Counted from the stretch's first letter, positions 1-64,000 are shown. The stretch is 64,000 nucleotides of DNA from Candidatus Poribacteria bacterium (GCA_963665235.2 CAXXLX010000002.1:128001-192000), one strand, 5' to 3'. Notes: generated from the letters alone by a model not told the origin. Program-made: numbers and translations.

Positions 1-2
1 CT

Positions 3-1265
3 AGACTGTACCTTACGCCAGTCGCAGCGGGGACAGCCACAATCACCATCACGGTGTCCGACCCAGGTGGATTGACCGCTACGCAGACCTTCACTGCCAC
101 TGTGCCAGTGCCAAATAGTGCACCCACAACTGTGGGAACTATTCCCGCTCAAACGGTAAATGTGGGTGGGACTGCCACAGTTGACGTAAGCAGCTACTTC
201 AGCGATGCGGATGGGGATACCTTAACCTACACTGCGGTCTCTTCGGCTACTGCCACAGCAACCGTCAGTGTATCAAATGCAACCGTCACCATCACAGGTG
301 TCGCGGGAGGGACAGCCACAATAACCGTCACGGCGACTGACCCCGGCGGTTTGAGTGCTACACAGACTATCTCTCTTACTGTTAATAGTGCCCCCGCAAC
401 CGTAGGAACTATTCCCGCCCAAACGGTAAATCTCGGTAGCACTGCCACAGTTGACGTAAGCAGCTACTTCAGTGATGCCGATGGTGATACCCTAACCTAC
501 ACTGCGGTCTCTTCGGCTACTGCCACAGCAACCGTCAGTGTATCAAATGCCACCGTCACCATCACCGCAGTCGCAGCCGGCACCGCAACGGTAACCGTCA
601 CGGCGACTGACCCCGGCGGTTTGAGTGCTACACAGACTATCAGTGTTACGGTAGCCAACCCAGCAGACGTGAATAGCGATGGCGTTGTTAACATCTACGA
701 CTTGGTGTTAGTTGCCTCACAGTTTGGGACCTCAAACTCAGCTGCGGATGTGAACGGTGATGGCACTGTAAACACACAAGATCTGGTCCGGGTCTCAAGT
801 GCATTAGGAAGCGCGCCGACTGCAAATCAGTCTGCAGCAGCAGTCGCCAACAATTGGCTCAAACTTGCGCGTCAAAACGCATCAAACGTAGATAAAACTG
901 CCATTCCAGCAGGATTTTCCTACGAACGTGGCATTCAGGTCCTTGAAGAGTTGGCACGTGCGTTGACACCGAATGCAACCGCACTCTTAGCGAACTATCC
1001 GAACCCGTTCAACCCAGAGACGTGGATACCGTATCAGTTAGCGAAAGCCGCTGATGTCACGGTAACCATCTACGCCTCGGATGGCAACATTGTTCGGACG
1101 TTAGCAATAGGGCATCGGGATGCGGGCATGTATCACAACCGGAGCCAAGCCGCATATTGGGATGGTAAAAACGAGATGAGCGAATCCGTAGCGAGCGGAA
1201 TCTATTTCTACACCCTCACCGCAGGGAACTTCTCCGCCACGCGCAAGATGCTCATCCTCAAATAG
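3..1265 (+). CDS. Secreted/surface protein, 5'-truncated by the window: cadherin/Ig-like repeats, dockerin-like domain, FlgD-Ig/T9SS-like C-terminal domain
   Basis: Frame open from the window start; two near-identical NSAP..YFSDADGDTLTYT..TATDPGGLSATQT repeats; DVNSDGVVNIYDLVLV dockerin motif; NYPNPFNPETWIPYQL...YWDGKN...SGIYFY tail. Confidence 0.85.
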   Translation, partial: RLYLTPVAAGTATITITVSDPGGLTATQTFTATVPVPNSAPTTVGTIPAQTVNVGGTATVDVSSYFSDADGDTLTYTAVSSATATATVSVSNATVTITGVAGGTATITVTATDPGGLSATQTISLTVNSAPATVGTIPAQTVNLGSTATVDVSSYFSDADGDTLTYTAVSSATATATVSVSNATVTITAVAAGTATVTVTATDPGGLSATQTISVTVANPADVNSDGVVNIYDLVLVASQFGTSNSAADVNGDGTVNTQDLVRVSSALGSAPTANQSAAAVANNWLKLARQNASNVDKTAIPAGFSYERGIQVLEELARALTPNATALLANYPNPFNPETWIPYQLAKAADVTVTIYASDGNIVRTLAIGHRDAGMYHNRSQAAYWDGKNEMSESVASGIYFYTLTAGNFSATRKMLILK

Positions 1266-1269
1266 GAGT

Positions 1270-1531
1270 GAGCGTTGCTCGTTCTATTCTTCAGTAGGAG
1301 CGTGCTGTGCACGCGATAAAGCGAGCGTTGCTCGTTCTATTCTTCAGTAGGAGCGTGCTGTGCACGCGATAAAGCGAGCGTTGCTCGTTCTATTCTTCAG
1401 TAGGAGCGTGCTGTGCACGCGATAAAGCGAGCGTTGCTCGTTCTATTCTTCAGTAGGAGCGTGCTGTGCACGCGATAAAGCGAGCGTTGCTCGTTCTATT
1501 CTTCAGTAGGAGCGTGCTGTGCACGCGATAA
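1270..1531 (+). repeat. Five tandem 53-bp units, each containing a GTAG-REP hairpin
   Basis: Unit gagcgttgctcgttctattcttcagtaggagcgtgctgtgcacgcgataaagc; GTAG followed by gcgtgc-tgt-gcacgc stem. Confidence 0.95.
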
Positions 1532-1763
1532 ATAATGTTTAATCGGCGAGGTTTTTCATAACCTCGCCCCAACCTAACATGGACAGTTTGTGCTATCTTT
1601 TGTAGCATAAACTGTCCAGTTTTTTCCAAAGAGTGTAAAGTTTTAGCACACCCGTTCAGTATTCGGGCAAACGGTTTCCCGCTCCTATAGTAGGGTGATT
1701 TATCACCCGTAGTGTTGTTAGTAGTAGGGTGATTTATCGCTTGTTCCCCTTTTCGGAATGCAG

Positions 1764-1960
1764 AAAAAACGCAAAACCCATAATCCCAAACCTTCGATTG
1801 TTACGTCTCTTAATTCCGTGTTCTCCGCGTCCTCCGCGCCTTCCGCGATTCAGACCCCTCTTAAATTCCGCGTCCTCCGCGTTCTCCGCGTTAATCCGCG
1901 ATTTGCGGCGTACTCGCCCAAATGCGACGTGCATTCAAACAACTTCTTCCCCTTCCATTC
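1764..1960 (+). repeat. Dispersed repeat (9-mer ctccgcgtc run plus aatccgcgat...cagacaa core); other copies near 4310-4460, 12355-12397 and 55020-55135
   Basis: ccgcgatttgcggcgtactcgcccaaatgcgacgtgcattc is identical in three copies. Confidence 0.85.
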
Positions 1961-2031
1961 TTCCTGTTCCCCTTTTTCCGCCTGTTCGGACAGCGAGTTC
2001 GCCTTCCATTCTTCCATTCTTCCATTCCAAC

Positions 2032-2832
2032 TTAAGCATCCAAAATCGGACGATTCAATCGAGAATGATACGGCGGCTCCATCACCGCCCGCTGCCGTTC
2101 ATTTGCCCACTCCGGAATAGGATAAGCCGGAACATACGCCATATTTCCAGCCGTATATCGCGTCAAAATTGAGCGCCGCGGATGCTCCGCCTTCCACGGT
2201 AGCGTCCCGTGCGTCACAGCCTCCGTAAAAATCACAACATCCCCAGCGTCACACACCAACTGCCGAATATGTTCCTGATGTTTCTGATACAACCGCATCT
2301 CTTGCGGGCATGGGTAATTACTCTTATGGCTACCCGGTATAACGATTAAACCCCCCGCCCCTGGCGGCACATCCGTTAGTTGAAACGTCACAACAGTCAA
2401 CCCGTTATGCATTCTACCATCACGGAAAACATAGTATTGATTCGGATCGAAACCGGGCCCCGATGACCCGTGAAAAATAAAACCTTCTGCCCCTTTATCC
2501 ATAGAAAGTAGAAACATCTGGTGGTCCATACGGAACCCCTTTCCCAATATCACATTCAGATACGGGACAATTGTCGGATGTGCAAGCATGTGTCGAAACG
2601 GATTGCACCAGGGCTCCTCCCATCCGAGCATCCCACCGAGTTCACCTCTACCCTGTTCCCCCTTCAGCTCAGCCGAGCCGCCATCAAGCGTCTGCTCACG
2701 GGGCCGAATTCGGGCATGTTCACTATGTTTATCAATCGCCTCGTTCGCCAATGTCACCTCTTCAGGTGTGAGAACACCCTTAATAACAAGGTAACCGTTC
2801 AGATCAAACAGATATTTTTCGTCAGCATTCAT
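2032..2832 (-). CDS. Phytanoyl-CoA dioxygenase (PhyH) family Fe(II)/2OG oxygenase
   Basis: FDLNGYLVIKGVL, GGLIVIPGSHK and AGDVVIFTEAVTHG motifs. Confidence 0.88.
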   Translation of the reverse strand: MNADEKYLFDLNGYLVIKGVLTPEEVTLANEAIDKHSEHARIRPREQTLDGGSAELKGEQGRGELGGMLGWEEPWCNPFRHMLAHPTIVPYLNVILGKGFRMDHQMFLLSMDKGAEGFIFHGSSGPGFDPNQYYVFRDGRMHNGLTVVTFQLTDVPPGAGGLIVIPGSHKSNYPCPQEMRLYQKHQEHIRQLVCDAGDVVIFTEAVTHGTLPWKAEHPRRSILTRYTAGNMAYVPAYPIPEWANERQRAVMEPPYHSRLNRPILDA

Positions 2833-2869
2833 GTATTATCTCCTAGATTGGTTTATGGTTTATGGTTTA

Positions 2870-3025
2870 TAACCCAAGTTGCTACTTATAAGTTTTTAGA
2901 CCTGGAACCACCGGCTTTAATGAAAATATGCTGATAATTAGCTAATATTTGTCCGGTTCACTTCCAATTTGCACACAAATATGCACAATCTGGAAGATTA
3001 TGCTACTATGTGGCAACTTAGGTGT
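2870..3025. mobile_element. Short MITE-like derivative of the element at 59731-60379, containing one GTAG-REP
   Basis: Ends acccaagttgctac / gtggcaacttaggt are imperfect inverted repeats; interior matches the reverse complement of about 60290-60379. Confidence 0.65.
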
Positions 3026-3105
3026 TTATAGCAAAAGATTCTGATGCACTTCAGAGATATGATTATAATCACAAACTCTTGCCAATAGCCAATAGCCAAT
3101 AACCA

Positions 3106-4233
3106 CTACACCGCATAAGCCACGGAACCGTCCTCGCGTAAAGGTGTCGTACCGGTATTCATCGGTCGATACGGTGTCTCTGCAATTAAACTATCGTCAA
3201 GTTCTACCCCCAAGCCGGGGGCTTCAGGAATTGGAATATATCCGCCCTCCCGTTCGTATGCCACCTTATACACAGCATAATCTGGCGACTCATCACCTTT
3301 CGTGTATTCCTGCGTAATAAAATTCGGAATACTCGTATCCAGATGCAGCGACGCAGCCGTAATAAGCGGCCCAAGAAAATTATGCGTCACAACCGCACTG
3401 TGATAAGCTTCAGCGATCGCCGCAATTTTCTTACAATGCGTTAACCCCCCAGCCAAACCGACATCCGGCCGTACGTATTGCGGACCGCCTGCCTCCAGCA
3501 GTTCACGAAATTCCCAGATAGTCGTCAACCGTTCCCCATTACCCACCGGGCTCGTCATCCGCTTCGCCAGCTCCGCTTGTGTTTTGATTGTATCTATCTG
3601 AATCGGATCCTCAATAAAATACAGATTAAACGGTGCCAACGCCGCCTCCAATACGATGCTATTCATCGGTGTCAGTTTCCGATGCACCTCCACAATCAGA
3701 TCCAGATCCGGGCCACCGCCTTCTCGTGCTGCAGCAACCAGGTCCCGCGCTGTCTTCACCAGTCTATCCACAGTCATATCCTGAAAATTCCCAACCAACG
3801 GATCGAACTTAAGTGCAGTAAAACCCTCAGCAACAGCTGATTTCGCCGCCTCAAACATTGTCTCCGGAGTACCGGCACCGCCGAGAAGGTGCAACCGGAT
3901 TTTATCACGGCAGTTTCCCCCCAACAGCTCCCAAATCGGCACCCCCAAGTGTTTACCCTTAATATCCCACAACGCAATATCCACCGCACTTATAGCCCCA
4001 CTCAGCGCAGTCCCTTTAAACGGACCCATCCGATAAAGATATTGCCAGTGATGCTCAATTCGCAGCGGATTCTGCCCGATGAGATATTTCTCAAACGTAT
4101 TAACGATTTTCTCAACCGCCTCCGGATAGCCCCAGCAAGCAGTCTGTCCTACACCGCTGATACCTGTATCGGTATATATCCGAAGCACGTAGCCATTCCC
4201 GATAAAAAACGATTCAATTTTATCTATTTTCAT
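3106..4233 (-). CDS. Mandelate racemase/muconate lactonizing family enolase, galactonate dehydratase-like
   Basis: SAVDIALWDIKGK, KFD, EVH, EDP, GE and HN enolase-superfamily motifs. Confidence 0.88.
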   Translation of the reverse strand: MKIDKIESFFIGNGYVLRIYTDTGISGVGQTACWGYPEAVEKIVNTFEKYLIGQNPLRIEHHWQYLYRMGPFKGTALSGAISAVDIALWDIKGKHLGVPIWELLGGNCRDKIRLHLLGGAGTPETMFEAAKSAVAEGFTALKFDPLVGNFQDMTVDRLVKTARDLVAAAREGGGPDLDLIVEVHRKLTPMNSIVLEAALAPFNLYFIEDPIQIDTIKTQAELAKRMTSPVGNGERLTTIWEFRELLEAGGPQYVRPDVGLAGGLTHCKKIAAIAEAYHSAVVTHNFLGPLITAASLHLDTSIPNFITQEYTKGDESPDYAVYKVAYEREGGYIPIPEAPGLGVELDDSLIAETPYRPMNTGTTPLREDGSVAYAV

Positions 4234-4784
4234 ACATCGCTCCCCTAAGAAATTATTTTCATCTTACATCACTGCATTATATCACAAACCTCCGAATCCA
4301 TCAAAGTTAAAAAAACGCAAAACCTGTAATCACAAACCTTTGATTGTTACGCATCTTAAACTCCTCGTTCTCCGCGCTAATCCGCGATTTGCGGCGTACT
4401 CGCCCAAATGCGACGTGCATTCAGACAACTTCCCCCGCTTCCATCCTTCCATCCATCTTTTGTACAGAAACTTTACACCCCCCCTATAATGGGTGTGTAA
4501 AGTTTTTGTACAAGTAGGACGGACGCATTCCCCTCCGCTCCTCTACTAGCGGGATATCGGTATTAGTCCCAGTATTCGGGCAAGCAGCCCGCTCTTTAAG
4601 GACGATATCTTTATAGAAGCACAAAACGCACACCCTCTCTTAGTCCCAGTATTCGGGCAAGCAGCCCGCTCTTCAAGGACGATATCTTTATAGAATGAAA
4701 AAAATGTTGTGGATTATTACCATTTATTGCCCATCGCAGCCCTGATTCTCGTAGAAAAACGCATCGCGCATCACAACCCTATAC

Positions 4785-5164
4785 ACGCGAGCTTGATAAT
4801 AAATATCCATTTTCTCTAAACATTTTTGAGGTTCTCCGAAAAAAGCGGAATTGGAGCAGAAACCGCTGCTTCTATAAAGAATCGTCCTTGGAGAGCGGGA
4901 AACCGTTTGCCCGAATACTGGGACTAAGCGGGCAGAAACGGCTGCTTCTATAAAGATATCGTCCTTCGGGCTATTTCCCGAATACTGGGACTAAGAATCG
5001 GGGCGGAAACGGTTTTCTATAAAGATATCGTCCCTACGGGACTAAGAGGCGGGCAGAAACCGAGATGCCTATAAACATATCGTCCCTAAGGAGCGGGCTT
5101 CTCGCCCAGTATTCGAGCAACCAGCCCGCTCCTCATACTAGGGGAAAATTTTTCAAACTCACGT
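4785..5164. mobile_element. MITE copy 1 (ends ACGYGAGCTTGATAA / TTTTCAAACTCACGT) with hairpin-repeat cargo
   Basis: Terminal inverted repeats; tatac duplicated on both sides. Confidence 0.8.
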
Positions 5165-5242
5165 TATACGACACGATGGGCGATGAATCGCCCTACTACA
5201 AACGGGTGTACAAAAACTTTAAACACCCCTATAATTTTTCAT

Positions 5243-5271
5243 TTGACTTTTTTTTAAAAATGTGCTACAAT
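5243..5271 (+). promoter_or_regulatory. Sigma70-like promoter
   Basis: ttgact-N17-tacaat upstream of an RBS (gaggagg) and the ORF at 5367. Confidence 0.55.
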
Positions 5272-5366
5272 ATATTCAATAAAATCGTGACACCGACAAA
5301 ATAATACCTCATGCGGAGCCACGAGAGACAGTATTCGGGCAAACAGCCCGCTAGAGGAGGGACAAA

Positions 5367-5834
5367 ATGAGCATAGAAATAGGCGGTAAAACATTTCCAA
5401 CCGTAAAGGATGTGCAAACGCATGTCTACCAGATTTTAAAGGAAGCCCCCGTAGACCAACCGATTATGTCTTCGGATGCCGAACTCATACAAGAGCTTTT
5501 CTTACACCATCCAGAAGTAGAAGAAAAGCAAGGACTCGGCATATCTTACTTCAAGGTTGGCAGACATCCAGTAGCAAATGCCCGCGCATTTTGTGTCGTA
5601 CGTATAGACGGTACCGCTGAAACATTCAGTATAAAAAAGTGTTTTACGAGATGGAGAATGAAAACAACTACCTCGCAAAGCAAAGGAAAAACCGCAAAAA
5701 CTGCTACGACAGGAAAGCTTGGAGGAAAGATCGATCCCGCGCAACTTCAAAAGCGATTTGACAAAGTCGCCGAACTCTATAGCGAACTCGGAAAAGAAAT
5801 CGATCAGATACACAAGCTCCTAATCGTAAAATAA
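5367..5834 (+). CDS. DCL/DUF3223 family protein with a C-terminal coiled coil
   Basis: LxxHP..EK.G.GI..F.V..HP....RxF.VVR.DGT.E.FS.KKC pattern recognised as DUF3223. Confidence 0.75.
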   Translation: MSIEIGGKTFPTVKDVQTHVYQILKEAPVDQPIMSSDAELIQELFLHHPEVEEKQGLGISYFKVGRHPVANARAFCVVRIDGTAETFSIKKCFTRWRMKTTTSQSKGKTAKTATTGKLGGKIDPAQLQKRFDKVAELYSELGKEIDQIHKLLIVK

Positions 5835-6007
5835 CGGATACGGGAGGAATACCAGACTCCCACCACAACTGCTATCTCACCAGATACAGCAGGGTAGGAA
5901 TCGACACCTATATAATAGTCGAAGTCTATCCTAATTCCTCTTAGTGGTTCACTCGCCGGATATTTATGTTTATCAGAAACCCGGCGAGTGTGTAAAGTTT
6001 TGATCTC

Positions 6008-6127
6008 CCCGTTCGTAGTAGGGCAATTTATTGTCTGTCGGAGCCCCGTTTGTAGTAGGCCAATTTATTGCCCGTCGGAGCCGTTGGAGCCCCGTTCATA
6101 GTAGGGCAATTTATTGCCCATCGGAGT
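6008..6127 (+). repeat. Three tandem GTAG-REP units (gtagggcaatttattgccc)
   Basis: Repeated cccgtt..gtagtagggcaatttattgcccgtcggag. Confidence 0.8.
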
Positions 6128-6366
6128 GATGTTTAGTAGAGGAGCAGGCAGCCCGCTCCTCAAGATTAGATTAGGACTTACGCAAATTTAGCAGAAACCT
6201 CGTAGGGGCGGGGTCCCCCCGCCCGCAGGTCTAGGTCTGCCTCTAAATCCCACTATCATTAGGGTTTATCAACGCGCTGCGTAAGTGTTGTAGATAAAAA
6301 ACATTTGATTTTTATTTCAATTTTTGCTAAACTCTTTTCAAATTCCACAGCCGAAGGCAGGAAAAT

Positions 6367-6684
6367 ATGCAAACACAAGCCGAACTTTACGATATTGCGC
6401 TAACACATTTCGCAGAAAACGATTTAGAAGCCGCCGTCAACGCTTTCAAACAACTTATTGCTACATATCCCGACTACATCGAGGGATACCTCGGACTCGG
6501 ACATGCCTATGAACGGCTCGGTTTATACGATGAAGCAATTGATGCCGTAAAAAAAGCCATCGACATTAACCCCGAAGACCCGCTTGCATATACCAGCTTA
6601 TCTATCTGTTATCAGCGAAAAGGCATGATTCAGGAAGCCGAAGACGCAATGGCAAAATCACAATTACTGCAACGTTCACCCTAG
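6367..6684 (+). CDS. Tetratricopeptide repeat protein
   Basis: TPR consensus YLGLGHAYERLGLYDEAIDAVKKAIDINP. Confidence 0.88.
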   Translation: MQTQAELYDIALTHFAENDLEAAVNAFKQLIATYPDYIEGYLGLGHAYERLGLYDEAIDAVKKAIDINPEDPLAYTSLSICYQRKGMIQEAEDAMAKSQLLQRSP

Positions 6685-6859
6685 TGCCCTAGACGTTAAT
6701 CACAACATCTTGCTAATTGCCTCGCTGGCTAATGACTATTAGCTTATGGCTTATGGCAAGAACAAGAGGGGTTTGACGCGCGGCAAAAATCTGATTATAA
6801 TCACAAAATCTTGCCAATTGCCAATCGCCAATTGCTAATCGCCAATAAAGGAGACAAAT

Positions 6860-7672
6860 ATGCTTACGCAAACCCAGGTCGACACCTTTCGTCAGAAAGG
6901 TTTTCTGCTCGGAAACCGTGTAATAACCGACGAACAGGTCGATGAATTGCGCACAGAACTAGCACGTGTCATCGACGCCTATGAAAAAACCGATGTCCCG
7001 CAGCCCGTCCGAATTGCCAACCTTGGCGGACGCGAAAAAAATCCTGTCTGGCAAATTGTTAATATTTGGGAAGCAAGCCACGCTTACAACCAGCTGATTT
7101 ACAACCCGATTATTGTCCAAGAAATCGCACAACTCACATCCGCAACAGAATTGCGTGTCTGGCACGACCAAATACAATACAAACCCCCACAAATCGGCGG
7201 AATCAATAAATGGCATCAAGATTCACCTCTCTGGGGAATTCTTATGCCAAAAACCAGTCAAGTAACCGCATGGGTCGCCTTAGACGACGTTGATGAAACC
7301 AACGGATGTATGCGTATGGTACCAGGCTCCTATCACTGGGGACCGCAAATGCGATTCCTCGGCAGCGTCGGAGACATCCATTCAATGCATGACCACTTTG
7401 AAGACCATCCGCTCTCCGTCGAACTCTGTCCCGTACCGAAAGGCCATGTCCATTACCATCACTCCTTGACATGGCACGGTTCGCATGACAACAACAGCAG
7501 CGGTCCGAGACGTGCAATCGCTGTCCATTATATGACAAGCGAAACCCGATACGATGGCAATGGCAATCACCTCATGAAACAGTTCGTCACCGTCAACGAT
7601 GGCGACAAATTAGCAGGAGAACATTTCCCACTCGTCATGGAAGCCGGCGTACCGACACCCCACACCCCATGA
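6860..7672 (+). CDS. PhyH family dioxygenase (tandem paralog 1)
   Basis: WHQD, WVALDD, NGCMRMVPGS, WHGS and RRA motifs; RBS aaggaga. Confidence 0.92.
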   Translation: MLTQTQVDTFRQKGFLLGNRVITDEQVDELRTELARVIDAYEKTDVPQPVRIANLGGREKNPVWQIVNIWEASHAYNQLIYNPIIVQEIAQLTSATELRVWHDQIQYKPPQIGGINKWHQDSPLWGILMPKTSQVTAWVALDDVDETNGCMRMVPGSYHWGPQMRFLGSVGDIHSMHDHFEDHPLSVELCPVPKGHVHYHHSLTWHGSHDNNSSGPRRAIAVHYMTSETRYDGNGNHLMKQFVTVNDGDKLAGEHFPLVMEAGVPTPHTP

Positions 7673-7685
7673 ACCGGAGGCAGCT

Positions 7686-7800
7686 CGTAGGGGCGAGGTC
7701 TCCTCGCCCGCGTGCGTTCCGTAGGGTCGTGGTTTCCCCGCCCGCGTGCGTATCGTAGGGGCGAGGTCTCCTCGCCCGCCAATAGCCAATAGCCAATTGC
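7686..7800 (+). repeat. Three GTAG-REPs (gtaggggcgaggtctcctcgccc type) plus gccaata heptamers
   Basis: Seen directly between the PhyH paralogs. Confidence 0.85.
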
Positions 7801-7815
7801 CACCAGGAGACAAAC

Positions 7816-8622
7816 ATGCTCAATCAAACTCAGGTCGATACATTCCTTCAAAAAGGTTTCCTACTCGGGAGCCGTGTCTTAAATGATGCACAAGTAGAAG
7901 AATTACAAACAGAATTAGCACGCGTCATTGACGACTACAAAAAAGACGACATCCCACAACCGGTTCACATAGCAAACCTCGGCGGTCGAGAAGAAACCCC
8001 AGTCTGGCAAATTGTTAATATTTGGGAAGCAAGCCACGCCTACAACCAGCTGATTTACAACCCGATTATTGTCCAAGAAATCGCACAACTCACATCCGCA
8101 ACAGAAGTACGCGTCTGGCACGACCAAATCCAATACAAACCCCCTGAAATCGGCGGCGTTAACATGTGGCACCAGGATTCACCCTACTGGCCAATTCTTA
8201 CACCGAAAACCAGCCAAGTGACCGCCTGGGTCGCCCTAGACGATGTCGATGAAGCCAACGGGTGTATGCGTATGGTCCCGGGCTCTTACCACTGGGGCAA
8301 TCAAATTTCGTTCCTCCATTCCGTCAAAGACATTCACTCAATGCCCACCCGATTTGAAGAGAACGAACTAGATGTCGAACTCTGTCCCGTACCGAAAGGC
8401 CATGTCCATTACCATCACTCCTTAACTTGGCACGGCTCCCATGACAACAGCAGTGGTCAGCCCCGGCGTGCAATCGCAGTCCATTATATGACAGGCGAAA
8501 CCCGCTACGATGCCAGCGGAAACCACGTGATGAAACAGTTCGTCACCGTCCAGGATGGCGATAAATTAGCAGGAGATAGCTTCCCACTTGTCATGCAAGC
8601 GGGAACGCCAACGCGCCCGTAA
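7816..8622 (+). CDS. PhyH family dioxygenase (tandem paralog 2)
   Basis: Same motifs as 6860-7672, with long identical stretches. Confidence 0.92.
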   Translation: MLNQTQVDTFLQKGFLLGSRVLNDAQVEELQTELARVIDDYKKDDIPQPVHIANLGGREETPVWQIVNIWEASHAYNQLIYNPIIVQEIAQLTSATEVRVWHDQIQYKPPEIGGVNMWHQDSPYWPILTPKTSQVTAWVALDDVDEANGCMRMVPGSYHWGNQISFLHSVKDIHSMPTRFEENELDVELCPVPKGHVHYHHSLTWHGSHDNSSGQPRRAIAVHYMTGETRYDASGNHVMKQFVTVQDGDKLAGDSFPLVMQAGTPTRP

Positions 8623-8644
8623 AAATCAAGTACAGGAGATATTT

Positions 8645-10279
8645 ATGAAAGTCGTTGATGCCATTGCAAAAGTCCTTAAAGCAGAGGGCGTGGAATACCT
8701 TTTTGCATATCCGGTTAACCCCATCATCGAAGCAGCAGCCAAAATCGATATCCGGCCCATCATCGTCCGGCAGGAACGTATCGGGTTACACATGGCAGAC
8801 GCAATCAGCCGAATGACCTCCGGCCAACAAATTGGCGTATTCTGCATGCAAAGCGGCCCCGGCTCCGAAAACGCATTCGGCGGCGTTGCCCAAGCCTACG
8901 GCGATTCCGCACCCATTGTCGTTTTACCCATGGGATATGCGCGACCGCTGTCCCAAATCCAACCCAACTTCAATTCCGCCCTGAACTATCGGCACGTAAC
9001 AAAGTCGTGCGAACAACTCACAGTACCAGAGGCACTGCCAGAAGTGATGCGGCGCGCCTTCACACAGGTCCGAAACGGTAGACCCAGACCTGCCCTTGTA
9101 GAAATTCCCGGCGACCTCATGTCGCAGGAAATTCCTGAACCCTTTGAACCCACACCGGTACCCAGAGTCCGATACGCACCCGACACCGCAGAAATTGAAG
9201 CAGTCGCAGACGCTTTAGTCAACGCAGAGCGGCCAGTTATCTATGCCGGGCAAGGTGTCCATTACGCCCAAGCATGGAACGCACTCAAAGAATTGGCGGA
9301 GCTCCTTGCAGCCCCTGTCACAACAAGTCTCGGCGGAAAAAGTGCTTTTCCGGAAGAACATCCCTTAGCCCTCGGCTCAGGCGGACGTTCTGTTCCGAAA
9401 CCGGTACATCACTTCCTCCAAAACACCGACCTCCTTTTCGGTATCGGTTGCAGTTTCAGTAGAACAAACTTCGGCGTTAGAATCCCGCAAGGCACACCTG
9501 TCATCCATGCAACGTTAGACCCGGCAGATATCAACAAAGATGTCCCAGTCGAAGCCGCACTCGTCGGCGATGCCCGGTTAACCTTAGAGGGGCTCCTTGA
9601 AGCCGTTCGCGAACGGACCACCGGCACAACCCATAGCCGAACTGCTATTGTCACCGAAGAAATTCGTAATGTCAAAGCCGAATGGCTCCAACAGTGGATG
9701 CCCAAACTCACCTCCGATGAAGTGCCGATGACACCCTATCGCGTCATCTGGGACCTCCTACACACCGTCGACGTTAAAAACACCATTATCACACATGATG
9801 CGGGGAGCCCACGTGACCAACTTTCGCCATTTTGGCACTGTATCACGCCACTCTCCTATATCGGTTGGGGAAAAACAACGCAGCTTGGCTACGGACTTGG
9901 GCTAGCGATGGGCGCGAAACTTGCAAAACCCGACGCGCTCTGCATTAACGTCTGGGGCGATGCCGCCATCGGTTTCACAGGCATGGACTTCGAAACCGCC
10001 GTCCGAGAACGCATCCCCATCCTCTCAATCCTTTTCAACAATTTCTCCATGGCAATCGAAATTCCCATTATGCCCATCTCCACCGAAAAATACCGGTCCA
10101 CAGATATATCCGGCAACTACGCAGACATGGCAAAAGCCTTCGGCGGTTACGGCGAACGCGTCGAAACACCCGACCAAATCATACCCGCCATCCAGCGCGG
10201 CATTCAAAAAACCCAAGAAGGTACACCAGCACTGCTTGAATTCCTCACGGCAAAAGAAATTGAGATTTCCAAATTCTAA
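8645..10279 (+). CDS. Thiamine pyrophosphate-dependent enzyme (acetolactate synthase-like superfamily)
   Basis: RQE, GPG and GDAA...NN TPP-binding motifs; start moved to the ATG at 8645 after aggaga. Confidence 0.9.
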   Translation: MKVVDAIAKVLKAEGVEYLFAYPVNPIIEAAAKIDIRPIIVRQERIGLHMADAISRMTSGQQIGVFCMQSGPGSENAFGGVAQAYGDSAPIVVLPMGYARPLSQIQPNFNSALNYRHVTKSCEQLTVPEALPEVMRRAFTQVRNGRPRPALVEIPGDLMSQEIPEPFEPTPVPRVRYAPDTAEIEAVADALVNAERPVIYAGQGVHYAQAWNALKELAELLAAPVTTSLGGKSAFPEEHPLALGSGGRSVPKPVHHFLQNTDLLFGIGCSFSRTNFGVRIPQGTPVIHATLDPADINKDVPVEAALVGDARLTLEGLLEAVRERTTGTTHSRTAIVTEEIRNVKAEWLQQWMPKLTSDEVPMTPYRVIWDLLHTVDVKNTIITHDAGSPRDQLSPFWHCITPLSYIGWGKTTQLGYGLGLAMGAKLAKPDALCINVWGDAAIGFTGMDFETAVRERIPILSILFNNFSMAIEIPIMPISTEKYRSTDISGNYADMAKAFGGYGERVETPDQIIPAIQRGIQKTQEGTPALLEFLTAKEIEISKF

Positions 10280-10293
10280 AAAGGAGTTTTCAA

Positions 10294-11088
10294 ATGAAAC
10301 ATCTTATAACTCTTCTCCTTATCGTTCTAACCCTCAGCTTCAACGCCTGGGCAATCAACAACGACAAGGCGCTCATGCTATACCTCCCATTTGACGAAGG
10401 CAACGGAGACACAGCCAAAGATGCAAGTGGGAATAACCTCGAAGCCAAACTTCACGGCGCAACCTGGTCTGACGAAGGCAAAATAGGCGGTTGCATACAC
10501 CTTCCGGATACTGCAAAGTATTTGGAAATCGAATCCGTACCTGAACTCGACATTACAGACGAAATCACAATCCAAGCCTGGTTTTTCCCAGAACAGAACC
10601 AAGGCGACTCTAACCTAATGGGACGTAGAACAGCAGCCAACCTCGGAGGGTATTGTCTTCAGTGGAGTTCAAATCCCACCGGATTCCCACAAATTGAGAC
10701 ATGGATGAACGTCGGGGGTGGATGGCAGGGTTCACGAAACAAACAGACCATTAAGCCTGCGTTGAACGAGTGGCATCATGTCTCCTCCACCTTTGATGGC
10801 GACATGATTCGACAATATATAGATGGCGAATTGGATGTAGAATTTAAACCACCTGGTAAAAACATCCACAGCGTCGACATCGTCTTCCGCATCGGCAAAT
10901 CCCAGACAGGACTTGCTGGCACAGTATGCCGTATTGATGAGGTCGCCATTTACAACCGTGCCCTCTCCGCCGATGAAATTAACCAAGACATGAATAAAGG
11001 CGTGACCTTTGCCGTATCCCCCGGTGACAAACTCGCCACAACCTGGGGCAATTTAAAACTCGTAGGGGCTGGGTCTCCCCGTCCGTAG
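10294..11088 (+). CDS. Secreted LamG-like jellyroll protein
   Basis: Signal peptide, YLPFDEG, WHHV..TFDG, IDEVAIYNRALS, C-terminal KLATTWG. Confidence 0.88.
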   Translation: MKHLITLLLIVLTLSFNAWAINNDKALMLYLPFDEGNGDTAKDASGNNLEAKLHGATWSDEGKIGGCIHLPDTAKYLEIESVPELDITDEITIQAWFFPEQNQGDSNLMGRRTAANLGGYCLQWSSNPTGFPQIETWMNVGGGWQGSRNKQTIKPALNEWHHVSSTFDGDMIRQYIDGELDVEFKPPGKNIHSVDIVFRIGKSQTGLAGTVCRIDEVAIYNRALSADEINQDMNKGVTFAVSPGDKLATTWGNLKLVGAGSPRP

Positions 11089-11165
11089 GGGCTTATAACA
11101 CGACGGGCCTCCGGACCCGTCTATCCTCTAAACCTGTTAAGCTTCTTCCTAAGGAGGAAACATTC

Positions 11166-11954
11166 ATGAAAACCTACACGCTCATGATACTCACTATTTT
11201 TCTAAGCTTCACTTTCTGCCCAACAGGATTCACCGCAGGCGGAAAAGGGAACGTAAAACAACTTGGCGAAAAACTCTATATCTGGCATTTCGACGAAGGT
11301 GCTGGAAAAGAGACCGAAGACTCCACCGCCGGCTTAGTCGGTCAATTCCATGGCGATGTGACGTGGACTGAAGGCGTTGCGAACAGAGCCGTCCAAATGG
11401 CAGGCACAGCAGGCGATGCCGCCTTTATAGAGATACCTCATTCCGATGAAATTGATATAGACGAAGCCATTACCATGATGGCGTGGATTTACCTAGACGA
11501 ACTGCCCGCCGGTGGGCAGGAGAACAAAGGCACCATCTTCTACAAAAACACCTACTATTTACAAGTTGAACCAGGGGCAGGGCAACTCGCCTACTACTTC
11601 TACGACACCGACAACCCCGGCTACCATATTTCCGATGGCAGGTTAAAGGCGAAGGAGTGGACACATGTTGCTGTTGTTTGGAACGGAACAGAAGCCCGGT
11701 TCTATATCAACGGCGAGCATGATGGCAAAGTCATCCCTCAAAAAGGGGTTGGCAGAAGTTCACCGAATAAAACCCTGCGACTTGGCGGTGAGAACAATGC
11801 GTGTTGTCCCCGGTTCTTCCAGGGCCGCATGGATGAGGTCATGTTAGCCAACTATCCGTTGTCTGAAGCCGACATCCAAAAAATCGTCAAAGAGACACTT
11901 GATGTTTCCGCCCGTGGCAAATTAGCACTTACCTGGGCCCATCTAAAATTGTAG
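11166..11954 (+). CDS. Secreted LamG-like jellyroll protein
   Basis: Signal peptide, WHFDEG, WTHVAVVW, GRMDEV, C-terminal KLALTW. Confidence 0.88.
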   Translation: MKTYTLMILTIFLSFTFCPTGFTAGGKGNVKQLGEKLYIWHFDEGAGKETEDSTAGLVGQFHGDVTWTEGVANRAVQMAGTAGDAAFIEIPHSDEIDIDEAITMMAWIYLDELPAGGQENKGTIFYKNTYYLQVEPGAGQLAYYFYDTDNPGYHISDGRLKAKEWTHVAVVWNGTEARFYINGEHDGKVIPQKGVGRSSPNKTLRLGGENNACCPRFFQGRMDEVMLANYPLSEADIQKIVKETLDVSARGKLALTWAHLKL

Positions 11955-12300
11955 GGTTGTGCTGTTCCCGCGATGTTTTTCTTCTGTAGGAGCGTGCTGT
12001 TCCCGCGATGTTTTTCTTCTGTAGGAGCGTGCTTCGCACGCGATATTCTTTCTCTTCTGATGAATTTTGACGTTCAAGTTGGGTATTCGTAGGGGCGTGG
12101 TCTCCATGCCCGAGCTACAGAAACTCGCAAACCAAGCAGGTTGGGGAGCCCAACCCCTACGTATCCAATTACCGATTTTGATTGTCAAATTTGATTAGAC
12201 GAGATCCCTCCCCCATTATCCTCTGTTCGGAAAATATAAGAAAACACAATATCGTAGGGGCTAGGTCCCCTCGCCTGCTATCCTTTGTCCGGAAAATATA
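11951..12300. repeat. Cluster of GTAG-REPs, including a ~35-bp tandem and an inverted pair
   Basis: gtaggagcgtgctgttcccgcgatgtttttcttct variants x3; gtaggggcgtgg... and ...cccctac. Confidence 0.75.
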
Positions 12301-14260
12301 GGAAAACGCAATTCTGACAAAAAATGCGTAGATGTTAGCAACATCCCTCTTTTTCCGCGTCCTCTGCGTTCTCCGTGCTAATCCGCGATACAGACAAAAA
12401 AGATGTAGCATAAGCACAAAAACTTTACGCACTATTCCAAACTGGTTCGATTAAAAGATTTTGGGGTTAAGTGCTATAACCTCGTTTAGAATTGTTTCTA
12501 TTCCAAACTGGTTCGATTAAAAGACGCGGTCTCCTCCGTGGCGCGAACCTGATACGGGTTTCTATTCCAAACTGGTTCGATTAAAACGAGAAATATGATG
12601 CATTATCGCGTGTTTCTAGAAGCCACTGGTTCGACGTAAAAGGTGAGAACACGCTAATTACAGTGATAAAAAAACAAAGTTTCTATTCCAAACTGGTTCG
12701 ATTAAAAGGAAACCTATCCAAGCTGCCGTTAAAAAAGCAGTTACGTTTCTATTCCAAACTGGTTCGATTAAAAGTGATTCGTGATGCACGTGACCGCCAT
12801 AGATACGCGTATATGTTTCTATTCCAAACTGGTTCGATTAAAAGCACAATCGATTCAGGCGTTTTTCTTGATGGCAGGACGACGTTTCTATTCCAAACTG
12901 GTTCGATTAAAAGTGACGGATACCCAGACACGCCGAGGTGAAGTGCAATAGTTTCTATTCCAAACTGGTTCGATTAAAAGTCTGCAATCATTGCGAGGCG
13001 ATAAATGTGTGTTCCGGTTTCTATTCCAAACTGGTTCGATTAAAAGTCATCAAACTGAATAAAACCTCTAACACCATGCCCGTTTCTATTCCAAACTGGT
13101 TCGATTAAAAGGTTTTGTGACTCGTTAACCCCCAAGGGCCGTGTAATCAGTTTCTATTCCAAACTGGTTCGATTAAAAGATGACACACTTGTTATCCAAT
13201 CTGTCGCTGCGGAGTTTCTATTCCAAACTGGTTCGATTAAAAGTAAGAAATCGCGGCTTCAGTTGGGTTCGTTGATAGGCGTTTCTATTCCAAACTGGTT
13301 CGATTAAAAGATTATCCGAGTGGCACGATTCGGTATATATCTTTATAGTTTCTATTCCAAACTGGTTCGATTAAAAGTCCATGGCTTGAAAGACGCGTTG
13401 AATAATTTCTTCAGTTTCTATTCCAAACTGGTTCGATTAAAAGCAAGACTTAGCCCCCGCCACCAGCAGCATGCATTCTTGGTTTCTATTCCAAACTGGT
13501 TCGATTAAAAGTCGAGAAAGGACATTGGAGTTGGCAAATGCTCGCACTAGTTTCTATTCCAAACTGGTTCGATTAAAAGTGAGGAGAAAGTTTTAGAGAA
13601 ATGTCGTCAACTCATAAGTTTCTATTCCAAACTGGTTCGATTAAAAGTCGAAGAGCTTGAAAACCTCCTCGACGAATGGATTCGTTTCTATTCCAAACTG
13701 GTTCGATTAAAAGTAACACCAGCAACCGACCTGGACACGTCCCTAAACTGTCGTTTCTATTCCAAACTGGTTCGATTAAAAGGTATAGCGTTCCGAAACT
13801 TATTCTAAAACCATGAGTTTCTATTCCAAACTGGTTCGATTAAAAGTCAGTTGATGACACCTATCAGAGATAAACAGGCGCGTTTCTATTCCAAACTGGT
13901 TCGATTAAAAGTCAACTTCAAACTCGTTGAGTATTAGAGACCTTATCAAGTTTCTATTCCAAACTGGTTCGATTAAAAGTTTGCGGGCACTGCACAGCAA
14001 ACACCCCCGCCTCCAGGTTTCTATTCCAAACTGGTTCGATTAAAAGATATACTCAATTCATCACATAACTCCGATTTTAACACGTTTCTATTCCAAACTG
14101 GTTCGATTAAAAGATACTGCCCCGTAACCCTGATATGGTAGCACTTGCCGAGTTTCTATTCCAAACTGGTTCGATTAAAAGAAAGCTTTAGAAAAAGCAA
14201 AAGCACTTGAAGCACTGTTTCTATTCCAAACTGGTTCGATTAAAAGCGCCAGAGGAGCTA

Positions 14261-15491
14261 GTGCTAGGTCATGCGGTAATTGACGGGTAAAGTTTTTTGA
14301 GTTTTATACGTGCATCGTCAGTTGTAAACCGCCAACTTATATCGGCACGTTGTTCGTTTCTTCGGTCTTGCCACGCCCGTATCTCCTTCTTTAGGGTCTC
14401 TTGGTCAGCGATCCGCTTTGAAAGACAGCCGCGGGATAGCACCGATAGTTCAATCTCCGCCATATTCAACCAACTGCCATGCTTCGGGGTATAGTGAAAC
14501 TCAAGTCTTTTCGCAATACGCCGGGCTTCAGCCGGTTCAAAAGCTTTATACAGCGAAGCGGTTTTATGTGTGTTGAGATTGTCACAAACGAGTGTAATCT
14601 TTTCAGCCTCCGGAAAATGGACATCCACTAGGTCTCGGCAAATGAAGGCAAAGTCAATGCTTGTGCGTCTGTCGGTTACCTCAACGTGCCGAAATCCGTC
14701 AAAGGGTGCGAAAATCATGAACAGATTACTCACACCATTTCGCTGGTATTGATAATCATATCGGAGCGGAGCCCCTTCAACCATGGGTAAAGGGCTTCGG
14801 GTTTCTTTGATGTGTTGTTTACTTGTTTCATCAACACAAACTACAGGATTTTTGGTATCTTGTGGACGCTGATAGACTTCGAGAACATCCTCCATCGCTG
14901 CAACGAACTCCGCATTTGATTCGGGAGGAATACACCATTGCTTTTTTAGCCAAGGTCTAAGTTCGTTTTTTTTAGGACCCGGCGTATGGTCTCGTGAGAT
15001 ATGCTATCAAAATGTTCCAACTCCACCATCTTTTCCGCTAACAGCCGAAGCGTCCATCTCGCACACCCCTCTGGCGGTTCCGAGCAAACTAAAGCGATAA
15101 GATGTGCTTCTTTTTCACCATCAAACTTTTTGCCTGGGGTGTCTGAACGCTTTTTCGGGTTGAGTGCGGCTGTGAGGTTTTCAAGCACAAAGGCTTTACG
15201 GGTTCTCTCAATAGTCGGTATTGAAACTTCAACAGCCTCTTTTATTTTATCATCGGTGTAGGCGGGTCCGAACTCGCCTTCATCGGCTTTCAATAGGATC
15301 CGGGCACGGGTAAGTTTGCGTGCCGATTCTTTCCCAGAAGATATCAGAGTAATGAGATAATCTCGTTGGGACTGATCAAGAATGACTTGATATTGTTTTG
15401 CTGCCATAATAGACTCCAAGTTATGAATAATCACTTGAGTCTCATTATACCATTTTTATCAATAACTATCAAGCAGCTGTTGACTAAACAC
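14261..15491 (-). mobile_element. IS630 family element inserted in a spacer
   Basis: TA duplicated at 14259-14260 and 15492-15493 (CTAG site); imperfect terminal IRs; removal restores a 36-bp spacer. Confidence 0.93.
14269..15407 (-). CDS. IS630 transposase (HTH ORF plus DDE ORF joined by a probable -1 frameshift at the A-run near 14970)
   Basis: VCVDETSKQ, CDNLNTH and YTPKHGSWLNMAEIE motifs; RWTLRLLA in the upstream ORF. Confidence 0.9.
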
Positions 15492-17292
15492 TAGGCGACA
15501 GATACAACCATTTGCGTTTCTATTCCAAACTGGTTCGATTAAAAGGCAATGAATCTCATTATCTCGCTTGCCATATTTTCGGTTTCTATTCCAAACTGGT
15601 TCGATTAAAAGGTCTCCGTCCCCGTTCGCTGTCCGCTACGACGCGCGGTTTCTATTCCAAACTGGTTCGATTAAAAGTCACACGCACATCTAAACTCTGT
15701 GCAGGTATATCCGCGTTTCTATTCCAAACTGGTTCGATTAAAAGTGTTTCCATCTGTGGGAAGCCTCTCGTAGATGCTCCGTTTCTATTCCAAACTGGTT
15801 CGATTAAAAGCTTGCAATTGGGTTCACAAGCTGCGTTTAGTATAAGTTTCTATTCCAAACTGGTTCGATTAAAAGGGGACATGAAGACGATTTGTATGCG
15901 GACTGGCAAAATGGTTTCTATTCCAAACTGGTTCGATTAAAAGTTGTGGTCGTTTCTTTGACGAGGACGTAGCGGATCGTTTCTATTCCAAACTGGTTCG
16001 ATTAAAAGCTTGCTGGAGGTGGTGCCCGGAGGTGTGCGATGTTGCCGTTTCTATTCCAAACTGGTTCGATTAAAAGCTCTGTCCTCCTATACCTGTTTCT
16101 CGGATATATTGAGTTTCTATTCCAAACTGGTTCGATTAAAAGGCTTCATCTATGAAAAAGATTACCAAAGCGAATCTGCTTGGTTTCTATTCCAAACTGG
16201 TTCGATTAAAAGTTGTTTCCTGTGACTGGGTATTCCTTGCTGGGGTTACCGTTTCTATTCCAAACTGGTTCGATTAAAAGTCATCGTTAAACAAAGCACG
16301 TGAATTGTTAATAGAGTTTCTATTCCAAACTGGTTCGATTAAAAGGGTGTGATACTTGTAGCTATTTTACAGCTTATTTTCTGAGTTTCTATTCCAAACT
16401 GGTTCGATTAAAAGTCTTTGCGTTGCTGCTCTGTGATTTCCGTATCACCTTGTTTCTATTCCAAACTGGTTCGATTAAAAGGATACTCACACCGAATAAA
16501 ATCGTGATTCACTAATTCTGTTTCTATTCCAAACTGGTTCGATTAAAAGACTGTTGAGTATTGCATTAAATGAGATTGTATTCCGTTTCTATTCCAAACT
16601 GGTTCGATTAAAAGAATTGAGATGGCAGCAACACACGTTCGGGATGCAAAGTTTCTATTCCAAACTGGTTCGATTAAAAGGGAGGTTTGGAAATGGGTTT
16701 TTACACAGTGGACACAGGTTTCTATTCCAAACTGGTTCGATTAAAAGTCGTGGCCAACGGGGCCACAATCGTGTCAGGCAGAAGAGTTTCTATTCCAAAC
16801 TGGTTCGATTAAAAGCAATGTGATGATACGCAGTATCAATGCAATGTGGCGTTTCTATTCCAAACTGGTTCGATTAAAAGGAATGCTCGTCCTCGTAAGG
16901 TGCCTGCGTATAAGAAGTTTCTATTCCAAACTGGTTCGATTAAAAGGAATATCGCTGCTATGGAGAATAATCTAAAGTTGTGTTTCTATTCCAAACTGGT
17001 TCGATTAAAAGTCCTCCTCCGGGTCTGGGGCTGGCACGCCTACGTGTATGTTTCTATTCCAAACTGGTTCGATTAAAAGTCTACGGACAACTGAAACCGC
17101 CATCCCTTAATGGCGCGTTTCTATTCCAAACTGGTTCGATTAAAAGTCAATTCCGCCTATGGTAACCACTATGGACATCGCAGTATGTTTCTATTCCAAA
17201 CTGGTTCGATTAAAAGGTAAGGAACTAGCGAAAGTTTCCAGAACGTGACGCATAGAAATCCGCGTTTCTATTCCAAACTGGTTCGATTAAAA

Positions 17293-17557
17293 CCGATGTT
17301 GAAACATCACGCGGCCTACCATTGGACGATAGAAAACAAATCACACTGGGTTCGTGATGTCGTTTTAGGAGAGGATGCCTCAAAAGTGAGAACAGGCAGT
17401 ATCCCCCAAGTCATGGCAGCTTTACGCAACACCGCACTGGCGGTCTTACGATTTGCTGGGTATACCAAAATCTCCGAGACAATACGATCTTTCGCCGCAA
17501 AACCTAAACTCGCAGTTAACCTCATCACATGAAAATTCTTAAAACTAAATGGCCCTG
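17293..17557 (+). mobile_element. ISAs1-family 3' remnant within the array
   Basis: HWTIENKSHWVRDVVLGED...MAALRNTAL; ends in ggccctg. Confidence 0.85.
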
Positions 17558-19330
17558 TGGTAACCACTATGGACATCGCAGGAACACGTGACGCAGAAAT
17601 CCGCGTTTCTATTCCAAACTGGTTCGATTAAAAGTGACTGGGTAGCGATTCACACGGAACATGTTGAGGTTTCTATTCCAAACTGGTTCGATTAAAAGGG
17701 AGAAGCCTGCATTGCGAAGCGCATCGTTGAAAGCGTTTCTATTCCAAACTGGTTCGATTAAAAGCAAAGGTAAACATGCCCTTCTACGTCCAGTCTGAGA
17801 AGTTTCTATTCCAAACTGGTTCGATTAAAAGGTGAGGTCATACTAGAGCGGTATCGTGCGTTTGTGTATGTTTCTATTCCAAACTGGTTCGATTAAAAGT
17901 TTACAGAATTTCCAGCATAGCGTCGTAATGAAAACGGTTTCTATTCCAAACTGGTTCGATTAAAAGCGAATTACCCCACGTGATTTATGAATTAGAATCC
18001 ATGGTTTCTATTCCAAACTGGTTCGATTAAAAGACATTCACGACTGACAGCAAAAAAGGGACAGGCGAAGTTTCTATTCCAAACTGGTTCGATTAAAAGC
18101 GCGGATAGCGATGCTTATGACGCTATCCGCGCGAATGGTTTCTATTCCAAACTGGTTCGATTAAAAGAAATACGAGATTGTCGGTGCGCCAGCGACGCAA
18201 AGTCGTTTCTATTCCAAACTGGTTCGATTAAAAGGTAATTTTTCTCCCCTTTTTGCATCAGGGGGCCGCCGAGTTTCTATTCCAAACTGGTTCGATTAAA
18301 AGTTTTTCGCGTAATCTCTGTATAGAGTGTTAAAAGTGCGTTTCTATTCCAAACTGGTTCGATTAAAAGTGGGCTCGCTGGACAAGACGGTATAGATGGG
18401 TCGCCGTTTCTATTCCAAACTGGTTCGATTAAAAGAAGTGGGGGACATCATTTTTATCCATCGGTCAAAGTTTCTATTCCAAACTGGTTCGATTAAAAGG
18501 GGAAAATTTACTATGTTTATAACCATTCGGACGCAGTTTCTATTCCAAACTGGTTCGATTAAAAGTTCGATGCCACACCAAACTGGTTCGATTAAAAGCT
18601 TTTCGTTCCTCCTTAGTAGCGATTACGCGGGATGTAGTTTCTATTCCAAACTGGTTCGATTAAAAGGTATTTGGCATTAAACTTACGCATATAAAAGTCT
18701 ATGGTTTCTATTCCAAACTGGTTCGATTAAAAGATTAAGTAGGATAATCCGTACCGAGTTTTGTTTTGCCGGTTTCTATTCCAAACTGGTTCGATTAAAA
18801 GCGCGTTTCTCAGCCGCTTGACACGCGACATAAGTTTGTTTCTATTCCAAACTGGTTCGATTAAAAGAAGGCACACCGGATCAGAATATTACAGAGATTA
18901 CTGCGTTTCTATTCCAAACTGGTTCGATTAAAAGATTACTCAGTCGGCAACAAAGAAAACCCCAGCGGTGTTTCTATTCCAAACTGGTTCGATTAAAAGC
19001 ACCTGCACCATAAGACCTTACAAACTGAGCAGCATCGTTTCTATTCCAAACTGGTTCGATTAAAAGGAACAATTTCGACATGGAGTGAAAATCGTTAACC
19101 GCGGTTTCTATTCCAAACTGGTTCGATTAAAAGACAGGCATGGCACGGCTCACTTCACTGCCCTTTACGAGTTTCTATTCCAAACTGGTTCGATTAAAAG
19201 GGCCGCAACACCGGCAAAACACCCGCCTCCCGCGCAGGTTTCTATTCCAAACTGGTTCGATTAAAAGTGTTGCATGCGTTTGCTGCGTGCGGTTATCTTT
19301 GCTGGTTTCTATTCCAAACTGGTTCGATTA

Positions 19331-20236
19331 TAGTAGATTTTAGAATTACGTATACATATTGATAATCTCGGTGAGTGACTTATCTGCGTTATATTTCCGG
19401 AGCCGCTTAATGTTGGCGAAGTCCTGTTCAATCGGATTGTAGTCCGGAGAATACGGGGGCAAAAACAAAAGGGTTGCCCCTGTTGCTTCTATCAGTTCTC
19501 TACTTCGCGCCGTTTTGTGAAAAGTCGCATTGTCCATTATCACTGTGTGCGATGCTGTGAGATGCGGGCATAAGTCTTTTGATAACCAAGTGTTGAAACG
19601 CTCGGCATTGCAGCTGCCTTTGAATAAGGTGTGTGCCGCAAACTTCCCCTCTATTCGTGCAGCTATCATATTCGTTTTGGGATGTTTTTGACCGGTAACT
19701 AATGCACGAACAGGGACACCTATAGGGGCATACCCATAAGGTCTAAAAGTCTCTGGCATAAAACTGCATTCGTCCACAAAAACTAAGGACTTCCCGTTCT
19801 GTTGTTCTATTTGCAACTGTTTTTGATAGGTTTGACGCTTTTGAGGGCAGTGCTCCTTATACCCTATTGTTTTTTTTTTCGCGTAAAACCCATTTTTTTC
19901 AATGTATACCAAATACAGAAGGTGGATACCTCGAAGTGATTTGCCCGCTCTGCTAGTGTTTGATCTGGAAAATCGGTAGCGTGTTTTCGGAGTGCCTCAA
20001 CAGAGAGTGCCCGGGGGCCTCGGGGGCCCGGTTTTTCATAAGTGAAAGGGTCTTCGGCAGAGAGCCACCGGTAAATGATAGTGCGGGAAACAGAAAAGCG
20101 TTTCGATGCTTCTGTTTTACTGCCACCTGCTTCAATAAAATCTAAGACGCGTTTACGTAAATCCTTGGAATATCTCATAATATATGAAGTATACCAAATG
20201 CAGAAAAAAATGTCAACGTATTTCCATAATCTACTA
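19331..20236 (-). mobile_element. Second, unrelated IS630 family element inserted into the TA of a CRISPR repeat
   Basis: gatTA-[tagtagatt...aatctacta]-TAaaag; removal restores the repeat. Confidence 0.93.
19346..20178 (-). CDS. IS630 transposase (two ORFs, probable frameshift at the A-run near 19875)
   Basis: MRYSKDLRKRVL HTH; FVDE, MDNATFH and LPPYSPDYNPIE DDE motifs. Confidence 0.9.
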
Positions 20237-20242
20237 TAAAAG

Positions 20243-20399
20243 TTCGAGACAATGCCTCAAAAGCAAGAACAGGCAGCATCCCCCAAGTCTCTTAACAAAC
20301 TGGCAGTCTTACGATTACGAAAAAAACGATCTTTCGCCTCAAAACCTAAACTCGCAGTTAACCTCATCACATGAAAATTCTTAAAACTAAATGGCCCTG
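20243..20399 (+). mobile_element. Degraded ISAs1 3' remnant (second copy)
   Basis: Last ~60 bp identical to the 17293-17557 remnant; upstream part gapped. Confidence 0.8.
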
Positions 20400-23300
20400 T
20401 ACCCCGAGTTTCTATTCCAAACTGGTTCGATTAAAAGCTTAGATTTCAGGAGGCGGTAAACGAGGCGAATGACGGTTTCTATTCCAAACTGGTTCGATTA
20501 AAAGAACAAACAATTAGCTGACACCCTCAAGGAGATAGATAGTTTCTATTCCAAACTGGTTCGATTAAAAGTGAATACAATAGTCCGACAAGCGTACCCA
20601 AAAAAAGTGTTTCTATTCCAAACTGGTTCGATTAAAAGTCTGTATTCGTAGAGAGACTGCCCCCCTCCGCGGGGGTTTCTATTCCAAACTGGTTCGATTA
20701 AAAGTGTACGTTTCCATACCAAGAGAGCGCGTGACTCAGTTTCTATTCCAAACTGGTTCGATTAAAAGTCATTTTCGAGTAAGATGGAGCCGTCTGTGAA
20801 CACAAGTTTCTATTCCAAACTGGTTCGATTAAAAGGCTGCTTGTCAGGAAACATTTTGACAATCTTTAGCGTTTCTATTCCAAACTGGTTCGATTAAAAG
20901 TTGCGTCGACCTTGTTCTTTTCGTCGCGTGCATGCGTTTCTATTCCAAACTGGTTCGATTAAAAGCGCGGCCTTGATTTTTACCTGAACATTCCGACCAT
21001 GTTTCTATTCCAAACTGGTTCGATTAAAAGGTGGTTGTATAGGTCAGGATGTTCTTACTTGTGATAGTTTCTATTCCAAACTGGTTCGATTAAAAGCATC
21101 TCAATCCCTGCAATCATCGTAGGCGAATGTGGGAGGTTTCTATTCCAAACTGGTTCGATTAAAAGAAAAAGAGAACCAACGAGGCAGAAGTGGGGAAGTC
21201 AAGTTTCTATTCCAAACTGGTTCGATTAAAAGCAACTGCTGAAACAAAAGTGGAAGCTTATAAAATAGGTTTCTATTCCAAACTGGTTCGATTAAAAGTC
21301 GCGCGGGCATCAGAGCCCCCCGAAAAAATTTTAGGTTTCTATTCCAAACTGGTTCGATTAAAAGATAAATACAGGTGATAATGTGTGTATAACACTACCG
21401 CCGTTTCTATTCCAAACTGGTTCGATTAAAAGGACACATCGGGGGATATTCATCGTTATCCCAAAAATGTTTCTATTCCAAACTGGTTCGATTAAAAGCA
21501 ATTGGGTATGCCTTTTCGGTTTCTCCTCCTTAGAGGTTTCTATTCCAAACTGGTTCGATTAAAAGAAGGGGAGAAAAATGATAGGTGAAAAAACCTTAGC
21601 GAATGTTTCTATTCCAAACTGGTTCGATTAAAAGATGGGAATGCCAGATGGGCACTTGGACATAAACCAGGTTTCTATTCCAAACTGGTTCGATTAAAAG
21701 CCAAGGCGGCTACAGATTACCCGGTTGGCAAGGTGTTTCTATTCCAAACTGGTTCGATTAAAAGGTGGACATTTCATTCTCCTTTCCAGATTCACTGGAA
21801 TGTTTCTATTCCAAACTGGTTCGATTAAAAGGGATACGGTTCAACCGTTGATGGCGTTGTTGAGAATGTTTCTATTCCAAACTGGTTCGATTAAAAGTTT
21901 CAATAACATCGCTCCTTGAGGATGTTATTGACAAGTTTCTATTCCAAACTGGTTCGATTAAAAGGCTGCAAAAATAAACCTTATGGCATACCACGGTTGG
22001 GGTTTCTATTCCAAACTGGTTCGATTAAAAGGAGTTTTGCCAGCGCCACCCGCTGGGCGGAGAGGAAGTTTCTATTCCAAACTGGTTCGATTAAAAGGTA
22101 TGCTGTGGATGCATCTTTAACAATTTATAATGGTTTCTATTCCAAACTGGTTCGATTAAAAGTTAACCGCGTATTACTTCCAAACGCGGAAGACGTACGT
22201 GTTTCTATTCCAAACTGGTTCGATTAAAAGGAACACACCATGGGGTCTCGTTCGACCGACTGAAGAAAGTTTCTATTCCAAACTGGTTCGATTAAAAGTC
22301 AACCTCCACCACAACAGGCACCACAACAGGCACGTTTCTATTCCAAACTGGTTCGATTAAAAGGATAGAGATTTGTTTGATTTGCCTGATAAAAAAGCAC
22401 GTTTCTATTCCAAACTGGTTCGATTAAAAGGAATATCGAGGAATATTTATTATCCCTCGGAAGTTCAGGTTTCTATTCCAAACTGGTTCGATTAAAAGTT
22501 GATGCGAACAATTACCCATACCACCGCGAGAAAGGTTTCTATTCCAAACTGGTTCGATTAAAAGTGTCCAACAAAATTAATCGTAATGGTGTTCAGGTAA
22601 GTTTCTATTCCAAACTGGTTCGATTAAAAGGATGGCAGCTACGCACTTCAGCAACTAAAACATCTAAGTTTCTATTCCAAACTGGTTCGATTAAAAGCAG
22701 AGGATTTTTACGCAATTCAGGTGCCGCCTATTTTTGAGTTTCTATTCCAAACTGGTTCGATTAAAAGGGCGGTTGTTCCTGTCTCTCCTGTGCCTATAGA
22801 CGCGTTTCTATTCCAAACTGGTTCGATTAAAAGTCAAATGCCCTTAGCACCCCAATCGGTACATCCGTATGTTTCTATTCCAAACTGGTTCGATTAAAAG
22901 GCGGTTGTTCCTGTCTCTCCTGTGCCTATAGACGCGTTTCTATTCCAAACTGGTTCGATTAAAAGTTGCCGATGCTAACAACGCTCTTTACATCAACGAA
23001 AAGGTTTCTATTCCAAACTGGTTCGATTAAAAGGAAATTGGGATACTCATTAACGATATTGAACGTAGTTTCTATTCCAAACTGGTTCGATTAAAAGTCG
23101 CACGTAATCGAGACTGCCGCCATTTTTTTAGAAAGGTTTCTATTCCAAACTGGTTCGATTAAAAGTTAAAAAATAGTTTTTTAAGGAGGTGAGAAACCTA
23201 AGTTTCTATTCCAAACTGGTTCGATTAAAAGTGCCCGATAGGGTTTATTGCAAATTGTTTTCTTCGAAGTTTCTATTCCAAACTGGTTCGATTAAAAGCG

Positions 23301-26300
23301 AAAGCATGACATCCCAACTTTCTTTTAGAATGAAGTTTCTATTCCAAACTGGTTCGATTAAAAGCGTCTGAATAGCATGCGAGTATCCGATTTTTACCAA
23401 AGTTTCTATTCCAAACTGGTTCGATTAAAAGAAATGTTCCAGCATGAAGCACGCAAATAGCAACCCAACGTTTCTATTCCAAACTGGTTCGATTAAAAGA
23501 CAGATAAAAGGAGACTAAGGTCACAGCATACCGGGCGTTTCTATTCCAAACTGGTTCGATTAAAAGAGAAACGCTTTGTTGCCCTTTTGCCTCCCTTTGT
23601 ATGTTTCTATTCCAAACTGGTTCGATTAAAAGTGCCATTCCGAGTTTGTTCGCTGTGGGTTTTCAGACCGCGGTTTCTATTCCAAACTGGTTCGATTAAA
23701 AGGTCTTGGTTGTAGAAACGAGGACGCTATCGTCTAACGTTTCTATTCCAAACTGGTTCGATTAAAAGCTCATAATTGAATGCAAATGTTAGCGAGGTTC
23801 CGATTAGTTTCTATTCCAAACTGGTTCGATTAAAAGACCGTTATCAGCGGAGACTTTCCAACCTGGACAGGTTTCTATTCCAAACTGGTTCGATTAAAAG
23901 CTGTTTTCGGGGTGTGGGTCCCAGGTGTCGGCTGTTCCGTTTCTATTCCAAACTGGTTCGATTAAAAGTATCCTTACAGCCTTTCTTCACACAGCATAGT
24001 TCGGTTTCTATTCCAAACTGGTTCGATTAAAAGGGTGTACAAGCACTTATAGATGACCTCACCGCACGGGTTTCTATTCCAAACTGGTTCGATTAAAAGG
24101 AGTGTTCCGAAGTATGCCATACCTTCCTGTAGTGTGTGTTTCTATTCCAAACTGGTTCGATTAAAAGCAGTGGTCGGCACAGGCGGGCCACATATTGAAT
24201 TGCAGAGTTTCTATTCCAAACTGGTTCGATTAAAAGGAAGGTCCCGGTGCGGTTGTCGCTGTTCCGGGTGCGTTTCTATTCCAAACTGGTTCGATTAAAA
24301 GGTCAAGTCTTTTGAGTCCATCCATTTCAGCAGACAGGTTTCTATTCCAAACTGGTTCGATTAAAAGGGTGAACGAGACACACGTTCACCCACAAGGGGG
24401 CTGGGTTTCTATTCCAAACTGGTTCGATTAAAAGGAACAACGTGACGTTCTTACCTCGGTACTTGCTGCAATGTTTCTATTCCAAACTGGTTCGATTAAA
24501 AGTGAAGTTGCATTTTAAGATGGGTTGTCAGGAGTTCGTTTCTATTCCAAACTGGTTCGATTAAAAGGACGGTAAAGGCTTCAAGGTTTTTGAAAAGACT
24601 AAGTTTCTATTCCAAACTGGTTCGATTAAAAGGTGCCAAAAGTTAGACCCGATAAAATCTTTGTTCTTACGTTTCTATTCCAAACTGGTTCGATTAAAAG
24701 TCGGATTCGCAGGCACTCGTGAAAAAATTAGCGACGTTTCTATTCCAAACTGGTTCGATTAAAAGTCTGTTGCAAAAAAATAAACCTGGTGGCATGCACG
24801 TTCGTTTCTATTCCAAACTGGTTCGATTAAAAGGATATTTGCAGACAGAATGAGTCGGTACCTCTATGGTGTTTCTATTCCAAACTGGTTCGATTAAAAG
24901 CGGCATGCGAATGAAGTCAATCAACGCCGCTGGCAAGAGTTTCTATTCCAAACTGGTTCGATTAAAAGTCCAAACCTTTATCGGTGCGCTCACCCTGACC
25001 CTTACGTTTCTATTCCAAACTGGTTCGATTAAAAGTCAGCAGAATCGGACACAAACGACACCCCTAAATCTGTGTTTCTATTCCAAACTGGTTCGATTAA
25101 AAGCCGCATTTAAGTCTGTTCGGATGCAACTTCTCGGTTTCGTTTCTATTCCAAACTGGTTCGATTAAAAGGTTTGTAGTTGTCTATTAGACGATTTGCG
25201 CGTGCAAAGTTTCTATTCCAAACTGGTTCGATTAAAAGACAATTGTAATTTCTGTCCATTGATGTTGTTTCTGCAGTTTCTATTCCAAACTGGTTCGATT
25301 AAAAGAAATTTTTCCAGATTTGAAACGTGAATATCTTCAGCCGTTTCTATTCCAAACTGGTTCGATTAAAAGGCTTGAGATTTCCAATCCGCCGCAATCC
25401 CTTGCATCGTTTCTATTCCAAACTGGTTCGATTAAAAGAACGGTCACGCCAGTAATTTCTCAACCACGCTTCGTAGTTTCTATTCCAAACTGGTTCGATT
25501 AAAAGAAGATAAAAAGTGATTAAAGAAGTGATAAGGCGGGTGCGTTTCTATTCCAAACTGGTTCGATTAAAAGAGTTCCTCCAGCAACAGTACCCGGAGA
25601 GATGGGCCGAGTTTCTATTCCAAACTGGTTCGATTAAAAGACCGACACAAGGCACACCGACACAAGGCACACCGACTACGTTTCTATTCCAAACTGGTTC
25701 GATTAAAAGGTTGATTACCATCTGGGATCATGAAGTTGCAATAAAGTTTCTATTCCAAACTGGTTCGATTAAAAGAAACTCGTGGCCTTGAGGCAGATAT
25801 TGTGATACTGAATGGTTTCTATTCCAAACTGGTTCGATTAAAAGCTACAGACGCTCGAACTGGAGCGACAACAACTGAAGGTTTCTATTCCAAACTGGTT
25901 CGATTAAAAGTGAACAAACAGCAGTGTCTGCTGTTGTGCTGCAAAGGTTTCTATTCCAAACTGGTTCGATTAAAAGCGCGGAACTAAACGATTTAGTTAA
26001 AGCACTCAAATCAAGTTTCTATTCCAAACTGGTTCGATTAAAAGACGGGGGTTGTTGGGTGAAGATGTTGTACTACTTGACAAGTTTCTATTCCAAACTG
26101 GTTCGATTAAAAGGGGGCGATGTTCATCAATTCTGAACGGTTTACAACTTTGTTTCTATTCCAAACTGGTTCGATTAAAAGCAAACGCTACCATCAAAGT
26201 CGAGAGCGGACGCAACAATGTTTCTATTCCAAACTGGTTCGATTAAAAGAAATCCGCTTTAGACAACTGGATGTGGTTTTTAAAAGTTTCTATTCCAAAC

Positions 26301-28189
26301 TGGTTCGATTAAAAGGCTATGAAGCCGCATTTTGTGGAGCACAGCCGATTTATCGTTTCTATTCCAAACTGGTTCGATTAAAAGGCAAACAACCCACGCT
26401 TAGATTAACCCCGCAACCGAGTTTCTATTCCAAACTGGTTCGATTAAAAGATCGCTTATTAGCAGGCTGTCCATTCACGAGTGTTGTTTCTATTCCAAAC
26501 TGGTTCGATTAAAAGCTACGGGTGTCATATTAAATATCCGAGATTTAATTACGCGTTTCTATTCCAAACTGGTTCGATTAAAAGGTATCCAAGCAGCAAA
26601 AAAAGGACAACGCCGTAAACGTTTCTATTCCAAACTGGTTCGATTAAAAGTAGCACTCTTAGAAAATGAGAACACAAAAGACACGTTTCTATTCCAAACT
26701 GGTTCGATTAAAAGGCTGCACCGCCTTTTCTTGCTTGAGTGCCGATTTCTGTGTTTCTATTCCAAACTGGTTCGATTAAAAGGCTGATTCGGTTTTGCCC
26801 AAAACAAAATTTCATCATGTTTCTATTCCAAACTGGTTCGATTAAAAGTCCTCGTCGGTTTCGGGTGCGGTTTCGGGTGCGGTTTCGGTGTTTCTATTCC
26901 AAACTGGTTCGATTAAAAGGGGATGCAATTTATAGTCGACGGACTTTAACCGTAAGTTTCTATTCCAAACTGGTTCGATTAAAAGAAATCGCCCACACGC
27001 GACGTAACACCGAAATGGGAGAGTTTCTATTCCAAACTGGTTCGATTAAAAGGACGGAGGTAACAACATGAAACGTTTTCGTTTGTGGGTTTCTATTCCA
27101 AACTGGTTCGATTAAAAGGCGTGCTGTCTGGCAAAATATCGGATAAAATATCCTCGGTTTCTATTCCAAACTGGTTCGATTAAAAGGCCTGGAATTGTGA
27201 TTTCCCGCCATCAATTTTTATAGTTTCTATTCCAAACTGGTTCGATTAAAAGGGTAGGGGGGCTCGATGGCATCATTCAGGAGATTCAGTTTCTATTCCA
27301 AACTGGTTCGATTAAAAGAGACAAGCAACAGCTGGAAGAAGCCCTCCGAATCACCCGTTTCTATTCCAAACTGGTTCGATTAAAAGGAACCCCAACCCCA
27401 ACCCCAAATGTTCAAAGACGCAACAGTTTCTATTCCAAACTGGTTCGATTAAAAGGATGAGATATTATTACGGAAAACTAATTAAAGCAAGTTTCTATTC
27501 CAAACTGGTTCGATTAAAAGCACCCCACATATCGCCTATACCCTCGTCCCCCTCTCACGGTTTCTATTCCAAACTGGTTCGATTAAAAGTATGAACTTGT
27601 GGAACCCTCTAAAGTGTGTGAGTCCGGTTTCTATTCCAAACTGGTTCGATTAAAAGGCACGACATTGCGTTGACAGCAAAGTGCATGCTACTTTCGTTTC
27701 TATTCCAAACTGGTTCGATTAAAAGTGAACTCGCGTGTGATAGCAATAGCAACAAAACGAGCGAGTTTCTATTCCAAACTGGTTCGATTAAAAGGGTTGC
27801 ACTGAGCATTTTTAGCTGTTCGACAACATGTTTCTATTCCAAACTGGTTCGATTAAAAGTTCCAACCAATAGAAAAGTTTTCAGAAGTAATAGCGTTTCT
27901 ATTCCAAACTGGTTCGATTAAAAGCGCCATTGATGGACATGTAAAACAACCGTTTGCTAGGGTTTCTATTCCAAACTGGTTCGATTAAAAGCCATACTTG
28001 GGACAAGATAAATTGTCCCCGGCGTGTTTCTATTCCAAACTGGTTCGATTAAAAGGTTCTTCGGACAATTTGATAACCCATGGCTCCCACGAGTTTCTAT
28101 TCCAAACTGGTTCGATTAAAAGTGAGACGGAGCGCGGTGAAACATTTTTCATCAAGGCGGTTTCTATTCCAAACTGGTTCGATTAAAAG

Positions 28190-28440
28190 GCTTCGCTCAG
28201 CCAGCATTAATATTATACTACATCCTTATACTGTTTGTCAAGTTTATTTTAATTTTTTTTCGTTTAGCAGGCAAATTTTTGTCGACCTCCGGTAATGCAA
28301 ATTTCCTAGGAGGTTGACGGATCCTTGTGTGACAAGAGATTATCCCGTTTTTTTACGGAATTCGTTGGTGAGACAAGCACGGAAACTGCTTATTGCAGCG
28401 CGGTCGACAGCAGCATTTATAAGCAGTTTTCCGCACAAGC
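28190..28440 (-). promoter_or_regulatory. CRISPR leader 1 with a sigma70-like promoter
   Basis: Minus-strand TTGACA(28241-28236)-N18-TATAAT(28217-28212) pointing into the array; gtcgac motifs. Confidence 0.85.
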
Positions 28441-28445
28441 GTTGT

Positions 28446-28709
28446 CTATAACAGGTTCGTGGCGGGATTTTTGTCCACACCCATGATCTCTTTGTTCATC
28501 CATCTGGCATCGCGCAATTGGTAGATGATGACAGAGTCTTTTTCAGGATCGGTGATTGCTGCGAGACCGGATTTAACACGGGAGAATTGGGCCTTCGTCA
28601 ATTGTCCCTCAAAAACCGAGTTTTGAACCCAATTGAGATGTTGTCGAAGATATTTACATACCTTTGCAACACGTTCAACCCCAATATCGTAAACGAGAAT
28701 GATATACAT
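28446..28709 (-). CDS. cas2: CRISPR-associated endoribonuclease Cas2
   Basis: YIILVYDI...WVQNSVFEG...DSVIIY; RBS aaggagg. Confidence 0.95.
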   Translation of the reverse strand: MYIILVYDIGVERVAKVCKYLRQHLNWVQNSVFEGQLTKAQFSRVKSGLAAITDPEKDSVIIYQLRDARWMNKEIMGVDKNPATNLL

Positions 28710-28734
28710 TAGTATATGCCTCCTTTGAAAAAGG

Positions 28735-29168
28735 TTACCACCAAGGCCGTAATGCCTGATACGTCTCCATGCCAACGAGGTGTTTGATGAGTTTGTAACA
28801 TTCTAAGCGGATAAGGCGTTGATAAGAAACCTTGCGCTTGAGTTGTCGATGCGATACGGTCTGCTTAAGTTGTTCATCAAATTCCGCGATGAAACTTTTT
28901 CGTCCCTGCTCGTTGAGATAACAGGCACCGACATCTTTTTCAAAATGTTTCGTTTCGTTGAGTTGCCCTCTGTTAAACATTCGGAAAATAATCCGATCGA
29001 TGATGAGAGGTTTGAAAATCTCAGCGAGGTCAAGCGAGAGCGAGAAACGTCTGTCGCCGGGCTCATGAAGAAAGCTGATCGTTGGATTGAGCTGCGTTCG
29101 GTAGATCTCCGTGAGACAGGCGGCATACATCAACGAGTTGCCGAAGGAGATGGCGGCGTTGATAGGAT
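28735..29168 (-). pseudogene. cas1: Cas1 (type I-B), C-terminal ~145 codons only
   Basis: NPINAAISFGNSLMY, SFLHEP, LSLDLAEIFKP, LIRLECYKLIKH; 5' end abuts a CRISPR repeat. Confidence 0.93.
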
Positions 29169-29328
29169 TATTCCAAACTGGTTCGATTAAAAGACAACTT
29201 CCCCTGAACACTATAAAAGAGGTTGTTCATAGTTTCTATTCCAAACTGGTTCGATTAAAAGGCCCAGCGTAGTAGCCGTAGTAGTTGAACACATGGAAGT
29301 TTCTATTCCAAACTGGTTCGATTAAAAG
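29169..29328 (-). CRISPR. Mini-array: two full repeats, one truncated repeat, two spacers
   Basis: Same repeat as the main array; distal repeat lacks GAAAC and is fused to cas1. Confidence 0.95.
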
Positions 29329-29540
29329 GCTTTGCTCAGCCAGCATTGATATTATACTACATCCTTATACTGTGTGTCAAATTTATTTTTTTCGTTTAGC
29401 AGGCAAATTTCTGTCGACTGCCGGTAACGCAAATTTCTTGGGAGGTTGACGGATCGTTGTGTGACAAGGGATTATCCCGTTTTTTTACGGAATTCGTGAG
29501 TGAGACAAGCACGGAAACTGCTCATCGCAGCGAGGTCGAC
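29329..29540 (-). promoter_or_regulatory. CRISPR leader 2, a diverged copy of leader 1 with an intact promoter
   Basis: Colinear with 28190-28408 with scattered substitutions and a short indel; TTGACA-N18-TATAAT retained. Confidence 0.92.
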
Positions 29541-29623
29541 GTATTCGGAGGTGTGCTCCATTTGCAGACATAGAGATAGTTAACGGCGATGCCGGTGATG
29601 TTGGTGTTGTCACGGTTTTGCAT
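29531..29623 (-). pseudogene. cas4: Cas4 N-terminal remnant
   Basis: RBS plus MQNRDNTNITGIAVNYLYVCK, then in another frame MEHTSEYVDL, resembling type I-B Cas4 N-termini; located after cas3. Confidence 0.8.
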
Positions 29624-29652
29624 TTGTCGTTTCTCCTTTTTCGTGATAAAAA

Positions 29653-32037
29653 CTATAAGCGGTTGGTGCTGTGTTCATCTATGAGCAACCCGAGTGTTTC
29701 ATCGTAGCGAACCTTTATGAACCACTGTGCAAACTTTCCAAAGCGTTTACGTTCATACAGCTGGCCATCTCGACGCAGTCTTGCAAATTGACGGTCGCTA
29801 ATTTGGGCAATATAGGCTCTGGCTTCATAGTACTGGCGTTCTTCAATTTTCGCCCAGAAGGCTTCTTCATAAGATTCGGGCACAACTTCAACACTCTTAA
29901 AGAGTTCATTAAATTCCTTGCGCCCTTCAGAATCTTCGATAAATGGAACAATGCCTTCTAGGTGCCGTTCAAATAATTGTTTCGCCCTATTAAATTTCTC
30001 GGTTTCTTTTTCATTGTAACCATCACAATAGACTTTATCGATAAGACCTTGGATTTCCGATTCGTGCAGAGTCTCTACAGGTGCGAACGCATCTTTAGTA
30101 CGTTCCACCTTCTCGGAGGAGTAGATAAAGTGATCGTTTTCTCCACCTTCCTGGCAAATATGTACATCACAGATACCTTTTTCACCTTTCCTATTGATCC
30201 GCCCGAAACGCTGAATAAGGGCATCTATCGGTGCTGGTTCTGAAAAGAGGCAATCAAAATCAATGTCAAGCGAAACCTCAACCGCTTGCGTACCGACAAG
30301 GAGATCGGCGTTTTCAAGTTCCTGTTCAATACGCTCTCGATCGCGAAGGATAAATCGACTGTGAAGGAGTTTAGCATTTTCAGTTACGTCTCGTAATTGT
30401 TCGAACACACTTTGTGCCTGCTTAACGGTATTACAAACAACCATGACCCGCTCACCTTGCGCGAGTCGTTCTACAATCATGTGGATTGCATCGTGGATGT
30501 CGCCATCAAGTAAACGGACGCGGTGTCGCGTGAATTTGTTCCGTTCTTCCGGTTCCATTTCAACCAGTGCAAGTTCCCCGATTGCCTCGTTAATCTTCTG
30601 TTTAAGAAACTTTGGCATTGTAGCAGTCATAATGCAGAATTTTGCATCGTAGTCTTTACGCAGTCGTTCTACCATCGTCAAAATAAGCGCGGTTGTGTGC
30701 GGATCATAGGCGTGGATTTCATCAAAGATAAAAAGCCCTTTGGACATCTCAGCCATCTGCATCTCAAACCCGCGTATACCAAAAAACGCCTTCAGCAGTT
30801 GAAAAGGCGTTAGCACCTTGTACGGACGACAGATCTTCCGAGTGAGATTGAGATTCTGACTGGCTAACGCGGCTGCATCTTGAGGTGTATACTTCTTATC
30901 AACGCGTGCTTGATTCCCCGTAGGGGCGAGGTTTCCTCGCCCTCCCGCAGCAGTATAATCTTTATCAACGAGTGCTTGATTCTCCGTAGGGGCGAGGTTT
31001 CCTCGCCCTCCCGCAGCAGTATAATCTTTATCAACGAGTGCTTGATACATAAAATAGGCAGCCTTACCATGCAGCATACCGATTTTATCGTCAGATACGA
31101 GTTCCTTCAGCCGATTATACATAGCGTTTATACTGGCGGTGTAGGGTAAAACATAAAAGACCCGGTTGCCAAGTGTTTCACATTGGTTGTTGTCTGACCA
31201 GAGCAAAGCCGCTTCAGTTTTGCCGGAACCGGTGGGCGCGGAGAGCATGAGTTGTCCGGTTGTTTCGCCTGAGGCTTTTTGAAAAGGTTGCCATCCGTGA
31301 AATTGTCGTTTTTTTTCTTCTGCCTTCTCTTTAACATGTTGTGTCAGTTCTGCTTCAAAGTTATCAAGTGCGGCCTGGATCTCATTTTTGCCAGCAGAAG
31401 CGAGGTGGTCACAGGCAATCATGCATCCGCGCATAAGCATGCCATAGGTGCTGTGCAACGGAGTTAATTCACCGTCTTCGAAGTCATTCCAATAGGGAGC
31501 CAGAAATTCTCGGTAACCGCTAATAAGCTCATCTCTCGAGATGACAGGTGTCCATAAGCACTCCTCAGTAGGACACCACTGAGACACCTGTTCCTGAATT
31601 TTCATTAAAGCATCCCAATTCGGCGCGAGTTCTGCAATTCGTCCTTGCCATTCCTCGTAACCCTCTTTATTTTCTTGCCAGGCCGGATGTCTCTCCACTA
31701 GGGTCTCAATATCCTTGTGATGTGTTAAAATCGCGAGCGCGATCGCTTGTTTGACTGGTTCTGGGTATTGAAGCGTGACAACAAATCCAGTCGACAAGAT
31801 CTCGTGGCGATAGTTCCATCGCGTGTCATCTATGAGTTGTTTTTGAAAACCGATTGCTGCCTTTCCGAAATCGTGAAGTGCGACAGCGTAAAAGAGATGC
31901 TCAAAGAAATCGGGCTCTTTGGCAACATCAGCTAAAAATGGCATCCGTTTTCGAAGACTATCATACACCGCGAGGCAATTTTCGGTGTGGTCAAAAAGTG
32001 TTTCTTTTGGATCGCTTTTCGCAAGTAATATTGGCAT
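29653..32037 (-). CDS. cas3: CRISPR-associated helicase/endonuclease Cas3 (HD plus SF2 helicase)
   Basis: HDFGK, HE, THH, DHLAS, APTGSGKT, DEIH, TAT, QAVEVSLD, QRFGRINR. Confidence 0.97.
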   Translation of the reverse strand: MPILLAKSDPKETLFDHTENCLAVYDSLRKRMPFLADVAKEPDFFEHLFYAVALHDFGKAAIGFQKQLIDDTRWNYRHEILSTGFVVTLQYPEPVKQAIALAILTHHKDIETLVERHPAWQENKEGYEEWQGRIAELAPNWDALMKIQEQVSQWCPTEECLWTPVISRDELISGYREFLAPYWNDFEDGELTPLHSTYGMLMRGCMIACDHLASAGKNEIQAALDNFEAELTQHVKEKAEEKKRQFHGWQPFQKASGETTGQLMLSAPTGSGKTEAALLWSDNNQCETLGNRVFYVLPYTASINAMYNRLKELVSDDKIGMLHGKAAYFMYQALVDKDYTAAGGRGNLAPTENQALVDKDYTAAGGRGNLAPTGNQARVDKKYTPQDAAALASQNLNLTRKICRPYKVLTPFQLLKAFFGIRGFEMQMAEMSKGLFIFDEIHAYDPHTTALILTMVERLRKDYDAKFCIMTATMPKFLKQKINEAIGELALVEMEPEERNKFTRHRVRLLDGDIHDAIHMIVERLAQGERVMVVCNTVKQAQSVFEQLRDVTENAKLLHSRFILRDRERIEQELENADLLVGTQAVEVSLDIDFDCLFSEPAPIDALIQRFGRINRKGEKGICDVHICQEGGENDHFIYSSEKVERTKDAFAPVETLHESEIQGLIDKVYCDGYNEKETEKFNRAKQLFERHLEGIVPFIEDSEGRKEFNELFKSVEVVPESYEEAFWAKIEERQYYEARAYIAQISDRQFARLRRDGQLYERKRFGKFAQWFIKVRYDETLGLLIDEHSTNRL
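30896..31046. repeat. In-frame 66-bp tandem duplication carrying a GTAG-REP inside cas3
   Basis: QALVDKDYTAAGGRGNLAPTxN twice; gtaggggcgaggtttcctcgccc in each unit. Confidence 0.93.
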
Positions 32038-32063
32038 AGATTTTCTCTCCTACGAAATTCGGG

Positions 32064-32804
32064 TTAAATGTCAAAAAGTTGCATCTGTTCTCCGCTCACG
32101 TTCGGAATTTCATGCTCTTTGTCAATCGGTTTCTTGCTTTTCTCAATTGGAACTGTAAATTCCCCGGGGATGCGTTCGTGCAAATACACCCCCCAGTCCT
32201 TTTCTGAATCGTGCAAGACCTTACCGTTGTATTTAATCGGCTCTGTTACGAGACAATAGGCTCGAATACCGCAAGGTCGACGAGGAATTTCCGCCGTAAA
32301 GTGCGTAGGTAACGCTTGCACCTGTCCGTGAAGCTGCTCATCAGGAAAAGGGAGTATCGTATTTTGATAGGTTGTCTCCGCCTTATCCTCCAGTTCAATT
32401 TCCTTTACAGATTTGACGGTCGCTAAATCAGAAGAACGTCCCAAAAGCAAGGCGTAACGGGGCCGTTCAAAGGCCCCCTTTAGACATATCTCCGGGGTAT
32501 AGAGATAAAGTTCCGGTTGAACGAGAAATTCGCGTTTGTTGACATTAGATTTCCCTTTTAATAAATTTTTCCCTTTGTATGGAAATTCGTAAACAGTTTC
32601 CAAATCAACAGACTTTCCTTTACTCTGAAAAACAAATCCAATGGCGACATCATGCGGTGTGACCCAATCACCTTTTGCAGCAGTAAGGAGGCCATAAAGT
32701 GTCGACAGCGGGGGCAACGGAAGAGTCGGTTGGAATCCGCTAATAAATAGCGGATTCCGAAACGAGGCAACCCACCCGGTAATGTGAACGCGAATCACTT
32801 TCAT
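32064..32804 (-). CDS. cas5: CRISPR-associated Cas5 (type I-B)
   Basis: ASFRNP...TLPLPPLSTLYGLL; LLLGRSSDL. Confidence 0.93.
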   Translation of the reverse strand: MKVIRVHITGWVASFRNPLFISGFQPTLPLPPLSTLYGLLTAAKGDWVTPHDVAIGFVFQSKGKSVDLETVYEFPYKGKNLLKGKSNVNKREFLVQPELYLYTPEICLKGAFERPRYALLLGRSSDLATVKSVKEIELEDKAETTYQNTILPFPDEQLHGQVQALPTHFTAEIPRRPCGIRAYCLVTEPIKYNGKVLHDSEKDWGVYLHERIPGEFTVPIEKSKKPIDKEHEIPNVSGEQMQLFDI

Positions 32805-33817
32805 GGTGAATCCTCAACATGTTCCTCCAACTTTTCTGCAAGCTGGGCAATTACCTTGTTTGGCGAATCATAAACGACTTCGTTGCGGTCATCTGCCAAT
32901 GCAGAAAGGTCCTCGTCTAACTCATCCATAAACCCGCTCCGCCTGCCGATGTAAATTGTGTCACAGAACCGATCTTCGTAATCATCCATAACTTCGCGGA
33001 GTGCGTCGAGGCTAAGTTGACCGCCTTCGTCTTTCTCAACAACGAGATTCATGAAAGGGTGATTCCCGCCATCAAGGACAGACAGGATGATTAATTTAGG
33101 TGTAACGTCGGTGAGATGAGATGTTAACTTTGCGCCGCCACTGAGGAGTGGGAGTGCCTCAAGCGTTTGCCGGCATCGGCGAACCCGTGTCTCTTTTGGG
33201 AGTACCCACACCGGCTTTTCACCAACTTGTGTGCCTCCTGCGTCTTGGATAGTCTGAACATAACTTGGAGTAATATTCTTATAACCTGTCCTATTAATAT
33301 CCGAGAATGTCCCAACCGCGCTAAGGTCCAAAGAAAAAATACCCTTAAGCACACATGAATAGAACTCATGTATGTGAATCGCAGGAAATTCTTCCTGTCT
33401 CGCCATTACGCCATAATCTGGAGTAGGTCGTTGGGGTTCAATTGAAATCAGCGGTGAATTTTTCAATGGTGAAACGCGGGTAACAGTTTCTTTAGGTTTT
33501 CCCTTTGGTGCTCTCATATAACCGAAGACATCATCGTCGTCATATACCGCTGGGGAAGCATCGGTGTAGACAACCTGAGTGTGCCCTTTACCACTACGCG
33601 TGATTGGAGAAACGTTCCAACTAAACTCATTTTCCAGCGTAGTTCGCCACCAATTTCGCCAAGCTTGTCCAGAGACATAAGGATAAGGGTCTTTTCCTCT
33701 TCTCAAGACTTTGACCTTAACGATGTTTTCTGCTCTTTCTGATAGATCTTCTCCTGCGTTGTTTAGCGCAGAATAAGGGGCATCAATTAGGGTTAATCCA
33801 ATAAGGTGTTTAGACAT
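32801..33817 (-). CDS. cas7: Cas7 (Cst2/DevR family)
   Basis: SALNN, PYVSGQAWR, DDDVFGYM, TRVSP, TDVTP. Confidence 0.93.
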   Translation of the reverse strand: MSKHLIGLTLIDAPYSALNNAGEDLSERAENIVKVKVLRRGKDPYPYVSGQAWRNWWRTTLENEFSWNVSPITRSGKGHTQVVYTDASPAVYDDDDVFGYMRAPKGKPKETVTRVSPLKNSPLISIEPQRPTPDYGVMARQEEFPAIHIHEFYSCVLKGIFSLDLSAVGTFSDINRTGYKNITPSYVQTIQDAGGTQVGEKPVWVLPKETRVRRCRQTLEALPLLSGGAKLTSHLTDVTPKLIILSVLDGGNHPFMNLVVEKDEGGQLSLDALREVMDDYEDRFCDTIYIGRRSGFMDELDEDLSALADDRNEVVYDSPNKVIAQLAEKLEEHVEDSP

Positions 33818-33819
33818 GA

Positions 33820-34212
33820 TTAGTCCTCCTCATTTGCTTCGGTTTCAGATACATCGTCTGCATCCGATGTATTATCTTCGTCAAAATCAACAAAACCTTT
33901 TTCTTGCAACCAATTATGGAGTCGTTCATAAACACGAAAAAGCAGCAAGTCGCGTGTCTCCCCAAACTTCGTTGCACTAGAATCTTCGCTTTCTGGGAAA
34001 AGATGTTCCATATAATCGTCAATTGAAAAAAGCGGGTTCGGTGCTCCCTGTTTAATTCTCTCCCGAATGATATATAATAGGACGTTTCGGCACGCCTCGT
34101 AACTTTTGGCACGTTCCAACCGAACAAGTCGCTTATCGCTTCCAGATTTGCGGATGCATTCTGCGATGAGATCGCCGACTTGTTTAATTTTTTCAAGTCG
34201 TGTTTGTTCCAT
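33820..34212 (-). CDS. cas11: Probable Cas11 small subunit translated from an internal start in cas8
   Basis: AAGGAGGT-N7-ATG in frame within the cas8 3' end; 130-aa ORF MEQTRLEKIKQVG... Confidence 0.7.
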   Translation of the reverse strand: MEQTRLEKIKQVGDLIAECIRKSGSDKRLVRLERAKSYEACRNVLLYIIRERIKQGAPNPLFSIDDYMEHLFPESEDSSATKFGETRDLLLFRVYERLHNWLQEKGFVDFDEDNTSDADDVSETEANEED

Positions 34213-35217
34213 AGTTCTAACCTCCTTTAGGTAGAGGGAAAGCAATTCCCAATTTCCGCGTGGTTTTCGGATTCGCCTATTTAAAAAGTATCCAAGAATT
34301 GAGACGTCTTGCAACAGGTTTTCATACACACGGTTTGCCCGGTTCTTGTAATCTTTTTCGGATTTCACTTCATCCCAATTGACTTTCCGTAACCGCTTCG
34401 GACAATTTCCTGCCAAGCGGTTTTAAATTCGCCTTGATACACAACGCGCAAAAATCGAAACATTGGGGCAGGCATATAGAAAATTTCAAGTTCAGGGTTT
34501 GTCGTTATAATTTGTAAAGCAGTAAACCTGCATAGATATATTCTCATCAGCACGCATTTCCTGATATTGTGTCATTTCCCGAGCCATGTAGAACACACCG
34601 TTGCGTGGATTTGCGTAGCCAGGGTTAAAACATCCCGTTATGTCTTTTCGAAGGTGTTGATCGCGAATATCCTTGATACAGACCCGTCGCCCAACTCCTC
34701 AATGCCTTCCATGAATTAGAATGGAGTGTAAGAAACCTACCACCAGTTGCCATGAATACCAATGGGGATAACTGAATAGCAATAGCACATGCAGAACAGT
34801 AACCTGTCCCCTCAACGAAAGGCAGAAAAAAAGTTACGTAATCCGCCAGATCCTGTTAAAGGTATGTCTTGTTTTTAAAAGAAAAATGTTGGCATCCCGT
34901 CTACCGCATCCCATACAATCCCCAGTTTGGTCCAAATCGCAGATAGTTTCCAAATAATTTTTGCACTCCTCTTTAAGTAATTCAACACGATTTCGCTTAC
35001 TGTACGCAGGGTTAGTCAAAACACTATTTGGAAAAATACTGTGTAAATTTCCCCAACCAGCATTTGTTTGCATCATCGGCGCAACATCATTAACAACCTT
35101 CTCAAGGTCATCAGGGGTAATCTGCTCAGGTTGGACACCGCGCCCTAACCATTCACAGATTCCACAAACACCAGCATCCACAAATGGATTGCCCATCAAT
35201 TTTTCATAGATTGGCAT
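33820..35217 (-). pseudogene. cas8: Cas8 large subunit (Cst1/CXXC-CXXC type), multiply frameshifted as sequenced
   Basis: GNPFVDAG N-terminus; CMGC and CSAC motifs in different frames; located between cas6 and cas7. Confidence 0.82.
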
Positions 35218-35593
35218 GCTATTCACCTCCTTTCAAAAATATTTAGTTTAGATCAGACCGAGTCTTACCCTATTTTGTCACCGCACTAGTGCTGCCATAA
35301 ACGGCCTGCTCCGATAGAGCAGCAGAAACAGCACATCGCGTTGCTAAACATATCGCTCCGATGGAGCGGAAATCACCAGAAAAGCGTATCTATCTATTGG
35401 GGTCGGTAGCATATTTAAGCGCGGTTTCAAGGCAACTCGCGTCTTGGAATTCAGGTTTTCGTACGATAAATCGCCCTTGCCAATATTAACGGGCGATAAA
35501 TCACTCTTGCCCCAAATAGGTTTCCGTATTACTCAAACCTACGTAATTATACCATATAAATTAGCATTTGTCAAATTAAAATTTATTTATCGT

Positions 35594-36346
35594 TTACAAC
35601 CCCACCATTCCAAAACCGGCACTATTCTTATCCCCAAACCCGCATTCGTAGCCGACCTGAATAAGCGAAGGACTACCTGTCACCGTAAACGGACACAGCA
35701 CACCCCGAATTTTAATACCTTTAAAATCCACCAGACGCGTAACGCGGCCCCGTTTTCGTTGTATATAGGCAGTATCATAACGAAAAGTTAACGAATCATC
35801 AGCAGGCGTGCGGCCGTAAATCGCCTGATGTTTACCTATTAAGTTTTGACGAACAAGCGACGAAAACTCCGGGTCGTCTGGTAAACAGTAATGCGTTCCC
35901 TCTTTTCCATCTCGTTCCCGTACAGTAGACATAGTAATAGGAGAGAGGCATCGGAACCGCATCTCCTGTCGAAAATGGGGAACGCGCGGCACCCTTACAT
36001 CTTCGACCCGTAGCTGGTGCCTGCCGATATCTAAACTGCCCACGGTAAGCAACGTATCCGCAAAATGCGACAAAAATTGTTCTACAGGAGAAGACACAAA
36101 CCACATCAGAGTTGATTTAAAATGGATTAACTCACCGTCGATGCGTCTCCGGTCCGCCATCAGTTGTGAGAAGGTAAAAAGTTTGAAACGTTTCGCATCC
36201 GCATGGTATCCATCATCGTGTAAAAAGCTAGCGTATTCCGGATTAGACTCAGCGAGGAAACGATAGATGATACCTGTGAGTAGGTGATTATAGTTAATAG
36301 GTAGGGTTATACCGTTGCCTACATCGGCAAGGATATGAATTCGCAT
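35594..36346 (-). CDS. cas6: CRISPR-associated endoribonuclease Cas6
   Basis: FLHDDGY, FKLFTFS, C-terminal GFGDKNSAGFG loop. Confidence 0.96.
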   Translation of the reverse strand: MRIHILADVGNGITLPINYNHLLTGIIYRFLAESNPEYASFLHDDGYHADAKRFKLFTFSQLMADRRRIDGELIHFKSTLMWFVSSPVEQFLSHFADTLLTVGSLDIGRHQLRVEDVRVPRVPHFRQEMRFRCLSPITMSTVRERDGKEGTHYCLPDDPEFSSLVRQNLIGKHQAIYGRTPADDSLTFRYDTAYIQRKRGRVTRLVDFKGIKIRGVLCPFTVTGSPSLIQVGYECGFGDKNSAGFGMVGL

Positions 36347-36513
36347 AGAATTACCTCCAATTTGTCGTAGGGGCGAGGTCCCCTTGTCCGCTAGGTCTCC
36401 CTATTATTTCGTTGTTGGAAACCTATGGCTGTTGGCTTCATGGCAAGAAATATAAAAGCCCTCTTCTCTTTTCTTTCTCTTGCTAATCGCCAATCGCCAA
36501 GCGCCAATTACTA

Positions 36514-37110
36514 TCATAGTCCTTGCCGAAGCGCAACCGCAGCAAGCAAAATTAACAGCGAAACAACACCCATCAGACTTGACACAACAGCCATCTGCGT
36601 CCGTAACCGTTTCACTTCAGGTGGAAGCTCTGTCAGCTCCGGGTCTAATCCCTCAATTGCCGTAGACAATCTCGGACCGAAAAACGCGCTATGCAAAAAC
36701 GTCAGCACAATCAGCACCAGAAACAGCATCAGTTTAATAAACAGCGTCCGCATAAAGGTATTGATAAATTCGGAGGAGCTGACAACGGTAGAGTCCACTG
36801 CGTCGGGGGGACCCCCAGGTGTACCCACATCCGCGACATCTACACCTTGGTAGTCTACATTGAGATAGAGGTTAAAATCTACTGCGTCGAAAATATTAGC
36901 AATACCCGTAAAAAGCAGCACCAACACACATCCCCAGACAACAGGTTGGAACCGTTTACCAATCTGCGTCAGAAGTTGTATCCGCTGAACAGGCGGTAAT
37001 TTATGCTTAAAGTAAGGCACAATCACCATTGCCAAAATCAGGTTTCCGCCAATCCATATAACAGCAGCCATAACATGTAACCATCGAATAAATAACCAGA
37101 GTATTTCCAT
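36514..37110 (-). CDS. CopD/DUF4149-like four-helix membrane protein
   Basis: RWLHVMAAVIWIGG and four hydrophobic segments. Confidence 0.7.
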   Translation of the reverse strand: MEILWLFIRWLHVMAAVIWIGGNLILAMVIVPYFKHKLPPVQRIQLLTQIGKRFQPVVWGCVLVLLFTGIANIFDAVDFNLYLNVDYQGVDVADVGTPGGPPDAVDSTVVSSSEFINTFMRTLFIKLMLFLVLIVLTFLHSAFFGPRLSTAIEGLDPELTELPPEVKRLRTQMAVVSSLMGVVSLLILLAAVALRQGL

Positions 37111-37136
37111 TTTGTCAAATTCCTTTTCTTACACTA

Positions 37137-37375
37137 ACGTGAGCTTGATAATAAATGTCCGTTTGCACTAACCTCTATAAAGATATCGTCCTTAAGAGCA
37201 GGCTGCTTGCCTGAATACTGGGACTAAGAGTTGGGGAGGAGACGGTTTTCTATAAAGATATCGTCCCTACGGGACTAAAAGTTAGGAAGTGAACGTCTTT
37301 TTCTATAAACATATCGTCCCTAAGGAGCAAGCTGGTTGCCCAAATACTAAGAGAAAACTTTTTTCAAACTCACGT
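37137..37375. mobile_element. MITE copy 2
   Basis: Same TIRs as copy 1; ttacacta duplicated on both sides. Confidence 0.85.
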
Positions 37376-37387
37376 TTACACTAAATT

Positions 37388-38986
37388 CTACAATACCGTA
37401 TCCACGTGATAGATGACCGCCTCAGCGCGAGAGATTAACGCCTGCTGTTCCTCCGTAGTCAGCGGTGCCGGTGCAAATCGAAGATAATTGCACTGCGTCA
37501 GAATATCCTCTAATTCCTGTAGAATAGGTTTTGATATACCCGCCTGCGCGCCGATGCGCTGAACTTCAGCAGTAGTACGTTGTGACAAACCCAACGTTTC
37601 CTCTAGGTATTGATACACGGTTTGAGCGAGAGCATCCCCGAACATCTTCGCGCTCCCCCCAGTTTTACTACTCGCTAGACTTTTGAGTGTCGAAAGAGCT
37701 TGTTCCCTTACGTTTGGAGGCGCGTCCCGTGTCGCCATTTCTGTTGTCGGCGTTGACTTCTTGCGATACCACACAAACCCTCCGCCTGCAAGGCCAGCGA
37801 GGAGCAGTGCTATCAGAAACAGAAATATCCCCCACTTCCACAGAGCCGGACCGCTTTCACCGTCATCAACAACGTTCGGGTTAGGCGACACATTTATCCG
37901 TATCCGCGTCGTTTCGGTCGTTTGATACGCCGGACGGTGCGGATTGAAATAGACATATTTAATCGCCGGTATCCACACTGTGCCTTCTTGCGATGGAATT
38001 AAAGCGTAGGTATAGACATGCCCCCCTATAGTTGTCTCTTCAACCTGAGACTGCGTACCTACCCGCACCCCTGGAATCGTCGGCAGCTTTGGAGGTGTCA
38101 CCGTTTGCATGTTCCCTTCACCCTCAATTTTTAGCGAGAATGAAAGTGCTCTGCCAACCTCAATTCGGTTACGGTCGATATGTGCGCTGATATTGTACTC
38201 CCCGACCGCCCCCGTAAAATTCGGTGGTCTTCCGATTTCAGGAAGCGGCTGCACAGTCAGCACCACCGTCCCCGTCTTAAGCGTCTTGGGGGCCCCTTTA
38301 ATGGGCAGAATAAGGTTAGCGGGCTGAATCACAATCTTTCCTATTTTCTGCGGATACAAACGTCTCGTCACCTCTTCCACCTGATACGTTTTACCCTCTA
38401 TCTGAACGGTCGTTTCTGTTTCAGTCGGGGGCTCTTCCGATAAAAAATCGGGCAACTCGGGAAGCACAGGAGCCGGGGATTCTTCAGTCGGCAGCACGAC
38501 TGTATAGAGGTAACGGAATCGGTATTCAATTCCCTCATTCAGGTAAGGTTTACGATTACTAACATCCGCCAGAACTTTATGAATGCCACCCGTTGATGGG
38601 CTCACGTAAGTGTCAAGTGCCCCGACAACGATTTTCCCAGGATTCGCAAAATACGGCACCCCTTGGTAAGAGAATTGAACATCCGAGAGTGCAATCTCGC
38701 CAACCTGCTTCGGGATAAGTTGATAAGCCCACGCCATGGTGACCGCCACTTTATCATCAACTAATCGGGGGGTTGTTTTCGTATGCAGCGGTACAGCGAG
38801 GAAGCCCGGCAAAAAATTGAAAGTCGGCGCACCGATATGTTTCATCAACGTCTTTCCGGAGATAGTCAGTTCCAGCGTCGCCCGCTCGTCAAATCGGATA
38901 TGCCGTGGGCTAACAACTGCAGCAACGTTGACATCTTGGCTATGCACCGCCGGCGCAACGAGGAGAAGCACCAGACAAATGCACAT
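37388..38986 (-). CDS. BatD family protein
   Basis: Signal-like N-terminus, FTGAVGEY, IEGEGN, YVYFNP, C-terminal TM and RFAP; directly after a BatC-like TPR gene; start uncertain. Confidence 0.78.
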   Translation of the reverse strand: MCICLVLLLVAPAVHSQDVNVAAVVSPRHIRFDERATLELTISGKTLMKHIGAPTFNFLPGFLAVPLHTKTTPRLVDDKVAVTMAWAYQLIPKQVGEIALSDVQFSYQGVPYFANPGKIVVGALDTYVSPSTGGIHKVLADVSNRKPYLNEGIEYRFRYLYTVVLPTEESPAPVLPELPDFLSEEPPTETETTVQIEGKTYQVEEVTRRLYPQKIGKIVIQPANLILPIKGAPKTLKTGTVVLTVQPLPEIGRPPNFTGAVGEYNISAHIDRNRIEVGRALSFSLKIEGEGNMQTVTPPKLPTIPGVRVGTQSQVEETTIGGHVYTYALIPSQEGTVWIPAIKYVYFNPHRPAYQTTETTRIRINVSPNPNVVDDGESGPALWKWGIFLFLIALLLAGLAGGGFVWYRKKSTPTTEMATRDAPPNVREQALSTLKSLASSKTGGSAKMFGDALAQTVYQYLEETLGLSQRTTAEVQRIGAQAGISKPILQELEDILTQCNYLRFAPAPLTTEEQQALISRAEAVIYHVDTVL

Positions 38987-39008
38987 AGCTCCCCAACCTA
39001 TCAGCCGT

Positions 39009-39632
39009 TTACCAATCTTTTTCCCGGCGCAGCCCGCGTTTAAGTTTTTCCTGACGTGTCTTTTGTCGTAATCTATTTTCATTCTTGCTAAGTTCTTCCA
39101 AAAGCCGAAGAGCGTCCGATTTAGCGATATCCTTCGGTTCCGTTTTTTCCGAGTCCTGTTTCTGCTGTGTAGTGCTATCCGCTTGAGCATTCAGCTGCTG
39201 TTTCAGCAGTTGCCGTGCCAATTTCAGGTTATACCTTGCATCCGCATCATGCGGGTTCAAACGGAGCACCTGCTCGTAAGACGAGATGGCACCGGTAAGG
39301 TCCCCCATTTTAAACTGAGCGTTTCCCAAATTATAATACGCTACCGTTTCATCTCCCAGTTTTTCTCTACTTGTCAGAGATGTCTGAAACGCCGCAGCTG
39401 CCGCTTTAAACCTACCACTTTTATAGAGAGCAGTACCGAGGTTATAATGCACGATAGGGTTATCAGGTTTTTGGCGTATAGCATCCTGAAAAGCGTTGTG
39501 TGCCTCGTCATACTTACCCAGCCAAAACGCCTCATTTCCTGCCTGCATCGTGCGCGTCCAATTTCCGAACCACCCCCCAAGCAGCAGTAACAGCAAAATT
39601 ATAAGTCCAACGTGAGCTATTGTCCTATCCAT
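39009..39632 (-). CDS. BatC-like TPR protein
   Basis: YNLGTALY and YNLGNAQF TPRs, DARYNL, C-terminal EKDW. Confidence 0.82.
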   Translation of the reverse strand: MDRTIAHVGLIILLLLLLGGWFGNWTRTMQAGNEAFWLGKYDEAHNAFQDAIRQKPDNPIVHYNLGTALYKSGRFKAAAAAFQTSLTSREKLGDETVAYYNLGNAQFKMGDLTGAISSYEQVLRLNPHDADARYNLKLARQLLKQQLNAQADSTTQQKQDSEKTEPKDIAKSDALRLLEELSKNENRLRQKTRQEKLKRGLRREKDW

Positions 39633-39720
39633 AGTAAAATCACATCTGTAGTTTTAGAAAATTATATCACAATCCAAACTAGAATGCAAAGTTTTGAAAA
39701 AACGGATTAACCGATTTTGC

Positions 39721-39749
39721 TTGACAATCATCTCTCATAAATGTATACT
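39721..39749 (+). promoter_or_regulatory. Sigma70-like promoter
   Basis: ttgaca-N17-tatact. Confidence 0.65.
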
Positions 39750-39822
39750 ATTAAAACGAATCGAATTTAAAAACCGGCGCGGTTTCATTTACGTGACCGG
39801 TCCTGTGAAAAGGAGAATCAAC

Positions 39823-40476
39823 ATGAAGAGCATCTCTATTTTAACAACGTTAGTCCTCATAATCGCATCGGGGTTCGCTTATGCCGCCGAAACCCCCGCT
39901 GTATCAGGCGACTATATTGAGGCACGTTCAGCCAGTGTATATGTCGGCGCGTGTCATTTCGGGGCTGAATTTGTAGAAGGCGGCACCGAAGCAACCCTTG
40001 TCTGGCACATTCAACGCGGAACTTGGAACGATGTGTCCCTCAAAGGCTTAACCGTCGTCGCTGTTATCAGTGCGAAAAACAACCTTGCAATTGACAAGAA
40101 AACCCGTAAAACCGTGTTATATGTGGATAAAAAAGCCACACCTGAACAACGTGCCGCGGTGCGTGACATGCTTGTCACAAAGCGCGCCGATGTGCTCGGG
40201 AACGTAATTTCAACACAAATCGCCCCCATAACCTTCACGAAAAAGGGAACGCGATACAACGTAGCGGTTGGCAAAGTCCTAACGCTCACAGCAAACCGCT
40301 ACCCGTGCGTCAATTGCACACAGCCACATCAAATTTGGTATGAACCGCTGACACAGATACGGAATGCCATCGTCGGCAAATCCGAAGTTTACCGTTATAA
40401 AGACACGCATCTCTCCGTAACCTGGAGCCAAGGGGATGCAGCAAACAACGTCTTTGTCGGCGACTTTTCAATGTAA
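39823..40476 (+). CDS. Secreted DUF1326-like protein
   Basis: Signal peptide; GDYIEARSASVYVGACH; RBS aggaga. Confidence 0.7.
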   Translation: MKSISILTTLVLIIASGFAYAAETPAVSGDYIEARSASVYVGACHFGAEFVEGGTEATLVWHIQRGTWNDVSLKGLTVVAVISAKNNLAIDKKTRKTVLYVDKKATPEQRAAVRDMLVTKRADVLGNVISTQIAPITFTKKGTRYNVAVGKVLTLTANRYPCVNCTQPHQIWYEPLTQIRNAIVGKSEVYRYKDTHLSVTWSQGDAANNVFVGDFSM

Positions 40477-40528
40477 AATCTAAGTGTCTGTAGTTGCCTT
40501 GCCGTAACTATAGACACTACCTCTAGGA

Positions 40529-41386
40529 ATGTTAATGCACACAAGTACACCCCCCGAGGAACGGAAATTTAGACTGACCCCCGAAGAGCAAGCCACCTGG
40601 GAGGAAAACGGATACTTTATCCGTTACGACGTTTTCACCGAACAAGAAAACGACGTGCTACGGCATATCGCTGATGACATTGCCCTCGGAAAACGAGCCT
40701 TCCCAGCCGCAAATATTAATCAAAACGCATTAGTCAGAGACGGAAAAGCCGAAGCCACCGGTATTCACGCCCTGCACAAAATTCACCATGTGAGCTGTTT
40801 CTGTCCAGAATTCCTTGCACGCGTCCGCGACCCGCGCCTAACAGACCCGATTGTTGACCTACTCGGCCCAGATATCCTGGGACTTAACAATCTTTATATC
40901 TGGAAATCCCCCAAAATTGGACTAGGCTTCCCATGGCATCAGGATAAGTGGTATTTCAACCACCAGTATAAAACTGACATGACAGTCGCAACATGGACCG
41001 CTATTGACGCAGCAGATAAAGACAACGGGTGTCTCTATGTTATCCCCGGTAGCCACAAACACGGTGTTCAAAAGCACGAAGACCTTGAAGGCTCACAACA
41101 GGACGAATTTAAGATAGTACGCGCTGCCCGGGACGAAGATGGCATCGCCCTTGAATTACCCCCTGGCGGCGTAGTTTGGTTCAACAGTCAAGTCCTTCAT
41201 AAAAGCACCGATAATCACAGTGACCGCTTCCGACGAAGCAACGTCGCCCATTATATCAGTGCAAAAGCAGAGCGTATCCCTCGGAAGAATGTAAAAAACG
41301 TACGGCCTGTCATGTGGGTTCGCGGTAAAATACACCCAGATAAAATATCTCCAGTCCATCGGGACGTTTTACCCATCCCACAATAG
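40529..41386 (+). CDS. PhyH family dioxygenase
   Basis: WHQD, NGCLYVIPGSH, LHKS..N.S..FRR. Confidence 0.9.
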   Translation: MLMHTSTPPEERKFRLTPEEQATWEENGYFIRYDVFTEQENDVLRHIADDIALGKRAFPAANINQNALVRDGKAEATGIHALHKIHHVSCFCPEFLARVRDPRLTDPIVDLLGPDILGLNNLYIWKSPKIGLGFPWHQDKWYFNHQYKTDMTVATWTAIDAADKDNGCLYVIPGSHKHGVQKHEDLEGSQQDEFKIVRAARDEDGIALELPPGGVVWFNSQVLHKSTDNHSDRFRRSNVAHYISAKAERIPRKNVKNVRPVMWVRGKIHPDKISPVHRDVLPIPQ

Positions 41387-41434
41387 GAAAATTCAGTTTT
41401 TCGCGGATAACACAGACCCACATCAGGAGGAAAC

Positions 41435-43180
41435 ATGCCTAAACACGCGTACATACTGAAAATCTTAGTCACGCTTGTGCTCCCTCTCATAATAATCGCC
41501 ACAACCGTTGCCCAAAAACCGAATTTTCCGGAACGAACACCCCTCGTTGAACGTCCCTTCTCAGACGACCCCGACAAATTCACCTTCGCCATTATCGGTG
41601 ATAAAACAGGCGGCGGCTTAGATAAATGGCCAATCTTCGACCGTGCAATAGATGAAATCAACATATTGAAACCTGACTTCGCTATCATGGTGGGCGACTT
41701 AATACAGGGGGACACAACAGACCCACAACAACTCGCCGCAGAATGGAAAGAATTTTGGGAACATCAATCCGAGCTAAGCGTGCCATTTTTAGCGTTGCCC
41801 GGTAATCATGACATCACGAATCCGGTTATGTACGCCTATTGGAAGGATAACATCGGCCGCACCTATTCAGCATTTACCTACAAAAATTGCCTCTTTTTAC
41901 TGCTCAATACAGAGGAATGGCATGCAACCCCCGATGAATGGACAAACTGGTTTGGAGACACACAGATTAAATACGTCAAATCGCAATTGGCACAGCATTC
42001 GGAGGTGCGGCATACCTTTGTCTTTCTGCACAGACCCCTCTGGCTTCAAAAGCACTCCGGGTGGGAAGAAATTGAAGCAGCACTCGGTAAGCGGCCCTAC
42101 ACTGTCTTCGCTGGACATTACCATAACCTCACACTTCACACACGCAACGACCGGCGATACTTCGTACTCGGAGCCACTGGCGGCGGATTTACACCCCAAG
42201 TAGTCCGAGAGACCGGGGCTTTCGACCATTACAGCCTCGTAACCGTTGACAGCACAGATGTTAACGTTGCTATTATAGAACCGGGTAACATTTTCCCCGC
42301 GGACCTATCAACTGCAACGTTCAAACGCAAGGTCTCAAAACTCCTTACCTTTAAGCCCTACTTCAAACGGGCCCAATCGCAGCCGATTGCCAGCGGAACC
42401 CTTGAAATAACCCTCGAAAATACACTTGAAAAACCGCTAAAGATGGAAGTTGTTTTCAAACCGAACGAGAATTGGCAGCTCACTCCGAACCAGCTCTCTT
42501 TTCAAACCAAACCGGGGCAAACCACAAAAACAACCGTCACCCTCTCCGCACCCTCAGAGACCTACCTCCCTTTTCCTGTCTACAGTTATTCCGTGCTATA
42601 TGGGGGCGAGCAATTGTTAAGCGGCACAAAGCTGTTTCACCCTATTCCCACCGAGGACATGCGTGTTCTTAAAGACTGGAGGCTTCTCGGTCCCTTTTCC
42701 CTCGGTCTGACCAGTCCGCCTCCTAGCCTAAAGGAGGTCCCGAAAAATTTTCTTGCAGTCCCGTTACCGAACCCCGATGTTGATAAAATAACCTCTCACG
42801 GAGAAGCAGGAGAAACACGCCTTTGGCGAGAATACCGGTCTGAAACGGAGCGCATTAATTTACGGGAAGTATTCGGAAACGCTGAGTTGGCTTACGGTTT
42901 CGGCATGACCCATATCAAGAGCCCCGATGCCCGACGCGTATTCGCTCAAATCGAATGGGGCAGCAATTTAGGGAGAATCTATCTGAACGGCATTGAAATC
43001 CCTGGTGCTGCTATTCCCGGTAAACATCTATTCTCTTGGTGGGCGCACTTTGAATTAACCTTAAAAGCGGGGTGGAACACCTTAATCGTCTTGTCCGGCG
43101 ATTACAATGGATGGTGGGATTATCGAATGGAGGTTGCGGACCCCCAAAATGTTCTTCAGTTTAGCCCAAACCTCCCCTAA
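41435..43180 (+). CDS. Secreted calcineurin-like metallophosphoesterase with C-terminal beta-rich domains
   Basis: GD, GDL, PGNHD, H and GHYH motifs. Confidence 0.87.
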   Translation: MPKHAYILKILVTLVLPLIIIATTVAQKPNFPERTPLVERPFSDDPDKFTFAIIGDKTGGGLDKWPIFDRAIDEINILKPDFAIMVGDLIQGDTTDPQQLAAEWKEFWEHQSELSVPFLALPGNHDITNPVMYAYWKDNIGRTYSAFTYKNCLFLLLNTEEWHATPDEWTNWFGDTQIKYVKSQLAQHSEVRHTFVFLHRPLWLQKHSGWEEIEAALGKRPYTVFAGHYHNLTLHTRNDRRYFVLGATGGGFTPQVVRETGAFDHYSLVTVDSTDVNVAIIEPGNIFPADLSTATFKRKVSKLLTFKPYFKRAQSQPIASGTLEITLENTLEKPLKMEVVFKPNENWQLTPNQLSFQTKPGQTTKTTVTLSAPSETYLPFPVYSYSVLYGGEQLLSGTKLFHPIPTEDMRVLKDWRLLGPFSLGLTSPPPSLKEVPKNFLAVPLPNPDVDKITSHGEAGETRLWREYRSETERINLREVFGNAELAYGFGMTHIKSPDARRVFAQIEWGSNLGRIYLNGIEIPGAAIPGKHLFSWWAHFELTLKAGWNTLIVLSGDYNGWWDYRMEVADPQNVLQFSPNLP

Positions 43181-43229
43181 ATTTGACAGAATAGACGTTA
43201 TCCGTTATACTTAAAAAAAGGAGAAAAAA

Positions 43230-43910
43230 ATGAGTTACGAAACGATAGAATCTAAGTTCATCGCAACACCGGAAAAGGGAGAAGTCTCCTCACTACTTAT
43301 GCGTCCGGACAATGCAAAATGGGTGTTAGTACTTGGACATGGTGCGGGTACAAACATGCGCCATTCAACACTTCAGACCATTGCCGAGAGGCTATCAGAT
43401 ATCGGCATTGCAACCTTCCGCTATCAGTTTCCGTACATGGAACGCGGTGGGGGTGGTAGAGAATCCGAGGCGGTTGCACTCCAAACGGTCCGTTCTGCAG
43501 TCGCTGCTGCCCATGAAGCAGCGAGCGATTTATCAATACTCGTCGGGGGGCACTCTTATAGTGGACGTATGTCTTCAATGTCCGCAGCCAAATCCCCAAT
43601 TGAACATGTGCATGGACTCGTTTTCTTCGCATTTCCGCTGCATCCCTCTGGCAGAGAAGGCACGGAACGCGCAGAGCATCTCAGTGATGTCACCGTGCCC
43701 ATGCTATTCCTCTCCGGCACACGTGATAAGTTAGCAAATCTTGCCCTATTAGAACCGGTCTGCGAAAAACTTGGCGACAAGGCAACCCTACACCTATTAG
43801 ATACAGCCGACCACGGGTTCAAAACCCTAAAACGTTCCCGTAAATCCGATGAGGACGTTTTCGTCGAGATGGCGAGAGTACTTCATAAATGGGCAGAAAA
43901 TCTATTATAA
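43230..43910 (+). CDS. Alpha/beta hydrolase
   Basis: HGAG, GHSYSG nucleophile elbow, GTRD, DH; preceded by ttgaca-N17-tatact. Confidence 0.85.
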   Translation: MSYETIESKFIATPEKGEVSSLLMRPDNAKWVLVLGHGAGTNMRHSTLQTIAERLSDIGIATFRYQFPYMERGGGGRESEAVALQTVRSAVAAAHEAASDLSILVGGHSYSGRMSSMSAAKSPIEHVHGLVFFAFPLHPSGREGTERAEHLSDVTVPMLFLSGTRDKLANLALLEPVCEKLGDKATLHLLDTADHGFKTLKRSRKSDEDVFVEMARVLHKWAENLL

Positions 43911-43928
43911 CCTAAAGGAGATAAAACA

Positions 43929-44546
43929 ATGTTTCATAGATTCACCACACTCCTTGCCCTTGTCGGTTTTTCTATTATTACGGCAGGGTGCAGTATTTTA
44001 GTGACAAAACAGGAATGGAGCGAAAACTACGCACTCCTTGAAGGCGCACATTCCACCAGTCCCCAAATGATTGATGGCCAGCTCGAAACTATCGGTCAAA
44101 CAAGTTTTCCGAGAGGCGCGCAACGCGGCACCATCGCAACACCACCCTCCGAGGTTATTATCACCTTACCTGAAGAAAAGACCATTCGCAAAATCGTAAT
44201 CCATGCCGATAATGTCAAAAAGCTTGAAATCTTCGCAGATAAAGGCATCGGCACCATTGACGCGGATTGGAAATTGATTAAAGAGATAAGAAATGTCACA
44301 ACCAACCCCATCGAGATCCCCGTTTCTATCCTATTCTCTACGGCTAAACTGCGGGTCAGAGTATTAGAAACAACTGAAGATAGCGAATTGACGCGAAAAA
44401 GGCATGCCGCCGATGTCAATAAGCTCGTGCGAGCACAGAGAGGGGGAGCCAAATCAGGGGCAAGCCTGCAAACGCTCCGCCGCCGAGCCGCCGGTAAAAT
44501 CCGAGAAATTGAAATTTACGGCTACAAATCTGCCAATACACCTTAA
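43929..44546 (+). CDS. Hypothetical lipoprotein
   Basis: Lipobox-like TAGC; RBS aaggaga. Confidence 0.65.
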   Translation: MFHRFTTLLALVGFSIITAGCSILVTKQEWSENYALLEGAHSTSPQMIDGQLETIGQTSFPRGAQRGTIATPPSEVIITLPEEKTIRKIVIHADNVKKLEIFADKGIGTIDADWKLIKEIRNVTTNPIEIPVSILFSTAKLRVRVLETTEDSELTRKRHAADVNKLVRAQRGGAKSGASLQTLRRRAAGKIREIEIYGYKSANTP

Positions 44547-44566
44547 AAACCACTTCAGGACACATC

Positions 44567-46453
44567 ATGAAAAACAGATTTTTGACGCTAACGCTTTTGT
44601 TTGCGCTCCTAACGGTTGCACCAAACACCTTCGCTGCAGACTACACACAATTGAGCTTACCAGAAGGCGCGAAAGCCCGATTGGGTAAAGGTATTATAAC
44701 TGATATACAGTTTTCACCAGATGGAACACGCTTAGCCGTTGGTAGTAGTATCGGAATTTGGATCTATGATGTCCAGACGGGGGAGGTGCTCAACCTATTT
44801 ACGAGATATACAGCGGGGGTCAGTAGTCTGTCGTTTAGCCCGGATGGTAACACCCTCGCCAGTGGGGGTGTGGATGGAACCATTCGTCTATGGGACACTA
44901 CAACAGGAAAAATTATCAGAACGATGCTAGGACATACGGCTCCGGTCCGTAGCTTATCGTTTAGTCCGGATGGTAACACCCTCGCCAGTGGGAGTTCGGA
45001 CAAGACTATCCGATTGTGGAATACCAACACAGGACACCTTATCAGAACACTCACAGGACATACTTCGTATGTCCATAGCGTATCGTTTAGTCCGGATGGT
45101 AACACCCTCGCCAGTGGGAGTGTGGACGAGACTATTCGGTTATGGAATACCAACACAGGACAACTTATCAGAACACTCACAGGAGATATGGGTTGGGTCA
45201 ATAGCGTGTCGTTTAGTCCGGATGGTAACACCCTCGCCAGTGGGAGTTCGGACAAGACTAAAATTCGGCTATGGGACACTACGACAGGAAAACTTATCAG
45301 AACACTCACGGGACATGAATGGTCGGTCTATAGCGTGTCATTTAGTCCGGATGGTAACACCCTCGCTAGTGGGAGTTTGGGCAAGACTATTCGGCTATGG
45401 AACACAAACACCGGACACCTTATCAGAGTGCTTACAGGACATACTTCGCATGTCAATCGCGTGTCGTTTAGTCCGGATGGTAACACCCTCGCCAGTGGAA
45501 GTGCGGACGAGACTATCCGATTGTGGAATACCGGCACGGGACACCTTATCAGAACGATGGAAGGACATACGGATGCAGTCGAAACCGTATCGTTTAGTCC
45601 AGATGGGCACGTCCTCGCCAGTGGAGGCAGGGACAGGTCTATCCACGAGGAAAAGACTATCCATCTATGGGACACAAACACTGGACACCTTATCAGAGCG
45701 ATGGTAGAACATACGGGGTCGGTCCGTAGCGTGTCTTTTAGTCCGGATGGTAACACCCTCGCCAGCGGGAGCAAGGACTATACTATTCGTCTGTGGAACA
45801 CTACAACAGGACACCTTATTACAACACTCATAGGACATACACATTGGGTCAAAAACGTGTCTTTTAGTCCAGATGGGAATATCCTCGCCAGTGGTAGTTG
45901 GGACAAGACCATTCGTCTGTGGGACACTACAACAGGAAAACTTATCACAACACTCACAGGACAGGATTCCGCAGGATATACTTCGTTTGTCCGTGGCGTG
46001 TCGTTTAGTCCGGATGGAAATACCCTCGCCAGTGGGATGGCCAGGATTATTCATCTATGGGACACTACAACAGGAAAACTTATCACAACACTCACAGGAC
46101 ATACAAATTTTGTCATTAGTGTGTCGTTTAGTCCGGATGGGAATACCCTCGCCAGTGGCAGTAGGGACAATACTATTCGTCTATGGAACACAAGTACGAG
46201 ACAACTTATTAGAGTGCTTACGGGACATACACGGTGGGTCAATAGTGTGTCGTTTAGTCCGGATGGGAATACCCTCGTTAGTGGGGGTTTGGACAATACT
46301 GTTCGTCTATGGGATATTAGGACAGGAAAACTTATCAGAACATTCACGGGACATACCGATTCGGTCGAAACCGTGTCGTTTAGTCCGGAGGGTCGCACGT
46401 TTGCCAGCGGGAGTGGGGATGGCACTATTCTCCTATGGGAACTTGAACCTTAG
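44567..46453 (+). CDS. Secreted WD40 repeat protein (~14 repeats)
   Basis: Repeated GHT..V.SVSFSPDGNTLASGS.D.TIRLW; signal peptide and LPEGAKARLGKG. Confidence 0.95.
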   Translation: MKNRFLTLTLLFALLTVAPNTFAADYTQLSLPEGAKARLGKGIITDIQFSPDGTRLAVGSSIGIWIYDVQTGEVLNLFTRYTAGVSSLSFSPDGNTLASGGVDGTIRLWDTTTGKIIRTMLGHTAPVRSLSFSPDGNTLASGSSDKTIRLWNTNTGHLIRTLTGHTSYVHSVSFSPDGNTLASGSVDETIRLWNTNTGQLIRTLTGDMGWVNSVSFSPDGNTLASGSSDKTKIRLWDTTTGKLIRTLTGHEWSVYSVSFSPDGNTLASGSLGKTIRLWNTNTGHLIRVLTGHTSHVNRVSFSPDGNTLASGSADETIRLWNTGTGHLIRTMEGHTDAVETVSFSPDGHVLASGGRDRSIHEEKTIHLWDTNTGHLIRAMVEHTGSVRSVSFSPDGNTLASGSKDYTIRLWNTTTGHLITTLIGHTHWVKNVSFSPDGNILASGSWDKTIRLWDTTTGKLITTLTGQDSAGYTSFVRGVSFSPDGNTLASGMARIIHLWDTTTGKLITTLTGHTNFVISVSFSPDGNTLASGSRDNTIRLWNTSTRQLIRVLTGHTRWVNSVSFSPDGNTLVSGGLDNTVRLWDIRTGKLIRTFTGHTDSVETVSFSPEGRTFASGSGDGTILLWELEP

Positions 46454-46548
46454 TCGCGCGGCATATTGGGACAGCAAGAAGCAGGTAGGAGAATTAGTCA
46501 CAGTGGTGACTATCGGTTATAGAAGATTTCCCGCTTGGAGAGAGCACA

Positions 46549-47019
46549 ATGAAATACTTCGCCTACGGGTCTAACCTCAATATTAGACACATGCAATACA
46601 GGTGCCCCGACGCGATGCCTATCGGCACATTCGCGCTGCAGGATTACCGACTTGTTTTTCGGTACTACGCCGATATTATTCCTGCCCCCGGCCAATCTGT
46701 AACAGGCGGACTTTGGGAAATCTCCGCAGAAGACGAGAAATCCCTCGACCGATACGAAGGCTATCCCACCTTCTACGGAAAATATTACCAAGACGACATC
46801 ATGTTTTACCGCATGCGCGACACAGCAATGCCCTTAGAATTGCCGGGAGCTGAATATCTGAAAACCGTACTTGAAGGCATGAACGATTTTGGGCTTTCCC
46901 TTGAGGTATTCACGAACAATTTAGGAAATCCGCAGCCAATCGTAAATCCTGCTAAACAGGAGACACCTCTTAAGCAAGCGATGCGTCTCATTGAAACCGC
47001 GCAGGCCTCTAAAGAATAG
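46549..47019 (+). CDS. Gamma-glutamylcyclotransferase family protein
   Basis: YFAYGSNL and LDRYEG. Confidence 0.88.
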   Translation: MKYFAYGSNLNIRHMQYRCPDAMPIGTFALQDYRLVFRYYADIIPAPGQSVTGGLWEISAEDEKSLDRYEGYPTFYGKYYQDDIMFYRMRDTAMPLELPGAEYLKTVLEGMNDFGLSLEVFTNNLGNPQPIVNPAKQETPLKQAMRLIETAQASKE

Positions 47020-47971
47020 TCAATTCATCCTCTTCGCCGCTCTCCTGTAGCACCGTCTCCAATTCCGTGGCGACTACACCGAAGGCACTCGCTTGCGGCG
47101 ATTCTGGATGTCCAGCAACGATTGGCACGCCAATGTCGCCAGCCGTGCAAACTTCAGCGTCAAGTGGAATTGCTCCGAGAAAGGCTACACCGAACCGCTC
47201 ACTCATATTCTTCCCGCCATCCGCCCTAAAAATCTCTGTCTTTTCGCTGCAGTGCGGACAGACGAAGTAGCTCATATTCTCAATAATGCCCAGAATAGGC
47301 ACACCGAGACGTTCGAACATAGCAACACCGCGTCGCACGTCCGCCAATGCCACATCCTGTGGAGTCGTGACAATAATCGCCCCGGTCAGCGGAATCGCCT
47401 GTGTTAGCGAGAGAGCCACATCGCCAGTACCCGGGGGCAGGTCAATAATAAGATAATCTAGTGCCCCCCATTCAACATCGGTAAGAAATTGACGGATAGC
47501 ACTGTGTAGCATCGGACCGCGCCAAATCATCGCCTGTTCTTCAGGCACCATAAACCCGATGGACATAAGTTTGATATCGTGCCGCATGAGCGGAACCAGT
47601 TTCCGTGCTGGGCTCGTCTGTGGTTTATCCTGAATGCCCATCATCGTCGGGATACTCGGTCCATAAGCATCCGCGTCCATTAAGCCGACTGCAGCACCTG
47701 CCTGCGCCAGCGAGATTGCTAGGTTCGTCGCAACGGTGGATTTGCCAACGCCACCCTTACCGCTTGCCACAGCGATTTTGTACTGCACGTCCGGCAACGT
47801 GATATTCTGTTGCTGCGGTGTCTGCTGCTGTTGCGGTGCGGGTTGCTGTTGCGGCGATTTCTGTCCAGAGAGCTCCGCCCCACTGATAACCTTGAGCTCA
47901 GGGTGTGGTTTCCCTGCCGTATCCGATTTCGGCTGTTGCTTATCCTCTTCACCTTTTTTAAAAAACTTCAT
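47009..47971 (-). CDS. Mrp/NBP35 (ApbC) Fe-S cluster carrier ATPase
   Basis: SGKGGVGKST, WRGPM, DLPPGTGD, ENMSYFVCPHC. Confidence 0.95.
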   Translation of the reverse strand: MKFFKKGEEDKQQPKSDTAGKPHPELKVISGAELSGQKSPQQQPAPQQQQTPQQQNITLPDVQYKIAVASGKGGVGKSTVATNLAISLAQAGAAVGLMDADAYGPSIPTMMGIQDKPQTSPARKLVPLMRHDIKLMSIGFMVPEEQAMIWRGPMLHSAIRQFLTDVEWGALDYLIIDLPPGTGDVALSLTQAIPLTGAIIVTTPQDVALADVRRGVAMFERLGVPILGIIENMSYFVCPHCSEKTEIFRADGGKNMSERFGVAFLGAIPLDAEVCTAGDIGVPIVAGHPESPQASAFGVVATELETVLQESGEEDELTIL

Positions 47972-48190
47972 GGATATATCTTCTCCTTGTGTCTATATTG
48001 CTAACAATTGGCAGTTTCCAGCGACCATACGAAAGAAGTTGATTTCATATTAATAATAATGCCATAAAACGCGTCAATTTGCCAATCTTTTTTTTGGCAA
48101 TAGCCAACAGCCAAAAAATATTGTTACCATTTTTTCGCAAAATCCTATATAATACTTGAAAAATTGCACCCTAAGCAAGGAGATATTTTT

Positions 48191-48856
48191 ATGAACATTC
48201 TCATGTTACGTCATTCTGCAGGATTCGAGCACACCTATCTTCCAAACGCCGAAGTTACGCTGAAAGAAATCGGTGCAGCAAACGGGTGGAAAGTTGCAAC
48301 AACCCATCGCTGCGACCGGATTAACGCCGATAACCTCGCCAAACAAGATATCGTCGTCTTCGCAACAACCGGCAATTTACCCTTTGACGATGCCCAGAAA
48401 GAGGCGTTGCTCAGTTTCGTCCGTGAGGGCAAAGCGTTCTTCGGCATCCATAACGCCACCGATACATTCTACGACTGGCCGGAATACGGTGAGATGCTCG
48501 GAGGCTATTTTGCGGGACATCCATGGCACCAAGAGGTTAACGTAATCGTCGAAGATACGGACCACCCGGCAACACGAATGCTCGGCACAAGTTTCAAAGT
48601 TGTCGATGAAATCTACACCTTCAAAAATTGGGCACGGGAGAACACACATGTGCTAATGCGCTTGGATAACGATTCTATTGATGTCTCCCGGGGCAACCGT
48701 GATGACAACGACTACGCACTCGGATGGTGTCACACGTACGGCAAGGGGCGCGTAATGTACACCGCCTTCGGTCACCCGGATGCCCTTTGGAGTCAACCTT
48801 GGTTCCACGAACACATCGCTGGATGTCTCAAGTGGGCAGGTGGGTTAGAAGATTAA
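48191..48856 (+). CDS. ThuA domain protein
   Basis: GFEH, GIHNATDT, GGYFAGHPWH, DEIY, GRVMYTAFGH. Confidence 0.88.
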   Translation: MNILMLRHSAGFEHTYLPNAEVTLKEIGAANGWKVATTHRCDRINADNLAKQDIVVFATTGNLPFDDAQKEALLSFVREGKAFFGIHNATDTFYDWPEYGEMLGGYFAGHPWHQEVNVIVEDTDHPATRMLGTSFKVVDEIYTFKNWARENTHVLMRLDNDSIDVSRGNRDDNDYALGWCHTYGKGRVMYTAFGHPDALWSQPWFHEHIAGCLKWAGGLED

Positions 48857-48944
48857 CCTCACTAACGGCGGGTCTCCGTGCCCGCCCAATTTTTCTTCTT
48901 GTCCCAAACCTCAAAGCGCGCCACACCCTAAGATGAGTGTCCCA

Positions 48945-49940
48945 CTAAATAACCCCTGTTGCCCGTAAAAGCGTCTCCTGCACCAACAACTCATGTGATA
49001 CAGGCCGGTCAGGAGGTTGTGTGCCAGCAATAGTCGCCAAAAATGCGTCCAATTCCAACTCATATAACCGTTGGCGACTTTCACCTGCTGTCTCCACAGC
49101 CTGTTCACCTTGTGAATAACCATCTTTCGCCTTGTCCAAACAGAGCCGAATCGTCCGCCCCGGTTCAAAAGGCTCAACGATAATAGCACTCCCCTCGGTG
49201 CCGTAGACCTCAAACCGTCTTGCCACCGGACGCGTCTCCAAAGCAGAAATAGAGATAAACGCCATCGCCTTCTCAAATTCATAGACCGTTAGTGTGTTAT
49301 CTTTGAAAGGGTCCGCCGAACCGCCATCGTTGCGTAGGAAACCGGTGACCTTCTCCGGTCGGCCTAATATCCAAAGCACCTGATCGAGAACGTGTCCGCC
49401 TAAATCGAAGAAGATGCCACCGACGTGCTGACTTATCCGCGTGCGCGCCTCATGAGAAACATTTGTTGACATGTGTGCCCGCACCGAAAAGACATCCCCT
49501 AAAAACCCGTTGCGTCCCCAATCGGTAACCTGTTTAAACGCCGAATGATAGCGCAGCATATACCCCATCTGCACCAGTAGCGATTTCTCTTGTGCCGTCT
49601 CTATAACGCGTTGCCACTGCGGCCAGTTTTCACCAGCCGGTTTATCATACCAGACATGTTTGCCAGCACTAACGATTTCCTCTGTCTGTGCAAGACTTTC
49701 GGCATTGTTCCCCTCTGAAGCGACTGCTACAATCGTCTCATCTTCTAACATTTCCGCAGCAGTTGCGTACCAGTGAACATCCGTAAAAGCCGTCTTACCT
49801 GCTTGAAGTTGTGCCCGCCGTTCAGTATCCGGTTCAAAAACGCCTGCCACCTCTACGTCGGGATTTGTGAACATCGCCTGTAGTTTACCGCGTGCGTGTC
49901 CGTGTTTAGTTCCGTATTGTGCCATCCGTATTTTTGCCAT
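48945..49940 (-). CDS. Gfo/Idh/MocA family oxidoreductase
   Basis: GKHVWYDKP, GYMLRY, DLGGHVLD; RBS gaggag. Confidence 0.88.
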   Translation of the reverse strand: MAKIRMAQYGTKHGHARGKLQAMFTNPDVEVAGVFEPDTERRAQLQAGKTAFTDVHWYATAAEMLEDETIVAVASEGNNAESLAQTEEIVSAGKHVWYDKPAGENWPQWQRVIETAQEKSLLVQMGYMLRYHSAFKQVTDWGRNGFLGDVFSVRAHMSTNVSHEARTRISQHVGGIFFDLGGHVLDQVLWILGRPEKVTGFLRNDGGSADPFKDNTLTVYEFEKAMAFISISALETRPVARRFEVYGTEGSAIIVEPFEPGRTIRLCLDKAKDGYSQGEQAVETAGESRQRLYELELDAFLATIAGTQPPDRPVSHELLVQETLLRATGVI

Positions 49941-49980
49941 ATTTCTCCTCCACAATGTGAAAATTGTTGTGTATACCTTC

Positions 49981-50008
49981 ATTATACGGACCGTTGGCGA
50001 AATGTCAA
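49981..50008 (-). promoter_or_regulatory. Sigma70-like promoter
   Basis: TTGACA-N16-TATAAT on the minus strand upstream of 49940. Confidence 0.65.
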
Positions 50009-50140
50009 GCGTTGTCGCTCATGTAAAAAGTAAGTGCGGTTGCTTGTAATAAAGTCAATGGCCACGCGGGCTAAATTTTTTATTAGCACTCATTCTTTAC
50101 ATGAGCCAACCGCTTTGTCAAGTTTTCTTAAGAAAAACCA

Positions 50141-50275
50141 GAGGCATTTATCGGACTTGGGCAGCACAAACAGGTTGACATGCTAGAACTCCACTGGCCG
50201 AGTGGACATACCGAACAGTTTTTCGATGTAAAAGCAAACCAAATTCTGCACATTAAAGAGGGGCACGGCGTAATA
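50141..50275 (+). pseudogene. ASPIC/UnbV C-terminal domain remnant
   Basis: FIGLGQHKQVDMLELHWPSG...VKANQILHIKEG without an upstream coding region. Confidence 0.65.
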
Positions 50276-50631
50276 AAGTGGGGTCGTTCAGTATTCGGGC
50301 AAGCAGCCCGCTCCTCTAAGGGCAATTCATCGTCCATCGTTCGTAGGGGCGAGGGGACCTCGCCCATCGTTTCGTAAACGTTAATGGGGCGTTTTCTTAA
50401 TCGTACCCCACGTAGTTGTCAGTTTTCCAGCAACATCCACCGGTGCTGTCCCCAATCTGGACTGCTCAAGTTCATCCGCGTTCAAAGGCCGATTCCACAC
50501 CTTCACTTCATCAATTAAGCCCTTGTAAAACCGGCTCAGATGTTCGCCAATCCAAATTGACTGTCCGCTGTTGATGTCTTGTGTTTTATCATCAACTTCA
50601 TCAAAATCTTCGGTGTGGAAACCCCGTTGCT

Positions 50632-51660
50632 TTAGCACGGGGAGGAAACACCGCTCCTATAGTTGAAGTTTAAGCGTGTTAGCACGCTAAAATCAGACCG
50701 CTTCGCCCCTGTTGTTAATCGGTTTCCATCTAAACTATAGATAGAAAACAATCCTTTTGCGTTGACCCCCGCCAAGCGTGTTAATCCGTGCTTTTCGTGT
50801 TTGATAAGTGTGTTCTTGACAAGTCCATTGCCTAACACAGTGCCCCCATAGCGTGGGCGTTTCCCCCCTTTTTGAGGGTTTTGTCGGTGCAGTCCACGCC
50901 TGCATACAGGTATAGGGGCTATGCAGAAAATATCAATGTTGTCAGGCGTGCTATCGCCACCGAGCGTGTGATATGCAAGACACCAACTATCTACACAATG
51001 TGCGTCAAAAGTTTCGGATAGTTTCTTTGATGCCTTTTTAAGACCTAACCTATCGCGTATCTCTTTTGTTTCCCACCCTTGAAGTGTTAGCAACTGCCAC
51101 CGCTTTTGAATCTCGGTATAGAACCATTGCTTGCCAACCTCAAGCGGACTAAAGGTTTGATTCCATTTTCTTTGATATTGCTTAGTTCTTGCCTTAATGT
51201 CTTCAACTGTCACGTGTGTAATCGGATAAAGTTTAGAAAACCACTCCAATATACGAAGTTTCCAATCCCAACGTGCACGCGTGCCTGCGGGGATAAGTTC
51301 CGTGTTGGCGCGGTGATTTGTCCTATTCTTTCTATTTGGACATTTTCGGCTGCGCCTTCCCCGCCGTAGTTCACGTCTTTTTTCTACTTTCTTGCCAACC
51401 TTGTTATGTGCATCCGCTTGCACATTCAGATAGGTGTGAGACGCAGACTTCACCGTGAAACCTTCTCTTTTAGAACCAGGATCCACGCCAACTACTATGT
51501 CTTGAAGTTCTCTGGCTGAGGGGGCTACGTTTAACCTAACGCAGAATATACCGTTAGACCAAAAGGGGGTTGCTTTCCCTGCTTGTATCCAACGCCTTGC
51601 CCGTGAGGGTTTAGTAGGCATCAGAGGTTGTTGGTTTTTATCTACCACGGGAACTAACAT
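50632..51660 (-). CDS. isrB: IsrB RNA-guided nickase (RRXRR/PLMP, split RuvC, no HNH), 342 aa
   Basis: QPLMPT, GVDPGSK (RuvC-I), Arg-rich bridge helix, VEDI (RuvC-II), DAHCVDS (RuvC-III); RBS ggagg before the ATG at 51660. Confidence 0.85.
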   Translation of the reverse strand: MLVPVVDKNQQPLMPTKPSRARRWIQAGKATPFWSNGIFCVRLNVAPSARELQDIVVGVDPGSKREGFTVKSASHTYLNVQADAHNKVGKKVEKRRELRRGRRSRKCPNRKNRTNHRANTELIPAGTRARWDWKLRILEWFSKLYPITHVTVEDIKARTKQYQRKWNQTFSPLEVGKQWFYTEIQKRWQLLTLQGWETKEIRDRLGLKKASKKLSETFDAHCVDSWCLAYHTLGGDSTPDNIDIFCIAPIPVCRRGLHRQNPQKGGKRPRYGGTVLGNGLVKNTLIKHEKHGLTRLAGVNAKGLFSIYSLDGNRLTTGAKRSDFSVLTRLNFNYRSGVSSPC

Positions 51661-51664
51661 GCGT

Positions 51665-51862
51665 AAACCTCCGAAGAGTGTATATTGCCCCATCCAGATC
51701 ACAACACAGAGTGGAATCAGACTTGGGGAGCATCCGAAACATCTTTTGACGTACCAATAGTCTGTGCTGCGATATATTACTGTAGTCAACGGTTTAACTT
51801 GTGAAGAGGTGCTTGGTAGGCACATTGCACAAGCCCCCAGGCTTTAGCGGGGGGTTATTGAC
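51665..51862 (-). ncRNA. Probable omegaRNA scaffold
   Basis: ~200-nt non-coding segment between the element end and isrB; GTCAA...TTGAC pairing; position typical of IscB/IsrB loci. Confidence 0.7.
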
Positions 51863-52655
51863 TAATCAACTTACCATCTACGTAGAACCGGACCTTTTTT
51901 GCGTCCTGGTCTCGAACACCAGCGAGGACATGCCATTCGTTATCGTTCAGAAAATCTGCTGAGCTGACCCCGGCACTGTTGGCGCGTCCCTTATCCCGAA
52001 GATTAAACCCCATTCTGCCGCGCGCTGCCGCATTGTCACCGCTGACCGAGAGCATCCATAACGCATCGGTGCCCTGACGATAGTTGCCGACAATTCCATC
52101 GTTCTTTGTCGGCTGATCATCTGTTTTTACCCATGCCTGCACTGTCAATGAATCCCCCGTAGAAAAGGTGATAGAATTTGCCAACGGCACCTCAACAAAG
52201 TCATCTTGACCATCAAACTCCAACGCTTCGCCGTACTTTCCCGGGACAGTCTTTGCGTTGCCGTTAATCGTTCCATCATTGCCCTTTCCAGATTGGTCTT
52301 TCGCGGTATTACCTTGAATAGTGTTCCTGTCGAAACTCAGATATAATACCAATCCATTTGTTGGGTTGGCATCACTCTGCGGTGTGAAGCTAATGGACAT
52401 AGCGATTACTGCGAAAATCACAAATACTCTTTTTATCATAAGAAACTCCTTATCAAATGCTACTGTGGCAGATAGAAAATCTTTCCAGCGGCGCACATTT
52501 TAGTTTGTTTTGATGATAACAGATTTGGGCGAAACTGTCAAGAAAAAAGAAGCACACAATGCCATTGCTCTTAGCCCCATCCAGGCGATATGTTTATAGA
52601 AGAACAACACCCTTTGTACTTATGTCTCACTTTATCGTGTAGGCAGCCCAACACA

Positions 52656-53331
52656 TTACCACTCTATATCCTCCATGGATTGCACCTCTAACGCCTGTGT
52701 GTGGATTGAATCTAGACGTTGGAGACTGTGCATTCTGCCGATTTTACGGGTGAGGGTATCCGGAACATCGCCAAAACGGAAATGTAGCTCATTGGCGATT
52801 AGCAAATGGCGATTAGCAATTAGCAAGAGGTTTGTGATTCTAAGAACATATCCGAAGCGTGTCAGAGACCTCTTTCTCTTGCCAACAGCCAACAGCCAAC
52901 AGCCATAAGCCAATTTAGCAAATGGCAATTAGCGATTAGCAATTAGCAAGAGGTTTATGATTCTAAACACATATCTGAAGCGCGTCAGAGACCTCTTTCT
53001 CTTGCCAATAGCCATAAGCCAATAGCCATAAGCCAATAACCATAAGAATATGGATTATGACTTCATCGGTTTTATCTGCTGTTTGAAAAGGCGCGCGATA
53101 CAAAATATCCGCTTCGCGTTCCCGTAAGTCTCTCGGAATGAAGCTCGTGCTAAGCCGCTCAAGCCCGCTAAAGTTGATACGTGGGGCAAGGTCGGGGGCA
53201 GCAATCTCTACCAACCCCTGGACGTTTTCCGGTCTTTGAAACAACAGACGCAGGCTTCTGTCTGAAAAGTGTGCAACCTTTCCGCCAAGTAAATCATTGA
53301 GACCGTTCGTCTCTTTCGTTTCCTCTGCCAT
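52656..53331 (-). pseudogene. Rpn-family PD-(D/E)XK nuclease/putative transposase, middle replaced by repeats
   Basis: N-terminal DRSLRLLF...READILY...IIHIL and C-terminal RFGDVPDTL...; 52793-53045 holds two repeat units. Confidence 0.8.
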
Positions 53332-53890
53332 TTTCCTTCTCAGTTCTTTTGGAATTAAACAGTATCGTCAAGTAAAACAGACAAGTTTAGTATAACACAA
53401 TTTGGCGATTAGCAATTAGCAAGAGGTTTGTGATTCTAAACACATATCTGAAGCGCGGCAGAGGCCTCTTTCTCTGGTTTCCAATAGTTTCCAATAGCTA
53501 ACAGCCATCTTCGGATTTTACGCCGTTCAATCTAATACCATTTTTATTAATTATTCTACCATTACCAGTTGTTAGAAATGAAACGGAGAACGGCACAAAC
53601 TGGAAGTTTATGCTACAAGAAAGAGACATTTTCAATTAGAAATGGTATAACATACAAGCACAGTGCGTTAAAACAGACAAGTTTAGTATAACACAATTTG
53701 GCGATTAGCGATTGGCAAATAGCAATTAGCAAGAGGTTTATGATTCTAAGCACATATCTCACGCGCGTCAGAGCTCTCTAGCCAATAACCAACAGCAATT
53801 GTCGGATTGGACTCCGTTCAATCCGACATACAAGGACAGCTAGGTAGCACAGTGCGTTAAAACAGACAAGTTTAGTATAACACAATTTGA
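52793..53890. repeat. Four copies of a heptamer-armed repeat plus three copies of aaaacagacaagtttagtataacacaa
   Basis: (tagcaat)n-agaggttt.tgattctaa...-(agccaat/c)n at ~52793, 52923, 53403 and 53699. Confidence 0.85.
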
Positions 53891-54029
53891 CAACACATGG
53901 CAAACTTTTTTTGCTGAGTGCTTGCGAAAATTTTTACTTGACTGCCATTGCAAAATTATGCTAAACTTTAATCAAGAAGATACCTCACAGTTTTTCAACC
54001 GAAATCCAACTTAGCGGAGCCGCTCTATT

Positions 54030-54367
54030 ATGCCCACACTTGACTTCAAAGGAAAACAGCACATCTACGCGCATCACCTCACCGTCCCCTACCGGCCCCT
54101 CGAACCTGACGAAACCCGTTCCTGCAACCCGACCGATACAGACGATAACCTTATCATTCACGGTGACAATCTACATGCGCTCAAAGCATTACTCCCGCGT
54201 TATGCAAACCGTATTAAGTGCATCTACATCGACCCACCCTATAACACCGGCAACGAGGGATGGGTCTATAATGACAACGTCAACAGCCCACTGATGCAGC
54301 AATGGCTTACGGAGAACGCACCCGTTGACAACGAAGACATGGAACGGCATGAAAAATGGCTTTGCAT
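54030..54367 (+). pseudogene. Type III R-M Mod methyltransferase, N-terminal fragment
   Basis: NLIIHGDNLHALKAL, CIYIDPPYNTG, RHEKWLC, then loss of homology. Confidence 0.88.
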
Positions 54368-54970
54368 AGTGAAGTGGAACAGCAGGCAGAACGGGTCTTT
54401 CGGAGAAAACTGGAGCAGGGGGTAATCCGTTTCGACTTAGAAACGCAGGAACCTAACTACCAGATGGTAGACAGCTATGAGATACAGGTGCATCCCAATG
54501 ACAGACAACTCGAAAGGTATGGAAACCCCGTACAGCTTAGTCTGTTTGAGAAGGTATTTGACCAACAATTTGATAACGAATTGGAAAAGAAATTTGCGTA
54601 CTATCTTGATGAGGAGAAAGCATTGCAATGGTGGTATCGGGTCGCCGCGCGTCAACGTGGTGAGTACTACGTGCAGGGATGGAAACAGGGACGTATTTAT
54701 CCCGACTTCGTTGCAATGACGCGAGAGATTGTTGGCACAACGCGCGTCCTGATTTTTGAAACGAAAGGAGAACATCTCGGCGGCAACCCTGATACTGAGT
54801 ACAAGCAGAAAGTGTTGGAAACCCTTGAGGGCGCGTTTAATACCGCCGGGAGGATGGTAATCCGGGACGGACCTAGACGGCAAGGCATCTTTGAACTAGT
54901 ATTCAACGAGCAGCAATTTCTAGAAATCTCTGCCCGGTTGAATGCAGATGGCTACTCTGTGGAAGGTTAG
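54365..54970 (+). pseudogene. Type III R-M Res subunit, C-terminal nuclease fragment
   Basis: WWYR, IYPDF...FETKG...DTEYK PD-(D/E)XK region; no helicase domain. Confidence 0.82.
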
Positions 54971-55152
54971 CGTTCAGCACCGTTTTCTGCCCAAGGAAAT
55001 GTCCAAGACACAAAATCATTTTCCGTGTCCTCTGTGTCCTCCGTGCCTTCCGCGATTTGCGGCGTACTCGCCCAAATGCGACGTGCATTCTGACAACACA
55101 CGCGAAATCCACTCTTCCACTCTTCCATCCTTCCCGCTATCATAGTACAAAA

Positions 55153-55304
55153 ACGTGAGCTTGATAATAAATATCCGTTTGCTCTAAACCTTTTTCATCG
55201 CGAAAAAAGCGGAATAATTGTAGCATAAACTTCCTAGTTTGTGCAGTTTTTTGCTAAAACTACCAGAGAACGCTCTAGGTCAAAACTTTTTTTCAAACTC
55301 GCGT
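55153..55304. mobile_element. MITE copy 3
   Basis: Same TIRs; tacaaaa duplicated; carries a gtagcataaact-type REP. Confidence 0.8.
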
Positions 55305-55433
55305 TACAAAAACTTTACGCACCCTATTGACAACAACGTTCAAATAGAGTATCATGAGAGTAATACAAATTTCTGAAACAGCGAAAAACGCTTAGACGTT
55401 TTTCGTACCTATTGAAAGCGAAAGGATACACCC

Positions 55434-56264
55434 ATGGCTATTACGGATGCAATGCCGGAACTCAAGCGTAAACTTCAATTCTTCCCGGTTCAAAACGAAA
55501 ATCCTGCAACGTTAACGTCTGCACAAATCCAACACTTCAACGAGAACGGTTTTATCTGTCCCTTAGATGTCTTTTCTGAAACCGAAATCTCGGAACACCG
55601 CGCCTATTTCGACCAGCTCATGGAGAAAGCGATGGCAGCCGGATGGAACAGTTATTCCATCAACGGATGGCAAACCCACTGCACCGGCATCTACGCCCTC
55701 ATTCACGAAGATAGGATATTGGATTACGTGCAAGACCTGCTCGGCGAAACCCTTATCTGCTGGGCAACCCATTACTTCTGCAAACTCCCCGGTGAGGAAC
55801 AGCAGGTCAGCTGGCATCAGGATGCCTCTTACTGGCCCCTCTCACCGAGCAAAACCGTCACCGTCTGGCTTGCAATTGATGACGCATCGGTTGAAAACGG
55901 GGCGATGACCGTTATTCCCAAATCACATCTGCACGGGCAGATAGCATTTGAACGCAGCACTGCCGAAGAAAAGAACGTGCTAAGCCAGACAGTTCACACC
56001 CCAGAACAGTATGGGGATACCCCTGTCCCGTTCGAAATGAAAGCCGGTCAAATCTCTCTACACTCCGACCTGTTATTGCACGGGTCAGAACCGAATACCT
56101 CCGATCGGCGACGATGTGGATTGACGATGCGATTTGTACCACCAGATGTCCGAGCCGCCAATAGTTGGAATCAACGCGCTATTATTCCAAGAGGCAGCGA
56201 CCCAGATGAACATTGGGTTCACGTCCCACGTCCCGCTGAGGATACCATACCCGAAAGGCGTTGA
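55434..56264 (+). CDS. PhyH family dioxygenase
   Basis: WHQDASYW, WLAIDD, LLHGS..N...RRCG; ttgaca-N17-tatcat upstream. Confidence 0.9.
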   Translation: MAITDAMPELKRKLQFFPVQNENPATLTSAQIQHFNENGFICPLDVFSETEISEHRAYFDQLMEKAMAAGWNSYSINGWQTHCTGIYALIHEDRILDYVQDLLGETLICWATHYFCKLPGEEQQVSWHQDASYWPLSPSKTVTVWLAIDDASVENGAMTVIPKSHLHGQIAFERSTAEEKNVLSQTVHTPEQYGDTPVPFEMKAGQISLHSDLLLHGSEPNTSDRRRCGLTMRFVPPDVRAANSWNQRAIIPRGSDPDEHWVHVPRPAEDTIPERR

Positions 56265-56333
56265 CAACCCGTAGAAAAATAACCGGTACCCTTTACGGAA
56301 TGCCGCTCTCTACAGAAAAGCGAGCACTTTTTC

Positions 56334-57557
56334 ATGTTTCCAAGACGTATCATTTTCGCCGCCATTGCAATCTCCGCCGCCGCAAGTTGTCTGCTGTGCG
56401 GTTACGAGTTCATCCGGGCTGTCTCCAATTCTATATTCATTACGTACTACACCTCGGAGAATCTGCCACGCGTTATGGTAGCAGTCCCCCCGGGCGTTCT
56501 TTTGATTCTCTATATTTACGGTCGTCTACTTTCGCGGGTAGGAGCGACACGGACCCTCGTAATCACCTCTATCCTATCCGCTGTGTTAATCTTTGTGTGC
56601 TATTTGGGACTTTCAAGGGGTCTGCGTTTCGCTGCTGCAATTATTTATGTTTTTCGTGAGGCGTATATTGTGCTGATTCTTGAACAATTTTGGTCGTTCG
56701 TCAATAGCACGCTCACATCTCGGCAGGCAAAAACCATTAACGGTCCCTTTTGTGCGGTTGCCTCGGTCGGTTCGGTTGTAGGCGGTCTACTTGTTAGCAG
56801 ATGGGCGGAACCCTTAGGCACTCAAACTCTACTGTTGTTCACAGCAGGCTCCTTAATACCCGCAGCATTTTTTGGCGTTATCGCTTACAACCTCGCTGGC
56901 GAACCGAAACCGTCTGCCGCTGAAGAAGGAGGAAAACTTGGACATCTCGGTCTCAAAACCTTTTTCCGTTCCAGATATCTTCTTTTTATCGCACTGCTTA
57001 TCTTAAGCACCCAAGCCATGTCAACTGTCCTGGATCTTCGATTCAATGGGCTGGTCGAAGGGCAAATAGCTGAAGAAGACACGCGGACCGCGTATTACGG
57101 TAATTTTTATGCGGCACTCGGTGCAATCTCCGCTATTCTGCAACTCATTGTTGTGCCGCTCGCGCTTCGATTTATCTCCATACGAATTATACATATCGGG
57201 ATACCGGTAGTCCATCTGCTCAGTGGACTTTTTCTCACACTTAAGCCTTCGCTCCGTGCTGGCGCGTCCGCGTATCTAACGTTCAAAGCCCTTGACTATT
57301 CGCTCTTTCGTGCGGCAAAAGAATTATTTTACATGCCGCTTTCCTACGATGAAAGATACCGGGCAAAACAGATTATCGATTCGTTCGTATACCGATTCGC
57401 CAAAGGCGGCAGTGCAGGGGTCATTGTATTGATAAAGCTAGGCGTAAAAACAGTTCCCGGCGCAGCGTTCTCCATTACAGCAATGGTGCTAGCAGGTTTA
57501 TGGGGCGGAATCGTTTCCAATCTAACATCACGTTATCAAAAATTGGAAAAAAACTAA
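56334..57557 (+). CDS. MFS-fold transporter, Npt/TLC (ATP:ADP antiporter)-like
   Basis: Many TM segments; QFWSF, DYSLFRAAKELFY, RYRAKQIID.FVYR. Confidence 0.72.
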   Translation: MFPRRIIFAAIAISAAASCLLCGYEFIRAVSNSIFITYYTSENLPRVMVAVPPGVLLILYIYGRLLSRVGATRTLVITSILSAVLIFVCYLGLSRGLRFAAAIIYVFREAYIVLILEQFWSFVNSTLTSRQAKTINGPFCAVASVGSVVGGLLVSRWAEPLGTQTLLLFTAGSLIPAAFFGVIAYNLAGEPKPSAAEEGGKLGHLGLKTFFRSRYLLFIALLILSTQAMSTVLDLRFNGLVEGQIAEEDTRTAYYGNFYAALGAISAILQLIVVPLALRFISIRIIHIGIPVVHLLSGLFLTLKPSLRAGASAYLTFKALDYSLFRAAKELFYMPLSYDERYRAKQIIDSFVYRFAKGGSAGVIVLIKLGVKTVPGAAFSITAMVLAGLWGGIVSNLTSRYQKLEKN

Positions 57558-57704
57558 AAAAACACTTGACAATAACGTTTGTTTTGTGTAAAATATAATT
57601 AGTAAGAGCTTCTGATGCATTTCAGAGATATAATTAGAATCACAAATTCTTGCCAATTGCCAATTGCTAATAGAGAATTCACGGTGAAAAGGAGGGCGAA
57701 GTTA

Positions 57705-58475
57705 ATGACATATCAAATTTTGACAAACGGACAAACGAAATACGCCTGCTTTGGCATACTCATCTTAATCAGTGCCTTGGTAGCAGGGTGTGCAATCACC
57801 CCGCGGCCCTCTGTGGAAATCTACATAGCACCGATTGAAGGGCACCCGAATGCCAAGGTGAATGCTGAAACAGGGGCTGTAACTGTCCAACAGAAGGGCG
57901 TTGCCGTTACCCTTGAACCCCTCGATGAGGTAGAGCTATTCGCGCTCACCGATAACCCGCGCATGAACCCCTATCTTTTTGTCAGGGGAAATGGGGCTGT
58001 TGAGCCTATCTACACCGTTTTTGAAGTGACAGTCCATAATTTGGACACCCCACGGGTCTTAGCCGATGATGCCGCGGTGCTCATCGATGCGAACGGGGCA
58101 CAATACGGAAACCTACCGTACGATTACTTCGAAGCCCTCTACGATAATCTAGAATCCCCTCAGCACCCTTCCACTACAATAGCACCTTATCCGAATTACT
58201 ATCCTACCTTCCAAAGATATTATCCTTACTATCAAACGTACCTGGATGTCGCAGCTTTGGAGGTAGGCCGGGACGTAGTGCAAGCGAGTCTCTTTACGAG
58301 TGGGAAGTTGTTCCCGGGGGCAAAACGGCGGGGGCTCTTAATCTTCGACCGGCTTAACATGGACGCGACGGAGCTCAAGGTTATTTTACCCGAAATCCGC
58401 ATCGTCCGTTCAAATGGGAAGCAAGATAAATTGACGTTTAAATTTGACTTTAGGCAAGTCATTGTTGAAAAATAG
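57705..58475 (+). CDS. Hypothetical lipoprotein
   Basis: VAGC lipobox; RBS aggagg; start uncertain. Confidence 0.6.
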   Translation: MTYQILTNGQTKYACFGILILISALVAGCAITPRPSVEIYIAPIEGHPNAKVNAETGAVTVQQKGVAVTLEPLDEVELFALTDNPRMNPYLFVRGNGAVEPIYTVFEVTVHNLDTPRVLADDAAVLIDANGAQYGNLPYDYFEALYDNLESPQHPSTTIAPYPNYYPTFQRYYPYYQTYLDVAALEVGRDVVQASLFTSGKLFPGAKRRGLLIFDRLNMDATELKVILPEIRIVRSNGKQDKLTFKFDFRQVIVEK

Positions 58476-58510
58476 TGCGAACCTTAGATAATAAAGGGAG
58501 GATGTGTAAA

Positions 58511-59668
58511 ATGAGAAATGGGTTTATAGGATTGTTGCTAATATTAATAGGGTTTTTACCCATATTGGGATGTCAGCAAGAGTTAAAAGTTGCTGTCGCG
58601 GGCCCCTTTACCGGCAATTCCGCTGCATTCGGAGAGATGATTCAGCGCGGTGCCGAGCTAAAGGCGAAAGAGATTAATGCCGCTGGCGGGATTCAGGGAA
58701 TAAAACTAGAACTTGTCTTTAAAGATGACGAAGGCAGGTCCACGGTGGCTGGCAATGTTGCAACTGACATCGCCACTAATCCTCAATTCCTTGCCGTTGT
58801 CGGGCATTTTAACAGTGCATGCTCTTTGGCGGGTAAACCAATTTATATGCGGAACGGTATTGTCGAATTATCCCCAGGCTCAACAAATGTGACCGTCTGT
58901 GAAGGAAGTGATTGGACATTCCGGAATTTGTACCGAGACGATTTTCAGGGGCAATTTATTGCCAGATATCTCAAAAAGTTTTTTCCAGACAAACAAAACG
59001 TCGCTGTTCTGTTCGAAAACGATGATTACGGCAGAGGACTCAAAAACTCGTTTACTGCCGAAGCGGAAGCAATAGGACTCAACATGGTTGCCTCCAAGGC
59101 TTATGACCGCGATAATACCGATTTTAAAACACAACTCACCAGCATTAAGGGGGAAAACCCCGATGTTATCTTTATCTCAGGCCTCTATAGCCAAGCAGCA
59201 TTAATCGTTAAGCAGGCTCGGGAGGTTGGTATTAAAGCGATGTTTTTCGGAGCAGATGGCGTAGACTCAGAAGATTTTATCAAAAATGCAGAGGGGGCCG
59301 CAGAGGGAACTTACATCACAACGCCTTTCACCTTCGGTGCCGGTGGAGAAGAGGCACAGAAAGTTGCACAGGCTTTTGAAGCCGAATACGGAAGAGCTCC
59401 CGACACCTGGGCCGCCCTCTCTTACGATGCTGTTGGCATGATTGCCGAAGCTCTTGAAAAGACATACAACCAAGACGCAACGACCGCCGAAAATAGAGAA
59501 GCCATCAGAGACCATCTCGCATCCCTCGACACGCCTGAAGAAGGATACCAAGGTATTACGGGATTAACCTATTTTGACAGAAACGGGGATACTGTTGACA
59601 AACCCGCCTACGTCAAAATTGTCAAGGATGGCAAATTTACGGCCGCACCGCAGCAATACGGTGAATAA
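58511..59668 (+). CDS. Branched-chain amino acid ABC transporter substrate-binding lipoprotein (LivJ/K-like)
   Basis: GPFTG, INAAGG, VVGHFNS, DDYG.GL, YDAV; start uncertain. Confidence 0.9.
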   Translation: MRNGFIGLLLILIGFLPILGCQQELKVAVAGPFTGNSAAFGEMIQRGAELKAKEINAAGGIQGIKLELVFKDDEGRSTVAGNVATDIATNPQFLAVVGHFNSACSLAGKPIYMRNGIVELSPGSTNVTVCEGSDWTFRNLYRDDFQGQFIARYLKKFFPDKQNVAVLFENDDYGRGLKNSFTAEAEAIGLNMVASKAYDRDNTDFKTQLTSIKGENPDVIFISGLYSQAALIVKQAREVGIKAMFFGADGVDSEDFIKNAEGAAEGTYITTPFTFGAGGEEAQKVAQAFEAEYGRAPDTWAALSYDAVGMIAEALEKTYNQDATTAENREAIRDHLASLDTPEEGYQGITGLTYFDRNGDTVDKPAYVKIVKDGKFTAAPQQYGE

Positions 59669-59690
59669 CTGGGGACGTGCCAAACTACGG

Positions 59691-59730
59691 AAATAGCATA
59701 TCGGTCACCCCGGCTACGATATGCTATTTT
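59691..59730 (+). terminator. Probable intrinsic terminator hairpin
   Basis: aaatagcatatcg...cgatatgctatttt after the stop at 59668. Confidence 0.6.
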
Positions 59731-60379
59731 CACCTAAGTTGCCACCTTTGTAGCATAATCTTCCAGATTGTGCACATAGTAGCATAATCTTCATGAAGAT
59801 TAATTTATTAATTCGGTAATAATCCGACATAGCGTAGCAATGCTTGTGAGCCGCCTCTAAACTGTGTCATAAAGTCAAGCACCTTGTCTTTGAGGGTCTC
59901 CCAGATTGTGCATAACATGCACTATTTCAATCGGGAGTTTTGTACCGATTTTCTCGGAAAGTTTTCCGGTCCAATTCGGCGGGGTCATAATCTTCCAGAT
60001 TGTGCACATAGTAGCATAATCTTCCAGATTGTGCACATAGTAGCATAATCTTCCAGATTGTGCACATAGTAGCATAATCTCGCTTCTTTAGCAGCCCTTT
60101 CTTTGTGTGGAGAAGTTTCGAAGATAAGCGGGTTCCCCTGTATCGCGGAGTTCAATCAGTCTTTGGCGTTCATCTTTACTGAGTTCAAGATTGTGCACAT
60201 AGTAGCATAATCTTCCAGATTGTGCACATAGTAGCATAATCTTCCAGATTGTGCACATAGTAGCATAATCTTCCAGATTGTGCACATAGTAGCATAATCT
60301 TCCAGATTGTGCATATTTGTGTGCAAACCGGAAGGGAACGGGACAAAGTCTAAAAACTTATAAGTAGCAAATTGGGTTA
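59731..60379 (-). mobile_element. Decayed IS-like element filled with 29-bp REP tandems
   Basis: Ends cacctaagttgccac / gtagcaaattgggtta; about nine copies of gtagcataatcttccagattgtgcacata; HTH-like fragment LELSKDERQRLIELRDTG. Confidence 0.65.
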
Positions 60380-60542
60380 TGTAGCATAATCTGCCAGAAT
60401 TAGCATAAGGTGATTAGCAAATAGCAAGACAAAGAAAGATAAGACGCGCGTCAAAGATATTGTCCGCGTCAGAGACTTCTGGTCTCCAACAGTTTCCAAC
60501 GGTTTCCAATAGCCAACAACCATTGAAGGATAAGCGTGAATT

Positions 60543-61442
60543 ATGGGGTCAGAACTTTTAGAACAAATTATTAACGGGTTAGTGCAGGGGGGCATTTATG
60601 CCCTTATCGCTGTCGGTTACACGATGGTCTACGGGATTATCCAGTTGATTAATTTCGCCCATGGTGAAATCTTCATGCTCGGTGCCTACTTTGCACTAAT
60701 CCTTGTGACGTTTTTCGCTCTTCCTTTTTGGGTGGCCATACCGGTTAGCATGACTTTATGTGCCGGAATCGGTATATTAATGGATGTTATTGCCTATCGA
60801 CCGCTACGGAATGCCCCCCGATTGTCCGCCCTAATTACGGCTATAGGGCTGTCAATCGGAATGCAGAACCTCGTGCGGATGATAGGGACCGCGAGGCATC
60901 GGACCTTTCCGCGGGAATCCCTCCCCTCTATTTTTTTGAGTGAAAACGCCCTTTCCCTTCCAGGGGGCGCCGACTTACCTTACCGTGATGTCGTTATCAT
61001 TCTGCTCGCTATTCTACTCATGGTCGGTTTAAACCTGCTGGTTCACTTCACTAAAACAGGGAAAGCGATGCGTGCTTGTGCACAAAACAAAGTCGCTTCC
61101 AATCTCATGGGTATCAAGACGAATCAGGTCATAGCCGTAACGTTTGCAATCGGGTCCGCGCTAGGCGCGGTGGCTGGTATAATGGTGGGACTACGCGAGA
61201 CTATCGAACCGATGATGGGGTACTATAAGGGGGTTGCCGCATTTGCTGCGGCGGTCCTCGGTGGAATTGGAAGTATCACAGGCGCAATCCTCGGCGGTGT
61301 CTTGATAGGACTTGCTGAAGCACTCGGCGCAGGTTATATATCTTCGGGATACCGGATAGCTATCGCCTATATCATCATGATAGTTGTCATTTTGATACGT
61401 CCCTCAGGAATAATCGGAAAATCAACCGCATCTCGTGCCTAG
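60543..61442 (+). CDS. livH: Branched-chain amino acid ABC permease
   Basis: YALIAVGYTMVYG..LINFAHGE; AAVLGGIGS. Confidence 0.92.
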   Translation: MGSELLEQIINGLVQGGIYALIAVGYTMVYGIIQLINFAHGEIFMLGAYFALILVTFFALPFWVAIPVSMTLCAGIGILMDVIAYRPLRNAPRLSALITAIGLSIGMQNLVRMIGTARHRTFPRESLPSIFLSENALSLPGGADLPYRDVVIILLAILLMVGLNLLVHFTKTGKAMRACAQNKVASNLMGIKTNQVIAVTFAIGSALGAVAGIMVGLRETIEPMMGYYKGVAAFAAAVLGGIGSITGAILGGVLIGLAEALGAGYISSGYRIAIAYIIMIVVILIRPSGIIGKSTASRA

Positions 61443-61459
61443 TCTGTTCAGGTGTTCTT

Positions 61460-62485
61460 ATGTTAAAAAGAATGGTTCAAGAAAATTTGACCACCAAAAA
61501 CCTCACGCTCTTTTTAATTATACTGCTCTTCCCACTACTGATGGTCGGTCTAGACGCCATTGCTAAGATGTTGTTAAGTACTTATCGTGTTTCCCTGCCG
61601 GTCAGTGGTGGCTTGCTGCTCCGCATCGCTGTGCTTGTATGGCTTTCTATTCTGCTTTCTATCGGCTTGAACATCGTTTGCGGATTTACCGGGCTGTTAG
61701 ACCTCGGATATGTTGGGTTTTACCTCGTCGGGGGATACACCGCAGGGATTTTAATGACACGGTTCGGTTGGAGCTATTGGTTTGTCCTCCCACTTGCTAC
61801 GCTGAACGGTGCCTTGTGGGGGTTATTACGAGGTGTCCCAACCTTACGGCTCACCGGCGATTATTTTGCTATTGTAACCTTCGGGTTTGCAGAGCTCCTT
61901 TTTCGCTTCGTCAAAAACGAAGAATGGTTATTACCTGCAGGTAGAGTTAACGGACAAATTAACGATGTCCCCGCGCCAACGCTTTTCGGTATAAATCTCG
62001 ATCAGATGTGGCACCACTACTATCATATTTTGATTTTGGTTGGCTTAGTGACGTTTGTGACGTATCGCTTACTCCATTCGCGTGTCGGAAGAGCCTGGGT
62101 CGCTATCCGCGAAGATGAACAAGCCGCTGAAAGTATGGGAATTAATGTGAGTCGATATAAATCGTTGGCGTTCGCTGTCAGTGCAGCTATTGGCGCGCTC
62201 GCCGGGGCATTTTTTGCGCCCTTCCAGGTCAGTTTTGACGCAAATGCTTTTGAATTCTGGCAATCTATTCTCATTCTGTGTATGGTCGTACTCGGCGGTA
62301 TGGGGAGTATAAAAGGCGCGATTATAGGCGGGGCTGTCCTCGGCTCTTTAGGTGAAGTTCTGCGCGCAATTCTTTCGGCCTTGTCCTTGTACTTCTTAGC
62401 GGATGCACGCTACCTCATCTTCGGTATTATCCTAGTTTTGCTGATGCGTTTCCGTCCCGGTGGGCTGATTTACAAGAAGGCTTGA
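61460..62485 (+). CDS. livM: Branched-chain amino acid ABC permease
   Basis: GLLDLGYVGF, LRLTGDYFAIVT, GRAWVAIREDE. Confidence 0.92.
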   Translation: MLKRMVQENLTTKNLTLFLIILLFPLLMVGLDAIAKMLLSTYRVSLPVSGGLLLRIAVLVWLSILLSIGLNIVCGFTGLLDLGYVGFYLVGGYTAGILMTRFGWSYWFVLPLATLNGALWGLLRGVPTLRLTGDYFAIVTFGFAELLFRFVKNEEWLLPAGRVNGQINDVPAPTLFGINLDQMWHHYYHILILVGLVTFVTYRLLHSRVGRAWVAIREDEQAAESMGINVSRYKSLAFAVSAAIGALAGAFFAPFQVSFDANAFEFWQSILILCMVVLGGMGSIKGAIIGGAVLGSLGEVLRAILSALSLYFLADARYLIFGIILVLLMRFRPGGLIYKKA

Positions 62486-62602
62486 ATTCGGCATCTCACT
62501 TCTATCTTCCTATCTTCTGTAGGAGCGTGCTGTGCACGCGACCTCTTCTGTAGGACCGTGCTGCTTATCCCAATACCGAAAAAACGTTATAACCCGGCAC
62601 GC

Positions 62603-63625
62603 CTACCCGCTCTGCCGATTCAACCATCTCTGAAGCAGCAATTCCCCCACCAGTAAAATGAGTGCTGCCCCGACAAACCACTGAAACCTCTCCTTATACG
62701 CACCATCCGCCCGAATTCTGAATTTCTGTTTTTCAAGCCGTGATAGTGCTGTCGTCAGCTCAGCAATTCCCTCGTTCGCATGATAATAGGCACCATCTCC
62801 CGCCTTAGCAATGTCCTGCAAACGTGTCTCGTCCAACGTCGTCAGCACCACCTGCCCATTGACATTCCGCTTATATCCTGAACTTTCGCCTATAAGCGGA
62901 ATAGGGGCTGGCAACCCAGGGGTTCCAACACCGACACAATAGATATAGACACCTTCCCGATGTGCAGCTTTTGCCGCTTCGACCGCCTCCTCCCCGTGGT
63001 CCTCACCATCTGTCCAAAGAATTAACGCCTTCTGCCCGCCCAGATTACTGGCACTCCCTGTTGACAACTGGTCCCGGGGCGTAATGAGCCGCGCCGTTGC
63101 GGTTTCAATTGCATGACCGATGCGGGTACCGCTGTGACTGAGCGTTTCCGCTGTTGTTGCCTCCAAAAATTCTTTGAGTGTTGCCGTATCTGTCGTCAAG
63201 GGGCACACCACGAAGCTCGCCTCCGCAAAATGAAGCAATCCGATTCGGTCCCCCTGCAGCCTTTCTATCAACGAGTTCATGGCAGTTTTAGCAACGTGTA
63301 ACCGATTCGGTTTCATATCTGCTGCCAGCATACTCGTTGAAATATCAAGTGCAAGTATGATATCCAATCTTTCCACAGCCGGTTCCGGTTTCATCCCAAA
63401 CTGCGGCCGCGCGATAGCCAGCGTGACGAAAAGAGTGCTCAATATCAGTAAACCGGCTTGAACTTGGTGCAGACGTAGATGCAAAGGGTTGGGATTGCTG
63501 TGGAATTGGAGCAGTGCTTTCCATTTCTGGCGCACCCCAAACAGCAGCAGCAGAATGAGAAGCAGCAGCCCTATCGTTAAAAAAAAGAGAAATTCCGGAT
63601 GCTCAAAACGAAATTTTTGAATCAT
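62603..63625 (-). CDS. VWA domain protein, BatB-like
   Basis: LARPQ-like motif, DISTSM MIDAS, CPLTTD, TDGEDH, ERFQW; start moved to 63625 because the upstream extension lies in a MITE. Confidence 0.87.
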   Translation of the reverse strand: MIQKFRFEHPEFLFFLTIGLLLLILLLLFGVRQKWKALLQFHSNPNPLHLRLHQVQAGLLILSTLFVTLAIARPQFGMKPEPAVERLDIILALDISTSMLAADMKPNRLHVAKTAMNSLIERLQGDRIGLLHFAEASFVVCPLTTDTATLKEFLEATTAETLSHSGTRIGHAIETATARLITPRDQLSTGSASNLGGQKALILWTDGEDHGEEAVEAAKAAHREGVYIYCVGVGTPGLPAPIPLIGESSGYKRNVNGQVVLTTLDETRLQDIAKAGDGAYYHANEGIAELTTALSRLEKQKFRIRADGAYKERFQWFVGAALILLVGELLLQRWLNRQSG

Positions 63626-63641
63626 TAGTTTAGTAATTATA

Positions 63642-63887
63642 ACGTGAGCTTGATAATAAATGTCCGCTTGCACTAACCTCTATAAATATATCGTCCCTAC
63701 GGGACTAAGACCCCGCGGAAACCGATGCTTCTATAAATATATCGTCCCTATGGAACTAACCAGTATTCGGGCAAGCAGGCTGGTCAGCATTACCCAGCAG
63801 CGTCATCGGATTTTCCTATGGGACTAACCAGTATTCGGGCAAGCAGCCCGCTCTTCATACTAGGGAAAACTTTTTTCAAACTCACGT
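63642..63887. mobile_element. MITE copy 4
   Basis: Same TIRs; taattata duplicated on both sides. Confidence 0.87.
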
Positions 63888-64000
63888 TAATTATAGATAT
63901 CACTATATTTCTTGCTAATTGCCAATCGCCAATCGCCAATTGCCAATGACTACGACAAAATAGAGTTCCGGACGCGTTCGAAAATTTCAAAGGCGTAATC

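What the first reader, a model, noticed from the sequence alone, without database searches (positions are those of the whole stretch)
28735..29623. A second leader plus mini-array has replaced the core of the cas4-cas1 adaptation module
Seen on the minus strand: cas3, ~30 codons of cas4 (itself with a small deletion), a junction at GTCGACC shared by cas4 and the leader, a diverged leader copy with an intact promoter, repeat-spacer-repeat-spacer, then a repeat cut after GGAATA and joined to cas1 at NPINA. The two spacers differ from the newest spacers of the main array and the leader has diverged, so this is not a simple local duplication. Established: Cas1 needs its N-terminal domain and all three catalytic residues. 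Inference: a CRISPR cassette from a sister locus or strain recombined into, or was ectopically integrated in, its own acquisition genes. This freezes a ~200-spacer memory and places cas2 downstream of a leader promoter.
Basis: partly seen in the sequence, partly recalled or inferred. Interest (0 to 1): 0.75.

Follow-up and report, generated by a model that had tools for sequence, protein, structure and literature searches.

The report
CRISPR locus that lost its integrase
In a sponge-symbiont (Poribacteria) genome, the genes that add new CRISPR memories have been cut out and replaced by a tiny two-spacer array whose newest spacer was copied from the very piece of the integrase gene (cas1) that is now missing, a likely scar of the immune system attacking itself.

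Summary
On the minus strand a type I-B operon runs cas6, cas8b, cas7, cas5, cas3. It continues with a 33-codon cas4 stump, a second leader with a perfect promoter, repeat-spacer-repeat-spacer and a repeat cut after 25 nt. That repeat is fused to cas1 at codon 188, followed by cas2, leader 1 and a 198-repeat array. Public contigs from three runs of one study bridge both junctions.

New here:
- The newest mini-array spacer (Sa) is a cas1 sequence, codons 63-75, from the deleted segment. It matches cas1 in 48 of 49 Poribacteria loci.
- The cas4/leader junction is a 10-nt direct repeat (GTCGACCTCG).
- A third leader with a 111-repeat orphan array lies on another contig, behind a 15-nt cas2 remnant.
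- The held genome (92.6% complete) has no other I-B cas1 or cas4, only a type III-associated cas1.
- cas8b carries five frameshifts.

Best reading (about 0.5): a cas1-matching spacer made the locus self-targeting, and survivors deleted cas4-cas1-cas2. A second leader-array unit was then joined downstream of the protospacer.

This is a new variant of known self-targeting-associated cas loss. Interest is moderate.

The parts
35594..36346 (-). cas6 (250 aa, open)
   Evidence: NCBIfam TIGR01877, E 3e-42
33820..35226 (-). cas8b pseudogene. Five frame changes (frame 1>2>3>1 near gene nt 345-541, and 1>2>1 near nt 720-850) and several in-frame stops.
   Evidence: Translation. It is 59% identical over 473 aa to a relative's 469-aa Cas8b, and the conserved sequence continues in shifted frames. 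rpoB, rpoC and two dnaE-type genes (17.8 kb in all) are open, so assembly error is unlikely.
32801..33817 (-). cas7 (338 aa, open)
   Evidence: TIGR02585, E 1e-57
32064..32804 (-). cas5 (246 aa, open)
   Evidence: TIGR01895, E 3e-42
29653..32037 (-). cas3 (794 aa, open). It carries an in-frame 44-aa insertion made of two copies of a 66-nt REP-like element at about 30900-31040.
   Evidence: TIGR01587 and TIGR01596; alignment with a relative's Cas3; repeat family D17/D18
29531..29623 (-). cas4 stump. It has the ATG, 14 in-frame codons, a 34-nt internal deletion (between 29561 and 29560), then MEHTSEYVD out of frame. Its last 10 nt (29540-29531, GTCGACCTCG) are shared with the start of leader 2.
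   Evidence: Sequence; comparison with relatives' cas4
29329..29540 (-). Leader 2, with promoter TTGACA-18-TATAAT at 29380-29351
   Evidence: Alignment of the three leaders; promoter scan, 12 of 12
29299..29328 (-). Mini-array repeat 1 (30 nt, identical to the consensus)
29262..29298 (-). Spacer Sa (37 nt), equal to cas1 codons 63-75 (FHVFNYYGYYAG) in the sense orientation. Its target lies in the deleted part of cas1.
   Evidence: It matches cas1 at the homologous site in 48 of 49 Poribacteria loci with 4-10 mismatches. It has no other copy in the genome.
29232..29261 (-). Mini-array repeat 2 (identical to the consensus)
29194..29231 (-). Spacer Sb (38 nt), origin unknown
   Evidence: No match in the genome, in 111 family genomes at 3 or fewer mismatches, in 49 loci, or in phage records
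29169..29193 (-). Repeat 3, cut after 25 of 30 nt (..GGAATA). It overlaps cas1 by 1-3 nt.
28735..29169 (-). cas1 C-terminal fragment (residues 188-331 of a 331-aa reference). It is open and 88-93% identical in amino acids to relatives. It keeps LHEPG and DLAE but lacks the N-terminal domain and GYEG.
   Evidence: TIGR03641 positions 181-324 of 324
28446..28712 (-). cas2 (88 aa, open)
   Evidence: PF09827, E 2e-23; TIGR01573
28190..28408 (-). Leader 1, with promoter at 28241-28212
12428..28189 (-). Main array of 198 repeats. It is interrupted by IS630-type insertions (about 14247-15515 and 19335-20407) and a 311-nt element (17294-17604).

Best explanation
This is the scar of a type I-B CRISPR-Cas locus that turned on its own integrase gene.

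Shown:
- The adaptation core (cas4 from codon 33 or so, and cas1 codons 1-187) is missing.
- In its place sits a leader with an intact promoter and a two-spacer array.
- The leader-proximal, and therefore last acquired, spacer Sa is a sense-strand copy of cas1 codons 63-75. That is a sequence inside the missing segment.

Inferred path:
1. Leader 2 and its array were the resident array downstream of cas4-cas1-cas2. The array acquired Sa, either from the cell's own cas1 or from a near-identical foreign allele.
2. Cascade and Cas3 then attacked the chromosome at cas1.
3. Survivors carried a deletion between the 10-nt direct repeat GTCGACCTCG in cas4 and at the start of the leader. This removed cas4C, cas1 and cas2 together with the target.
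4. A second paralogous or allelic unit (cas1-cas2-leader 1-long array) was joined to the third repeat of the resident array. The join used 1-3 nt of microhomology and lies at cas1 codon 188, downstream of the Sa protospacer. It arose either by deletion between neighbouring loci or by homology-facilitated illegitimate recombination with DNA of a sister strain.
5. The locus has since decayed: five cas8b frameshifts, a 34-nt cas4 deletion, a REP-like insertion in cas3 and IS630 copies in the array.

The roughly 310 I-B spacers of this genome can no longer be extended by a cognate integrase.
For: Structure and junctions.

Both junctions are bridged by public contigs in three runs.

Sa is cas1 sequence. 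It matches the homologous site in 48 of 49 Poribacteria loci with 4-10 mismatches of 37. That is the divergence expected for this genus, whose cas1 C-terminal fragment is 76.5-79.7% identical in nucleotides to relatives.

Such spacers are rare. Only 3 of 2,744 Poribacteria I-B spacers hit cas or leader regions, and two of the three are in this genome.

Sa is the leader-proximal spacer. No further copy of its target exists in the genome.

A 10-nt direct repeat sits in cas4 (GT[T/C]GACCTCG in most relatives) and at the start of leaders 2 and 3.

Sa encodes YYAG. Among the 48 matching loci that variant occurs only in loci whose cas3 is of the same type as this cas3 (L045, L063, L064, L065, L066). 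This is a weak hint that Sa came from the resident cas1.

Poribacteria genomes can hold two I-B adaptation-array units with diverged leaders and near-identical repeats. One isolate is an example.

cas3 type is scattered over the cas1 tree (12 changes), so these modules re-assort.

No I-B cas1 or cas4 exists elsewhere in the genome.

Published precedent, read as passages only:
- Escape from self-targeting by deletion of the target or of cas genes (PMC6990116; PMC7708048).
- Short arrays with spacers matching cas1, cas3 and csy2 in E. coli genomes that lack those genes (PMC2886076).
Against: - The cell's own cas1 N-terminus no longer exists, so a perfect match of Sa to self cannot be shown.
- The PAM of this system is unknown, and the 5' flanks of the protospacer in relatives (CCG, GCA, GCG, GCT) show no shared motif.
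- A spacer in the sister array (C1 spacer 50) matches the surviving cas1 fragment with 5 mismatches of 36. Foreign cas1 alleles were therefore sampled as well, and Sa may never have matched self.
- cas8b is broken. If that happened first, self-spacers would have been harmless and the deletion neutral.
- Spacer uptake is thought to be biased to DNA next to the array (recalled, not checked here). That raises the chance of a coincidence.
- The order of the two junction events, and the origin of the leader-1 unit, are not resolved. The cas1 fragment of this genome sits on a long unresolved branch.
- The runs that bridge the junctions may be the assembly's own source.
Confidence: 0.5

Rival explanations
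1. Neutral decay without autoimmunity. The I-B system had already lost interference (cas8b frameshifts). Adaptation went on without counter-selection and picked up a self-spacer from the neighbouring cas1. Later, unrelated illegitimate deletions and rearrangements between paralogous leader-array units removed cas4-cas1. That Sa's target lies in the deleted segment is then a coincidence, made likelier by both being next to the leader.
For: - cas8b has five frameshifts while 17.8 kb of housekeeping genes have none.
- The locus shows further decay: a 34-nt cas4 deletion, a REP-like insert in cas3 and IS630 copies in the array.
- Two other Poribacteria genomes have damaged adaptation modules with no cas-matching spacer found. 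In G016 cas6 is followed by only the last 55 cas1 codons. In L042 cas4 codon 8 is fused to cas1 codon 50 or so.
- Another genome carries a spacer that matches its own leader (L055).
Against: - There is no sign of rampant self-acquisition. Of 303 spacers in this genome only Sa and C1 spacer 50 hit cas DNA, and none hits the rest of the genome over more than 26 nt.
- Sa is exactly the last spacer acquired by its array.
- Five frameshifts in cas8b against none in 5.6 kb of the other cas genes is not what uniform long-term decay predicts.
Confidence: 0.27
2. The resident unit is cas4-cas1-cas2-leader 1-main array. A foreign or sister-locus cassette (leader 2 plus two and a half repeat units) replaced the 1.1 kb between cas4 codon 33 and cas1 codon 188 in one double illegitimate recombination. 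Such an event may have been viable only because it removed the target of the incoming anti-cas1 spacer.
For: - Leader 2 is diverged from leader 1 (92%) and is the most diverged of the three leaders, with 10 unique substitutions against 6 and 6.
- A sister locus with the same repeat exists.
- Both junctions show microhomology.
- In run X6, from a different study, cas2 and the cas1 fragment are present nearly unchanged, while leader 2, the cas4 stump and cas3 are not covered.
Against: - It needs two simultaneous illegitimate joins around a 350-nt piece.
- The 10-nt repeat in cas4 and at the leader start is present in cis in every locus of this family, so a plain deletion gives the left junction more simply.
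- No donor locus with leader 2 was found in this genome, which holds exactly three leader copies.
- Neither mini-array spacer was found in 111 family genomes.
Confidence: 0.15
3. Local tandem duplication followed by deletion. Unequal exchange between the third repeat and cas1 duplicated cas1C-cas2-leader-two spacers. The two copies diverged, and a later deletion between the GTCGACCTCG repeats removed the upstream cas4C-cas1-cas2.
For: The repeat/cas1 junction has the topology of a tandem-duplication joint, and all parts could derive from one locus.
Against: - The leaders differ by about 8%, while the 85 nt of mini-array repeats carry no change.
- Sa and Sb are absent from the main array.
- A 1.3-kb tandem duplicate would have had to persist for a long time.
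- New spacers added at a truncated repeat would copy its aberrant end, which is not seen.
Confidence: 0.06
4. Assembly artefact: a chimeric join of CRISPR-containing reads from different strains.
For: - The genome is a metagenome bin (5.65% contamination).
- The same runs hold a minor variant with an intact cas4 at about a tenth of the depth.
Against: - Contigs in three runs cross each junction with 0-1 differences.
- Both junctions lie in unique sequence with microhomology, not at repeat borders.
- The leader copy is diverged, not collapsed.
Confidence: 0.02

Closest known systems
Self-targeting spacers with loss or decay of cas genes (Stern et al. 2010, as cited in PMC6990116 and PMC7708048; experimental escape by target or cas deletion, PMC3630108, seen in the search listing only)
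   Same: The spacer is leader-proximal and its target belongs to the host lineage. The target is removed by a deletion and the cas genes are degraded.
   Different: The target is the locus's own integrase gene, and the array sits exactly on the deletion scar. The protospacer survives only in relatives, so self-identity is inferred.
'Anti-CRISPR' arrays of E. coli: short type I-F arrays whose spacers match cas1, cas3 and csy2 in genomes lacking those genes (Touchon and Rocha 2010, PMC2886076; passages read)
   Same: A very short array carries a spacer against cas1 of its own subtype, in a genome that lacks the matching cas1 segment.
   Different: - Here only one of the two spacers matches a cas gene.
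- The array is not conserved in other genomes (0 of 111 family genomes).
- The interference genes are still beside it, but cas8b is broken.
- The array is embedded in the operon.
Orphan or secondary CRISPR arrays served in trans, and cross-type adaptation (PMC8092290; search listing and abstract only)
   Same: The genome holds arrays without a cognate adaptation module: the C1 array, and now all the I-B arrays. It also holds a cas1 of another type.
   Different: The type III-associated array uses a different 37-nt repeat and leader. No evidence was found that its Cas1 serves the 30-nt I-B repeats.
Virus-borne mini-arrays and solitary repeat units (recalled from memory; no paper read here)
   Same: A leader with one or two spacers, outside a normal array context.
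   Different: There are no mobile-element genes at the flanks. The cassette lies between cas4 and cas1 remnants of a chromosomal operon.

Membership tests
Type I-B CRISPR-Cas locus | Cas8b large subunit with Cas7, Cas5, Cas6 and Cas3, followed by cas4-cas1-cas2 and an array | tested here: met
   NCBIfam hits to Cas6, Cas8b1/Cst1, Cas7/Cst2, Cas5b, Cas3, Cas1b and Cas2. The gene order is the same as in relatives. cas8b, cas4 and cas1 are damaged.
Functional adaptation module (Cas1-Cas2, with Cas4 in I-B) | Full-length Cas1 with the N-terminal domain and the Glu/His/Asp catalytic triad | tested here: not met
   Only residues 188-331 remain. The GYEG motif (residues 155-158 in the reference) and the N-terminal domain are missing. 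Assignment of the triad to GYEG, LHEPG and DLAE rests on motif spacing recalled from E. coli Cas1.
Functional adaptation module (Cas1-Cas2, with Cas4 in I-B) | A second cognate cas1 or cas4 elsewhere in the genome | tested here: not met
   The cas1 family search finds only this fragment and a type III-associated cas1. The cas4 family search finds nothing in a 92.6% complete genome.
Self-targeting spacer / CRISPR autoimmunity scar | The spacer matches a sequence of the host's own genome | tested here: inconclusive
   The target segment is deleted here. Sa matches the orthologous site of cas1 in 48 of 49 Poribacteria loci with 4-10 mismatches, as expected for this genus.
Self-targeting spacer / CRISPR autoimmunity scar | Leader-proximal position and an inactivated target or system | tested here: met
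   Sa is spacer 1 of the mini-array. The target is deleted, and cas8b, cas4 and cas1 are damaged.
Self-targeting spacer / CRISPR autoimmunity scar | A functional PAM next to the protospacer | not testable with these tools
   No full-length spacer-target pair was found from which a PAM could be derived.
Anti-cas 'guard' array (sensu Touchon and Rocha 2010) | A short array with cas-matching spacers that is conserved across lineages lacking the cas genes | tested here: not met
   Neither Sa nor Sb was found at 3 or fewer mismatches in 111 other genomes of the family. This genome is the only species of its genus that is held.
Integrase-made ectopic (neo-CRISPR) integration | Junctions at repeat borders and new repeats copied from the target site | tested here: not met
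   The right junction lies 25 nt inside a canonical repeat. The left junction lies at the leader start. A complete leader is present.
Mobile-element-borne mini-array | Flanking phage, plasmid or transposon genes | tested here: not met
   The flanks are the cas4 stump and the cas1 fragment.

The most novel reading that the evidence does not exclude
A CRISPR memory polices its own locus. The last spacer taken up by the resident array was cut from cas1. It forced excision of cas4-cas1-cas2 through a built-in 10-nt direct repeat (cas4 and leader start) that is present in loci of this family.

The spacer then acted as a filter. When a second adaptation-leader-array unit recombined in, only a join downstream of the protospacer (cas1 codon 188) could survive.

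The recurrent 'array fragment fused to adaptation-gene remnant' joints would then mark a general, autoimmunity-driven way in which I-B adaptation modules are lost and arrays are merged in Poribacteria. Three such joints were seen: this one, the cas2 remnant before the C1 array, and the array in front of the cas4::cas1 fusion in L042.
Probability: 0.22. Interest if true: 0.7.

Novelty: new variant of a known kind. Interest (0 to 1): 0.5.

Why it matters
Natural cases in which both the cause and the outcome of CRISPR autoimmunity can be read in one locus are rare. Here the presumed offending spacer, the deletion junctions with their microhomologies, and the remains of the target gene lie within 900 bases.

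The locus shows how a large immune memory (about 310 spacers in two arrays) can be cut off from renewal. It suggests that the cas4/leader direct repeat is a weak point of this locus type.

Together with two other damaged adaptation modules found in Poribacteria, it gives testable material on how often sponge symbionts lose spacer acquisition while keeping their arrays.

It does not open a new class of system.

Tried and rejected
- **cas4 stump in the wrong frame.** In one search the cas4 stump was given one base out of frame (29520-29622). The result of '0 families' for it means nothing.
- **Origin of Sb.** No match was found in 11 relatives' loci at 9 or fewer mismatches, in the own genome, in 111 family genomes at 3 or fewer mismatches, in 49 Poribacteria loci, or in phage records. 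Its frame-2 peptide (MNNLFYSVQGKL) vaguely resembles a Cas1 N-terminus. All 47 Poribacteria Cas1 N-termini that could be read begin M[SAP]RNYY.., so this idea was dropped.
- **A closer cas1 allele.** Exact searches of metagenome contigs with Sa and with a 36-nt piece of the cas1 fragment gave 0 hits each. Sa at 3 or fewer mismatches gave 0 of 111 family genomes.
- **PAM.** No full-length protospacer was found for any of 303 own spacers or for relatives' spacers in this genome. The array against phage records gave no match. The flanks of the Sa and C1-spacer-50 protospacers share no motif.
- **Different histories for cas3 and the cas1 fragment.** The cas1-fragment tree leaves this genome on a long unresolved branch, and cas3 type is scattered over the tree (12 changes). 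No statement about this genome was possible.
- **Relaxed selection on the cas1 fragment.** There are 9 synonymous and 9 non-synonymous unique changes here, against 54 and 30 summed over 11 relatives. This is suggestive only.
- **Run X6.** It covers cas2 and the cas1 fragment up to 29154 but not leader 2, cas4 or cas3. Whether it holds an intact cas1 cannot be told from contigs.
- **Spacer heterogeneity at the leader end of the main array.** Not examined. The laid stretch began at 28300.

Full report
**What is there**

The window is part of contig C2 of a 5.3-Mb, 4-contig genome (92.6% complete, 5.65% contamination). Its closest relatives are metagenome bins named Candidatus Poribacteria, the sponge symbionts.

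On the minus strand lies a type I-B CRISPR-Cas operon:
- cas6: 35594-36346
- cas8b: 33820-35226
- cas7: 32801-33817
- cas5: 32064-32804
- cas3: 29653-32037

- A cas4 start codon at 29623 with 14 in-frame codons.
- A 34-nt deletion, judged against relatives' cas4, that throws MEHTSEYVD out of frame.
- Leader 2 from 29540, with a perfect TTGACA-18-TATAAT promoter.
- Two full repeats and two spacers: Sa at 29298-29262 and Sb at 29231-29194.
- A third repeat cut after 25 nt. It is joined to cas1 at the codon that corresponds to N188 of a 331-residue reference Cas1.
- An intact cas2, leader 1 and a 198-repeat array follow.

**Is it real**

Contigs built independently from public runs cover the stretch. 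In three runs of one study, a contig of about 950 nt runs from leader 1 through cas2, the cas1 fragment, the cut repeat and Sb into repeat 2. It shows one synonymous difference. Contigs of 136-145 nt cross from leader 2 into the cas4 stump with no difference.

These runs may be the source of the assembly. They exclude a chimera of the long-read assembler, but they are not independent biology. The same runs hold, at roughly a tenth of the depth, a diverged variant whose cas4 continues with ..RKLWFYQNH. A relative with an intact cas4 therefore lives in the same samples.

*1. Spacer Sa is cas1 sequence.* A BLAST of the region against two relatives gave an unexpected 29-30-nt hit of the first mini-array spacer inside their cas1. 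Sa aligns to the same site, cas1 codons 63-75 (FHVFNYYGYY..), in 48 of 49 Poribacteria loci with 4-10 mismatches of 37. This divergence is what the surviving cas1 fragment shows against the same relatives (76.5-79.7% nucleotide identity).

The site lies in the segment that is missing here. No other copy exists in the genome.

Such spacers are rare. Of 2,744 spacers from 49 Poribacteria loci and this genome, three hit cas or leader DNA:
- Sa.
- Spacer 50 of this genome's second array. It matches the surviving cas1 fragment at 28887-28922 with 5 mismatches of 36.
- One spacer of another genome, which matches that genome's own leader.

*2. The left junction is a 10-nt direct repeat.* Relatives' cas4 reads GT[T/C]GACCTCG at ..YVDLG.., and leaders 2 and 3 start with GTCGACCTCG. 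A plain deletion between these two copies, about 1.5 kb apart in every locus of this family, would remove cas4C, cas1 and cas2 and give exactly this junction. The right junction shares only 1-3 nt.

*3. The genome holds a third unit.* On contig C1 a 111-repeat array with the same repeat follows leader 3. In front of leader 3 lie the last 15 nt of cas2 and a degenerate partial repeat, and there are no cas genes nearby. Its seven newest repeats carry a GAAAT variant, so it went on acquiring spacers after it arose.

The three leaders are about equally distant: 92.2, 93.6 and 92.2% identity. There are exactly three leader copies and no further cas remnants at the nucleotide level.

*4. There is no cognate replacement.* The only other cas1 belongs to a type III-D-like locus about 100 kb away. 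That locus has a different 37-nt repeat. No cas4 was found.

*5. Interference is probably dead too.* cas8b needs five frame changes to be read, and the conserved protein sequence continues in the shifted frames. By contrast rpoB, rpoC and two dnaE-type genes (17.8 kb) and the other cas genes are open. The frameshifts are therefore likely real and recent.

**How it most likely came about**

The simplest chain is as follows.
1. Leader 2 headed the resident array behind cas4-cas1-cas2.
2. That array took up Sa.
3. Cascade and Cas3 attacked cas1.
4. Survivors had deleted the interval between the two GTCGACCTCG copies.
5. The cas1C-cas2-leader 1-array unit was then joined to the third repeat of the resident array, downstream of the protospacer. 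This happened either by a deletion between two neighbouring loci or by recombination with DNA of a sister strain. In the second case the join would be anchored homologously in the array and illegitimate at the other end.

Several observations make a second unit plausible:
- One Poribacteria isolate carries two I-B adaptation-array units with diverged leaders and near-identical repeats.
- cas3 type is scattered across the cas1 tree.
- In a run of a different study, cas2 and the cas1 fragment occur almost unchanged without leader 2, the cas4 stump or cas3.

Sa encodes Ala where most relatives have Ser. The five loci that share Ala all carry the same cas3 type as this locus. This is a weak hint that Sa came from the resident cas1.

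All of these steps are inference. What is shown is the structure, the identity of Sa, the microhomologies and the lack of another I-B integrase.

**Rivals**

- **Neutral decay** cannot be excluded. If cas8b broke first, a self-spacer would have been harmless. Two other Poribacteria genomes also show damaged adaptation modules with no cas-matching spacer found.
It needs two simultaneous illegitimate joins and a donor that was not found.
- **A local tandem duplication** fits poorly. The leaders have diverged by 8% while the mini-array repeats are unchanged. Sa and Sb are also absent from the main array.

**Comparison with what is known**

Escape from self-targeting by deletion of the target or of cas genes is established (passages of PMC6990116 and PMC7708048). 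So is the leader-proximal position of self-targeting spacers.

The closest precedent is the short E. coli I-F arrays whose spacers match cas1, cas3 and csy2 in genomes that lack those genes (PMC2886076, passages).

Searches for a leader plus mini-array inside cas4-cas1 found no description of this arrangement. They used the terms 'spacers targeting cas genes' and variants, 'truncated cas1' with 'CRISPR array' and 'leader', and 'Poribacteria' with 'CRISPR' and 'spacer'. Only listings and abstracts were seen for those hits.

I therefore file it as a new variant of a known kind.

**Verdict**

Interest is moderate (0.5): a clean natural example, not a new mechanism.

Noticed in passing
G000:C1:1688747-1696526 (locus L012): Orphan I-B array of 111 repeats with the same repeat and its own leader 3. 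It is preceded by the last 15 nt of cas2 and a degenerate partial repeat. An IS630 transposase and 33-nt tandem repeats lie upstream. The seven newest repeats end in GAAAT instead of GAAAC.
   Followed up: partly
G000:C1:1692361-1692396 (spacer 50 of the C1 array) versus window 28887-28922: This spacer matches the surviving cas1 fragment with 5 mismatches of 36. Three of the five are at synonymous positions. A different cas1 allele of the same family was therefore once sampled as a protospacer.
   Followed up: partly
window 33820-35226 (-): cas8b needs five frame changes to be read, while all other cas genes of the operon are open. Three of the shift sites are not in long homopolymers.
   Followed up: partly
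window about 30900-31040 (-): Two tandem copies of a 66-nt REP-like palindromic element (family CGTAGGGGCGAGG.., also found at eight other places in the window) are inserted in frame in cas3, between helicase motifs I and II. They add 44 residues.
   Followed up: partly
window 14247-15515, 17294-17604, 19335-20407: The main array is interrupted by two IS630-type insertions (HTH and DDE_3 ORFs) and a 311-nt element that shares an end sequence with one of them.
   Followed up: partly
G000:C2:246000-265999 (locus L011): A second CRISPR-Cas locus with a 37-nt repeat (GTTTCAATTCCC..), an intact cas1, Csx19 and RAMP genes. A group II intron-type reverse transcriptase ORF lies next to cas1.
   Followed up: no
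L042:4670-6432 (another Poribacteria bin): A degenerate array of about 13 repeats lies directly in front of an in-frame fusion of cas4 codons 1-8 to cas1 codon 50 or so. This is another damaged adaptation module with an array upstream. It is the only one of 49 loci with repeats upstream of cas1.
   Followed up: partly
L027 (G016:C1:4143000-4153000): In this relative cas6 is followed directly by the last 55 codons of cas1, then cas2, a leader split by an IS, and the array. cas8b through cas4 are missing.
   Followed up: partly
L055:6902-6934 versus its spacer 7: A spacer of another Poribacteria genome matches that genome's own leader region (33 of 36 nt aligned, 100% identical) on the opposite strand.
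   Followed up: no
window 29572-29638 in runs X2, X4, X5: A minor contig variant, at about a tenth of the depth, continues with an intact cas4 sequence. A relative with an undamaged cas4 shares the samples.
   Followed up: no
window 59696-60358; also L011:13146-13510 and upstream of the C1 array: Arrays of 29-33-nt tandem repeats (GTAGCATAATCTTCCAGATTGTGCACATA and relatives) recur at several places in the genome. Their function is unknown.
   Followed up: no
window 22769-22803 and 22901-22935: The same 35-nt spacer occurs twice in the main array, two units apart.
   Followed up: no
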